From assembly GCA_046563655.1 (NCBI GenBank), contig CM102287.1, positions 2,852,001-2,916,000 of the forward strand: 64,000 bases of DNA. The letters are read 5' to 3'. Numbering within the stretch: position 1 is the first letter of the stretch; each line of letters begins with the position of its first letter. The notes below the pieces were generated by a model. That model made no database searches, had not been told where the DNA came from, and saw nothing but the letters and a program-made list of their open reading frames with translations. Shown here in pieces: positions 1 to 64,000 of the stretch. The translations under genes were made by a program, and so were the position numbers. The stretch comes from Yuukianura sp. NJ FZ-2021 (lineage: Eukaryota).

Positions 1-592
1 AAACGCTGACACTAGCGGCAAGAACAGATCGAGATTCGAATCATCTCCAACTCGAAGAAATCGATGCGCAGAACAAAAATTTGGACACTCTGCGCACAAT
101 TCTTAGCAATTTTTTCTCAGGTGAGTAAAATCGGTTGCAACTGTTGAAATTTAACAGTTGAAACAGCAGAATTTTTGCCAAAAATTTTGCTTCAAAGCCA
201 AATTTTTCAAGAATTTTGACTTTTTTCCTGATTTTAATTGAGTTTTCTCTTTCTATTTTTCTTCAGCTGCTGAAGATGTGCTGTCACACTCTTGTTCTAA
301 ACATGAAAAGACACATGACCTGTTGACCTTACTCGCCTCTACAGTCACTGTGGTGAACTTTCTGCTTTGGAATGTCGACAATACTTGGTTACCGAAGTAC
401 GGATCCATTTCAGCAGAGTGTTTACACTATGACTCACCAATCGAATTTCTCGAACTTCTGCCAATTGCCACCAAAATCCTTGGAAAAGAACTCGAAAACA
501 AGCGGATTCTCCGAAAATTGCAAAGTGAAATCGGACCCCTTCGAACTCACTTTTCAAAAACTCAGTTTCGTCCAAAATTTACTCATTTTTAG
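1..592 (+). CDS. 3' part of an unidentified spliced gene
   Basis: An open frame over 3-120 (TLTLAARTDRDSNHLQLEEIDAQNK...NFFS) ends at a GTGAGT donor at 121. It joins in phase at the CAG acceptor (266) to the 278..592 ORF frame (AAEDVLSHSCSK...). No recognisable domain. The true 3' end may extend to about 665 through another small intron. Confidence 0.45.
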
Positions 593-1603
593 CATTACCG
601 ACAAGAGGTCAAAGTTTCAATGACCCAGCTTATCTCATACAAGTATTGAAATGTCAAGGTCATTGACCCCTTTGGAAGGTCAAGGTCATTGACCCCTTAG
701 CTCTCAAGGTCACTGACCTCATAGCTCACTTTAGTAGCTCTTTAGTAAACTATTTTTTGTAAGAACTTTTGTAAGAGTGAAAATTTTCACAATTTTTGTA
801 TTGAAAAAAACCATTAGTAATTGCAGTAGAAGTTGACTTAATATTAATTTAGAAGAAAAATCGTTTTGCAGAAGTAATCGACTACTTTGTGATTACTTGT
901 AATCCAAATGTAATCACACTTCCGATTAGTTACGCATTAAAAGTTACACTTTTCGGTAATCCTGAGAGGTTTAGCATTTCGTAAGCTTAACCTGCTATAC
1001 TGATAGACGTACTTAATTATTGCATAACTTAATTTAATTAATTAGATAACTTAATATTTAAGATTTAACTAATTAAACTGCAAAAATGGTTTAGTTAATT
1101 GTTTAAAGTAAGAAAATGTAAATAATTAGTTTATGCAAGTAATTGGATGAGATAAATTTCAGGCTTTGATTCAGTAAAAATTGAACAGTTTTCCTTTCCA
1201 AATGAAAATGCAGCGATTATTTCCAAATAAGTTTTCAAAATTTTCCAAAATTCTTAAAAGTTTTCGATTTCTAAATTAAAAAAAAATTGGTTTAATTTCC
1301 TTGAAGTTCGTCGAAATTGATCAAACACTTTCACCGGAAGGAAAGGAGGAGAAAGTGAGTTGAGTATATTTGAGAAACTGATTTTTGAAATTGTCTTCTT
1401 TTTTTCACTTTTCATTTTTTTTAGAAATTCTTTTGAAAGGTCTACGATCACCTTGGTTACAAATTTAATTTCTTGAGTTAATTTAATTTAATTGATTTTT
1501 CCGCCTTTTCAACATTCATTTCCACTCACATATCAAAATACAAGTTGCGCATAATAAAATATAATAATTAAATATTTGAATATTTAATAATCACGAAGTT
1601 GAA

Positions 1604-4600
1604 ATGAAGACGCCAGAAGAGGAAGAAACTTCCGGGGCGGAAGAGGAAGGTGGGACTATCAGTTCCACTTCGTCGTCTGACGAGGACGGCGGATCGACTC
1701 CACCCAGCGGCAAGGAGTCACGAGAACTCCTTGACCCCACTCGATTAGGTTATGACCTTGAGGAGTTCTGGACTTTTCCCGTTGACCCCAACAGAGTGTC
1801 CTTGACTGACCTCTGGAGTCACTACGAGTATGGAGAAGATGGACAATTGTTTGGAGAAGACGAAGAGGAAGAATTGATCTTTGATGCAAGGAAGGAACCA
1901 AAACCAAGCGAGGAAGAAGAGGAGGAAGAAGATGAAGATGAGGAATACAGCTCATCTGACGAAGATTTAACCGAAACTGGGCCAAAAGTGAGTTAAAAAG
2001 TGAATTAACAAAATTAATTATCATGTTAATTGATTCATCATTTTTGTGTGTAGGAAGAAGAAGAAGAAACGGAAGTTGTTGTTGAGCTGACACCGGAAGA
2101 ACTTGCGGCAAAAGCAGAAGCTGATCGGATCTTTGAACAAACAGAAGCAGTGAAGGAGATCATTCGAAAACAACTGCGCAAATTAAAAGTGGATTACAGA
2201 GCTATTGCTCAAAAGTAAGTTCAATTAGTACATAAGTTTAATTACTTCATTGCACAAAACCCCCAAAAACTAAAGTTTTTCAAAGTTTTAAACCCATTTT
2301 CGAAAAAAAAACCACCCAAAATTTAAGTCGTGTGCTAACGCCGTTTAAAAAAGAGAAAAAAATATCTCTTCTAAAAACTCTTTTTTTAGAGTAAAGAAAT
2401 TAAATATTTTTGACTGGATTTAAAAGTGTTCCCTCAAATTTTTTGTTGTGATTTTTTTTTATATAAGTTCCATTACATAAGTTGGATTAGTTCCGTGCCA
2501 TTTCATCGAATGAATTACTGCGAACCGAATTGCTGCGAAACGAATTACTTCAACAGGTCATTTACTTCCAACTAAACTATTATGAATCGAATTACTGCGA
2601 ATAAATTACTTTGAAAGTAAATGACCTTTCGAAATAATTCATTTCGCAGTAATTCGTTCGTAGTAATTCCCTTGGCAGTAATTCATTCGATGAAATGGCA
2701 GTGCTACCGTTGGATTTACTTAAGCCGGATTACATAATTTTGACGTTTTAGGAACAATGAAGTGCCTGTGCAATTCCGAGTGCCCAGAACAAAGTTTGAG
2801 TTGGATCCACGGATCAAGGAACCCCGACAAAGGAGATTTGAAGAAGAAGTTGAAAAAGTGTATCGTCGTTGGGAGTGGGAAGGAACACGATCTGTAATTG
2901 GGTTTGAGAAGATCCAAAAGCACTTCCTGGAGTCCATTGAGACTCATCACAAGAATGTCCAGGATCTGGAACACACTGTGGCAGCATACGCTTTTAGACA
3001 TAGTTTTTTATCACCCGAATTCTGGGAAGTTGTGCTGAAAAATCAACAGACATTGGCCAATGAGAAATCTGAAGATGAAGATAGCACCAAAGTGGATCAG
3101 AAGATGGTGGCTGGTGGTGCAGTGTTGCCTGGTCATGTGACTCGGTTGTATGCTAAGGACATGATTGGTGATTACACGGGCAAGAAGTATGATGTGGAAA
3201 CAATGCATGCCATTAAACAACTCGAGGAACGACTGGCACGGCGTTACTTTCGAGAATTGGAGGTAAAAAGATCAGAATTTTGATAAAATTTTCAGTTTAG
3301 ACAATTCTTTTTTTTTCGGAATTTTGGCAGTTTAGAGAAATTTTTTTCGAAATTTTGTAGTTGGCGGAGCTCAACTCTATTATGATTCCGGACAACTTTG
3401 AGGATGACGAAGACGTGGAGGCTGTCAAGTATGCCAAAGGACATACTGGAGACTACAAGCTCAAAACAAGCGAAGAGTATCTCGTTGGAGACAAAACTAC
3501 AATGGCACAACGGCGCCAGAAAATTTTGGATTTGAAGATCATGGTAAGTCGGAATTTTGAATTTCAAAATCTTTCAAAAAGAAAAGCGTTTAAAATTCGG
3601 ATTTCCGAATTCCTGAATTTCAGATTTACGAAACCGTGAAAGATTACAACGCAAGGTTGCTGAAATTGCAAAACGAGAAAATTACAGTGATTGAACATTG
3701 TCGTACTCTGGAAAACGAAATTCGCGATCGCCATAAATATTTGCCAATGGACATGCGCCAACCGTTTCCGATTGTCCACGACATCGACCCGTCGGAAAGC
3801 CCTGAAACCGCTTTCGAAATTTCCATGAAAGATATCACCCAAATCCAAAATCAAAAATTGGAAACTGCCGGACTTTTGAAACGGAAACAAATCGTATGTT
3901 CAAAATTTCAAATCTTTTCAAAAAAATTGAAACTGACATGTGACCTTTGACCTTTAGGCTTACGGTGAAGAAGACAAAGAAGCCACCGCTCCTGTGACGA
4001 CACCAACCGATGAACCAGTCAAAGTCAAACGTCGAATTCACAAACCCGGCGACTTTACTCGAAATCGCAACGACCCGCGTGCTCCCAAAGTCATTTTGAA
4101 AAAGTTAGAACAGCCATTTTCTGTTCAAATCGTTGGACCAACCGTAATCAAGGCCGTTCCACAACGCAAAAATTTAGAAGGTCTGTCCATGGCCACTTTT
4201 CGCTACCGAAAGGCCTTCTTCAATCCAAAAACGGAAGCGGCTCAAAATCGCCGTGATCGGATTCTGGCTCGACGTAGCTTCGAATGTGAATTTTTTGTGG
4301 AACGCCTGCGCCGAGTAATCGATGACTTCAAGCAGAGAGTCATTCATCTAAGGAACGACAGAATTGAAATTCAACTGGACGTCAAATTGATGACAATTGC
4401 ACTGCTAGTTTATATCCAAGAGTTGGACATTGTCAAGGATTTTGAAGAAAACGAAAGAGAAATATTCGAGCGTTTTGAAAATCAGAGAATTCAACTGGAA
4501 ACGGCCAAACGGCGGGTAAAAACTGTCAAATTTTTATCAAAACTTCATTTCTCGGGGACAAAATTTATGAATTTTTTGCCAAATTTTCAAATTCTACTTT

Positions 4601-7600
4601 TTAAAAATTTCAGCTTGAGAAGTCAAACCGACATCTGAAACAAGGAAAACGAGATCAGAGAAGAATTGAACAAAATTTGACAAAATTGGCCAAAGACGTT
4701 TCGGTTTTCATTTATGCCCAAGGTCGGTTTTCGGAATACCTCTGGAAAGTGTTTCGAAAGCGGATTGTTGTAGGAGTTCCAGAGGAAGAAGGTAAGTGAC
4801 ACATTTTCAAAAAGGGAAATTTCAAAATTCAAAATTTTGAAACTAATTTTGACTTTTTCAGAGGAAGAAGATGAAAACGAGAGTGAATTTGGGAGTGAGG
4901 CGAGTAGTAACGAAGGTTCACTTCCGAAACAAAGTGTTGCCAAAATTGACGTTGGCGGAGGCGGGTCCAGCACAAGCAGTGGATCGCACGACATTCTTTT
5001 CAGACCACGCAAAACACAGTTGACTTTGAACGTTTGTCCAGAAGACATGGAACAAGAAGTTTACGACAAAGTGTGCGATTTTCGTCAGAAGAAGGCCATT
5101 TTAGACGCTGAATTGCAGAATCAGAAAGAAGTTGTGCAGCGATTGGGAAGCGAGTACTCTGCTGGAAGTCAATTGTACGAAGAACTTCATAGTGGAATGG
5201 GCAACATCAAGGAAGAAACGGACGCACTTGTGCGGCAACGTCAAATTATGATCAACGATTTGCGGAGATTGATTATCCTCAAAACGAGTCAAGTTCAGTA
5301 AGTCTAAAATTTCATCATTCCCAAAAGGCTACCGTAGTTCGCTTATGGGACAGAGCAGACCCGTACGATTTGGCTGAAAATTTAACCATGTGTTCTCGAC
5401 ACCTATAGGAACAACTTTTGTACAGGGTCCAGATGGGGCATCAAACGGTTTGACCCCCAGGGGTCACCAAAGGTCACGAGGTCATCCTATGACAACCCCC
5501 CATAAGTAAGGTGTCGTTGGAAAGGTCTTGACCTTGTGGTTCAGAAAATGTATAGGTATCAATACTTTGGTTCAGGCGTTTAGCCGTGAGGGGTCACTGA
5601 AGGTCAACTATGAAAAAAGTTGCAAAGTACTAAAAAGTGATAATCGTTTCATGACAACCGACAAAATGACTTATACATAAGTTGTTCCAATCACAAAAAT
5701 AAGCAACTTTTCCCTCTTCCATTTTCCTCTACGGCAAACAGCTGATGAGATACCGACCCAGGCCAAAACTGCTAAAAGTAGATTTCAGATAGGACTTTCG
5801 CGACGGTAAAAAGGAATCTGATTCTTTTTTACATTTGGACTTAAACGTCAGCATATTGTTTTAAAAAGTTAGTTTCTGCAACCATTTCCGTGTTCTGGTG
5901 GAATCTAGAGGCGTAGAACCGTTGTTCTTGTCCAATTTCCTTTTGCCGTCGCGAAAGTCCTATCCGAAATCTACTTTTAGCAGTTTTGGCCTGGGTCTTT
6001 ATCTCATCAGCTGTTTGCCGTAGAGGAAAATGGAAGAGGGAAAAGTTGCTTATTTTTGTGATTGGAAGAACTTATGTATAAGTCATTTTGTCGGTTGTCA
6101 TGAAACGATTATCACTTTTTAGTACTTTGCAACTTTTTTCATAGTTGACCTTCAGTGACCCCTCACGGCTAAACGCCTGAACCAAAGTATTGATACCTAT
6201 ACATTTTCTGAACCACAAGGTCAAGACCTTTCCAACGACACCTTACTTATGGGGGGTTGTCATAGGATGACCTCGTGACCTTTGGTGACCCCTGGGGGTC
6301 AAACCGTTTGATGCCCCATCTGGACCCTGTACAAAAGTTGTTCCTATAGGTGTCGAGAACACATGGTTAAATTTTCAGCCAAATCGTACGGGTCTGCTCT
6401 GTCCCATAAGCGAACTACGGTAGCCTTTCAAAAGTTTCTTAAAACTCTAAAATTTGATTTAGAAGATGTTGCATGCGTTGCATTAGTTACACAAGTTACA
6501 TTGTATTCTGTTTTAGGTGTATCGATGAGAGCAAGTTGGAATTGGACACGAACGGTACGATGCTGGAGCGGATCAAACGAAACTTCCCGGATATCGAAGA
6601 TGTGATTGTTTTTCCCACCGACGGAACGCTGAATTTGGATCAGCGATTGGTCGAGCTCAAAGCCGAACTGGAACGACAGAAGCACAAACAAAAGTGAGCG
6701 ACGACATTATATTTATTCTAATATTTCTATTGTTATTTTATTAATTTATATTACTATTTCACATATTTTAGACTCACTCGTTCCATGATGATTCGTCTCA
6801 AAGCGGAACTGCGTAAAAAGGAGGAGCAAGCAGCCAAGTTGACTGATCAGTGCATCAAGGACATGTTAGGCCGCTTTGGCCGTGTTGTTGACATGGAGGA
6901 CCTGTGTGCTGGCAGTATAAATTTGGAAATACTGGACATCATGGCAGAGTTGGACTTTAAACGCAAGCACCATTACGCTCAAAGTGATGCTTATAATCGT
7001 CGACTGGCCAAAACTCGTCATGACCTGGCTGGTGTGACCTCAATCAACTCAGACTTCAATGTGAAGTTGGCCATTCTGGAAGTGAAACAGCGCGACGTCG
7101 ACTACTTCCTGTACCAACAACAGAAGAAACAAAAAGAGCGGGAAGCCGCTCCGGAAATCACTCCAAGCGAAGACCGTGTCAGCGTCGTCAGCGCAGAAGC
7201 TCCTGGTGACTCCAACGTCACACAAGGTTGGTAAACTAAAAAATAGTTTTTCTTCAACTTTTCAACTCTTCATCTTTTCAACTTCAACTTTTTTCACTTT
7301 TCAACCAACTTTTTCCTTCAGTTTTCAACCAACTTAATTTTGTTCAGTTTTCAAGTACTACAGTTTATTCTGGGTCACCTTTTAACTTCAACTTTTCTCT
7401 GCACTTTTCAACTGTAACTTTTTTCTTCGACTTTTCAACTCATCAGCTTTTCAACTTCAAACTTTTTCTTCACTTTTTTAACTCTTCAACTTTTCAGCTT
7501 CAACTTTTATGATCACTATTGAGCTTCAACTTTTTCCCTTTTCACTTTCAACTGTTTTTTTCACTTTTCAACTTCAACTTTTTTCTTCAGTTTTCAGCTT

Positions 7601-8323
7601 CTACTTTTTTCTTCAGATTTCAGCCCTTCAAAATTTCAACTTCAACTTTTTTTTAAAAACTATTTTGTTGTTTTAGGAACTGTGAACGTTCCAAGCGTCT
7701 TTACCGACTTCGATTCAGCGAATGACGACGTGATTGAAGAGATGTTTTGTCTGGAGGATCGGCTGATCAATCAGGAGTCGAGAATTGTGTACTTGAGAGA
7801 AACGATTGCCCAGTGTAAGATGAAGGGCGGAATTCCAGAGATTGCTGTGATGAGCTGCTGTGTGCCTGACAGAGTGGGGTCAAGGTTCATCACTTTCAAG
7901 GAACTCCAGGAGTACAAGTCATACTTGAACAAGGAAGTGGAAATACTCTATTCAAAGAACAACACTCAAAAACTGCTCGAGAGCACCTCCGTCATGCCGT
8001 CGTTTGATGTAAGTCGAGCAGAACAGGACAGGAAGTCGGTTGGAGGTCAACAGAGGTCACTCGGAGGTCAAGAGCAGCAGATTTTGGACCAATTGGATCA
8101 AGTTGTGAGCAAAAACAAGATGAACGAGCAAATGAAGCGACCAATGCCAAAAGCACTCTTTGGTCAAACTGGGAGGAAGCGTTTGACTCCCTCCGAGGCG
8201 GAGGAGGAGGAGGACGACGAAGCGGAGGAGGAGGAGGAGGACGACGAAGCGGAGGAGGAGGAGGAGGAGGAAGAAGAAGCGGAGGAGGAAAAGGAAGAAG
8301 TGGAGGAGGAGGCGGAGGTTTGA
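1604..8323 (+). CDS. CFAP44: CFAP44/WDR52-like cilia- and flagella-associated protein, coiled-coil C-terminal region, multi-exon
   Basis: Spliceable ORFs at 1604, 2762, 3361, 3636, 3994, 4837, 6517, 6785 and 7682. Motifs resembling the CFAP44 C-terminal half: NNEVPVQFRVPRTKFELDPRI, GDYKLKTSEEYLV, CPEDMEQEVYDKVCDFRQKK, LIILKTSQVQC, MLGRFGRVVDMEDL. Acidic N-terminus and poly-Glu C-terminus. Confidence 0.7.
2489..2708. mobile_element. Small non-autonomous TIR element (MITE, Mutator-like layout) inside an intron
   Basis: Perfect 26-bp inverted repeat TGCCATTTCATCGAATGAATTACTGC at 2496-2521 and 2675-2700. Internal GAATTACTGCGAA-type subrepeats. Flanking direct repeat GTTGGATT at 2481-2488 and 2709-2716. 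Confidence 0.8.
5324..6428. mobile_element. About 1.1-kb foldback / long-TIR non-autonomous element in intron 5298-6516
   Basis: Arms at about 5324-5816 and 5937-6428 are reverse complements with only a few mismatches, separated by a spacer of about 120 bp. Termini GGCTACCGTAGTTC...GAACTACGGTAGCC. Possible degenerate TSD TCCCAAAA / TTTCAAAA. Confidence 0.85.
7250..7650 (+). repeat. Low-complexity degenerate TTTTCAACTTCAAC repeat (intronic)
   Basis: Many imperfect copies of TTTTCAAC / TTCAACTTT within the last CFAP44-like intron. Confidence 0.7.
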
Positions 8324-8648
8324 TCTTGACCTTTGACCTTCAAAAATAACATAAACAAGCAAGAATAATGTCGAAAACGGAGTGTAAAAAGTAATTTGCC
8401 TAAAATACAAGAATTGAAGAAAAATGAAAATATCGCTAAAAATCGAAACTGTTAATTTCGATTTCGAAATTTTTAACTTTTTTGCATCTTTGTGGTACGG
8501 GATTTCCAGTTTCTGGAAAATTTTTGAGTTGGTTGTGGTTCCCAAATGAGAAAATTTTCTTCAAAATTTCAAGTTTTGTTTGTTTGTAATTAGGACAGAG
8601 AATTTTTTTTTGGGGGAATTTGGAATTTTTATTTTCGACGTTTTTAAA

Positions 8649-10807
8649 ATGTCGTCGTGTTTGTATTTTGCGGTTTTTTGTTTCGCTGTTGTTGTAGTCA
8701 GTGGGCAAAGGTTGTACAATGAACCTTGTAAATTGGATTTAAAAGGACACGGGAAAGACAGTTCCAGAAATGTTTCTGCTAACAGTAATACTACTGCCAC
8801 TGGTGAGTTCAGATTTTGAAAATTTTCAAAATTTTGGAAACATGTTGAAGTTTTTTTGTTTTTGAAGATCCTCGATGTGACTCCACCAAGCACTTGGAAT
8901 GCGTGAGGTCGAAATGCGTCTGTGCACCGGACCACGTCTACGACGGTTCCTGTGGATGCAAATACGCCCTGGCTGGCCATGGAGCTCCATGTAGCAGAGT
9001 TAGCGGTCTCGTCGTAGAAAGTAAAACATTTTTTTCAAAATTATTCAAAATTTTGAAACAATAATTTCCAACTTTCAAAATTTTGATTTTAGCTTGTGAC
9101 TCTTCGAAACACCTCTTCTGTGACCAAGTGCTGGGCCTCTGTCGTTGCAAACGGAACTTTTTCAATGACGGCAGTGACTCCTGTATTCCTGGTCGTCGTG
9201 TTTACGGCGACTCCTGTCACATACCGGTTCATCCAAAACCGAACCGAACCCGGTTTTCCAACGCAACGGACGATAACCCACATCCCAAAAACGACTCAAA
9301 ACCGGAACGTCCGTATAGATATCACGTTCGAAAGGTGTATACCGGTTTTGCTCCTTTATTACGACACTACCGAATCGGAGAGAGAAACATTGAACCAGCC
9401 GCAGCCAGCAATGAAACTGTTCAATCCAGAAAGTGAGTCGTAAATTATAATGAACTAGTTTGTTCCAAGTCATTCATTAAGTAATTACTCAAATAATTCA
9501 TAAGACAATTACTCAAGTAATTCATTAAGTAATTACTCAAGTAATTCATAAGACAATTACTCAAGTAATTCATTAAGTAATTACTCAAGTAATTCATAAG
9601 ACAATTACTCAAGTAATTCATTAAGTAATTACTCAAGTAATTCATAAGACAATTACTCAAGTAATTCATTAAGTAATTACTCAAGTAATTCATTAAGTAA
9701 TTACTCAAATAATTCATAAGACAATTACTCAAGTAATTCATTAAGTAATTACTCAAGTAATTCATAAGACAATTACTCAAGTAATTCATTAAGTAATTAC
9801 TCAAGTCATTCATTAAGTAATTACTCAAATAATTCATAAGACAATTACTCAAGTAATTCATTAAGTAATTACTCAAGTAATTCATAAGACAATTACTCAA
9901 GTAATTCATTAAGTAATTACTCAAGTAATTCATTAAGTAATTACTCAAATAATTCATCAGGTAATTACTCAATTAATTCATTAAGTAATTAATCAAAGAA
10001 TTCACCAAGTAATTTATGAGGTAAATACTCAGGTAGGTAGTTCGTTAAGCAGTTACTCAAGTAATTCAAGTAATTACTCGAGTAATTCATCAACTAATTA
10101 CTTCAATTGAGACTTTCTGAACTTTTTTTTTCTAGGGTACAGTCTTATGTGTACGAACCGAAGCCGAAACTAAGTGGCCGACTCGTCCCTGGACCAGGGA
10201 ACACCACTCGCCTGGTTTTGGAGCCCTCGGACCGCTTTACAGTGGAGTTCAGCCGTATGGCCAACAAAGCGCTCTTGATGTTCAGGAATACAACTGAGGT
10301 TTTTGAAAAGTGTGATCCGAAGACCTACTTTCCCGCTTCCACTCCTACCTCAAGCCAAAATGAAACTGAGGCTAAGCTGTTCAAACAACAAGAAGCGGGA
10401 GATCGTAAGTTTCAAATTTTCAAAAAATTTTGAAAAAACCGATTTGACCTTTGACCTTTGACCTTTTAGGATGTGACCCAGCCAGGAACCTGCAGTGCAT
10501 CCAGAACAAATGTCGGTGTATCAACGAGTTGACCTATGGAATGTACCGTCGTGATAAAGAAGACAAAAGTTCATGCAAAAAAGCCAGTTTCTACGCCTGT
10601 TTCAAAAATGAAGACTGTCTGAGCCGAAACTGCGTTTCGGAACGCAGTACGGTACATCAGAAAAACGGTACCAAAGTTTGTCTTCCAAAGGGCACGACGG
10701 CTCGGACCTACGAAAAGTCCGGTACCGGGAAACTGAAACCCGGAGTACCGTTTCACGTATCGCTGCTCTCACTGTGTCACTTTCTTCGAAAATACTTTCA
10801 CGCCTAA
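8649..10807 (+). CDS. Secreted or membrane-anchored cysteine-rich protein with EB-module-like repeats
   Basis: Signal peptide MSSCLYFAVFCFAVVVVSG. Three similar Cys modules: CDSTKHLECVRSKCVC, CDSSKHLFCDQVLGLCRC and CDPARNLQCIQNKCRC. Many N-x-S/T sites and a hydrophobic C-terminus. Exons at about 8649, 8868, 9092, 10136 and 10470. Confidence 0.65.
9466..10105. repeat. Intronic satellite with a 24-bp unit built from 12-mers and 48/120-bp higher-order structure
   Basis: About 21 well-conserved copies of AAGTAATTCATTAAGTAATTACTC alternating with AAGTAATTCATAAGACAATTACTC, followed by a decayed tail. Blocks 9661-9780 and 9781-9900 are near-identical. Confidence 0.95.
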
Positions 10808-11191
10808 ACCAAACCAAACTAAAAAAAACGTTAAAATTGGCGAAATATTGCGTTTCGCGAATTCCAATTCGCCATATTTACTTCTCTCCAACTAACTTTT
10901 ACTGTGTCAAATCTTTTTCTGTTCGAGGGTTTTTTTTTGCAACATTGCAAAAAATTTGCACAGGCATTCTAACTCTTCATTTTGGAATTGATTGCAAATT
11001 CTTAGACGATTTCTAATCTGTTGTTCTACATTTTGTAAATTAAAGTGACCTTTGACCTTGAGCTTCTGATTCACAACGTGACATCATCGTTACATGATTA
11101 CATTAACATTGATGTAACATAAATACAACAAATTCAAAATTTAATTTTGATATTTTCATGATTTTTATTTATTCACTTGAACTTTTTTTAA

Positions 11192-11929
11192 TTAGTGTGA
11201 ATTTTTACGGATATCTTCGTTTTTAGTTTCTTCCTCCTTGGTTTCTTCTTTTTTGCTTTCTACTTTTTTGGTTTCTTCTTTCTTGGTTTCTACTTTTTTA
11301 GTTTCTTCTTTTTTGGTTTCTTCCTTTTTGCTTTCTTCATTTTTGGTGTCTTCTTTCTTTTCACTTTCGATTGATTTGCGAGCAGCGTTTTTGGCCAGTT
11401 CCCGCCAGCGTTCGATTGCGTCTGCGCCTAGTTCCTGGAGTTCCTCTTTCCCATCCACCGATACAACGATTCCCTCATCAACGTTTTTTAGCACAACGAG
11501 AGCAGGATGAGCAGAAACGTTGCACTGATTTCGAGCGACACGTCGATTGGCTTGATCAGCCCAAGGAATGATGAGCCAATTGCCGTGCAGAGCTTGCACA
11601 AAGTCTTGACAGTCCTTTTCATTGTCATCCATCGAACAGAAGATGATCTGGAACTTGGTTGTATTAGCACGGATTTCCTGGAAGATTAAAAATTCAAATT
11701 CAAAATTTTGAAATTTTTTAAATTTTGGGACAGTGAAACTTACAGAGTGGAACTTCTTAACAAACTTGGTGAAGAGCCGAGTGCCGCGACTGGAGTAAGC
11801 TCCGAAGTAAATCCCGATCAGTTCAGCGCCACGAAGCGTCGCTTGGGCCATTGGCTCCACTTTGTAGTGATTGTTCAAAAACTGAGTTCCTTCCAAGTAC
11901 CACCAAGCAGTTCCTACAGTTCCAGACAT
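11192..11929 (-). CDS. Nucleoredoxin/tryparedoxin-like thioredoxin-fold protein lacking the CxxC motif, with a KKEET repeat tail
   Basis: IGIYFGAYSSRGTRLFT aligns with the nucleoredoxin YFSAHWCPPCRxFT motif. FQIIFCSMD, HGNWLIIPW and VSAHPALVVL are also nucleoredoxin-like. One in-frame intron of about 66 nt lies at about 11678-11743. Confidence 0.75.
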   Translation of the reverse strand: MSGTVGTAWWYLEGTQFLNNHYKVEPMAQATLRGAELIGIYFGAYSSRGTRLFTKFVKKFHSVSFTVPKFKKFQNFEFEFLIFQEIRANTTKFQIIFCSMDDNEKDCQDFVQALHGNWLIIPWADQANRRVARNQCNVSAHPALVVLKNVDEGIVVSVDGKEELQELGADAIERWRELAKNAARKSIESEKKEDTKNEESKKEETKKEETKKVETKKEETKKVESKKEETKEEETKNEDIRKNSH

Positions 11930-12645
11930 TTTTGGATTTTCCAAGGTCAGAGGTCAGAGGTCAAAGACTTTTAACTACTCAAAGGTCAAAGGTCAGCAAA
12001 TGTCACTGTCTCGGTCAGCCAATCACGTCTCTTGTTACAGCAGCAGATTCAAAATCTTTCAAGATGTGTTTTCTTTCACCATAACTTTTTGAAAATTGAT
12101 CAAACTTCGACAAAAAAAAGGTGGTGGTCGTTGCCATATAAAATTCTGGTTCAAACTTTTAAAAAAGTGAAAGTCAAAAGAGAAAGTTACTACAGCACGC
12201 ATTTTGGACAGTTTTTTAATTCGTAACAATTAGAATTTCGAATTTTGGGAAAATCTTACGATTTTAAAAATATTTCGGTGCGAATCAACTTTTTTTTAAA
12301 TAAAACTGAAGCCTTTAGGACTTTTTTTCATAAAAGCCTCTTCTGCACACACCAAGCTGAAAACATACCCTAACAAAATTTGACTAACTTTAACTTAGCC
12401 TAACATTTACTTTAGTTTACTTTAGTTGGCAAAAAAAATTAAGTAAACATAAACGGAACTGTAAACAAAAGTTAAAATTTAGCTGCTCATCATCAGCAAA
12501 AATAACTTCTAGCGTAACAAGTTTCTGAGAAGTGGCGGGGACGTGACAATGACAATTGAAACCTTCAGTTAGCTAATCCTGTAACAGGATATTGGTGAAT
12601 GATGATGATGATGATGATGTTTGATCATCACGTGATGCATGATGA

Positions 12646-13054
12646 TCAGACTTGAATAGCACTCACTTCCTCATCATCATCCTCAAATGACTTTCTGCCC
12701 AAATCCTCCTCAGTCAAGCTGAATTTCTTCTTGATCATGTCCCTCATCCGCTCAAAAGTGTTTTCATCTTCGTCAAAATCATAGAGGTCATCCGGTTCTG
12801 AAGAGAGGTCATCATCTTCTGCCTCCTCTGCAACATCAGAGTCTGCGTAGGGGAAGTCCCTATCTAGAGACACTGCTAAAACCACTTCCACCCCACGCGA
12901 AAGTTCCCACGGTGGGGCCAGAGGTGGGGCTGACTTCGGTGGGACACTGCGTGGACGCATTGTGGCGGACACTTCTGACAGGTCAGAGTCATTGCCAAGG
13001 GCCCCTCCAGGGTCAACTTCCTCTTCGTCCTCACTAAATGACACGTCTGCGCCT
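12646..13054 (-). CDS. Terminal exon of an unknown acidic protein
   Basis: Acceptor-like CTACAG upstream, then a GC-richer open frame (GADVSFSEDEEEVDPG...FERMRDMIKKKF...IQV*). Upstream exon(s) are uncertain. Confidence 0.4.
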
Positions 13055-13704
13055 GTAGACAGGAAACCAATCAAATTACAGGAAAACAATTTTAAACCAA
13101 TCAAATTACAGGAAATTTACAACTGAGAGCCAATCGGATTACAGGAAATTTGCAAGTTTAAACCAATCAGATTACAGGAACTGTAATTGAATTCAATTGT
13201 TGGAAAGTTGAGTAATTCCGGAAGTAATTTGGATTGGTTGAAGTACTGACAAAGTGTAATCATTGTAACTACTGGGTGTAACTCTAGGGTGTAACCGTTA
13301 TCCTTGGCCTCTAACATAAGGTAGACGTAATTGGCGGCTCATGGTTACACTTTTACATCATCTCAGCAACTTGTACTTGGTTACATTTTTATGTAATTAT
13401 GTAACTATGTAATTACATAATCACCCTCAGAGAGCTAATTATTGTAAGTTTCGACTTGAAATGAAGTTTAACCAGATTAGTCCCGTGGTTACAAATGTTG
13501 TGCCATCCTTACTTCAACCGTGATAAGTCGGTTAAAGTATCACTTTTCACGTTTTTTTTTTTTTTTTGGGTTGCAATCCCTTGATAAAACTACGGTAAGC
13601 AGTAGACCTTCTCTGAGTTAAAAAAATAAGTTTCGAATGTCATTTTTTCGAAAAGAGAAAAAAAATGGAACAATTTTCGAAAAAAAAATGAAGTGATGTT
13701 TTTT

Positions 13705-16700
13705 TTAGTGTAATAAGATCCAAATGTGAAAGGAGAAGGAAATGAAGTGGATGAGTGGGAGAAAGTAACAAGTTCCAAGAAACTTCTTTTCTTTGATCAT
13801 CAAGAGGACAAGAATAGGATCAATTTCATCCACATCGCAAATTTTGTTTGTCCTTTTTCGCAAATTCGCAAAAAAAAAGTTGCAAAAAATTGGCAACAAC
13901 AGTTTACCTGAATCTTGACTAGGTTTTCTTGGAAAAGAAGAAGAAGATAGTCCACTCGAACTTGATTCCTCATCTTCTTCTACCACAATCGAACATGTTT
14001 TCTTCTTCTTCAAAAATTCATTCAAATTTTCCCGCGAATTTCCGGAAAACTCTTTCAAATTTTGGCATGCGTTTCCTGGAAATTCTCCCAAATTTTGATT
14101 TTCCCTCGTCGCAAGCTCATTTTCCAAAAATTTCCGTCTTTCAGCGAACTCTGAATTTTCGACACTTTTGATCTCAGAATTTTCGACATTTTTGTTCTCA
14201 GGATTAAATATCGACATTTTTGCACTGGAAGTGACGAATTCCTGGATTTCAATTTGCGAATCACGGCGCATGCTCGGTGAGAAAAATTGGCTCGATCCTG
14301 ACGAAATACTGGCTTTCCGAGAATCGAAAGTTTTTGACAAAAAATTCCTGTTTTTCCAGGAATTCTGCCGTCGAATTCTCAAAAACTTCCAAAGATGAAT
14401 TCGGATTGTGCGATTGAGGAATCCGTAGAGAATTGGACTCGAAATGGCTCCAACTCCCATAAAAATTTTGAATGAAAAGTAGAACAACATTGGAGTAAAA
14501 GTTGCCGTGAAGAGGGCCAAGGTCAAAGGAAGTTGTGACAAGGTCAATGACCCAATCAGGGTCAAGATCGTCGAAACTGTTTTGCGTGGAGAGTTGTAGT
14601 TGTGTTGCAAAAAAGTCCGCCATTTTCGAATTCCTGAGCGCGTTCCTTGCCTAAGAAGACTTGCAGCCATTTTCGCGCCAATGGCGCGACTTCGCTTGAT
14701 GGTCGAAGTTGACCCCGAGGTCAGCAGGGTCACCGACCTCTGACCCGGGTCAATGTCAGGGTCAACGTAGTTCATGGAAGGTTCCCTGTTGATTGCAATC
14801 CAAAACATTACATTTTAGTTGAGTTCAGGGATGTCAAGAATATTTACTATCCATTCCTGTAATGTTAACAAAAACATATTTGCGGGTTTTCTGTTACTAA
14901 ATATTTATATATTTGTGTATGCATTAATGTTAAAGTTAAAAATCAGTAAATAAATATTTGGGTGATTTTTTAAGAAAAAAATATTTTTTGTCAATATTTC
15001 GTGGGTTTTCAATACATATTTTGATCCCAGCGCTGTGGATACGACGGAACTGTACAATGTGCTTCCGTTTAAATAAAAAGTTTTGCACTTATGAAAATGG
15101 CGGCGAGTCAATTCGAATGCCAATATTTTTAGTTCGTTTTTATCGAAATTTGAATTTTCTGGATTTGTAAAAAGTACCGGCTTTCTGCTTCTGCTCCGGC
15201 TTGTTTTTCAAGATTCGCTAAAAGGACGTACTGAAGCAGCGAATTTTCGGTTTTTTGTGTACCGCCATTGAGAACCGCTTGGCTTGACCTTTGACCTTTG
15301 ACCTGACCTTGGTGACTAGAATAGGCTACAGATGAAGGCCAATCAGAAGAGATGCTCAGAACTGGTGAAGTGAAGTGACCTATTTGGACTTTTTGGCACT
15401 TTTCTTTGGCAATCTGCAAAAATCAGCAAAGTCATTCTCATTATTTCGCCAATCTCTAAACTTTTAAGGCCAAATTTGCGAATTTTGGCAACCCCCGTTT
15501 GCCAAAAATTAAACTCCTCCGCAAAATCACAAGAAGCCTCCATATATTCAAATCTTGCAATTACTAATTACACAATTTCTGATTTCTATAATTACGTAAT
15601 TACTTTCTGTTAAACACGTAATTACTAATTACTTGTTGTTAAATATTGATATTACGCAGTAATTACTCCACTAAATCAAGATTATCTAAAGCTTGTTTTT
15701 CAAAATTGGCCAAAATTTCCGCACTTGTGATACAAATCTGGTTTTTACAGGCCAACGCCCTTCGTTTTTGTTCTGAACACATTTTTTTTTAAATTTCAAG
15801 GGAAAATGGTGATAAATCGTGAGTCAAAGGCCATTAATCTCCTAAACCAAAAGTCAATTAGGCTCAAACGGGAGCTCAAACTTGTTTGGAGCTAATTGCT
15901 GTACTTTATTTTTCTGCTTTTCTGGAGGTGACAAAATTTACTAAAATTATCACACCTTCAAAAGTGGATTTTTCACACCTCACTAAGCCAGTCACTTAAG
16001 TTCAGATTACACTAAACTCCAAATTTTAAAAGTGGAAAATCACCACTCCAAATTGCACAAATTTTAGTCATTGTTTTCATTCCTTGGAAAACCTTGTAAA
16101 CGTTACTTCCGCAATTTTTATCAATGTTTACAAGTAATTATGGCAGATTCAATGCAAAACCTAGCGTGAAATGATACTTTTATAATAAAATGTGATATAT
16201 TTATATAAAATATAATATAATATAAATATGTTTACTTGGAATATGGCATTGTAGCATTTGATCATGACGGAGAGGACGACTGCAGTGACAATGGAGAAGA
16301 CAATGGCAAAGTACAGTCCAAGGGCACCCTTCGGAATGGCAATAGGTCCATGCAAAAACGTTCTGTACAAACAGAAGCATGACCTCAATTGTTTTTTTCA
16401 TAAAATTTAGTCCTTTTTTCAAAAAAGTCAATTTTTCAAAAAATGTTTACAAAGGAAGTTTTTCTTTTCATTAGGTAAGGTGAAAGTGCGGAGAAAGTTC
16501 ATTAACTTCCGACTTGGCGGAGGATAAATGTCATTACAGACAGAAAAAGATTGATTTCGGGAGCAAGCCACCCCCTGAATCACTCTGCGGGGTGGGACTA
16601 TAAAAGACTATAAAAAGACTATAAGTTGGTGACTAAAAAGACTATAGTTGGTGACTAAAAGTGAGACTAAACTTACTCATTTCCAAAGATAAGGAACGGC

Positions 16701-17678
16701 GGAAGAAGTGTAATGAGGACAGACACGAGCCAGCAGAGAGAGATTGCCAAAGTGGTTCTGCCAGGCGTAACGATTGATTTGTACTTCATTGGCAATGAGA
16801 TCGTAATGTACCTAAATTTTGGAAAAAAAAAACACACAAAATTTTGGAAAATTTGGGAAAAAAAATTTGGAAAATTTGGATTTTTTTTTTGGAAAAGGAA
16901 CTTCGGCTTTACCTATCGATGCTTATGAGTCCAATGGTGAGTGACCCCCCGACGGCGACAGTGAAGGCCGCGTAGAGTTGAAAGTGGGACAGAACGTAGA
17001 AAGTGGGGATGTTGACGGGGTCAACTGAGGTCAAGTGGGGAACAGGGAAGGTCACAAGGTCACCCCCACCCCCGGGGGGATTCAAGGTCACGAGGTCACC
17101 CCCACCCCCGGGGGGATTCAAGATCACGAGGTCACCCCCTCCCCCACCTCCGGGGGACATAAGTAGTCCCCCACCATTGGTGGATCGACCGGTACCAGTA
17201 AAAGACTGAGAAACTGAGATCAAGAAGCTGAGAATTGAAAGTAGAAGTTGAGACAGGCAGAGGCTGAAGACGAACCTAAAAATTTTGAAAAAAAAATGAA
17301 AAATTTGAAGAAAAAATGAAAAATTCAAAATTTTGAACTGAATTTGCCAATTTTTTGAAGCACGTGAAAATTCTTTGCGTGAGTTCTTGTCAAGGTCGTG
17401 AGAAAATGAATGCAAAATTTCTCTATTGTTGTTTTGATGTGCAAATTGAGTTTCATTGTGAAACGCTACTTTCGTTTTTTCCAAATTCCATAAAATTTTG
17501 ATTTTTCTTTTCAAAATTTTGAATAAAAAACTTACTTGTTCGATGGACATCTAAAAAGTGACTTTTTCCATAACGTACAAATGATGGCACCGTTGAGAAC
17601 CATGGCCGTGATTTGGATCAGAATTGCCACAATTTCGTAAACAATAAGATTCCCATTCCCACCACCGCTCAACTCCAT
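13705..17678 (-). CDS. GPR161: Class A (rhodopsin-like) GPCR, GPR161-like
   Basis: TLWKKSLFRCPSNRFVFSLCLSQLLLS resembles GPR161 [39 protein letters not shown] is split across an intron. ITLLPPF, IAKEKCQKVQIG and SPILYGFLNRTIR (GPR161 HPLIYGLWNKTVR) also match. About seven exons. Confidence 0.75.
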
Positions 17679-20600
17679 TTTTTGCAAATTGCAAATTTTT
17701 GCCAATTGCAAAATTTTCGCAATTTGCGAATTCTTAACTGTTACACACCACTGACACTCTTGACTATTGATACGCAACCTCACTTTTAGAGTTCCTTTGT
17801 ACACTTCGTGGTTTCAACCAACCACAAATTCCTCCCAGTACAATCCAGCAGTACAAGCAGCGTATCGATTCATTTCAAAATTTTGAACCTTTTTTTTCAA
17901 AATTTCAAAAAATTTGGTGGTTGGGTGTTTCCATTTCGACAGTTCGAAGACAACTGTTGCTTGACTCACTCCAGAGAATCACTTTTCTAGTTTTCATGAA
18001 GAGAGCTACTGTTATAAAACTCCAAAACAAAGCACCACTAGGAGAGTTTGGCGCCTGGGCTTTTGCGAATTTTCTGCACTTGCAAAAAAGTTTGCGAAAA
18101 AGATTTTCGCACGGCACGAGTCAGTAATGGTTGCAAAGTCCAGTTTATGCTTAAGGTTGACCGCAAGATTAAGATTAAGTTTGGAGCACAATGACACTTT
18201 GCAAAAAACGTAAAAATGGGATGAGAACTAAAAATATTTTGGATTAGTTTTTAAAAATAGCAACACTTTAAGTCGTATCGTAAAACAATTTGCGAATTTG
18301 CAAAAATTTTCGCAAATGTTAGTCTGTGCGGTAGTTATGCAACTAAAACGTTATGTTAAGATCTTAACACACCTTGTTGGGAGATTATCAAAGACAAGAC
18401 AATGGACTTGGTGAGTCACGCGGTAGAGATGACCTTGAAGAGGTTGCCAATTTGCGAATTATTGTGCGAATTTGCGAATTGTGATCACAGGAACTAAGAC
18501 GCTTGTAAGTAGCCGGAAGTAACTTTTTGCACACGAGGACTTTGAGATGTAAAGTGGGTTGTCAAAAACCAAAATTGCAAAAAGAAACAATCGTTCTAAG
18601 GGGGCGGGGGACAAGGTTATCAAGATGGGTTTGGTCTCCTGACATTGCAAATTTTGCACCCCTCCAATTATTGTGTCTGTGCAAATTAATTTTTGCAAAT
18701 CTATTTCCGTTTACAGAAAGAAAATGAAATTTTTCTTGATTTCAACTCCACTTGAAAATTAAACTTGCAGCTTCGGCTTTTCAAAATTTTCAAACCAGTT
18801 ACGAGTTGCGCATCCGCTGCACACGTTTAATAAAAGTAACTAATTTTTGAAAGTGAAATGAATTAGGAGGTTGACCTGGCATGACCTTGACCTTTACTTA
18901 AAATTTACTGCTGGAGTTGAAGGTTTTATTGGATCGTGGGTAGATTTAGTGTGCTTGAGATTACATTTAAATTGTTTCTGTCAATCACTGTCGCAAAATG
19001 TTCATTTCCAATGATTAAGTTCCAAATCCTCCTCAACCAGTCCAATTTTTTGCGAATGTGCAAAAATAGCCGCTCTTCGGAACTACTTTTGTCAAGGGCT
19101 TTACTTTTTCCGCTAGATTTGCATCTTCTCTGAAATTATTTGCAGTTTTTCAAAAAATTGCAACAAAAATTTTAAACTCTTGAAGTCACTAATTTCTGCG
19201 TCGTTTAGCAAAAGTCTAGGTTTTTAATCAGGTATTTTGTGCAGCATAACAAACAGTTATTCCGTATTCGGTGGTCAAAACTACCGTAAGAATGGTTTTT
19301 AATTTCAAAATTTGAAAAAATGGTTCAAAATTTCGGTTTGATCGTAAAAAAGTTCGTTGATTTTGAACACTCGTTTGAAAATTGGATTTTCTAGCACACA
19401 CAACCAATAAATCTACAGAATTTGAAGGATTCTAATAAAAAAATCAGGAAAAGCTATCATAAAATCTCGTTATTTTCGGCACCGTTAGAACCTGGCTTTT
19501 TGAAATGATGAATTTCCTGTTCTAAAAAGTTAGAACAAGAAGCCAGGAGCGGTTTGTTGTTGAAATGACTTGAGAAATGTCATTTGCGATGGAGGACAGC
19601 ATATCGCTTGGGAATCAGTCCAAGGTCAAGTTGTTCTAACCTTGTTCTGAACAGTTGCAACTGTCAGCATGAGCAACCCTTTACCTTGAAAGGTCACCAA
19701 GGTCAACTGTAACCTTATTAGAAACATAGAGTTGTGCTGGCGCAGTGTGACCTTGGAATACCCTCAGGGGTGACACCATCAAGCATCCAGTACAATGCTG
19801 TCCTTCAAATAACAATTTCTAGTTAATTCGATACTTGTTAAAGTTCACTTGGAATCTGCTGAGGTTTGTTCTAAATTTCTAGTGCACTGTAGTGCCAAAA
19901 TCATACTTTAGACGCAGAATCTCCTGTTGTTCCTTCTTATGTCGCCTTCACCTACTTATCTAATTGTGATACAAACTTATCCAAAATCTAGGTCAAATCC
20001 ACATGACCTTGGGCAAATCGGGAGGAAACGATCGAAAATACTTGTGACAAGCCTAAAACGTTTCTTTTATTGTATTCCTGTTGTTTTACAATTTCTCAGT
20101 CAAAATTGACCTTGTAAAGCGGGATTCGCTGATTGTTTGAAAAGTTGTGTGGAAAACGTTGACCTTTGACATGAAATTGTTCAATTTTTTATTTGCTGTT
20201 CCTGCACGCCACGTAACAAATTGGTTTTTTTGTCATTGAGTTTTTGTATGTAAAACTAGGTAGAAAAAAATTAATTTTTATGTGGCGTTCAACTTCTGAC
20301 ACAGAAAATTTCCGTTTTTTTTTACTTTAGTTTTTATAAACAAACTAAATATTATGCAATAAAATTGTAATATAAATATTATAGGATATAAATTTAACTT
20401 ATAACTTATAATTAGCCTTTGAGTAGCTTTCCTTTATGGAGGGAGGTCCAGAGTTGAATATGTAAACAAACCATGCTCCGCCTCCTCAACAGGTGATTCA
20501 ATTGAGGGATTTCAAATGTGATCAGCGTGCAGACTCTGGAACTCACAATTCACCGCACAGGAGACACTTCATCTGATTAGTGGATTAATCAATTAATTGA

Positions 20601-20718
20601 ACATTCTGGATTAACTATTAGTTGACGCCTTGGATTTGAGAAGCATACCGCTTATCGCTGAACGTGGACAAGGCATTGGATCCCACAAGAACAGCTGATT
20701 GAAATTTTCAATTTCAAA

Positions 20719-22557
20719 ATGTAAGAATTTGACTAGATTTTCGAAATTTTAGAAAAAGTTGATTGGTTTGGATTTGGACTGAAATTTTTTGTTATAGGCT
20801 GCTCCGCCATTTTGTTTTGGCGTATAATCGCTTGAGACGAAGAGTCGTTCGAGAAACGCTCGGAAGTTACCGATGGATCGTCAGACGGAAGGAGATTCCC
20901 TTGTAAATAATCAATTGAACTTGATGAAGATAATCGATTAATTCCAATGACTGTAAATCTTTTAGCTTCGTGTTGGCCAGTGGACTGCTCTCGACGGAAG
21001 CCAAGATGGAAGGCCGAGCAGAAGGATTAGCAAAAACCGTGGAAGCGTTTATGGCTGAACCGTTGACCGGTCGTGACAAGCTGTCCGACACCTCGACTGA
21101 CATGAAGGCTCGAATGGAGTTACTTATTATGAGGATCCAGGTTAGTAATCAATCGTTAATCAATTCCTGGACTACTACTTTAATCAATTAGTTGATGCTG
21201 AAGCGTAATTTACTAAACGTTTTGAAACGTTTCTACTCAGAAACAAGTCTGCCAGGCTCTGGAGGCTGAAGAGACCGAATTTGACGTCAAGTTCGTAACA
21301 GATCGTTGGACTCGCGAAGAAGGCGGTGGTGGAATCACTTGTATCATTCAAGATGGCCATGTCTTTGAGAAGGCGGGCGTCAACGTATCAGTTGTCCACG
21401 GTGTACTGCCACCAGCAGCAGTTGCTCAAATGAGATCCAGGTAACGTTAGCCGCCATTTTCAAAATTTTTTACTTACATCCTGGATTCTGAATCCAGGAC
21501 TTCAAGTTTTCCAACCATTTTTTCAGAGGAAAAGACTTGGAAGGAGAATCACTTCCGTTCTACGCCCTTGGAATCAGTTCAGTAATTCACCCTAGGAATC
21601 CATACGTCCCTACTATTCACTTCAACTACAGATACTTTGAAGTGGAGACTTCTAAGGGTACACAATGGTGGTTCGGTGGTGGAACTGACCTCACTCCGTA
21701 CTATCTCAACGACCAAGATGTTGTCCACTTCCACAGTCAGCTGAAGAAGGCTTGTGATAAGCACGATAGTTCCTATTATCCAAAGTTCAAGAAATGGTGT
21801 GACAATTACTTCAGAATTCCACATCGCGGTAAGAAAACTTCAAACATAATTGTAGATTTCAAAGATTTCCAAAAAAAAATGTGCAATTCGCAACTTTTCC
21901 TTTGGTTTTAAGATTTGTTTAGATTTGTAAGACAATTTTGTTTTGTTTTAGATGAATCCAGAGGCGTTGGTGGAATCTTTTTTGACGACATGGATTACCC
22001 TAACAGAGAAAAAGCATTTCAGTTTGTCACTTCCTGTGCAGAAGCTGTGATACCTTCNNNNNNNNNNNNNNNNNNNNNNNNNNNNNNNNNNNNNNNNNNN
22101 NNNNNNNNNNNNNNNNNNNNNNNNNNNNNNNNNNNNNNNNNNNNNNNNNNNNNNNNNCTTCTTATCTACCCCTAGGTAAACACTAACTTTTTTGAGATTT
22201 TTCAAAATTTCGAAACTTCTTTTTGAATTTTCAGTGAAAAAGCACAAGAATGATGGTTATGGTTACAAGGAGCGACAGTGGCAACTTTTACGACGTGGCC
22301 GCTACGTGGAGTTCAATTTGGTCTACGACCGCGGCACAAAGTTTGGACTCTACACGCCCGGAGCTCGTTACGAAAGTATTCTAATGTCGCTTCCACTAAC
22401 TGCTGTAAGACGATTTTCAAAAAACATCAAAATTTCGAAAAATTTCATTTTTTTTTTTCAATTTTTGCAGAAGTGGGAGTACATGAATGTCCCAACGGAA
22501 GGAAGCCAAGAGTACAAAATTACGCAGATTTTGAAAAACCCGAAAGAGTGGGTCTAA
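20719..22557 (+). CDS. CPOX: Oxygen-dependent coproporphyrinogen-III oxidase, mitochondrial
   Basis: Hallmark motifs [68 protein letters not shown] and [20 protein letters not shown]. Arg-rich presequence [19 protein letters not shown]. Confidence 0.97.
22058..22157. other. Assembly gap (100 N), probably a false gap
   Basis: The flanks overlap by CTTC. Merging them restores the CPOX peptide AVIPSYLPLVKKH. Confidence 0.85.
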
Positions 22558-23099
22558 AAAGAAACTCTCTGTCATCGTTATTGATTTAAACGCAAGTATT
22601 TGTTATTATTAATTATATATTATATAAATTATTATTAGTTATATGAATTATATTTTAATGAATCTTAGTCACAAATTAGCTCCAATTTCAAGCCAATTCT
22701 TCCCCTTTCATTGTTTCAAATCGCTCATTTTTTAGATTTATTTTGTTGTCTCTTTAGATTTAGTCGAAACTAAAGTTAAATTACGTTTTTTGTTAGTTAG
22801 TTAAGTTTATTTTGACTTGCAAATTGCAATAAGATAAAAGCAACCTGAAAAGGGGATTTTTATTTTTCAAAGTTTCAAAATTTGGAATTTTTCTGTTTCC
22901 AAGACAACCAGTTGCCGGTTGGTAAGGGAAAGTGTTTGTTTCTAAAATTAAAACTCTTGCTGTGAGGAGAAATTTAAAAAATTCTGAACTTCGAAAGAAT
23001 TGAAATTTTGAAATCATTTCGCTTTTAGACGTTGACCGAGACACACGATCGCTGCAGCGTTGCTTCCTGATTGAAGATTTTTGATTTGGAGTGTTCAAA

Positions 23100-24571
23100 A
23101 TGACTTCTTTTATGGACACATCGGAAACTCCAGGTTAGTTGCCAACTGTAATTGTCACCTTTCACCTCAAATTTTTGCTAATCCTTGATTTTTTGTTTGA
23201 AATTTTGTAGTTGACGCAGCAGCAACTTCTGTTGACGCAGCAGGAACTTCTGTTGGTGCAACAGGAACTGGAACCAAACGCAAACTGAGTGAATACGAAC
23301 CAGAAGAAGTTGACCATTGGCTGTCCAGTGACATGGTTCGTGACACAAGTAACCTGCACTGGGTCATCTCCAACTACGCCTCCTACCATCAAACAGCCAA
23401 TCGCGTCATTCGATCTCAACTTTTCACTGCTGGTCGTCACGTCAAGCATCTCTTTCAGTTGACAGTACTTCCTCGTCAAGAGTTCAATGGCCTCGAATAC
23501 TTCGGAATTCACCTTCGACTGGTCGCCTTTGCCAATGAACACAATCAGAAGAAGCAGAACGTCAATCCAGTCAATGACGTCCCAGAAGACGTCAAACGTC
23601 AACTCCAAGTGACATTCCAAGTGACTCTTCTTGACGCGAATGACGAAAAGCGTCATCAGACGACTGGATACAGCTTGATCAGCAAAGGAGTGATTACTGG
23701 ATGGGATCAGCTCGTTTTTGCTAACATCGTCGACGAACTGGCCGAATCTGACGGAAAACTCCGAATTCTGTTTAGAATCTGGATAGATATGGACACGAAA
23801 TTGAAGCAAGGCGACGGCCAGCCAGTCGCCGCTGTCAACGACATTGGTCATGCGCTGATCAAACGCGTATGTCGCCAAGCAAAGTCGGATGACGACACTG
23901 ATCTTACGCGCCAAAGTCAAGAGGAGGAGGAGGAGGCTCAAGGTCAAGGTCAACTGGACAATGCACCAATCAGTGACCCCGAGGTCAAGATTCCAGGAAA
24001 TTTTCCATTTGGATTCGGGGTTGGACGAATGTCGCTCGGATTGGTGCCAAAAATGCTGCCGAACTTGGTTCCTCGCGTGGACACTACAAGCGATGCTTTT
24101 CAGCGATCACAATCGCTGAAAAACTACTTGGGAGCTGACAAGGTCGATCCGAAAACGGAGGCAGTCGTGAATCAAATTTTCTTGGCGTATCAATTGAGCC
24201 ACAAACTTCCGAAATTTGACGCGCGAAAATATGGAGTCGGCGTTTTACGACGAGCAGAAAATTGTGGACTTCCTGCCATGAAGAAGATGGTAGAACAGGA
24301 ACTCATTTCGGCGTTGACAGTGGAAAATGCTGCCAATTTTTTCCTGCATGGAGATCTTTACAATTCGACCGAATTGAAATTTGGCGCGCTGCACTTCATG
24401 CTTGTAAATCGTGCCGGAGTGGAGGCAACTCCAGCGTTCCAGAAAGTGCTGGAGCTTGATCCGGGACTCAAAATGTGGTTTCGGCCAGAACCGAAGAAGA
24501 AACCGGAACCGGAAACCAAACCGGTACAGGGACAGACCAATCAGGAAGCGGAACTGGACTACTACTCTTAA
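23100..24571 (+). CDS. MATH-domain protein with degenerate BTB and BACK-like C-terminus (array gene 1)
   Basis: Exon 1 at 23100-23133, exon 2 from 23211. MATH-like LHWVISNY...IRSQLF...YFGIHL...GWDQL...DGKLRI. C-terminal helices LKKMVEQELISALTVENAANFFLHGDLYNSTELK-type, resembling SPOP. Confidence 0.7.
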
Positions 24572-24896
24572 ATTTTCAAAAAAGTTTCAAAAATTTCAAA
24601 AACTTACAATAATCAAAATCACATTTTCATATTCTACTATTCTTAAATTATCCTAAACGTACGTTTTCCAAAAATGTCAAAAAATCATTAAAAGTGTGAA
24701 CAATAAATTTACAAAAAAAGAAATCTTACCTCTTTTTTTAAATTTTATTTTTTCCCCTTTAGTTCGAAACGATTTTTTCTGTGGTAACCTTTTTTGAAGT
24801 TTGTTTTCACTTTTTCAAACAAAATTTCGAAAAAATTTTTTAACGTCTTTGGATCAGTTTGTCGTGAGGAATTTGTTGGAATTTCAAGGTCATCGC

Positions 24897-27778
24897 ATGA
24901 AGTACGGCGTTGTTGGAGAAGACATGGACGAAAGAATGTCAGAAGCTGAGAACTCTACGACCGTTTTGGAAGGTGAGAATTTCAAAAAATTCCTTTTTTT
25001 AAGTTTCCAAATTTTGAAATTTGTTTTGGTTTTAGTACGTGAGAAAAGGAAAGCTGACGTGCTTGATGCTGCAGATGTCGACATGTGGATGTCCACTAAA
25101 GTTGTTCATGACAACTACGTCTTGCACTGGAACATCGGCGACATTCGGAATGTCGCCACTCACCATTCCATCAAATCACCACTTTTCAGAGCAGGGTACC
25201 ACTTCCAGCACATTTGGGAAGCCGAGGTCACTCCAAATGAAATCCAAGGTCAAATGTACCTTGGGGTCAAGGTCAAACTGATTGCTTTTCAGCATTGGGA
25301 GGACGAATCAGCAATGGACGCTGGAAGACAACTGAAAGTGTCGCTGGACGTGTCCATTGTAGACAAACAAGAAAAAGTGTGTCACGGACTGCATGGGTTA
25401 GAAAAAATTTCACAATTTCGAACATTTCAAAATTTTAAGGTCAAGGACAAAGGTCAATTTTCAAAAAAATTTTGATTTTGACTTAGGACTAAGTACGTCA
25501 ACAAAGGCGGGAGTGTTGGATGGCCGGAGTTTCTGAAGGTCGATGACCTTGACACCGTTGTGCAGCAGAACGGCGACCTTCGACTGCTGGTCAGCATCAC
25601 AATTGAACTGGACACGCACATCCAAGGTCAAGAGGTCACGCAAGGTCATCCACCTCTATTCAAGAAAACATGCATCCGCCAATGTCTGAACAGTCATGAA
25701 GGTCACGAGGTCAATGACCCCGGAAAGGTCAATGACCCCGGAACTAAGCTTTCTGCTCCAAAAGAAGACTCTCCGCATTTTCGAGCTCCGAATTTGAAAA
25801 ACTACTTTTGGAAACTGGGCGACGAAGAGCCAGATTTTGAAATCCGGAGTCAGAGCAAAACGAATCTGCACGTTCACAAGTCAATGTTGCTCAGAAAGAG
25901 CGGTTTTTTGCAAAAATATTTGGAACAAGACGGAATGCGATCTGGTGGTTATCTTTGTAACACCCAAATCCTCAAAATCATTCTGGACTTCATGTACACT
26001 GGAAAAATCGCTGAAGATGTTCTAACACAACACGCTAAAAAGATTTTTGAATACTGCCACCATTATATAGTTCCAGAACTCCAAGTTTTGGCTGAAGAAG
26101 TGCTGCTGAAAAGCGTCTGTGCTGAAAATGCTGTCGATTTGTGGTACATTAGACATCATAGCGACAAACTGGAGCCAAAAATCCTTGAAATTTTTAAGCA
26201 AAATCCACACAAATTTGAGCCTTTTTACCAAGAAAGGTTCAACGAAGAGCTGAAACGGAGAGGTCAAGAGGTCGTTGACCTCACCGTGACCTCCGATGAC
26301 GACATTTCAGCGCCACCGTGGTACGAAGACGACAGCGGTGTCGTTTGGAAACACGGTGACGAGGAACCAGATTTTGAAATCATCACGTGGGAAACTACCA
26401 AAAAGAGTTTCAAAGTGCACAAATCCGTTTTGGCTTCAAAAAATACTTTTTTCAAAAAACATTTCGAAAACGGTCCAGCACATCAACAAGACTCAATTGA
26501 ATTTGAACCAGGTCATCCTCCAGCAGCATTGAAAATGATACTGGATTTCATCTACACTGGAAGAATCGATGAAGCAGCGATTCGGAACAACGCTGCACTC
26601 ATTTTCAGTTTTGGAGATCGCTGGGAAGTACCGGAACTCAAAAACTTGGCAGAAGAGTTTCTGCTGGATACCGTTTCGGCCGAAACGGTACCCGAACTTT
26701 GGTGGGAGGCTGAATGCGGAAACGGTACGAAACTGATGGCCAAAATTACCGAGTTCGTCCAGCTTCATCCGGATGAATTTTGTCCAGAAGATTTGGATTG
26801 GTTGAAACGCAAGTTAAATCTCGGCGGTGACGAGTTCAATGATTGGCCAGTGTTCCAGGTAATATGATCAAAAGCAATTTGGTCAAAAAGTGAAAAGGTC
26901 AAAAAGGGAGATCAAACATAAGAAAAAATATAAACAAGCCTAGCCTATTAATAGTAATCGTTGCCATTTTCAGTTTGTGACTTTTTCACTTTTTGATCAA
27001 ATAAGTGTTTGACCTTTTCTTTTTTTAATAAAATAATTTTGAGCGTTTCACTTTTTAATGAAATAATTTTGACCTTGTCACTTTTTGATCATATAATTTT
27101 GACCTTTTCAGTTTTTGATCAAATAGTTTTGACCTTTTCACTTTTTGATTTTTTCACTTTCTGACCTTTTCAATTTTCGACCTTTTCACTTTTTGATCAA
27201 ATAATTTTGACCATTTGACCTTCTAGGATTGGCCACTGGGTGACGAACCACCGGATTACGAAATCGTCACTCTCAAAGGAAAACAAAAATTTCTGGTGCA
27301 CAAGTCCGTTTTGGCACAAAAGAGCGTCTATTTCAAAAAGAATTTTGAAAATGGTCCATTTTCTCATCAGAAGAGACACACACGAAACGTATCTCCGGAA
27401 ACCATCAGAGCAGCGCTGGATTTCATGTACACTGGAACAATCGCTGGAAATTTCCTGGAGAGTGGACATGAAAATGTTGAAGAGTTGTTTGAATTGGCTG
27501 AAGACTGGAAGTGGGGAATTCCTGAACTGCGGATTTTGGCAGAAGAGGCGATGGTCAAGTACGTCTGTGCAGAAACCGTGTTCAAATGGTGGTTCAAGTG
27601 GAGACCAAATGCACCAACACTCAAAGCAAAAGTTTGTGAGTATGCGCAGCAGCATCCAGAACAATTTGCCATTGGGTGTCAAAAGTACTTCGGAGATATT
27701 CGGCAGCAGGAGCAACAGTACTGCGTCGGTCCAGAGGTAAAGCCCCCTGGTGAAGGAAATGGAAATCAAAACGCCTAA
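24897..27778 (+). CDS. MATH-BTB-BTB-BTB protein, SPOP-like Cullin-3 adaptor family (array gene 2)
   Basis: Four exons. MATH (LHWNIGDIR, IKSPLF, YLGVKV, GWPEFL, NGDLRL) followed by three PDF/YEI...VHKS.L...LDF.YTG BTB units. The last unit follows intron 26859-27226. Confidence 0.85.
26850..27226. mobile_element. TIR element forming a spliceosomal intron (copies also at about 30126-30483 and 35430-35751)
   Basis: Flanked by the direct repeat GATTGGCCA (26841-26849 and 27227-27235). Imperfect terminal inverted repeats. Internal tandem unit of about 30 bp, TTTTGACCTTTTCACTTTTTGATCAAATAA. Confidence 0.7.
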
Positions 27779-28079
27779 CATTTTGAAATTCTAAAAAAAT
27801 CCAAAAATTTCAAAAACTTTAGCACAATTTCCAAGTTTAAAAAGAAAGTGCTCAAAAAGTGTCAATTTATCGTGAAAATAAAAAAAAATCATTGAAAAAA
27901 AAATCCATTCATTTTTTAAAACTGTTTTATTGACAACAGTTTCATGGACATTTGAAATTTGTTTTCATTTTTTCAAACAATTTCGAAAATTTCGAAAATT
28001 TTGGTCAGTTTGTTGGTCAGAAACTGTCGTAGCAGCAACTTTTTTTTCTCATTTGGGAATTACGAGGTCAAAGGTCAAC

Positions 28080-31047
28080 ATGAAGTTCGGCGCTGTCGAA
28101 GACGAATTGCAAGAAAGAATGTCAAAAAGCGAGGAGTTGACGACCGTTTTGGAAGGTGAGAATTTCAAAAAACTTTTTTTAAGTTTCGAAATTTTGAAAT
28201 TTGATTTTGGTTTTAGGAGGAAAGCGGAAAGCTGATGTCCTTGATGCTGCCAATGTTGATGCTTGGATGTCCACTGAAGTTGTTCGTGACAACTATGTGT
28301 TGCACTGGAACATCAAGGACATTCGGAATGTCGCCAGTCACGACACCATCAAATCACCACTTTTCAGAGCTGGGCGACACTTCCAGCACATTTGGCAAGC
28401 AGAGGTCACTCCAACGGAAATCCAAGGTCAACAGTACTTAGGGGTCACCGTGGCACTGGTTGCCTTTGGCAACGAATCAGCGCTGGACGCTGGACGACAA
28501 CTGAAAGTATCTCTGGACGTGTCCATTGTGAATAAAGAAGAACAAGTTTGTCATGGACAACATGGGTTAGAGAAAAATTTCAACATTTTCAAAAAAGGTC
28601 AAGGTCAAAGATCATTTTCAAAAAAAAATGTTTTGATTTTTGAAAATTTAGGACTGATTTCATTGGGAAAGGGGGAAATCTCGGATGGCAGCATTTCCTG
28701 AAAGTGGATGACCTTGACCCCGTCCTTCAGCAGAACGGTGACCTTCGACTGCTGATTGGCATCACAATCGAAATGGACACGCAAATCCAAGGTCAAGGTC
28801 ACGAGGTCACGCAAGGTCAACAACATCCGTCCAAGAAAACATGCATCCGCCAATGTCTGAATCGTCAGGAAGGTCACGAGGTCAGTGACCCTGGAAAGGT
28901 CAATGACCTCGGAAAGGTCAATGACCCCAGAACTAACATTTCTGCTCCAGAAGAAGACTCTGCGCATTTCCGGACACCGAATTTGAAAAGCTGCATTTGG
29001 AAACTTGGCGAACAAGAGCCAGATTTTGAAATTCGAAGTCAAAGCAGAACGAAATTGCTTGTGCACAAGTCAATGTTGGCCAAAAAGAGCGGTTTTTTGC
29101 AAAAATACTTTGAACAAGGAGGTCGAGACGGAGTAATGTCTGGTAGTTATCTTTCTAATACCGAAATACTCAAAATCATTCTGGACTTCATCTACACTGG
29201 AAAAATCGCTGAAAGCGTTCTATCACAACATGCTAAAAAGATTTTTGAGTACTGCCACCATTATGTTGTTCCAGAACTTCAAGTTTTGGCTGAAGAAATG
29301 CTGCTGAAGAGCGTCTGTGCTGAAAATGCTGACGATTTGTGGCGTATCCAGGGAAGTGACAAATTGGAGACAAAAATTCTTGAAATTTTTAGGCAGAATC
29401 CACAAAAATTTGAACCTTTTTACCAAGAAATGTTCAGCAATGAGCTGAAACGGAGAGGTCAAGAGGTCGATGACCACAGCGACTCTTGTTCCTCCGTCAA
29501 TGACGACTCTTCTATCTCTGATGACGACTCTTCCTTTCATGACGACTCGTCTTCCGTCGATGAAGACGACATTCCAGCGCCACCGTCGTACGAAACTGAC
29601 AACGGATTTGTGTGGGAACACGGTGACGAGGAGCCGGATTTTGAAATCATCACGTCGGAAATTACCAAAACGAGTTTCAAAGTTCACAAATCCGTTTTGG
29701 CTTCAAAAAATGCTTTTTTCAAAAAACTTTTCGAAAATGGTCCAGCACATCAGCAAGACTCAATCGATTTCGAACCAGGTCATCCTCCAGCAGTAATGAA
29801 AACTATACTGGATTTTATCTACACTGGAAAAATTGACGAAGCAGCAATTCGGAACAACGCTGCATTCATGCTTTATTTTGGCCATGACTTGGAAATACCG
29901 GAACTCAAAAACTTGGCAGAAGAGTTTCTTGCGGATACCATTTCGGCCGAAGCCGAAACGATATTCTATCTTTGGTGGGACGCTGAATGCCACGACGGTA
30001 AGAAACTGATGGCCAAAATTACCGAGTTCGTTCAGCTTCATCCGGACGAATTTTGTCCAGAAGATTTGGATTGGTTGAGACGCAAGTTAAATCTGGACGG
30101 TGCTGACGAGTTCAATGATTGGCCAGTGTTCCAGGTAATATGATCAAAAGCAATTTGGTCAAAAAGTGAAAAGGTCAAAAAATGAGATCAAACATAAGAA
30201 AACGCTAAACAAACATAGCCAATTAATTGTAATGGATGCCATTTTCAGTTTTTGACCTTTTCACTTTTTGATCAAATAAGTGTTTGACCTTTTCTTTTTT
30301 TAATGAAATAATTTTGACCTTTTCAATTTTTAATAAAATAATTTTGAGCGTTTCACTTTTTAATGAAATAATTTTGACCTTGTCACTTTTTGATCATATA
30401 ATTTTTACGTTTTCAGTTCTTGATCAGATAATTTTGACCTTTTCACTTTTTGATCAAATAATTTTGACCATTTAACTTGCTAGGATTGGACACTGGGTGA
30501 CGAACCACCGGATTACGAAATCGTCACTTTGAAAGGAAAACAGAAATTTCTGGTGCACAAGTCCGTTTTGGCACAAAAGAGCGCCTTTTTCAAAAAGAAT
30601 TTCGAAAATGGTCCATTTTCTCATCAGAAGAGAGACGTTCGCAACGTATCTCCAGAAACACTCAGAGCAGCGCTTGATTTCATGTACACTGGAACAATCG
30701 CTGAAAGTTTTCTGGAAAGTGGACATGAAAATGTTGAAGAGTTGTTTGAATTGGCGGAAGACTGGAAGTGGGGAATTCCGGAACTACGGAATGTGGCTGA
30801 AGAGGCGATGCTGAACTACGTCTGTGCAGAAACAGTGTTCAAATGGTGGTTCAAGTGGTGGAGAGATCAGGCGCCAAAATTGAAATCAAAAGTTTGTGAG
30901 TATGCGCAGCAGCATCCAGACCAATTTGTCATTGGGTGTCAAAAGTACTTCGGAGATATTCGGCAGCAGGAACAGCTCGCATCGAACAGCGTCGGTCCAG
31001 AAGTGGAGCTCCCGGCTGGTGACCAAAACGGAAATCCAACAGCCTAA
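28080..31047 (+). CDS. MATH-BTB-BTB-BTB protein (array gene 3)
   Basis: Same exon structure as gene 2, with a Ser/Asp repeat linker between BTB1 and BTB2. The third BTB follows intron 30135-30483. Confidence 0.85.
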
Positions 31048-31588
31048 CATTTTGAAATTCTAAAAACTACTAAAAAAACTAAAAAAAAAGCACTAAAAAT
31101 TTCAAAAACTTAACATTTCAAAGAAGTGTCAATTAAGTGTGTTATAACAATAATAAAAAGTAAACAATAATAAATACAGCGAGCAGCGTCGGTCCAGAAG
31201 TGGAGCCCCCTGGTGAAGGAAATGGAAATCAAAACGCCTAACATTTTGAAATTCTAAAGAAAATCCAAAAATTTCAAAAACTTTAGCACAATTTCCAAGT
31301 TTAAAAAGAAAGTGTTCCAAAAAGTGTCAATTTATCGTAAAAATAATTTAAAAAAAAATCATTTATAAAAAAAATCGCTTCGTTGTAACATTCATTTTTT
31401 AAAACTTTGTCTATTGACAACAGTTGCTCGGAAATTTCAAATCTGTTTTCATTTTTTCAAACAAAATTTTGAAAATTTTATTTGGTTAGAAACTGTCGTG
31501 TAGCAGCAACATTCTTTTTCATTTAGAAATTTCTAGGTCAAAGCTCAACATAAGGTTCGGGGCTGTCGAACACGATTTGGACGAAAGA

Positions 31589-32951
31589 ATGTCAGAAAGC
31601 GGGGAGTTGACGACCGTTTTGGAAGGTGAGAATTTCAAAAAACTTTTTTCCAAATTTTGAAATTTGATTTTGGTTTTAGGAGGGAAGTGGAAAGCCAGTG
31701 TGCTTGATGCTGCCAATGTGGATGCTTGGATGTCGACTAAGGTTGTTCGTGACAACTATGTCTTGCACTGGAACATCAGCGACATTCGGAATGTCGCCAG
31801 TCACCATGCCATCCAGTCACCACTTTTCAGAGCAGGGCGACACTTCCAGCACATTTGGCAAGCCAACGTGACAATCCAGGAAATCCAAGGCCAAATGTAC
31901 TTAGGTGTCACCGTGGAACTGGTTGCCTTTGGCAACGAGTCAGCGCTGGACGCTGGACGACAACTTAAGGTGTCCCTGGACGTATCCATTGTGGACAAGG
32001 AAGAAACAGTGCGTAATGGCCTCCATGGGTTAGAAAACATTTCAAAATTTTGAGGTCAAGGTCAAAAGTCATTTTCAAATTTTTTTTTTCTCGAAATTTA
32101 GGACCGATTTCATTGGCGAAGGGGGAAATCTCGGATGGCAGAAGTTTTTGGAAGTGAATGACCTTGACCCCGTTCTTCAGCAGAACGGTGACCTTAGGCT
32201 CCTGATTGGCATCACAATTGAAATGGACACGCACATTCAAGGTCAAGGTCAAGAGGTCACCAAGGTCACGGAAGGTCAATCACCACCATTCAAGGAAGCT
32301 TGCACCCCTTGGCTGATGTCTCCGCAAGGTCGCGAGGTCAATGACCCCGGAAAGGTCAATCACCTCGGAACTAAGCTTTCTGCTCCGAAAGAAGACTCTC
32401 CGCATTTCCGGGCTTCGAATTTGAAAAACTACTTTTGGAAACTGGGAGACGAAGAGCCAGATTTTGAAATCCGAAGTCACAGCAAAACGAATCTGCACGT
32501 TCACAAGTCAATGTTGGCTAAAAAGAGCGGTTTGCTACAAAAATACGTCGAAGAAGGAAGAATGTCTTGTCATTATCGTTGTAACACCCAAATCTTCAAA
32601 ATCATTTTGGACTTCATCTACACTGGAGAAATCGCTGAAGATGTTCTGCAGCAACACGCTAAAAAGCTTTTTGAATACTGCCACCATTATGTAGTTCCAG
32701 AACTTTATGTTTTGGCTGAAGAAGTGCTCCTGAAGAGCGTCTGCGCTGAAAATGCAGATGATTTTTGGTTCATCCAGGGACGCAATGACAAACTGGAGAC
32801 GAAAATTCTCGAAATTTTTAAACAGAATCCGCAAAAATTTATTCCTTGTCGACAAGAAATGTTCAACAATGAACTGAAACGGAGAGGTCAAGAGGTCGTT
32901 GACCTCAAAAATTTCACTGAAGACATTTCAGCGCCACCGTCGTACTCGTAA
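31589..32951 (+). CDS. MATH-BTB protein, truncated paralog or possible pseudogene (array gene 4)
   Basis: The paralogous ATG is ATA at 31550, with an in-frame ATG at 31589. One BTB, then a jump directly into the 3'-end sequence (ACCAAAACGGAAATCAAACCGCC), which implies deletion of BTB2 and BTB3. Confidence 0.65.
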
Positions 32952-33385
32952 CCAAAACGGAAATCAAACCGCCTTAACATTTTGCAATTCTAAAAAAAAG
33001 AATTAAAAATTTGAGAAAAGTAAAACATTTAAAAAAAGTGCTAATTTATCATAAGATTAATGAAAAATAAACTAAAACTTTCCTTTTTCAATTTTACGTT
33101 CGCAGTACATACCGGTTTTTCAAATTTTTCAACCTAACCTGCTTATGGCAGGTGAATGTTTTAGGCAATATTTCAAAATAAACTAAAAGTTTTGAGGAAA
33201 AAAAAAACTAATTTTCAAAAATTGTTTCCTAGGCTATGGTTTTTTGAACAATTGAAAATTGTTTTCACTTTAAAATTTCGTGCCTATTTTTGTCAGTTGC
33301 TCAGGAACATCTTATTTCGTACGAGCAAGATCTTTCCTGTATTTTGCATTTGCATTTTATGTAATTTTAAAGGTCAAAGGTCAAC

Positions 33386-36297
33386 ATGAGATACGGAGTG
33401 AGCGATACCGAGTTGGATCAAGGAACGGCAGAAACCGACGAATTTCCGACAGTTCTGGAAGGTGAATCCGAATTTCAAAAAAAAAACTTTTTTAGTTTCG
33501 AAATTTTGAAATTTGATTTTGGTTTTAGGCGGGAAGAGGAAAGCTGATGTGCTTGATGCTGCCAATGTTGATGTTTGGATGTCCACAAAAGTTGTTCGTG
33601 ACCACTACGTCTTGAACTGGAATATCAGCGACATTCGGAATGTCGCCAGTCACGACGCCATCAAATCACCACTTTTCAGAGCAGGGCGACACTTCCAGCA
33701 CATTTGGGAAGCCGAGGTCACTCCAACGGAAATCCAAGGTCAAATGTTTCTTGGGGTCAAGGTCAAACTGATTGCTTTTCAGCATTGGGAGAACCAATCA
33801 GCGATTGACGCTGGACGACAATTGAAGGTGGCCCTGGACGTGTCCATTGTGGACAAACAAGAAAAAGTGTGTCATAGACTCCACGGGTTAGAAACAATTC
33901 AAAATTTCAACAATTTCAAAATTTTAAGGTCAAGGTCAAAGGTCATTTTTTCAAAAACGTTGGTTTTTTGAAATTTTAGAACTGACTATGTTGACCAAGG
34001 TGGAACTGTTGGATGGCCGGAGTTTCTGAAGGTCGATGACCTTGACTCCATTGTACAGAAAAACGGTGACCTGCGACTCCTGATTGGCATCACAATTGAA
34101 ATGGACACGCACATTCAAGGTCAAGGTCAAGAGGTCACCAAGGTCACGCAAGGTCATCCACCACCATTCAAGAAAACATGCATCCGCCAATGTCTGAACA
34201 GTCATGAAGGTCACGAGGTCAATGACCTCGGAAAGGTCAAAATGACCCCGGAAAGGTCAATGACCCCAGAACTAACGTTTCTGCTAAAAAAGAAGACTCT
34301 CCGCATTTCCGGACTCCGAATTCGAAAAACTACATTTGGAAACTGGGCGACGAAGAGCCAGATTTTGAAATCCGGAGTCACAGCAAACAGAATTTGCACG
34401 TTCACAAGTCAATGTTGGCCAAAAAGAGCGGTTTTTTGCAAAAATACTTTGAACGCCGAGGGCAAGACGGAATACTGTCTGGTAGTTATCGTTTTAACAC
34501 CCAAATCCTCAAAATCATTCTGGACTTCATCTACACTGGAAAAATCGCTGAAAACGTTCTACAACAACACGCAAAAAAGCTTTTTGAATACTGCGACCAT
34601 TATGTAGTTCCAGAACTTTATGTTTTGGCTGAAGAAGAGCTGCTGAAAAGCGTGTGCGCTGAAAATGCAGATGATTTGTGGTTCATCCAGGGACGCAGTA
34701 ACAAACTGGAGACGAAAATTCTTGAAATTTTCCAGCAGAATCCACAAAAATTTCATTCTTTTCAACAAGAAATGTTCAACGATGAGCTAAAACGGAGAGG
34801 TCAAGAGGTCATTGACCTCAAAAATTTAACTGGCGACCGACTCTTCCTTCGATGACGGCTCGTCTTCCGTCGATGACGACGACATTTCAGCGCCACCGTC
34901 GTACGAAAATGACAGCGGCGCTGTGTGGAAACACGGTGACGAGGAGCCAGATTTTGAAATCATCACGTGGGAAACTACCAAAAAGAGTTTCAAAGTTCAC
35001 AAATCCGTTTTGGCTTCAAAAAATACTTTTTTCAAAAAACATTTCGAAAATGGTCCAGAACATCAACAAGACTCAATTGAATTTGAAGAAGGTTATCCTC
35101 CAGCAGCGGTGAAGATTACACTGGATTTCATCTACACTGGAAAAATTGACGAATCAGCGATTCGGAACAACGCTGCAGATATGTTCAATTTTGGAGATCG
35201 CTGGGAAGTACCGGAACTCAAAAACTTGGCAGAAGAATTTCTTCTGGATACCGTTTCGGCCGAAACGATATTCGACCTTTGGTGGGAAGCTGAATGCGGG
35301 AACGGTACGAAACTGATGGCCAAAATTACCGAATTCGTCCAGCTTCATCCGGACGAATTTTGTCCAGAAGATTTGGACTGGTTGAGACGCAAGTTAAATC
35401 TGGACGGTGATGAGTTCAATGATTGGCCACTGTTTCAGGTAATATGATCAAAAGCAATTTGGTCAAAAAGTGAAAAGGTCAAAAAGTGAGATCAAAACCT
35501 ATATCAAACAAACCTAAGCTACTTATTGTTACGGTTGCCAGTATCCCTTGCTAACCTTTCCACTTTTTGGTCTTTCTACTTTTTGACCTTTCACTTTTTG
35601 ATCAAATAATCTTAACCTTTGCACTTTTTGAGTAGATAATTTTTACCTTTTCACTTTTTGATTAAATATTTTTGACCATTTCACTTTTCGATCAAATAAT
35701 TTTGACCCTTTCACTTTTTGATCCAATAATTTTGACCATTTGTCCTGCTAGGATTGGCCACTGGGTGACGAACCACCGGATTACGAAATCGTCACTTTCA
35801 AAGGAAAACAGAAATTTCTGGTGCACAAGTCCGTTTTGGAACAAAAGAGCGCCTACTTCAAAAAGAATTTTGAAAATGGTCCATTTTCTCATCAGAAGAG
35901 AGACACGCGCAACGTTACCCCAGAAACACTGAGAGCAGCGCTGGATTTCATGTACACTGGAACAATCGCTGGAAATTTCCTGGAAAGTGGACATGAAAAT
36001 GTTGAAGAATTGTTTGAACTTGTGGATGACTGGAACTGGAACATTCCTGAACTGCGGAATGTGGCAGAAGAGGCGATGCTGAACTACGTCTGTGCAGAAA
36101 CAGTGTTCAAATGGTGGTTCAAGTGGTGGAGAGATCAGGCGCCAAAATTGAAATCAAAAGTTTGTGAGTATGCACAGCAGCATCCAGACCAATTTGCCAT
36201 TGGTTGTCAAAAGTACTTCGAAGATAGACGACAGCAGCAGTACGGCGTGAGTCCGGAAGTGGACGAAAATCAAAACGACTCCAATCAAACAGCCTAA
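33386..36297 (+). pseudogene. Frameshifted MATH-BTBx3 paralog (array gene 5)
   Basis: A +2 insertion at about 34240 (GGTCAAAATGACC vs GGTCAATGACC) leads to a stop at 34605-34607. A +1 insertion sits at about 34837. All domains are otherwise intact. The indels could be assembly errors. Confidence 0.65.
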
Positions 36298-36623
36298 CAT
36301 TTTGAAAAAAAAAAATTTCTAAAAAAAAAGTCAAAATATTTAAAAACTTACTACAATTTAGAAGTTTAAAAAAATGTCAACTTATCATAAGAATAACGAA
36401 AAATAAATCAAACTTTTTTTTTGAATTTTCTTCGTAGTAGGTTTTTTTCTGAACTGTTTCCTTGACAACGGTTTTTTGAACAAATTGAAGTTTGTTTTCA
36501 CTTTTTCAAACAAGATTTCGAAAAGTATGTGCAAATTTCTTGTTTTTGATCAGGTCGGTCGTCAGAAACTGTCGTAGCAGCAACATTCTTTTTCATTTTG
36601 GAATTTCGAGGTCAAAGGTCAAC

Positions 36624-38477
36624 ATGAAGTTCGGCGTTGTCGAAAACGATTTGGAGCAAGGAACATCTGAACCTGACGACTTATCGGCAGTTTCGGAAGG
36701 TGACCTTGAATTTCATAAAAAAAAACTTTCAAGTTTCGAAATTTTGAAATTTGATTTTGGTTTTAGGAGGGAAGCGGAAAGCCAGTGTGCTTGATGCTGC
36801 CAATGTGGATGTTTGGATGTCGACTGAGGTTGTTCGTGACAACTATGTAATGCACTGGAACATCAACGACATCCGGAATGTCAAAGGTCACGGCGCCATC
36901 AAATCACCACTCTTCAGAGCAGGGTACCACTGCCAGCACATTTGGCAGCTCAAGGTCACTCCAAAGGAAATCCAAGGTCACAGTTACCTGGGGGTCAAGG
37001 TCATACTCGTCGCTTTTGCCAACGAATCAGCGATGGACGATGGGCGTCAACTGAAGGTGTCCTTGGACGTGTCCATTGTTGACAAAGAGGAAAAAGTTTG
37101 TCACGGACTCCAAGGGTTAGAAAAAATTTCAAAATTTCAAGAATTTCAAAACTTTAAGGTCAAGGTCAAAGGTCATTTTTCAAAAAACTTTGATTTTGAT
37201 TTAGAACTGACTATGTCAACAAAGGCGGGAGTGTTGGATGGCCGGAGTTTCTGAAAGTGAATGACCTTGACTCCGTCGTACAGGAAAACGGCGACCTTCG
37301 ACTGCTGGTTGGAATCACAATTGAAATGGACACGCACATTCAAGGTCAAGGTCAAGAGGTCACCAAGGTCACTCAAGGTCAACAACCTCCGTCCAAGAAA
37401 AGTTGTGTCCGCGACATTTCAAAAGGTCACGAGGTCAATGACCTTGAAAAATCCAAAGCATCTGACACTGCTGACATTTGGAAACGGGGTGACGAGGAGC
37501 CAGATTTTGAACTCATCATGAAAGATGATGACGACAACGAGCGACGTTTCAAAGTTCACAAATCGGTTTTGGCGGGAAACAGTTTTTTCAAAAAACACTT
37601 CGAATCAGGTCCAGCCGACGAGCAAGCATCCATGTGCTTGGCAAGTATCCATCCAGTAGGAATGAAAGTCATACTGGAATTTCTGTACTACGGAGAACTC
37701 GATGAGCATCTAATTCGTGTCAACCCGGAGCACTTTTTTGAATGGGGGGCAGTACTGGAAGTTCCAGAAATCAAGGAAATCGCTGAAAATGTGCTGGCGG
37801 ACAGCATTTCCGCTGAAAATGTACTTGATCTTTACTTCAGCGCTGACGACTACCATGGATCCAAACTACTGGACAAAGTGATTGACTTTGTGAAAAATCA
37901 TGCTGATCAATTGTCACCCTACGATCGACATGTGTTGGAAGATGAGTTGCGTCTTGGAAAACATCACGAGGTCACTGACCTCGTGACCTTTGACTACTTG
38001 GACCAACCCACAGACTACGAAATTGTTTCTTGGAATGTCAAATTCCTCGTTCACAAGCACATTTTGGCGGAAAAGAGCAATTTTTTCAAAAAAAAGTTTG
38101 AAGTTGGAAAACTGTCGGAACAGAAGACACTGGACGCACGTTCGGCAGGCCGAGACGCAATCAAGGCCGCTCTTCAGTTCATGTACACTGGAAGTGTGAC
38201 GCTGGAAGAGCTGGAGAAATGCTGGAAGTATCCTATGCATGTATTTCGACTTGCAGAGCTCTGGGAACTGGAGGAATTCAAAAATCGTTTCGAAGAATCG
38301 CTTCTTCAGGATTACATCTGTGCAGAGAACGTGTATTACTGCTACTCTGCGCTGGGCTATCATGCGCCGAAGTTGGGAGCGCGAGCTGCCGAGTATGCGC
38401 AGCAGCATCCAGAACAATTTACAACTGCTGTGCTCAACTACTCTGATTACCTTCGCCAAACCAATTTTCTAACCTAA
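36624..38477 (+). CDS. MATH-BTB-BTB protein (array gene 6)
   Basis: MATH exons as in genes 2-5. Two BTB units (PDFELI...FKVHKSVLA...LEFLYYG and TDYEIV...FLVHKHILA...LQFMYTG) lie in one uninterrupted exon. Confidence 0.85.
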
Positions 38478-38715
38478 AATTTCGAAATTTCCAACGCCAA
38501 AACGATTTTCAAAATATTTTCATCTTCTAAACCTTGTATTTTTTCAAGCTTAAATTAAATATAAACAACACGATTTAAAACAAAAATTGATTTTGTAAAT
38601 TATAATAAAACTTTGAAAATAATTTATAAATGAAATAAAAACAAAAGTAATTTCAAAATTTCGAATTTTTAAAAGTCAAAAGATTTTATAAAACTATTTT
38701 ATATTGTAATTGTTA

Positions 38716-39008
38716 AATAGGGAGTTTGCGTTTCAAATCATTTATAGAATTTATAGAAAGTAGAATTTAGCAAGTCCCGCCCCTTTTAACACCCCTCCAC
38801 CCGTCTTGTTACGCCTCTCGTGATTGGTCGATTTCAAATCCGTGATGCCACTTTCCAAACTTTTTTCATTTATGGCATTTATGGCGTGCTTATAAATTTT
38901 GAACATCTGAAAAGTTTAAAAAGTGACGTCACTTCTCACCGTAAATTCTATACTTTCTATAAATTCTATAAATTAGTAATTAAAAAAAAATTACACAAAC
39001 TCCCTATT
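38716..39008. mobile_element. MITE-like element of about 290 bp
   Basis: 13-bp terminal inverted repeat AATAGGGAGTTTG / CAAACTCCCTATT, plus an inner inverted pair TTTATAGAATTTATAGAAAGT / ACTTTCTATAAATTCTATAAA. Confidence 0.7.
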
Positions 39009-39257
39009 ATAATGTATTTTATTTTATAAAACTTGCGTTCTATTAAAAAATAGTTCTTACAACATAATTAATTTTTCTTCCATTACTTTTGATTCCCTTG
39101 ACAACTATTTTTTTGAAACGTTGATTTGTTCAAACAAGTTTCGAATTTTTTTTTTCGATTCGTTGATATCGTCGTCAGTTGAAATTAGCAGCGGTACGAG
39201 CAGCATCATTTTTAGTTCGTCTCTCCCACCGACAAAACAAACCGGTACTGAAACAAA

Positions 39258-40651
39258 ATGAAACACGACGGCGGCAGCAGCGGTGAAGATCTGAATCATG
39301 GAATGTCGACGATTTTGGAAAGTAAGTTTGAATTTGAAATTTAAACTAATTTTTGAAAGTTTTTTTTTGGTTTTCCAACTTTGAAATTTCAATTTTGGTT
39401 GCAGGAAGTGGAGTAAAACGGGACTCCAGTGAATTGGACCAGCCTTCGGTCGCTGACGATTTGGTGTCACCGGAATCCGTTGAAGGTCAAGGTCAAGGTC
39501 AACCTCCGCCATCCAAGAAAAGTCGTGTCAGCGATGACACTGAAGAGGTCAATGACCCCGAGAGGTCAAGTTCAGTTGACTCTGAAGATCCGGCAAGTGA
39601 CAACGACGACTACATTTGGAAAGTTGGAGATGAAACTCCAGATTTCGAAATTGTGACCACCGAAGACCGAATTTTGAAAGTACAAAAGTCGATCCTGGCA
39701 GAGCGAAGTACTTTTTTCAAAAATCATTTTGAATCAGGACCGGCAGATCAACAAGATCAAGTTCGTTTTGATGGAATCCATCCACAAGCGATGAAAATCA
39801 TTTTGGATTTTATCTATTTTGGAAAAATCAGCCATGAAGAAGCGATTCGCCGAAATGCAGAGTTGATGTTCAAGTATGCCCACCGATTTGAAGTACAGGA
39901 GCTCAAAAATTTCGCTGAAAATGTGCTGGTGGACAGCGTAACGGCCGAAAATGCGCTGGAACTTTACCGAATCGCTGAAAGCTGCGAAGGAGCTCGATTG
40001 TTGGCAAAAGTGTCTGATTTTTTCAAGAATCATGCTGATGATATGTCTCCAGAAGAAAGAGAAGTTCTGGAATATGAGATGGAAATTGCAGATGAAGAGG
40101 CGTCGCGTGACCTCGTGAACTTCGAACACTCAAGTGGACCGCCAGATTTCGAAATTTTGTCTTGGAGTTCCAAATTTTTGGTGCATCAAGCAGTTTTGAC
40201 ACAGAAGAGCGAATACTTCAAACATTATGTCACGTTGCCTGGTGCACAGTCACTGCGCACGTTCGGAACACCTTCGGAAATAATCAAGCCCGTGCTGGAC
40301 TACTTGTACTCCGGAGAGGTCAAGCAAGATGACCTTGAAAAGTTGGGGTCAAATCCGGACGAAGTGTTTCGTCTTGTGGACTCTTGGGAACTGCAGGAAT
40401 TTAAGGATCTGTTTGAACAGTCGCTGATCAACCGCGTCTGCGCAGAATCAGTTTTCAAACTTTGGTGGGTCGCAAGATGCAACGATGCACAGAAGTTGAA
40501 GGCAAAAGCAGAGGACTTCGCAGCACAAAATCCAGCAGCATTTTCTATTGGTTGTCAAAAATACTTCGATGACAAGCGGAAAACTCTCAACCCAGAAGTT
40601 GCTAAAGATGGTGACAACAACAATCAAAATGAATCAAACTCAGACGTCTAA
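39258..40651 (+). CDS. BTB-BTB protein without a MATH domain (array gene 7)
   Basis: Homologous short exon 1 (MKHDGG...STILE). Exon 2 runs from the KR-containing N-terminus straight to the QGQGQPPPSKK linker and then two BTB units. Confidence 0.8.
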
Positions 40652-41249
40652 AAATTTCAAAATTTCAAACATTTCAACAAACCATTTTCAAACATTTTTT
40701 AAAACTTTTTTCAAAAATTTAAAACACTTTTCAAACCTAATTAACCCAGACGTACTTCTTTGTTGTAAACACAATTCTATTTTGATTTCGAAAAACAAAT
40801 TTTGAAACTTTACAAAAAATTTTCTCAAAATAAAACAATGAAAAGAGTTGACCTTTGACATCTGACCTTTTGATATAATCAAGTCACTGCTTCTATTTTT
40901 ACGCTAATTGCCAGTTTTCTTTTCAACAGGAAATTTCCTGTTGTTTCCAGCTAAAAACTTTGACCTCATTTTCCATAATTTCCATAATTCTTTTTTGTTT
41001 TGGCGGCCTTTCCAGTGTCATCATCACCTTGAGTAAACTTTTTATCAAAAACCTAACGTAAACCTAGCCTAACCAACCTGATTAGGTTATTCTAACCTCG
41101 TTTTAGGTTTTCCAGAAAACTCATTTTCATAAAATATGGTTTCCTTCACTCTCACAAATTATGAAAATTATGAAATCTGAAGGGTATAAAACTACTTTTA
41201 CCTTCACATAGATTCCTGGAGCTCCAAAAATTCTCCAAAACTTCCAGAA

Positions 41250-43102
41250 ATGAAGTTTTTCGTAAGTTGCGCAGTCGTTTTAGGAGTTCTAAGCTTTGCA
41301 CATGCGCGTCGCTGGAAAGGGCCCAATGACAAGGCTTACGGCTCTGTTTTAGAGTCTCCGAGTGTGACGAACTGGGGCACCCCGGGGCAATTCGAACTCT
41401 GTCCAACAGGAAAAGTAGTCAAAGGTTTCACTCTAAAAGTGGAACCACGACGCAGGCGTATTGACAACACGGCCCTGAATGGAATTGCATTTTTGTGTGG
41501 CGCGCCTACGGCGCAACTTCCTGATAACCCTCAGTATATTGCCAGTAAAGAGGGAATGTTTGGCCAATGGGGGCCACTGAGCAACTGCAGTGCCGGCTCC
41601 TATGCAGTTGGATTTCAACTGATGTCGCAAGAGCCTCAAGGGCCATTTGGAGATGACGTGGCAGCGGTAAATTTGAAATTGATTTGCGCCGATGGCGCGG
41701 AATTGGAAGGATATGCTGAGGATGAGGAATATCCAGACAGTTACTACACTGAGGCTCAGTTGTGTCGTCCTGGAAGGGCGATTTGTGGACTCCAGACACA
41801 AGTAGAAGAGTATCAGCGATTGAGTATGTAAAGCGTGAGAAAATTTAAAAAAAGTTTAAAATCAATTTGAACGTTTGATTTTCTTAGCCGATTTTGAAAA
41901 TTGTGATTTTTTTGGTGTAAAAAGGTGACGATACGGCCCTGAACAACTTGAGAGCTTACTGCTGCAACGTTCTCAAGGCTCGACCAACTTTGGTTCCTTC
42001 TACAGAGCAGACGCAGACTGAAGCAGAGGTGACCACACCTACTGCGCAGGTCACAAGCACTTCAGCATCACTTCCGAGTGAAATTGTGACTGAGAATCAG
42101 GAAACGTCCAGTGCGTCTGTGCAAGAAAGTACTGTTGCAACAGAAGGAATTCCTGAAAATGTAGTCGGCTCTTCTACTCAAAGCACTGCTGAATCCACTC
42201 CTGTAACTGAAGCTAGCGTCCCAGTTGAGCCAATTCCAACAGAATCCGTTGCATCAACAGAATCAGTTACAACAGAACCAGTTGCATCAACAGAGGCAGT
42301 TGCAACAGAATCAGTTACAACAGAACCAGTTGCATCAACAGAAGCAGTTGCAACAGAATCAGTTACAGCAGAACCAGTTGCATCAACAGAAGCAGTTGCA
42401 ACGGAATCAGTTACAGCAGAACCAGTTGCATCAACAGAAGCAGTTGCAACAGACTCAGTTGCAACAGAATCAGTTACAGCAGAACCAGTTGCATCAACAG
42501 AAGCAGTTGCAACAGAATCAGTTCCAACAGAACCAGTTGCATCAACAGAAGCAGTTGCAACAGAATCAGTTCCAACAGAACCAGTTGCATCAACAGAAGC
42601 AGTTGCAACAGAATCAGTTCCAACAGAACCAGTTGCATCAACAGAAGCAGTTGCAACAGAATCAGTTCCAACAGAACCAGTTGCATCAACAGAAGCAGTT
42701 GCAACAGAATCAGTTCCAACAGAACCAGTTGCATCAACAGAAACAGTTGCGACAGAATCAGTTACAGCAGAATCCGTTGCCTCAACAGAAGTATCTTCAT
42801 CAACAGAAGTAGTTGTAACAGAATCAGTTGCATCAACAGAAATAAATTCAGCGACAGAACCCATTAGTCCTGCAGAAGTAGTTGTGTCAACAGAAGCAGA
42901 ATCTGCAACAGAAGCAATTTCATCAACGGAACAAGTTGCTCCAACAGACACAAGTTCAGGTCCTGAAGCCATTACTAGCTCAACGGAATCAAGCTCAGCT
43001 CCTGAAGCGATCGCTTCCACAGAACAGACTGCTCCAACAGAAAGTACTGCGACAGAACCAATTGCATCAACAGAAAAGAAACAGAAGCGATTAACTAATT
43101 GA
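41250..43102 (+). CDS. VMO1: Vitelline membrane outer layer protein 1-like (VOMI domain) with a mucin-like T/S/E/A repeat tail
   Basis: Signal peptide. VOMI motifs TNWGTPG, GFTLKVE, DNTALNGIAFLC, DDVAAVNLKLIC, AICGLQTQVE and DDTALNNLRAYCC. Intron 41824-41924. Tail of 15-aa TEPVASTEAVATESV repeats. Confidence 0.85.
42235..42845 (+). repeat. Coding tandem repeat with a 45-bp unit made of 15-bp subunits
   Basis: Unit ACAGAACCAGTTGCATCAACAGAAGCAGTTGCAACAGAATCAGTTCCA-type, roughly 12 copies. Confidence 0.9.
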
Positions 43103-43432
43103 ATTCATGAGTCCACTAATTACTATTCAAACTTAAAATCAATCTAGACTTATGATTAAAAGTTATTCAACTCTCTTCAGGAAATTCAACTAAAACATTA
43201 AAAAAAAATAACAGGAAGTCCAGTTTTCGTTTAAAAAAAAAACAGGTTTAAACATTTGTTGTTTCTGAGAAAATTTCCCAAAATTTAGCTTATCTCACAC
43301 AGAAATCGAACTTCCGAGCAAGTTTTTAGTATCAAAACCGCAGTAAAGGATTCAACCCAATTTTGTTGTAGTCATATTTTGAAAAAAAAAAACTTTTAAA
43401 TATAAACTTGCTCACTTGTGAATTTTTACAAA

Positions 43433-43657
43433 ATGAATTTTGGTTTCACGTTCATTTTTGTACTGATTCTTGCGGTGTACAGTACAAATGCTGCCAGCAT
43501 TCCAGCATCCAAGAGGGCAGTAGCCCCTCCTGGCAGTATAAGTTTGAGTGAATTTGAAAACATACGAGGTTACATAAGTCCTACCAGAATCTGGAAGTGT
43601 CCCAAGGGAAAATACAGGTCAAGAGCTGGACGTTGTCACAGAATAATCCGTTTTTGA
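43433..43657 (+). CDS. Small secreted precursor with a cationic single-disulfide C-terminal peptide (secapin-like)
   Basis: 74 aa. Signal MNFGFTFIFVLILAVYSTNA, a KR site, and C-terminal GYISPTRIWKCPKGKYRSRAGRCHRIIRF. Confidence 0.7.
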   Translation: MNFGFTFIFVLILAVYSTNAASIPASKRAVAPPGSISLSEFENIRGYISPTRIWKCPKGKYRSRAGRCHRIIRF

Positions 43658-45063
43658 AAACTACTTGCTAAAAACTGTAAATCAATGAAGTAATTAGCTT
43701 AACTTAAGCAATTAGTAATTAAACCGTCACGCTTTGTTCAATTAAAGTGAATAATTAATAATAACCAATAATAAGTGAATTATAATAATAATAAACGCAA
43801 TTTCCAATTTGTTCTCCGAATTCTTCTAGCATTCCCTCCGTAATGAACACTGAAAAAATTAATCATTCATTAACGCTTTAGTTTTAATTCGACACGTTAA
43901 TTCAATTCTTAGAACAACATTTTGTTATGAAATTTTGAATTAAATTTAAAAATCTAAAATGAAATTTGAAAAAAGTTGGACGCCACATAAAAAGTCAAAA
44001 GTCCTAGATAGGAGAGATACACGCAATAAACTATAACGATTTTCTCGAATTCTGATTGGCTCCCAGAAAAAGCATTACGGGAGATAGGACGTGAGATAGG
44101 AAAAATACACAGAAGAAAACAGTCACTCTCCACATGAGAATTCTCCTATCTCAAAAAATTAAAATTTCAACCGGCGTTTCACTTAAGCCAAAGTTTTTTC
44201 AATACGAAATCTTTTATTGTATTTTATATACTTTTTTATTGATCTCTAATGGATTAATTTACTAAAATTTATTTAAATTAGTATTTATACTTAACAAAGA
44301 TGAGGTAATTACAGCAATTAAGTTATTTCGTAATTAAAAAATTGAAGCGTCTGTGCCAGTGGCACCATCTAGCGTCAGTTTGAATTTGAACTTAAAAAAA
44401 ATCTCAAGGTCTTTCCAGATTGTCAACATTTGAGATTTTTTTCCCTCATTTCATTCATAAGTTTTTTAGCTCCACATCAGCTGACTCTTCTTCTTGACTT
44501 GATTACTCCATTAATTAACACGTTAATTAACGACTGCCAACGTGTCAACTACTTAATTAGTGGGCCACTGCAGACCTGTGTGTTGGCAGTGCTGGTATTT
44601 CTCTTCCGGTTTCCGGCGGAGGATTCCTCCAACTTCCGTCCGACTTCGGCAGTTCATTCAGCAAAGTGCAAATCGTTTTTTGTTTTCGTGGGAAAGTTGC
44701 CGTGTCATCGTCCCATTCACCTTCAATTCCCCTTCCTCCGGTGTGGGTTGGGGATCAGAACGTTTTCAGGACGACGTAGAGCTTGAGGTGGGTGAGTCAC
44801 TTACAAAATAACATTACAAAAGATCGTAGTGTTGTCGTTTTGCAGATTATCGAGAGTGAGAGGTAAAAGATCGCACATTTTGGATACAAAAGAGGCTGAA
44901 AACAAATCAGTTTAGTATTAGTTGCGTTGGTGTCAGTGTTACCCAGTTTGGGTAAACAACGGAATCTAAATTTTGTGGTGTGTAGTCAGTGACGATTTGG
45001 GTGGATTGGTGATCATTTGGTTCATAATTTTCAGGTGAAGGACTTAGCAAAGGACACTGAACA

Positions 45064-47142
45064 ATGAAGATCACTGTAGTGACGACGACAGACGCAACCT
45101 TCCCTCTGGATGTCCATGAGGACCTTGAGCTAGAAAACTTCAAAGCATTCTGTGAAGTTGAATCGGGAGTCTCTGCTTCACAAATGGTCATTGTCTTCAA
45201 TGGACAGCCTTTGGCTGGTGACCAGAAGTCTCTCAAAGTATGTCAACTGATAGAATCTTAGACAAATCCCAGAAAAAGTATGGATTAACTTAATTGATTC
45301 TCTGTTTTAGGATCATGGACTCTCCGATGGTGATTTAGTAATGCTTCAAGCTCAACGTCCACCACAACCTGCTGGAAGAGCACAGTTACGTGGTGGAGCA
45401 CCAGGCGTACCACAATTTGATTTCAGTGGCATCCAAGTTCCAGGAAGACCTTCCAGCAGTACTCCAGCTCAGACGCCGCGACAACGTCAAGGTGACGAAG
45501 ACGATCCAGCGTACATCAGAGACCAACTACTCAAAAATCCTCAACAGCTAGCCATTCTCAAACAGAATAATCCGCCCTTGGCTGAAGCCTTGCTCAGTGG
45601 TGACTTCGGTAATCAAAATCAAACGTTTCAAACTAAAACTAATTCGTTTCCAGTCAGATTTGTCTCACTGAAGTGCTTGTTTTTTCAGAACGATTTTCCA
45701 AAATGGTTCGTGAAATGCAACAGCAGCATAGAGAACGAGAGCTTCAACGAATTCGCCTCCTAACTTCGGATTCCATGGACGTCGAGGCTCAGCGTCTCAT
45801 TGAGGCTGAAATTCGTCAGAAACAGGTCGATGCTAACATGGAAGCAGCGATGGAATTTAGTCCAGAAAGTTTTGGCACTGTTTGTATGCTGTACATCAAT
45901 CTAAAAGTGAACGGAGTTCCAGTGAAGGCCTTCATCGATTCTGGAGCTCAAACAACAATCATGTCCACCGAATGTGCCGAGAGATGCAAAATCATGCGAT
46001 TAGTCGACACTCGTTTTTCTGGAATCGCCAAGGGAGTTGGAACTCAAAAAATTCTTGGAAGAATTCACATGGTTCAAGTGCAAATTGGAAACGATTTTTT
46101 CGTCTCATCATTCTCTATTTTGGAAGATCAGAAGATGGACATGCTGCTGGGGTTGGACATGCTCAAACGACATTTGGTAAGCACCGATAACCGCTTTTTC
46201 AAAATTTTGAAAAATTTCGAAATTTCAGGAATCTGAAATTTTTATTTCTCTTTGCAGTGTGTCATTGACTTACAAAAGAACGTTTTGAGAATCGGTACAA
46301 CGGGCACGGAAACGGAGTTCCTTCCAGAATCGGAACTTCCGGATTCAGCACGTCTCACCCAAACCAAATCCGAATCGCTTCTGGAACACGAAGAAGCACA
46401 AAATGCTTATGAAGGGGAACAAGCAGTTTTGTCCAGAGCCATTGAGGAAAGTATGCTGGAGCAGCGGAAGCGAGCAGCAGAAGATGCTGGAAGTGCTGCT
46501 GGACCTTCAACACAAAGTTCGAGTAAGAAGCCGCGAGAACACTAAAACTTTTTAGCTTCAGCTTCTGCTTCAATTAACTAATTACCAGTAAATTATTCCG
46601 GGTGTGCTGATTATTCAATTTGCTTAATCACAAGTTTTGCTTACGCTTTTTTGCTAGTTTTCACATTTTGAAAAACGTCTATTTTGCTAAATTAAATTGT
46701 CTAAAAAAAGTTTTCAATTTCAAGTCCTCTCCACTTGTTCTGTGTCTTGTTAAATTTATTGCTAAATGCATTTTGAGTTTTGGGGTAATTTGGCACGGTT
46801 TGGGAATGAATTAATTAATTGAATGCTGAATTTATGATCAGCAAGGTTAGTGACAGCAATTGACCAGCCAGTGTCCAGTCCAGAAGACTTTGCTCGTGCT
46901 ATTGAAGAGATAAGTCGGCTAGGCTTTCAGCGAGAACAAGTATGTTACACATTAATATGAAATACATAACATAATTTAAGTAATTACATATCAAGTAATT
47001 ACCAAGTAATTCAGTGTAATTACAATTTCGCAATTCTGAATTACAGGTAGAATACGAACTGCAACGAAATAACGGTGACAAAACTAAAACAATTGCAGCT
47101 CTCATTGCAAAATCACTCAAAGCCCCACCGCACCTCAAGTGA
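45064..47142 (+). CDS. DDI1: DNA damage-inducible protein 1/2 homolog (UBL-HDD-retroviral-type aspartyl protease-UIM-UBA)
   Basis: UBL ([15 protein letters not shown]), [15 protein letters not shown], and protease motifs [27 protein letters not shown] and [13 protein letters not shown]-like [12 protein letters not shown] exons at about 46842-46938 and 47047-47142. Confidence 0.93.
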
Positions 47143-47464
47143 GTTTTGCAACAACTGTCAAATATCGTCCGAAATCACATGTACTTCGTATAAATTAACA
47201 AACTAATTGACATAATCGATACAATTGGTTAGTGATTATAATTAATCGTTAATTACATTTTAAAGTTTAGTTTTAAGTCTATTTTCAATTTTCTAATTAA
47301 CACACTGTTTTATCAGTATAATCAAAGAGTTAATCAAATCGAACCAAAAACGTTTCTGGGTAAAACTTGCTTCAAAAAAGTCAAAGTGGTAACAACAACA
47401 AGGGAATCCAGTTAAACTAAATTTAAGCGAATCTCTGATTAAAACTTGGGAATAAATCGTTAGT

Positions 47465-48728
47465 TTAACGTAACTTCTTTTTCGGTTTCCTCTTATTTTT
47501 CAAGTTTTTACGAGATGCTGGACTAGTAGTTGTGGATGTGCTTGATGCTGATGCTGGCGTGGTTATGGCACTTGTTGTTGGCGATGAACTTTTCTTAGCA
47601 ACAGCATTGGTACAGTCGCACCACGGTGAGATTTGAGTGTTGCAATGGAGCTGGACGTTGAGCACTGTCACTGGAGCCGTGTCAATCGTGACCTTTGACA
47701 CACTTTGTAGCGTGTAGTTGACATTACTCAGACCGGTCAACCGATCTCTTCTTCTCGTTTTGTTGTACTGGCCATAGCATTTGGTATGATCCCGAGGTCG
47801 CTTTTTTGGACTGTGAAGGTGTCTGAAAGTCGTTTTCGAGTCGGTATGAATTCCAGAAGGGCGCATAACCTGGATAAAGCAAAAAATAAGTTAACACTGC
47901 AGATTTGATCTTCAGCGGTTCAAGATTCAGCGATTTCCTTACCGTAATTTGGTTTTGTTTCAAGCGAACAAAGAATTCGTCGTCTTCCAGGCCCCATCCC
48001 CAGTAAACATTGCTCATTCCATCGACAGACCGGAAAATGCTGGACGGTACTACTAAGATTCCGCCGATGAAAGAAGAGTAGTTGTACTTTGGATGAAGTC
48101 CAGGAGCAGCGATGTGCATGACACTTCGGGCTAATGGAAATCCGTATGGCAGGTCAGGGTTCAATGGTAACAGATCCACATCGTGCATGACGATATAGTC
48201 ACAAGGGGTGGATCGTTCTAAGCTCGTGGCATACTCAAATCCGACGTTAATTAGAGAAGCTCGATTGAATCGGTATTGATCTACCTGCAAAACGGAAGAT
48301 TAATCATAAATCACTTAATCATCAATCGATAATCGAATTTAGAAAGTACGAATTGAAGTCGTACTTGATTGACAATGACAATGTCGTGTGCTATGGATCT
48401 ATCGTTGAGAAAACGATTGATGAACGGAGCAAATACAAGTAATTCTTCAAAACGTTCTCGAAACGGCACGATCACTGCCAAGCGATGCCCGGTGACCTTT
48501 TGACCTTTGTCAGCTCTTTGCTCTGGAATGAACAAAATATTTCGTTTAATTTTGCTTTTTAGGAGTTGAGTTCATAGGTTAATTATTAATCGTACTTTCG
48601 TGGAGGGTAACGGTGACGCTTGGTAAAGATGAGCTGCTTAGAAAAATAGTGACGAGGCAACTGGCTAGAATTGCAGCGATGAGTAGAAACTTGACAACAT
48701 TCGAAGTTCGTCTGGGCCTCCATGCCAT
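47465..48728 (-). CDS. B4GALT7: Xylosylprotein beta-1,4-galactosyltransferase
   Basis: Type II TM N-terminus. Motifs [61 protein letters not shown] and TFRHLH...RD. Confidence 0.95.
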
Positions 48729-50304
48729 TTAGTTCTAAATAAATCAGAGTCCAAGTAATTAGTTCTTCATTTCTAAGATTAATGTTGATTTACGCTTACC
48801 AGTATGACCTGTTTATCTAAAAACTTATAATGTCACTGGATGTGACATTATAACATTATGACTAACGACATTGCTTTTTTACTTTTTAAAATGAGTTGTT
48901 CGAATTCATTCTTAAAGGATACGCTAAAGCGGAAACGGATGCCTGATAAATCGGGTCTGGAAAAATCTTTCCAGGCACCGATTCCAGTTTCAGCGTCGCC
49001 GATCCTCATCCACATTCATGCATCAAAGCTTTTGGTTATCAAAAGCACTTTCCAAGTAGAACGCTTGACTTTTACCTTGACTTTTAGAATGACTTTTTTT
49101 AGTTTAGCTTTTAGCTTTTAGTTTGACTTTTAGCATGAATTTATGCTTTGCAAAAAAGTGTATGCTTTGGAAAGCGAAAATCATGATAAATCATAACTTT
49201 ACGTACACTTTCGGAACGAATGCTCTCCCTATAGTACATCAGGAATCAGAGATTAACGGTATCTTTTCCATATCTCTGGAAACATGACACTTCTCCAGAA
49301 TTAGAATCTCGTTTAGATTTCAATACCAATTGGGTGGTGATGACGCAAATGTGTTTAGCATTACTAAAGTCCAACTGCTCTCTTTTCCTTTTGTGCTTCG
49401 ACTAATCAGTTAGTTACAACTTACTAAAGTGATTCTTAGATCTAACAAATATAGTTGCCAATTAATAATCAATTAGTTAAGTGACTCACCAAAAAGAAGA
49501 GCAAGTGATAGGAAACAGAAACCGATACCCGAAGTCTAGCTTGTCAAAAGGAGCTGTTGATTTCATCCATTCCAAAGGTCAGCTGCTTTCCATTTTCCGC
49601 ATTACGTCATAGGATGACCTCTAACATGCTCTAACATTGTAACTAATTTCCAACTTAGATACATAATTAATTAAATTACACTTTGAATTAATGTTACACC
49701 CAACAAACCACTTCAACGGATGTGTTTACCTGCAATCTTTTGAAAATACGGAATTTGAAATTTAAAAATTTGTCAGTGGCGCACTTGCTCTCCCATGCTA
49801 AAACACCCACAATTCTTTTTTTGTTGCAAAAAAGATTAGATCCCTTTGCTTTTTAGCAGTCTATCAGTCTATGTACGGTCTGTTTTGTCATTAATCATCA
49901 ATTACTTTGGTCTTATGTGAGTCTCGTATCTTATAAGTCTTAAGTAGGTGTTATACTAAAAGCACTAGGTGATAACGGTACTTCGCTGTGGTCAAGGGGT
50001 AAGTGGATCCGTAACACTTTCTGTCACAAGCTAAAGAAGGAACAGATGACTCATTCATAATCTGTTTACATAGGAAGGAGTCAGTCGATATGACGGATTG
50101 ACAAGAGCATTAATTACAATACTCATAGTAATTCAATTGTTTTGTTTCCTTTTTCCTTAGATTGTGGTTTAACTTCCGTGGTTGAAACCAGAAGCAAAAG
50201 TGTATTCACTCGAGACACCCGTCTCATTCGACCGGAGGCCTCCAAACGCTGCCTCTGACAATTCAGGACACCACAATCCGTCCTACCATCAACACTTCGG
50301 AAGA

Positions 50305-53300
50305 ATGCAGCCAGGAACTACTGCTGAGGCATTGCCGAACGAACCAAGAGTGTCACTCGTGTCGGTGGATCCATCGGTACAACTTACGTCAAAAAAACGT
50401 TTTGAGAGTTAGGAGACAAACTAATTGACGTTTTTGTTTTCAGATAAACAATGTAAGTATTAATCAACCAGGAAGGAGCGGACGACCGGGAAGCGAAAAG
50501 GCTCCGCTGCTGTCACAACGAAGACTTTTTAGAAGCCTTGGTGGATTTGCCAATGGATTGGCCAGTCCGTTCGGACTCAGTCCGGAATCAAGTGGAGGTT
50601 ACCAGGAGTTCGGTAACGAATCTGGAAATGACATTACCAATAGCTACCAATCATCAGCGTGCAGCACAACGTCAACAACTGCCAGGACACTGGACACATT
50701 TGCTGGAGTTTTCTGTCCCGTCTCACTCTCCATGTTCAGCGCTCTTCTGTTCCTGCGTGTTGGATTTATCGTCGGGAATGCCGGACTGATTGTAACGCTG
50801 ATCCAGTTTTTAATTGCTTACGCAATTCTAACGTTTACGGTCTTTTCCATCTGTGCAATAAGTACCAACGGAGCAGTCGAAGGGGGCGGAGCTTACTGTA
50901 AGTTTCAAAAACGTTTAAAAAACGTTCACATCTCGAAATTTTTATAATTCAAAACGTTTTTCTCATTCGATTTGGTTTCCTTTGCAGTCATGATAAGCAG
51001 AACGCTTGGACCGGAGTTTGGAGGAGCAATTGGAACGCTGTTTATATTTGCCAATATTGTGAGCAGTGCACTTTATGTGACAGGGTGCGTGGAAGGGATC
51101 GTCGATAACTTTGGAACCGGAGGGTACTACACTGCCGACGGTGGGGGGCTACCACATACAGGATGGTGGAAGTTTCTGTACTGCTCGGGAATCAATTTGC
51201 TGAATCTGGGTGTTTGTCTTATCGGAGCGTCTTTGTTTGCAAAAACTTCTGTCCTTGTCCTTGGAACAGTCGGAGTTTGCCTCCTTACTGTCATTGCAAG
51301 TTACTTCCAGCCAGGAATAATCAAGGTAAACTAAATTCAATTAGTAATTGACAATTGCCAATATATCATTCCAGTTTTCAGTTTCAAATGATTCCAGTTT
51401 TCAGTTTCAGATTTCTGTTTCTTTCGTTTTTCTAGGTTGGAATTCCAGCGGACAATGAGATTGCAACAGTAAAGTTCAACGCGACGGAGTTCAACTTTAC
51501 GGGATTCAGCGGTGAAACTTTCAATAGCAACATCCATAGTCACTACGGTCCAGATTACACGTCCACCAAGGATCCAACGGATGTTGTCAACTTTGCAATT
51601 GTTTTTGGTGTGCTGTTCTCTGGAGTCACTGGAATCATGGCTGGAGCCAACATGTCTGGTAAGTACAACGGACAAGTTTTGAAAATTCTGAAATTTTAGA
51701 ATAACTTTGGAATCAATTTTTCAAAATCTTGTTTTGTTTTTGTTTGGGCAGGAGAACTGAAAAATCCTGGACGAAGTATACCTCGGGGAACTTTATCTGC
51801 AGTTGGATTTACGTTTATGGTGTACGTGACATTGGCTGTTCTGACTACTGCTACTTGCACTACTGAACTGCTGCAGAACAATTACATTTTCATGATGGGC
51901 ATTAACTTCTGGGGTCCATTTGTTACCATCGGAATCCTCACGGCAACTTTTTCAGCGTCTTTGAGCAATCTCATTGGATCTTCCAGAGTTTTAGAGGCCG
52001 TGGCCAAGGATGATATTTTTGGTAAGGAAAAATCAAAATCATGCAAGGAATACAAAATGTTGAAAATTCAAATATGTTGAAATTTTGAAATGTTTAGGAT
52101 CATTTCTACGATTTGTGACCAGAGGAACCACGGAGACTGGAAATCCTGTGATGGCCGTGGTCAGTTGCTTCGTCGTTGTCGAATTGTTTCTTCTGATTGG
52201 TTCCCTCAATGTCATCGCTCAGCTCAACTCCGTTCTGTTTCTACTGTCCTACTTTGCTATGAATCTGGCTTGTCTTGGACTGGAGTTGTCATCTGCCCCG
52301 AATTTTCGGTAAGTGAAAGTGACATTGACATTCCTGTTGACAATTGTCCATTGTCTAGAACTAATTCGAAGACAAACTGTAAACCTTCATATAAAGTTAA
52401 CTTGATTTTGAAATTATTCTAGACCGGCGTTCAAGTATTTTTCTTGGCACACAGCATTTCTCGGAATGATCGGAACCCTCATCATGATGTTTTTAATTAA
52501 TCCAATCTACGCTTCCCTGGCCATCATCGCCTGTCTCGTCCTCGTCATCCTGTTACACGTTTTTACACCGTCGAGAGCCGAAAATTGGGGATCAATTAGC
52601 CAAGCACTCATCTTCCACCAAGTACGCAAGTATCTACTGTTGCTGGACTCTAGAAAAGACCATGTCAAGTTCTGGAGGCCACATATGCTCCTCCTCGTGG
52701 CCAATCCGAGAGCAGCTTGTCCACTCATCGACTTTGTCAACGATATGAAGAAAAGTGGACTCTATGTCCTGGGACACGTTCATGTAAGACGGAAAAATTT
52801 TAAAACTTGAAAAATTCTCAGATTTTCAAAAATTGATTTTTTTTTGCAGACTGGAGATTTTGATACCATGACCACCGATCCGCTGGTGGCGGACTACTCC
52901 AACTGGCTGTCACTCGTCGACCATTTGAAAGTGAAAGCTTTCATTGAACTGACCATTGCTCGGTCAGTGAGAGAAGGAATGCATCACCTCATCAGGATTT
53001 CTGGGCTGGGAGCGATGAGACCCAACACGATTGTGCTTGGTTTCCATGACGACACGTCGCCAGTGGACTTCTTCGGTGGAACTGAATCGTCACCCAATGC
53101 CTATAAAACGGATCGCTTCAAAGACACTTTTCCACTGCGCAACTCCTTCGACAGTCGCCTCACAGTGGAAGAGAACGTGGAAATTATCAAAGACGTTATC
53201 AAAATGAACAAAAACGTTTGTATATGTCGCAACATGCAGCAGTTAGACAAACAAGCGATTATCAAGTAAGTCATTAGCATAATTTTGGCCAATTAAGTTA

Positions 53301-54092
53301 TCGATTACTTTAGTTTGAGTAAAAATTAACTTATGTTAAATATTTTAGGCACAAAAGGATGTTTCTGGACGTTTGGCCAATCAACTTCTTCTCGGGCGAT
53401 CCCAACAGCCTTATGGATCCGACCAGCTTGTTCTTGCTTCAACTTGGATGTATTTTGAACATGGTATATTTTTAATATATTTAAATATATTAAAATATGT
53501 GAAAATATGTTAAAATATATTTAAATCATGTGGAAAGTGCGTTAATTTGTGCTTTTTCTTAGGTTTCTACCTGGAAAGGCCTCACACTTCGAGTATTTTT
53601 GTGTTGTACAGCAACTTCCACCGAGTCTTCGGTAAATCGTGAAGCCGAACTAAGACGAATGCTGCAAATTTTGAGAATCAAGGCCAGGATTGTTGTCGTA
53701 CCGTGGGACACGGTCCTCGCTCGGCAACTTCCGGAAGGATTTCCGGAAGACATGCCGAATGCTACAGAATCCGCTCCGCAGTGGCCTCTACCAACAATCA
53801 AGACAGAGTATCTTCAAGGGTAACTTAAAAACTTAACTAAAAATTCTGAAAAGTTTTAAATTTTTGAAAAATTCTGAATTTTCGAAACTTTTTTTTGGTT
53901 GATTTCAGTGTCAATTGCATGCTGCGAGAGCATTCTGTGAGCACAGCGCTTACTTACGTCTACCTTCCAGAACCGCCGCATAGTGAAGTGGAGTATGGAC
54001 TGTACTTCCAGAAATTGTCGCAACTCACTGATGGATTGGGACCAAGTGTGTATGTCCACGGAATCACTCCAGTGACGTCCACTACAATCTAA
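50305..54092 (+). CDS. SLC12A9: Solute carrier family 12 member 9 (cation-chloride cotransporter family)
   Basis: Motifs [89 protein letters not shown], and terminal [12 protein letters not shown]. Confidence 0.93.
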
Positions 54093-54519
54093 AACCTGAA
54101 CCCAGTAAGATATTTCCACAGCAATTAATAGACTAATAACTTTAGTTTAGGATTTAGATTCCACAACGCTCCATATCGGCACAATTTATTACAACTGTAA
54201 AAAGTAGCAGCTCAGACGAACTGTTTTTTCTACTTTAAAGTATGGAAGTTACAAAATAGTTTTTGGTCCAGTGACATTTGATGGTTGGCTGCATAAGTCC
54301 ATATCCAATTACTTTTTCCTTGTCCAGCAGGATTTTAATGGAGGCGGTTCTGTAAAAATCAGAAAAAAGTAATGTTAACCTATACCAAAGTGATACTTGA
54401 AAGTATTTTTAAGCTACTATACTAATCAAGCATTTCATGATTAATCATAATCAATAATCGAAACTGAAACTAATTTATTAAACTTTGTTGATAGATGATT
54501 GAGGAGTTCGAGTTGTAAA

Positions 54520-54610
54520 AAGCGTAAATTGTAAAACTGTAAATTGTAAAAAGCGTAAAAATGTAAGTCGTAAAAGCGTAAATCGTAAAAACGTAAATTG
54601 TAAATTGTTT
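54520..54610. repeat. Short degenerate tandem repeat (GTAAATTGTAAAAAGC)
   Basis: Several imperfect copies visible. Confidence 0.6.
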
Positions 54611-55160
54611 ACCTTACTTTAGGTTTCACAGGAGAGTGTCTTGTGACAGTGACTGCGATGGTCGTCATGATAGACTTTTGGCTTGGAGAGTCTGATGACT
54701 GATGGGAATTTCTTGAGCTCCTGGTCATAGTAAGCCCGAAGCTGTTCTGCGTCAGTTATGAAGTGAGGTCGTGGGTCAATCAAGTAGTCCAGCCAGTACA
54801 CTGAAGCACGGTCAGGAATGAAGTAGGGATGAACTTTCTTGGGTTTAGCCATCTTAGCCATATGAACCCAATCATATGGCATACTTGACCTCTCTGACCT
54901 TGCGTCAGGCCAGAGCCGTTTGGCCTTTGGCCAACAACGGCTTAGTCACCAAAGATTGTTTGAAATTCTTCAAACTTTTTCTTACTTTTCGGATCTGAAA
55001 TCCGAGAAATTTGGATTCCGATTGCTGCAGAAACCGAAACTGTGGTCGTACTCGTCGGATGTTCAATTTGTTTTCGAACGGTAACGTTTTGTCGTCGTCG
55101 TCACTTCGGTTGCCATGCGAAAAGATTTTGCACTGAATCGCTGCTGATGCTGGATCCTGT

Positions 55161-57267
55161 TTAGGTATGTTGATGGTTTGAGTAGAACATGACATTATTG
55201 GTATTTGTGTTATGGGTGTGACGAGTACTGGAGAATCCGCTGCAAATTCCTGGACCAGAATTTTGGAAATGGTTTTCGAAATTTTGAAAATTGGTGTCGA
55301 CTCTATCGGAGCTATATTGCGAAGATGCTGTTTGAAGTCCAGTATTTCGCTGATTGTAACCGTAATTCTGCTGGGACTGGCTCAGAAAAACCATGTTTGC
55401 GCTGGCGTTGTTGATGTACGCTTCTGGAATTTGAGTTGCTTCATAAACATTTTGAGATGCTGGGAAATTATTTTGCAGCGATTGGACTTCAAACGGAGCA
55501 GGTCCTTCCAGACCATAAGGAATGTTATAGAAGTTGTCTGGAGCGTAGGGGTGTCCAGCGTCCGGTTGGTAAAAATTGTTATAGTCGTCTGGAATCGCTG
55601 AATTGTTAAAGTCGTCTGGAGGAATCGCTGAATTGTTATAGTCGTCTGGAATCGCTGCTTGGAATTGATTTATGTCTGGCCCAAGGTCGTCCATTTGCTT
55701 TGGATCTTGATTATAATGAATTTCCTGCAGTGTATCGCTTACAAAATAGCCGTCGCTTGGATAAGTTCCAGCGATTTGGTCTTCTTGAGGACATGGTATT
55801 GCAGTGTTATACTCAAAAGGTATTTGAGCTTCCAGACCAATCGGTTCCAGCGATTCCAGTGAGTAAGAAGCGTTTTCTGGAAATTGCTGGCGAATTGGTT
55901 CCGAAAGAATGTTGGCAAGTGGATGCTGGCAGTTTTCAGCGACCACCGGATTGGATTGCTTAGGCTTCGGTTTTCTTAGACGTTTCCTAGGAGGAGGAGC
56001 CTCGCTGCCTGGATCAGGATGCTGATTCCTCATGTGCTGTTTCAAATCAGCGTTGGAAGCATATGCTTTGTCACATCCAGTATTTTGACAAACGTATTTC
56101 TTCACTCCAAGATGACGTGCTTCGTGATCCTCCAGTTTGTACTTTCTCGTAAATCCTTTTCCACACAAAGAGCAAATGAAAGGCTTCTGTCCAGTGTGTG
56201 TCCGCAAGTGGAATTCCAATTTATCCTTTCTGGGAAACTTCTTCGGACAAAAAGAACAAGAAAACTTGCCGATGCTGGCAGTATCTCCAGATGATCCATG
56301 CTTCTGGGTAACATGTACCTCCAATGCAGCATCGCTTGAGCAAGAAATGTTACACTGCGGGCAAGTTTTGGCTTCAGAATGCTCTTTTGCCTTGTGATTG
56401 GTCAATTGAATGCTGCGATCAAATACTGCTGGACAGACTGGACATGAATAAACTTCTTTCTTGCTAGGATGTTTTCGTCTTTTGTGTTTTTGAAGGCTCT
56501 GGTGTGACTGGAAGGACAGGTCACATTGGTTGCAAAAGTGACACTTTGATACTGGATGAGCAATACGTTTGTGCTTGTTGAGGAGCTGGAGTGAGTCGAA
56601 TTCGAGCAACGGCAAAACGTTTTTCAACTGACAAAATTCGCAGATAAAACGTTTGTCTTTACAGCCAACCAGGTCAACCTAAAATAGAGAGATAAACATT
56701 GGATTGGATATTGGATCTTCTAAATGATAAATTCACATTCTGGATCTGATGATACTGCTAACCTGGACTTGAGAGTTGCTGGAATTTCGTTTTACACTAA
56801 CTTCATTGACTTTGGGTTGACAAACTTCCAGTTCATTCGGATCTTGCACCATTGTCATCGTCATCTTGCTAACATCTCCACATGGATTGATTTCAATTGA
56901 GTTCTCGACTGGTTGAATATCTTGAGGTACAGTGAGTGTGACATCGGTGTCTACGAAATCAGCGGTCACTTCTGTTTGAGCATTTGAATTTATAAAGTTC
57001 TGGATTGTGCTTAAGAGAAGCTGTAGATGGTTGATGAATTTTTGGAGATTTTCATCCGACAGTGATAGGGATTCTTTCAGCCGATAGTTGTGTACCAGCG
57101 TGTCAAAGATACCCAGTTCTCCAGTCTATAAAAATCAAAACGATAATGGACTAATTTCTAAACGTTTCTGTCTTCACTGCTAACGCTTTGGTAAAAAGTA
57201 CCTTTCGCAAAAATTCAGCTAAACGATGAAAAATGGCTGCCAGTGAAGCTTCCGTGGACGCTGTCAT
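55161..57267 (-). CDS. C2H2 zinc-finger protein
   Basis: Six or more C-x2-C...H-x3-4-H fingers, including CSFCPKKFPRKDKLEFHLRTHTGQKPFIC. Low-complexity N/Q/D-rich C-terminus. Upstream exons at about 57200-57267 and 56735-57126. Confidence 0.85.
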
Positions 57268-59988
57268 GATTAGAAACGAGGATTTAAGCAATACTTAAGG
57301 CAACAAGTGGGGTGGAATGGACCAACTTTAACGCAGTCGAAAATTTTCTAAGTTGCAAGTGTAATAATTAGTTAATTGACTAAAGGTCAACAGGTTAAAC
57401 GCTGAAATTACAAAAATTGAGAAATTATTCAGAACGATAAAAAAAATATAAACAAAATCAGCTGGTACGTCTCAACTTTGAAGTAAATAAAATTTTCAGC
57501 GGCGCGAAAATTCAAATCTGAAAATTGCAAAATTCTTGCAAAAAAAAACTTTTTTTTACTGTCACTTTTTTCCTGAATTTTCGATTGATTCGGAGATTCA
57601 GCTGTCAATTTTTATCTCCGAATTGTGTTAGTTCATCAATTGATTTAATCATTCGGTTGAGTAATTGGAACTTCAATTACTTCAATTGAAACTCTACTAT
57701 ATAGTTGGTAACTACAATCAATCGGTGTGAATCGCCCTTGTGTGCCATACGGACGGACAAACCCAAATCAAGGAGGAGGAGTTTGTTTTGTCTTTTGTCC
57801 ACTTCCCATTATCCTATCAGTGGATTTTGGATTTGAAAAGCTCCAGTGGGTCAAAGGTCAACAACAGTTTGGTAAGCCGTAGAGTTAGTTTTGCTATATG
57901 TTAAAAAGTGTCAATTTGATGTGAAGTAAGCTTAAGCCTGCAAAGAGGTCAAAAAATGTCAATGATGGAACTAGTAAAAGGTCTGAAGAGTGAAAAGCTT
58001 GACCTTTTGAGTATCCCCGACTTGCGGACTTCCTGATTAACGATTCTAATTAACGAACTTAATCTTAATGGTATTTGCGAAAATCGTCAGTTCTTCGTTC
58101 AGGTCAAAGTCCTTGCAGCAAAGCATCATGTTGTGTAGGCGTTTATAAGAACTGACTACATTGTCTAATTTTGGTCATGATTAATCAATGTAAAGTTTAA
58201 TTACAATTAAAGTTAATTCGTAATGTGGGAGAGAAAGGATGTGTCGGCATTCCTCTAACCATGATCAGCCAATTCATACTGAGACAATGCTGACCTTAGA
58301 TTTTCTAATTGCATCCGCTGCTTTTTACTAACTTTTTCTTTAGGATTTTGCAATTTTTACTTTCTTTTCACTAATTTTTTTCGCTTGTTATACTAAAAAC
58401 TCTTTTATTTTCTTTTTACTGTTAGCGTACTAAATAGTACCTAATTTATGTCATATCATTGATCAGAACTTTGATCTCAATGATCAGAAATTGGATCAGT
58501 TACCGGATCATTCTTGTTGTGTAGAGTCCCGTTAAAAAGTTTTGATCAGGGGGCGTTGCATGCCAAGTCTTAGAAACTAATTGTTTTTATTATTCCTTGT
58601 ACTAATTCGAATGTCGATTTTAAATTCCTGGTACGACATGCTACCGCCTTCCTCTCCCCTTTTCCTTGACTAATCGTTTCATTTATTCTAGCACGCGTAA
58701 GCAAAACAGTCAACTTATGTTCGTGAACTCTTTTTCCCACAATTTAATACCAATTTAGAGCAATTGACAAAGTCGTAGGTTAATCAGGCACCCGCATCTC
58801 ATAATTTATTAAACCGGAATAGTAACAGGTTTTTATGACAAGCTGGAATGAAATTGGACTGGAAGTGAAACTGTGCCTTTCTCCGAACTTTCTCCCAGCA
58901 TAACAAAACACCCCTCCTTTCCTATTCTAAACAAGAATTAGAATGGCTTTTCTAAAAATAACTCGATATTCTGAACATGAAAAATGGAATTAAGTCATTG
59001 AATCACCCCATATGCTGGTGGTTTTCTTAAAATAGCTGCCACCACCGCCTCGTTTTTTCTAAAATAGACAATAACAACGAGCATTTTGGAGCATTTTTTG
59101 GAAAGGGATAGGTTGTTACTTATAAAAATTTTACGGGAGTTTACGCTAATTTTTTGTGAAGAAAGTTTCCGTGCATGTCAAAATGACATGAGGCCAAGCC
59201 CAAAGTTACTTTTAAGCTACGGAGCCGCATCGCCTTACAAAACCACTTCCCTACGTCTTCCTCCTGATTTAAAACGGAACGTTACGCACGAGCAACTCTT
59301 TGAGCAACCGGAACTTATTAGTCACAACGTTAAAGTAAAAAGCTCATTAATCAGTTGAAAGTTAAGCAAAATCAAGAGCACAATGTGTTACGTATTTTTG
59401 AAGTGTCAAAATCATTCCTAGGAAAGCGAAAAGTTAACAAAACAAACTCTTTTTTAAACTTTCTCTTGAAATTCTCCACTTTTGCGTTATTTCCCTTTCG
59501 TTGACCTTCTGACCTCTTTGTTTTTGGCTTGTAGTCACTAACATTTTTGCACAGTGGCTCATTTTTTTTGTAACATTTGGCGTCAGCATTCCTGCTTCTT
59601 GACAATCCTTAATTTAATGCTTCATAAGCACGTGGAAAATGCTAAGAAGTGACGATGATCTCATCGTCACCACTCATTCGTCACTTTCCCACACAAATTA
59701 CTCAATTGTTTTCTGTTTATCTTTTTCTGTCCTAGTCATACCCGGATTTCTCTTGGACCACAAGCTCTGGACAAGTAGACTCCTTCCAGAACATCAGAAT
59801 CAGTACATCAGAATCAGAATATCAGAATCGGAACATCAAAATCAGTACATTCATACAAATTCAGAACGTCCAACTTTTTAGTACTGGATGCGAAGAGCTC
59901 AACCGGCAAGAAGTTTACTAGCAGAGGTCAAAGGTCAACTTTAGTTTTGGATTCTGGAATTGCCCAGGACGAGGACGCAAGAACGTGA

Positions 59989-60800
<812 letters not shown>

Positions 60801-61683
60801 ACCAAATGCTCCTCCTGTCTCTTCTAAAACTGTAATTAACTAATCAACCAATTCTGTCTGTCATCTAATAGGTAGTTAAAACTTCAACAACTTTTTGTAA
60901 CGTTATTCACCAAATTAAGGTAGTTTTAGCTATAAGAGTCTCGGATAACTGAATTGTGAACGTAAATGTCTAGAAAGTTAAGTCTTAATTTATTTTTTGT
61001 TGCCAATTGTTAGCGGATAGTTTAATCTTTAGTTGAGATTGAGAAAGCATGTGCATTGTGTTAATTTTTAATTGCTAGACAGGATCATTTAGCCTAAAAA
61101 TTATGCCAATGCTTTTTAAAGTGGAGGTCAAAGGTCAAGTCATGGAAAGCAAAAAACTGGAAGCTCCAAAATAAGTACAATAATTTAGAAGAAAATTCGT
61201 TTGTAAAGGCATTGTTGTTCACACCTTTCTTGTGGAAATGGTTTAGAACTAGGCATAAGCAAAGCTATTAAGTATTAAGAACTGTGAAGTTTTTTGTTTA
61301 GTTGAATGTTAATTATATTATAATTAACTTACGTGAAGTATGATTGACGTTAGCTTAATTAAAAGTTAGCTTAATTAATACGCCAGAAGAAACAAGATGT
61401 CAAACTGAGAACTGAGACGAAACTTTTCACGTAACTTTTTTCCTTTGGATTTTTGAACGGCGTTCTCATGTTTCAATTTTTTTTTCACTTCCACTTTTAT
61501 CTCAGTTTGCGATCAGCTGTGTGTAGCAGTATTGTCGGTCTGCCTGTCCAGTGTCTTCTGTCACGGTTGACATTGCTAAAATTTGTGTTCCCTCACCTCT
61601 GACCTTTCAGTTACTACTCTCAAGAGGACTCAGGTCACTGATAAGAAGTAAGAACAGGAGCACACGCAAGCCGAGCGGCGAAA

Positions 61684-63839
<2,156 letters not shown>

Positions 63840-64000
63840 GTAAAACCAGACTTAAAATTTTACAAATCTATGAAAAACTTGGTGTTAATCAAGGTAAATA
63901 GAATACTACTAGGTAGTGCGAATGGAAAGTTTGTTTGGTTGCCATGTGGATGACGTCACCCGCTGAAAATACCGGAATTCTGCCAATTATTAGTCGTGTC

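Follow-up and report, generated by a model that had tools for sequence, protein, structure and literature searches.

A tandem cluster of seven SPOP-derived MATH-BTB genes, probably specific to its lineage as judged from the sequence, lies in the genome of the springtail Yuukianura sp. NJ FZ-2021, in a stretch of 64,000 nucleotides that was analysed as a whole (the window). The genes, g1–g7, are arranged head to tail on the plus strand within 23100–40651, with GT-AG introns and a separate stop in each (Table 1). A tblastn search of the whole window with the spliced g3 protein gave matches confined to 23270–40648. Gene models and the Pfam scan agree with the original prediction of a tandem array of a SPOP-like MATH-BTB family with variable domain counts, and the architecture given there for each gene is recovered. 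To judge from the unit sequences, such an array cannot be due to chance because the protein identity among units of the same type, 77–90%, is too high. A common first exon, also predicted, is found in g2–g6 (76 nt), but g1 has a different one of 34 nt, and that of g7 (64 nt) is only distantly alike. The KRK motif is likewise shared by five of the seven genes (g1, g2, g3, g5, and g6), but reads KWK in g4 and VKRD in g7, where exon 1 and the VKRD remnant are joined straight to a QGQGQ-PPPSKKS linker that precedes two BTB units. The introns of g2 are of the GT-AG type and measure 63, 90, and 368 nt.

Table 1. Features of the SPOP-like gene array, in window positions.
Feature	Position	Strand	Exons or further copies	Product or content
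g1	23100–24572	+	exons 23100–23133, 23211–24572	464 aa; MATH, acidic linker, vestigial BTB (C-terminal helices and 3-box only)
21-nt x2.9 repeat, g1	23210–23269			
g2	24897–27778	+	exons 24897–24972, 25036–25396, 25487–26858, 27227–27778	786 aa; MATH-BTBx3
g2 domains				MATH, B1 ~25809–26273, B2 26346–26858, B3 27227–27691; Pfam BTB x2 in exon 3, x1 in exon 4
18-nt coding repeat AGGTCAATGACCCCGGAA (VNDPGK)	25708–25743	+	also 28879–28932, 32335–32370, 34216–34271	MATH-BTB linker
30-nt tandem repeat TTTTGACCTTTTCACTTTTTGATCAAATAA	26978–27196	+	also 30250–30478 (g3), 35581–35741 (g5)	fills g2 B2/B3 intron
g3	28080–31047	+	exons 28080–28155, 28217–28565, 28652–30134, 30484–31047	823 aa; MATH-BTBx3
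g3 domains				MATH, B1 28998–29468, B2 29613–30134, B3 30484–30951; long Asp/Ser-rich B1–B2 linker
Orphan B3-exon copy	31186–31240	+		last coding bases and 3' end; between g3 and g4
g4	31550–32951	+	exons 31550–31625, 31680–32028, 32102–32951	MATH-BTB; MATH and B1 only (32436–32897); one Pfam BTB
g5	33386–36297	+	exons 33386–33461, 33529–33886, 33980–35438, 35752–36297	frameshifted MATH-BTBx3
g5 domains				MATH, B1 34337–34810 (other frame), B2 34926–35438, B3 35752–36219
g6	36624–38477	+	exons 36624–36699, 36767–37115, 37205–38477	565 aa; MATH-BTBx2
g6 domains				MATH, B2-type from 37479, B3-type from 37989; no intron between units
g7	39258–40651	+	exons 39258–39321, 39405–40651	436 aa; BTBx2 without MATH
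g7 domains				B2-type from 39617, B3-type from 40121

The N-terminal domain of g1–g6 is a SPOP-type MATH domain, an assignment based on profile comparisons and structure prediction. The Pfam scan covered 17 open reading frame pieces, four of which matched no family, and MATH_2 (cut-off 32 bits) was found below the cut-off in three of them, at 26.5, 21.2, and 17.8 bits, and never above; g3 exon 2 alone gives 26.5 bits (E 8.5e-6). In g2–g6, an intron interrupts the MATH domain. When a profile of the paralogues was searched against the PDB, all 21 matches were to SPOP MATH, albeit with a weak best E of 0.024. A custom profile made from seven Pfam-confirmed MATH domains scored g1–g6 at 12.0–24.8 bits, compared with at most 7.2 bits for 700 shuffled sequences, and g7 was not among the best 20 of the 707 rows scored. 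In the AlphaFold2 (AF2) model of g1, residues 38–198 form a β-sandwich (pLDDT 82–93), followed by an all-helical C-terminal part at 294–421 (pLDDT 90–98). The top Foldseek match of this model is full-length SPOP (E 1e-16), and chains with the SPOP MATH domain only are matched at TMt 0.69–0.79. The PDB profile search, the custom profile, and the g1 model thus all agree with the MATH fold originally predicted. In a weak alignment, read on a presumed SPOP residue numbering, the groove equivalents are L/F for F102, V/L/T for W131, an invariant W for F133, and K/T/H for Y87; the last of these positions is not aromatic. These four are the substrate groove residues of SPOP (excerpt of PMC12262686).

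As for the BTB domains, Pfam BTB (PF00651) exceeds its cut-off in 10 of the 17 pieces, which gives 14 domains distributed as none in g1, three each in g2, g3, and g5, one in g4, and two each in g6 and g7. By alignment and model, each unit is a SPOP-type BTB and appears to include a 3-box. SPOP aligned across the BTB and 3-box region (query 25–150) with an E of 1.7e-7, and the AF2 model of g7 (pLDDT 80.5 overall and 86–98 in the two BTB plus helical units; pTM 0.48) has the SPOP BTB/3-box structure 3htm as its top Foldseek match (TMt 0.79, rmsd 1.5 Å). Both results bear out the predicted affinity of the units to SPOP. A VHKSVLA-type signature (H[KR]xVLA-type) is retained in most units. Pfam BACK_BPM_SPOP was found in none of them, even at E ≤ 1, and no Rho GTPase domain was detected by Pfam in any piece. 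The BTB remnant of g1 matches only positions 78–137 of the 162 in the unit profile. A single MATH with a single BTB is the arrangement of g4 only, which is a deletion derivative.

All 14 units form a single clade in the unit tree (100/100), with subclades for B1 (100/99), B2-type (94/91), and B3-type (100/98) units, and this phylogeny shows the three types to have arisen by internal duplication inside this lineage. One ancestral BTB/3-box module was copied within the protein, to give first the B2-type and B3-type units and later B1, and unequal crossing-over or gene conversion then enlarged and reshuffled the cluster. The recombination junctions lie at short, AGGTCA-rich linker repeats, and the reshuffling yielded the MATH-BTBx3, MATH-BTBx2, MATH-BTB, BTBx2, and MATH-only-like forms. 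The repeat AGGTCAATGACCCCGGAA, which also occurs as single copies at 37432 (g6) and 39546 (g7), marks, on positional evidence, a junction of recombination and coincides with the +2 shift of g5: homology blocks end at this 18-nt repeat and at the g5 frameshift sites (33349–34234; 31527–32919 = 33363–34832). A further blastn block aligns 27723–29478 with 31186–32907 at 82%, and the orphan fragment at 31186–31240 is best described as the relic of a duplication junction. The homology blocks of g6 stop at 37443–37450. Because its MATH has a dS of 0.43–0.67 to g2–g5, yet its BTB units are merely 29–46% identical to B2 and B3 of g2, g3, and g5, g6 is, from these comparisons, a chimera with a 5' half to ~37450 like that of g2–g5 and a much older 3' half.

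Three of the seven copies are damaged or reduced, including g1, which has kept its MATH and a BTB stump. Deletion has removed B2 and B3 from g4, whose frame continues into the 3' end sequence of the family; in the single assembly used, its start codon reads ATA and the next ATG in frame follows 13 codons later (31589). The same single assembly places frameshifts of +2 near 34237 and +1 near 34830 in g5; the predicted frameshifted state of this gene holds, but with two shifts instead of one. Only the first BTB of g5 is out of frame, and the main frame has four stops. Rescue by an intron that skips the out-of-frame B1 (net shift +3) was considered and rejected; TTTCAG is present at 34884–34890, with no convincing donor. 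To judge from its reading frames, g5 is probably a pseudogene or encodes a MATH-only product. The remaining copies, g2, g3, g6, and g7, are demonstrably intact and under purifying selection at the codon level. Pairwise dN/dS lies at 0.20–0.48 in 22 of 22 pairs and below 1 in every domain, the pieces of g5 included; the coding sequence is therefore under purifying selection.

In the intact proteins, MATH would bind short peptide motifs and the several BTB/3-box units would mediate self-association, so that they would act as multivalent adaptors. Whether Cullin-3 still receives substrates from them, perhaps through contacts that are weak and multivalent, is in our estimate evenly balanced, since the canonical φ-x-E contact is gone from every unit; failing that, they would serve as scaffolds independent of Cul3 or compete with canonical SPOP. 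Of the Cul3 contacts in solved complexes, this motif of the α3/β4 loop, which docks into Cul3, is the best conserved (excerpt of PMC3616122). At the aligned columns its large hydrophobic residue and Glu are present in none of the 14 units, which read P-A-H, P-F-S, P-A-D, and so on, with the same register in two other alignments; the Glu is kept in all three outgroup SPOP-like BTBs. The result speaks against the predicted role as Cullin-3 receptors, and touches the Cul3-binding surfaces whose lack the original prediction had itself named as refuting.

A less probable alternative is that the units serve only to homo- or hetero-oligomerise, independently of Cul3, so that the proteins would be scaffolds, or dominant-negative partners of canonical SPOP, in which MATH tethers clients without ubiquitylation. 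The loss of φ-x-E in all units fits this, although the loop itself is conserved, with FENGP or FESGP in 8 of 14 units and G-P in those same eight; so does the maintenance of the MATH-only g1 and the MATH-less g7 as intact copies with constrained coding sequence. However, the 3-box helices, which raise the Cul3 affinity of SPOP (excerpt of PMC3616122), appear to be structurally present in the models, and g6 has L-S-E and A-D-E one residue out of register from the φ-x-E columns. In addition, divergent MATH-BTB proteins of C. elegans still bind CUL-3, as shown for 5 of 46 (excerpt of PMC1257465).

It is unlikely that the proteins are canonical, rapidly diversifying CRL3 receptors, possibly directed against foreign proteins, in which BTBs pair within one chain to imitate SPOP oligomers, with g7 as a decoy, as first proposed. 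In keeping with such a role, both domains are closest to SPOP among solved structures, and the paralogues differ at the positions equivalent to SPOP Y87, D130, and W131 (weak alignment). MATH-BTB expansions are described for C. elegans, where BATH genes make up 46 of 178 BTB proteins (excerpt of PMC1257465), and for grasses (excerpt of PMC4091423); for RhoBTB, whose first BTB binds Cul3, a possible intramolecular dimer of the two neighbouring BTBs has been proposed (excerpt of PMC1257465). The missing φ-x-E counts against canonical receptors. The low dN/dS of every pair argues against rapid diversification, and variation at groove-equivalent positions is no higher than elsewhere in MATH (4/9 against 61/162, from the weak SPOP alignment). 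Single-chain mimicry of SPOP oligomers is not supported: the two units of the g7 model, whose pTM is 0.48, fit the tethered BTB dimer 4u2m only at an rmsd of 16.9 Å, which lends no support to an intramolecular BTB dimer.

A decaying cluster of mostly non-functional duplicates, either pseudogenes or genes being lost, is improbable. The missing ATG and two missing BTBs of g4, the frameshifts and in-frame stops of g5, and the loss of half the BTB in g1 point in this direction, as does the absence of close relatives from every library searched: word-indexed searches with g2 exon 3 (lengths 253–807) or the g3 B3 exon (102–328) returned none, and a scan of metagenome DNA gave 145 pattern matches, none of them confirmed. 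Against decay stand the long intact frames of g2, g3, g6, and g7 over two to four exons with conserved splice sites, and a dN/dS well below 1 even in the pieces of g5. A single large gene with alternative exon cassettes of the lola/mod(mdg4) type, which the head-to-tail order of units on one strand might suggest, is hardly credible and was rejected, since every unit comes with an ATG exon and a stop of its own, followed 51–178 nt downstream by a poly(A)-like signal (g1–g7), and the first exons are paralogous copies, not one shared exon.

Two or three BTB/3-box modules per chain combined with an altered Cul3 loop would amount to a natural experiment on valency and Cul3 coupling. SPOP self-assembles through BTB and BACK, its activity depends on this self-assembly through two dimerising domains, and it binds substrates multivalently (excerpt of PMC12262686). 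The array also records the successive stages in which unequal recombination, acting at short repeats in the linkers, makes new architectures, including MATH-only and BTB-only forms. More speculatively, and we regard this as doubtful, BTB/3-box multiplication could be recurrent in arthropods and nematodes, carried furthest here as MATH-BTBx3 and coupled to the loss of φ-x-E, with the family functioning as a MATH-based polymer or scaffold or as a SPOP antagonist, and not as a Cul3 receptor. If true, the family would represent a novel type of protein based on MATH and built from covalently linked BTB units.

Among known systems, SPOP and Drosophila roadkill (HIB) resemble the array in having an N-terminal MATH followed by a BTB, in the array with apparent 3-box helices, and SPOP gives the best match to both domains among solved structures. 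The array proteins differ in having as many as three BTB/3-box units in a chain, an identity of ~17–26% to SPOP, no φ-x-E in any of the 14 units, no BACK_BPM_SPOP detected by Pfam, and a non-aromatic residue at the Y87 equivalent (weak alignment). The C. elegans BATH genes, the grass MATH-BTB genes, and the rodent SPOP paralogues noted in PMC12262686 (excerpt), which we take to be the TDPOZ genes, are, as far as the excerpted sources describe them, tandem, fast-diverged SPOP relatives of single lineages like the array. Unlike the array, these families keep a single MATH and a single BTB in each protein. Positive selection is said to have been found in nematode and plant MATH domains by Thomas in 2006, whereas pairwise dN/dS is low throughout the array. 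The plant "2M2B" proteins were discarded as a precedent, since their order is MATH-BTB-MATH-BTB and the BTBs are not in tandem (PMC4923191).

Two BTB domains in one chain are also found in RhoBTB, LZTR1, and IBTK. Their substrate-binding parts are a Rho GTPase, Kelch, and ankyrin/RCC1, respectively; all three lack MATH and show no close sequence similarity to the array, and none of them is among the best 22 library matches scanned. The ESM Atlas gave generic BTB, MATH, and BACK clusters only (scores 0.92–0.94). Predicted multi-BTB SPOP-like proteins are annotated in other arthropods and in nematodes, for example in Fopius arisanus (XP_011315182.1), Polypedilum vanderplanki (KAG5671344.1), Uloborus diversus (XP_054722585.1), Leptopilina heterotoma (XP_043468167.1), Cotesia congregata (CAG5075198.1), Oedothorax gibbosus (KAG8192306.1), and the nematode Ditylenchus destructor (KAI1712988.1); no paper on these proteins was found. 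As in the array, several SPOP-type BTB units, here between two and six, follow one another directly in one predicted protein, in some cases after a MATH or MATH-like N-terminus, but the identity to the array proteins is only 20–31%, and some of the predictions may be fused gene models. Because the repeats group by species, the unit tree suggests that similar multi-BTB proteins arose independently, and several times, in other arthropods. The SPOP variant with multiplied BTB units is unusual, with precedent in annotated arthropod proteins.

The seven SPOP-like genes g1–g7 lie head to tail on the + strand between a coproporphyrinogen oxidase gene and a VOMI-domain gene, and the original prediction of a tandem array of seven paralogues with variable MATH and BTB counts was confirmed by gene models, Pfam and tblastn. 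The models are based on homology and splice motifs; every intron is GT-AG, start exon and stop codon are separate for each gene, and an AATAAA or ATTAAA signal is found 51–178 nt 3' of each stop. A tblastn search with spliced g3 gave no match in the window outside 23270–40648. The window is animal DNA with ~39% G+C and short GT-AG introns, and the exon of a neighbouring DDI1-type protease shares 83% identity with Allacma fusca and 71–73% with Orchesella and Folsomia, which makes the source a springtail. In the segment 41250–43102, the ORF after the VOMI gene contains a 48-nt repeat (12.6 copies) encoding a mucin-like stretch rich in Thr, Ser, Glu, Ala and Val.

Features of the SPOP-like array and its surroundings (window coordinates; B1–B3, successive BTB/3-box units)
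Feature	Position	Architecture or content	Remarks
Coproporphyrinogen oxidase gene	to about 22560		upstream neighbour
Assembly gap	22058–22157	100 N	within coproporphyrinogen oxidase gene, just 5' of array
g1	23100–24572	MATH + BTB stump	
g2	24897–27778	MATH-B1-B2-B3	786 aa
g3	28080–31047	MATH-B1-B2-B3	823 aa
g4	31550–32951	MATH-B1	start ATA, not ATG; in-frame ATG 13 codons downstream
g5	33386–36297	MATH-B1-B2-B3	frameshifts +2 near 34237, +1 near 34830
g6	36624–38477	MATH + B2-type + B3-type unit	no intron between the two units
g7	39258–40651	exon 1 + VKRD remnant, QGQGQ-PPPSKKS linker, B2-type, B3-type	no MATH
30-nt repeats in B2/B3 introns	26978–27196; 30250–30478; 35581–35741	5–8 copies each	g2; g3; g5
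Foldback or MITE-like element	38716–39008	~293 bp; nested inverted repeats, 16 nt (94% complementarity) and 23 nt (100%)	between g6 and g7
VOMI-domain gene	from about 41250		downstream neighbour; Pfam E 2e-38

The assignment of the N-terminal domain as MATH was borne out, although MATH_2 always scored under the Pfam cut-off in the 17 ORF pieces (best 26.5 bits, E 8.5e-6), owing to the intron that interrupts this domain in g2–g6. Three tests besides Pfam support a MATH fold. Searched against the PDB, a profile built on the N-terminal domains of the paralogues finds SPOP MATH in all 21 matches at E≤1, the best at E 0.024. With a custom profile of seven Pfam-confirmed MATH domains from library proteins, g1–g6 score 12.0–24.8 bits against 7.2 for the best of 700 shuffled controls, and g7 is absent from the best 20 of the 707 rows scored. 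In g1, where the domain sits on one exon, the AlphaFold2 model is a beta-sandwich (pLDDT 82–93); the match to full-length SPOP has an E of 1e-16, and SPOP chains consisting of MATH alone give TMt 0.69–0.79.

As for the BTB domains, Pfam places 14 above cut-off, in 10 of the 17 pieces, and each forms part of a unit of ~160 residues that includes the helices after it. The SPOP alignment of the second unit of g2 spans BTB and 3-box (E 1.7e-7), and the g7 model, with two BTB-plus-helix units (pLDDT 80.5), has the SPOP BTB/3-box structure 3htm as top match (TMt 0.79, rmsd 1.5 Å). The stump in g1 consists of the final BTB helices plus the 3-box, corresponds to positions 78–137 of the 162 in the unit profile and is all-helical in the model. 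The assignment of the family as SPOP-derived is sound; the predicted mechanism as a whole finds only partial support. The proposal that tandem BTBs act as a single-chain mimic of SPOP oligomers gains no support from the g7 model, since its superposition on 4u2m, a chain of two tethered BTBs, gives an rmsd as high as 16.9 Å and its pTM is 0.48; the model therefore does not argue for a canonical intramolecular dimer.

Nor does the array appear as "rapidly diversifying". Pairwise Nei-Gojobori dN/dS is 0.20–0.29 for MATH (10 pairs), 0.24–0.44 for B1 (6 pairs), 0.25–0.48 for B2 and 0.25–0.30 for B3 (3 pairs each), with dS of 0.19–0.67; the coding sequence is under purifying selection, not overall diversification. 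When the SPOP groove is mapped through the weak PDB-profile alignment (best E 0.024), with residue names from PMC12262686 and a partly provisional numbering, variation among g2–g6 affects 4 of 9 groove-equivalent positions and 61 of 162 MATH columns, which is no enrichment.

Ji and Prive describe a Cul3-contact motif of BTB domains, phi-x-E in the alpha3/beta4 loop, as kept in all three solved BTB/Cul3 complexes (PMC3616122). Three independent alignments place a large hydrophobic residue plus Glu at these columns in none of the 14 window units: B1 has a gap or G-x-D, B2 P-A-H or P-E-H, B3 P-F-S, the first units of g6 and g7 P-A-D, and their second units K-L-S and G-A-Q. The Glu is kept in all three outgroup SPOP-like BTBs, and g6 carries A-D-E and L-S-E one residue off register. 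The 3-box helices are structurally present, so that the evidence on putative Cul3 binding points neither way.

Within g2–g5, identity is 77–84% for B1, 80–90% for B2 and 85–88% for B3, compared with 34–42% across unit types; the units of g6 and g7 are diverged (B2-type 44–51%, B3-type 36–44%). A maximum-likelihood tree with units of other taxa, several of its branches flagged as long, unites the 14 window units in a single clade (100/100) with subclades B1 (100/99), B2-type (94/91) and B3-type (100/98); repeats from Daphnia, midge, wasp, spider and nematode proteins cluster by species in each case. The BTB multiplication is therefore internal to this lineage, and similar ones arose independently elsewhere. 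Predicted spider, wasp and midge library proteins (P0002, P0004, P0012, P0013, P0014 and P0021) have 2–6 back-to-back SPOP-type units that also cluster by species, some near-identical (Oedothorax), which suggests repeated independent multiplication or, in some cases, gene-model or assembly artefacts.

Nucleotide self-comparison reveals blocks 74–87% identical, introns and spacers included, which end at an 18-nt linker repeat and at both g5 frameshift sites, and an orphan 3' end fragment lies between g3 and g4. The 5' half of g6 (to about 37450) is 74–82% identical to g2–g5, with a MATH dS of 0.43–0.67; g6 is a chimera whose BTB half is far older. Block ends, orphan fragment and chimera are hallmarks of unequal crossing-over or gene conversion. 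The MATH domain is cleanly lost from g7, and the g4 frame stops short where B2 would start, continuing into the family 3' end sequence. In g5, the +2 insertion falls in the 18-nt VNDPGK repeat, and the frameshifts put B1 alone out of frame, with four stops in the main frame. Constraint on the g5 pieces is no looser than on other copies, so the damage is recent or not disabling; the gap marks a scaffolded assembly, which calls for caution over the g4 and g5 lesions.

The B2/B3 intron, the sole long intron of the family, is filled with a 30-nt repeat, TTTTGACCTTTTCACTTTTTGATCAAATAA, that includes TGACCT, the reverse of the nuclear-receptor half-site AGGTCA. The latter is the 14th commonest hexamer of the window, densest at 24001–40000, with 85 of its 140 + strand copies within the array. 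With up to one mismatch allowed, the window has 25 copies of the DR1 form AGGTCAAAGGTCA, where 0.17 would be expected. It lies 2 nt (AC) upstream of the ATG in g3, g5 and g6 and likewise before the g4 ATA, once per intron 2 of g2–g6, and immediately in front of an ATG at 3941 on the - strand and another at 61125. For the palindromic IR1 form AGGTCAATGACCY the count is 29 (expectation 0.16), and most copies fall in coding linkers. This half-site may act as a regulatory element, belong to a genome-wide repeat or provide no more than a recombination substrate.

An HMMER search of 1.84 billion representative sequences yielded 487 matches at E≤0.001; six of them reach E≤1e-10, none reaches E≤1e-30, and identities are 20–35%. 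The best 22 include 19 with at least two BTB matches, a type of target favoured by the two-BTB query, 7 with MATH_2 and 13 with BACK_BPM_SPOP. Organism names, obtained for 22 of 30 matches examined, include spiders, a pseudoscorpion, parasitoid wasps, a midge, Daphnia, nematodes, an alga and fungi; springtails are absent from them, though the collection includes springtail proteomes. No close relative emerged from word-indexed or metagenome searches, and none of the springtail papers listed for BTB was relevant. Among the papers listed on proteins with two, three or more BTB domains and on MATH-BTB expansions, which concern RhoBTB, LZTR1, IBTK and plant families, no protein with one MATH and three BTBs was found. 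The locus clearly illustrates how domain architectures evolve through unequal recombination and, within a known family, is an unusual variant.

Follow-up and report, generated by a model that had tools for sequence, protein, structure and literature searches.

Introns that arise from inserted DNA have been described in several systems, and they can be set beside Foldback elements, of which Drosophila FB is one. Introners are defined as families of many similar introns at unrelated sites; those of Aureococcus bring both splice sites with them and lengthen the mRNA by 12 nt, made up of 4 element and 8 duplicated bases (Gozashti et al. 2022, PMC9860276). Among animals, that 2022 survey found Introners in just two groups, of which copepods are named (PMC9860276). 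Single transposons have also turned into introns, for example the Doc element in Drosophila sechellia and cases in maize, rice and Oikopleura (PMC3296678). A different origin has been proposed for the neointrons of Daphnia, where 33 direct repeats of 4-12 bp were attributed to staggered breaks (PMC4202315). Lastly, the Tm1 Mutator/Foldback elements of root-knot nematodes have inverted ends in which short tandem repeats occur in varying number. Within their duplications of 8-10 (mostly 9) bases lie asymmetric end motifs of 7 bases, and there are MITE-sized non-coding members (PMC3169594).

How does the present locus compare with these systems? It lies in a MATH-BTB gene cluster of an animal, within the window (the whole 64 kb stretch of DNA analysed), and it appears to be one good example of an established route of intron gain. 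In gene 2, the linker between BTB2 and BTB3 is interrupted by a 368-nt hairpin-forming insertion that makes up the whole intron (Table 1), and the intron looks to have been gained through this insertion, with a duplication like that of a target site. As described for Aureococcus Introners, the intron is the inserted element, a duplication flanks it, and both splice sites lie inside the insert; unlike Introner families, a single event is visible within the window (PMC9860276). Further differences are that the host is an animal and that the insertion is old, with paralog dS of 0.2-0.3. The single-transposon cases offer a further likeness, in that a single insertion whose target-site duplication lies at the intron ends or close to them suffices for a spliced intron; in those cases the elements were matched to known families, a point of difference from the present insert (PMC3296678). 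Among animals there are few clear cases in which the inserted DNA, the duplication and the protein change all remain legible. This one shows how insertion into an exon can be tolerated: the insert has its own splice sites, the scar is six in-frame residues in a flexible linker, and folding can bring the two ends together.

Table 1. Positions of the gene 2 insertion, its parts and the corresponding regions of paralogs within the window.
Feature	Position	Strand	Basis
Left direct-repeat copy GATTGGCCA, codons D-W-P, exonic	26841-26849	+	sequence reading, repeat search
Nine bases GTGTTCCAG (V-F-Q) between left repeat copy and donor, now exon	26850-26858	+	
Gene 2 intron GTAATA...TTCTAG, 368 nt, phase 0	26859-27226	+	GT 26859-60, AG 27225-26
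Right direct-repeat copy GATTGGCCA, first three codons of BTB3 exon	27227-27235	+	
Gene 2 upstream exon: MATH end, BTB1, BTB2, linker	~25487-26858	+	preceding intron ends 25486
Gene 2 downstream exon, BTB3 to stop codon	27227-27778	+	BTB domain match, E 3e-14
Left inverted-repeat arm, ~1.5 inverted repeat units, contains AG/GT donor	26857-26905	+	blastn, repeat search
Right inverted-repeat arm, followed by TCTAG carrying the acceptor	27174-27221	+	blastn, repeat search, fold
Array of 30-base units, consensus TTTTGACCTTTTCACTTTTTGATCAAATAA, 6.5 copies, unit of two ~15-base half-units	26978-27177	+	
Gene 3 counterpart: repeat 30117-30125, intron 30135-30483 (349 nt), right copy GATTGGACA 30484-30492	30117-30492	+	
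Gene 5 counterpart: 12-base repeat GATTGGCCACTG 35421-35432 and 35752-35763, intron 35439-35751 (313 nt)	35421-35763	+	
Gene 6 BTBa-BTBb linker, uninterrupted in one ORF	37947-38024	+	ORFs, domain tree
Gene 7 BTBa-BTBb linker, uninterrupted in one ORF	40079-40156	+	ORFs, domain tree

The original prediction held that a direct repeat flanks the insertion and that the duplication is visible in the protein as DWPVFQ/DWP, and both points are borne out. The upstream exon of gene 2 ends by encoding ...DEFNDWPVFQ, and the downstream exon begins DWPLGDEPPDYEI. One repeat copy and nine further bases, together 18 nt in frame, have thereby been gained by the mRNA; counted as 9 + 9 (or 6 + 12), this compares with the 4 + 8 = 12 nt of Aureococcus Introners (PMC9860276). 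The nine bases, GTGTTCCAG, are exonised and insert-derived, and the repeat copies bracket these bases plus the GT...AG intron, in agreement with the earlier claim that the inserted segment brings both splice sites with it. Deleting the insert and one repeat copy gives back ...DEFNDWPLGDEPPDYEI, which matches W-x-x-G-D-E-x-P-D-[FY]-E-[IL], a pattern found ahead of 9/11 other BTB units in the cluster and missing only ahead of the second unit in gene 6 and in gene 7. In a Markov-1 simulation, an exact 9-mer starting one base after an acceptor recurred within 20 nt upstream of the donor in 485 of 2,328,370 trials (2.1e-4), and a 12-mer did so in 18 of 2,328,370 (7.7e-6). A null drawn from the window after masking of the three loci (273/97,221 for 9-mers) was inflated, presumably by tandem arrays, and the Markov null was used instead. 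Other GATTGGCCA sites in the window, at 50556, 52698 and 53374, stand in unrelated contexts.

The ends of the insert are inverted repeats, again as predicted: 41/49 positions are complementary between the arms (26857-26905 against 27221-27174; 83.7%, blastn E 2e-8), with a core of 29 nt at 93% (26877-26905 / 27174-27202, repeat search). The subterminal tandem repeats of about 30 bp, also noted earlier, lie on the 3' side only; the 5' end has ~1.5 inverted units. The boundaries of element and intron coincide, with GT inside the left arm and AG just past the right arm, before the second repeat copy. Of the intron (26859-27226), only 2 and 5 bases fall outside the arms (26857-27221). Between the arms and the duplication are GTGTTCC on the left (7 nt; 6 nt with the arm taken to begin at C26856) and TCTAG on the right (5 nt, or 4). 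Since 6-7 unmatched bases on one side and 4-5 on the other thus stand between the duplication and the arms, and there is a single event to go by, the exact ends of the element and the length of the duplication (9 or 12) are uncertain. The predicted RNA fold has an energy of -82.2 kcal/mol, compared with -64.1 +/- 4.2 for shuffled sequences (z -4.35; 0/100 shuffles as good), and a terminal stem is predicted in the introns of genes 2, 3 and 5 alike. Comparison of these three paralogs revealed no compensatory changes in the stem, its pairs being invariant or broken. Three weak Rfam matches to plant microRNA hairpins (21-31 bits, with gathering scores of 71-211) were rejected as meaningless.

This anatomy resembles that of Tm1 in several ways. 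Both have arms of short tandem repeats, unequal in number between the arms, with end motifs between arms and duplication (PMC3169594). The inverted ends are likewise composite, the left arm being the inverted form of the 30-base unit that is repeated 5.4-7.6x on the right. There are differences too: where Tm1 has units of 13-15 bases, those here measure 30 (two ~15-base halves); the two arms differ greatly in size, at ~1.5 versus 5-8 units; and the duplication may be 12 bases (PMC3169594). The likeness to Tm1 is one of structure; neither a transposase nor a second copy was found in the window ORFs and DNA scanned. The earlier Mutator-like label would have only the 9-base duplication to point to, and in gene 5 the duplicated stretch is 12 bases long.

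A single insertion of a foldback- or MITE-like DNA element probably made the intron, with transposition as the putative inserting process. The main rival, itself unlikely, is repair of a staggered double-strand break, in which overhangs of 9-12 bases were filled in to leave the direct repeat and filler DNA was captured with no transposase involved; a repeat able to form a hairpin, or part of an element, could have supplied the filler. Such repair would fit a duplication that does not abut the arms, an insert that is rich in a word common throughout the window, and the lack of another insert copy in those 64 kb. The duplication of 9-12 bases also falls within the 4-12 bp range of the Daphnia repeats, and like the Daphnia neointrons the gene 2 intron has an exon-end repeat of that size at its opposite end and short repeats inside (PMC4202315). 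However, a flanking repeat of this type is also expected of transposon insertion, so it does not separate the two readings. What captured filler does not lead one to expect is that arms of 49 bases should bound the insert nearly end to end, as in a complete cut-and-paste element, and asymmetric end motifs between duplication and arms are documented in Foldback-type elements (PMC3169594). The paper on the Daphnia neointrons, by contrast, does not describe terminal inverted repeats, the phrase "inverted repeat" occurring 0 times in it, whereas here they span the whole intron (PMC4202315).

The insertion is common to genes 2, 3 and 5, as originally proposed. The gene 3 region matches that of gene 2 at 85.6% over 395 positions (blastn). 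The duplication is exact over 9 bases in gene 2, matches at 8/9 in gene 3, where the right copy reads GATTGGACA, and is exact over 12 bases in gene 5, where a 12 bp repeat had been predicted. Left arms are 98-100% identical among the three genes, and the period-30 array has 6.5, 7.6 and 5.4 copies in genes 2, 3 and 5; as the number of units varies among paralogs, the array is partly secondary. As they share a single homologous position, the three introns count as one event and not as three separate ones. That the event preceded the duplication of these genes is the simplest reading of the shared position, yet the paralogs of the cluster are mosaics, and the intron could therefore have spread between them by gene conversion. 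Gene 5 has a frameshift further upstream, in the B1-B2 linker, and its left arm is nonetheless unchanged. Together with the mosaic structure, this means that conservation of the arms may reflect gene conversion rather than selection.

Is the intron a gain, or have other genes lost it? Genes 6 and 7 were expected to have no intron at the equivalent linker, and this is the case: a single ORF reads through, and the domain tree establishes the equivalence by grouping BTB3 with the second BTB, and BTB2 with the first BTB, of those two genes (98/98 and 90/87, respectively). Paralog phylogeny had been put forward as a means of polarising gain versus loss, and here it fails, since the tree gives one change either way; the polarity of a gain would instead be read from the duplication itself. 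By-eye counts of linker length, from H[PA]D to PD[FY]EI, decide nothing (39 residues in gene 2, or 33 minus the six, and 37 in genes 6 and 7). Outgroup relatives were sought with the 459-aa exon in a word-index protein search, with no matches. HMMER with the two-BTB region of gene 7 returned 860 proteins at E<=0.001, the best only ~29% identical, and the motif W..G[DE]..[PT]D[FY] was absent from the best 40 of the 150 matches listed. As to the host, the coproporphyrinogen oxidase exon has matches of 65-79% in springtails, insects, cladocerans and bivalves, and in a tree of 22 rows it sits on a long branch with no clear affinity, which leaves the host as an invertebrate animal.

The tree, then, would permit an old intron into which an element later landed, with loss of the intron from genes 6 and 7 and a separate origin for DWP...DWP, and an inverted repeat elsewhere in the window (5324-6428) does appear to be intronic. 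Against this very unlikely history, the duplication brackets exactly the intron and nine bases, which is improbable by chance, and the B1-B2 linker of the intron-bearing genes themselves is likewise free of an intron. Moreover, other introns in these cluster genes measure 54-93 nt; with just 2 + 5 bases outside the arms, no older short intron fits.

The intron is probably spliced. Unspliced, gene 2 would read V-I-stop, with an in-frame TGA as the third intron codon. In each of the three copies the BTB3 exon has an open frame, with dN/dS of 0.32-0.36 at dS 0.26-0.33 among genes 2, 3 and 5, which argues that it is translated and thus that the intron is removed. Given this constraint and the lack of a Met before residue 66, the exon appears to be translated as part of the upstream gene. 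It is extremely unlikely that the segment stays unspliced, with the gene ending after BTB2 and BTB3 dead or separate, or that the segment is an assembly artefact. Decay does occur in the cluster, in the gene 5 frameshift and in gene 4, which is truncated after BTB1, but GT, AG and phase are retained in 3/3 copies of the intron, and the copies differ in substitutions and unit number, unlike a collapsed assembly.

How might insertion of a foldback-like element have produced a working intron? First, a short non-coding element with inverted ends of ~30-base units would have entered the BTB2-BTB3 linker of an ancestral MATH-BTBx3 gene once, duplicating 9-12 target bases, GATTGGCCA[CTG]. Second, the left end of the element, CAG/GTAATA, would have served as donor, and the T-rich right end (...TTTTGACCATTTGACCTTCTAG/) would have given branch-like TTGAC sites, a pyrimidine tract and the acceptor. 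Third, all of the insert but its first 6-9 bases would be spliced out; the mRNA would retain these and the extra repeat copy, and the 18 nt would add the six residues DWPVFQ to the linker. Fourth, the arms may pair in the pre-mRNA and join donor and acceptor, and this predicted stem may aid recognition of an intron 4-6x the usual length. Finally, the intron would have reached genes 2, 3 and 5 through tandem gene duplication or conversion among them.

Outside the three homologous introns, blastn detected no copies of the insert in the 64 kb window, and 14/14 repeat-unit matches in the window lie inside those introns. The window is a tiny sample of the genome, so missing dispersed copies weigh little. 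The earlier Introner-like label would need a multi-copy family with introns at unrelated sites, and the window lends it no support. A scan of 37 window ORF translations, out of 62 ORFs of at least 130 aa, turned up no transposase domain. The word AAGGTCAA, part of the repeat unit, occurs 86 times in the window where 4.7 are expected, an 18-fold over-representation, and 34 of the 86 occurrences fall outside the gene cluster. The insert may hence derive from common genome sequence rather than from a discrete mobile family. A broader reading, quite unlikely, would join several of these features: a dispersed, intron-generating foldback family, in an invertebrate lineage from which none has been described, whose arms are kept since by pairing they let an insert of 300-370 nt be spliced among introns of 54-93 nt, and whose AAGGTCA units are related to the AGGTCA repeats of the window. 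Should the genome hold many such introns as a family, it would be of value as an animal model for transposon-driven intron gain; otherwise the locus remains a tidy single example.

Other repeats in the window merit brief mention. A foldback-like unit at 2496-2700 has flanks that match by eye at just 5/9 positions, and so says nothing about how long such duplications are in this genome. The large inverted repeat at 5324-6428 lies between GTAAGT at 5298 and TTTAG ending at 6463, a putative intron; if it is intronic, 26 + 35 non-repeat bases have been kept, about one normal intron, unlike the case of gene 2. AGGTCA direct repeats adjoin start codons throughout the window.

The conclusion that the intron in the linker between the second and third BTB units (B2 and B3) of gene 2, one of the tandem MATH-BTB paralogs, was created by an insertion with an in-frame scar of six residues (DWPVFQ, 18 nt) is well supported. 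The direct repeat GATTGGCCA brackets the insert, the ORF 5' of the intron finishes ...DEFNDWPVFQ, and the ORF 3' of it opens DWPLGDEPPDYEI. Translation across the intron, which is in phase 0, runs V-I-stop. Genes 3 and 5 carry introns at the matching codon, with GATTGGACA as the right repeat copy in gene 3 and a 12-base repeat, GATTGGCCACTG, in gene 5. Every sequence statement of the original prediction is borne out, among them the gene 2 repeat, its GT and AG, the in-frame gain of 18 nt, and the matching structure in genes 3 and 5 with the 12-base repeat. The three introns can be aligned from end to end and therefore record a single event. Simulation with a Markov-1 model produced a 9-mer repeat at the same intron-flank geometry in 485 of 2,328,370 trials, and a repeat of 12 bases in 18 of them. 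A null drawn from the window itself gave a higher rate for the 9-mer (273/97,221), an excess that the window's tandem arrays probably account for.

Is the intron removed? Indirect evidence from the sequence suggests that it is putatively spliced. The B3 exon is open in genes 2, 3 and 5, with dN/dS of 0.32-0.36 among the paralogs at dS of 0.26-0.33; Met is absent from its first 65 residues; and GT, AG and phase are preserved in all three copies. The other delimited introns (9/9) begin GTGA or GTTA and finish in TAG, so an acceptor reading CTAG is unremarkable here.

As predicted, the ends of the insert are inverted repeats. The left arm (49 bases) is an inverted copy of ~1.5 units of a 30-base tandem repeat. 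The array of these units (6.5, 7.6 and 5.4 copies in genes 2, 3 and 5, respectively) makes up the right two thirds of the insert, and its last ~1.5 units form the right arm, complementary to the left at 41 of 49 positions (blastn, E 2e-8); a separate repeat search found an arm core of 29 nt at 93%. Arms and intron differ slightly in extent: the donor, AG|GT, is inside the left arm, and the right arm is followed by five bases, TCTAG, which hold the acceptor and lead into the right repeat copy. On the other side, a stretch of seven bases without a match (GTGTTCC) separates the left repeat copy from the left arm. The predicted RNA fold pairs the insert ends at -82.2 kcal/mol, versus -64.1 +/- 4.2 for shuffled sequences (z -4.35; 0/100 shuffles fold as well). 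A matching terminal stem is predicted in all three paralogs; each of its pairs either stays the same among them or, in a few cases, is broken, which gives no sign of covariation.

An insertion of one kind or another, by a transposon or during break repair, is highly probable. An insert enclosed from end to end by inverted repeats and flanked by a duplication of 9-12 bases bears the hallmark of a cut-and-paste element, and a foldback/MITE-like transposon is the likely agent, with 'Mutator-like' and 'Introner-like' as candidate labels for it. The nearest structural precedent in the literature consulted is the Mutator/Foldback family Tm1 (PMC3169594): its inverted ends consist of short tandem repeats in variable number, MITE-like members exist, asymmetric 7-base end motifs lie inside the duplication, and duplications are 8-10 bases, mostly 9. 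Given these asymmetric motifs, the unmatched stretches that separate the duplication from the arms need not be disqualifying here. In function, the closest precedent is the Introner of Aureococcus, which brings both splice sites with it and lengthens the mRNA by 4 element and 8 duplicated bases (PMC9860276). Intron birth from single transposon insertions is also mentioned for Drosophila, maize, rice and Oikopleura (PMC3296678). The main rival is that the intron arose when a staggered break was repaired and filler DNA was captured in it; in the Daphnia cases that PMC4202315 describes, such repair leaves 4-12 bp repeats in just this geometry. Three observations argue against a firm transposon call. 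First, blastn found no copy in the 64-kb window beyond the three homologous introns, which also hold 14/14 unit matches. Second, a scan of 37 ORF translations, in a window with 62 ORFs of at least 130 aa, found no transposase domain. Third, AAGGTCAA, part of every 30-base unit, is widespread, with 86 occurrences in the window versus 4.7 expected, 34 of them outside the MATH-BTB cluster. Sister copies forming introns elsewhere in the genome, if found, would sharply raise the significance of the locus.

In genes 6 and 7, the linker between the two BTB units is read through in one ORF. In a tree of 14 BTB units, B3 groups with the second unit of these genes (support 98/98), B2 groups with the first (90/87), and B1 stands apart (100/100), so the uninterrupted linker truly corresponds to the one between B2 and B3, and the prediction of no intron there holds. 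The tree, offered as a check on polarity, establishes this equivalence, but one gain or one loss both fit it. The polarity, a gain, is given by other evidence. Without the insert and one copy of the repeat, the sequence reads ...DEFNDWPLGDEPPDYEI, in agreement with the motif W-x-x-G-D-E-x-P-D-[FY]-E-[IL] found 5' of 9/11 other BTB units in the cluster (e.g., FWKLGDEEPDFEI, VWKHGDEEPDFEI, IWKRGDEEPDFEL and IWKVGDETPDFEI); only the second units in genes 6 and 7 are not preceded by it. Moreover, the arms leave just 2 + 5 bases of the intron uncovered, versus 54-93 nt for other introns of these genes, so no older intron is hidden here. A large inverted repeat (494-nt arms, 99% complementary, 117 nt apart), lying between GTAAGT and TTTAG with TCTAAAATTT in both residual flanks, is apparently inside a putative intron. 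Its flanks of 26 + 35 nt are about one ordinary intron, and it may serve as a contrast case in which an ordinary intron's worth of flank was kept, if the stretch is an intron.

The first 50 bases of the B2-B3 intron are 98-100% identical among paralogs, versus 34-92% for its interior and 61-92% for other introns. This could reflect selection on the arm, e.g., for the stem or donor context. Gene conversion explains it equally well, because gene 5 has a frameshift and the paralogs have a mosaic make-up: genes 2 and 5 resemble each other most in B2, genes 2 and 3 in the intron interior, and genes 3 and 5 at the end of B3. The intron could thus have spread between paralogs by conversion instead of preceding their duplication.

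Positions of features in the window
Feature	Position	Strand
MATH-BTB tandem cluster	~24.9-40.7 kb	+
Gene 2 direct repeat	26841-26849, 27227-27235	
Gene 2 left, right arm	26857-26905, 27174-27221	
Gene 2 arms, whole span	26857-27221	
B2-B3 introns, genes 2, 3, 5	26859-27226, 30135-30483, 35439-35751	
Gene 4	31548-32951	
Gene 5 frame change	34815-34860	
Gene 6 mosaic	36625-38477	
AGGTCAATGACCCCGGAA copies, genes 2-5	25708-25743, 28879-28932, 32335-32370, 34216-34271	
AAGGTCAA examples	28064-28083, 33370-33388, 36608-36627, 61124-61144	
AAGGTCAA examples	3939-3960, 10444-10465, 15284-15298	-
ATG after AGGTCA, genes 2, 3, 5, 6	24897, 28080, 33386, 36624	
Large inverted repeat	5324-6428 (GTAAGT at 5298, TTTAG ending 6463)	
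Foldback-like unit	2496-2700	
100-N run	22058-22157	
VOMI-domain gene	41190-41831	
Long ORF	41921-43102	
48-base tandem repeat	42234-42841	

Three BTB units are found in each of genes 2, 3 and 5, and two in each of genes 6 and 7. The truncated paralog, gene 4, ends after B1 (MATH and BTB1, then ...DISAPPSYS*), and its start codon position reads ATA in the alignment. In the acidic/serine-rich B1-B2 linker of gene 5, ...KNLTGDRLFLR* resumes in the +1 frame as DSSFDDGSSS..., and no GT...AG pair able to remove the frameshift was seen by eye in that stretch; gene 5 is either a pseudogene or carries a one-base sequence error. The MATH half and introns 1-2 of gene 6 are close to genes 2-5 (intron 1, 75-87% identity), and its BTB half has ~30-47% identity to the BTB region of gene 2 (tblastn), which suggests recombination or conversion inside the cluster. 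The MATH-BTB linker of genes 2-5 holds 2-3 copies of a coding repeat of 18 bases, AGGTCAATGACCCCGGAA (K/E-V-N-D-P-G), which also contains the AGGTCA word.

AAGGTCAA is often tandem, as AGGTCA-A-AGGTCA, which we take to resemble a DR1 nuclear-receptor site. AGGTCA is followed by ATG within 0-6 bases 34 times in the window versus 3.5 expected, including at putative start codons of genes 2, 3, 5 and 6. One possible reading of the word is a promoter or 5'-end motif particular to this lineage.

The window is eukaryotic (G+C ~39%), with animal genes for coproporphyrinogen oxidase, VOMI, a C2H2 zinc-finger protein, a DDI-type aspartyl protease and a galactosyltransferase, and SLC12/amino-acid-permease exons. 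The coproporphyrinogen oxidase exon has 65-79% identity to springtail, insect, cladoceran and bivalve proteins and forms a long branch without placement in a 22-row tree, so the host can be called only an invertebrate animal. An assembly gap lies within this gene. A foldback-like unit has inverted arms of 44-46 nt (87-89% complementary) built from 15-base sub-repeats (GAATTACTGCGAAAC); its flanks agree in only 5/9 bases, with no clear duplication. Directly 3' of the VOMI-domain gene, a 48-base tandem repeat (12.6 copies) inside a long ORF encodes a Thr/Ser/Glu/Val-rich repetitive protein.
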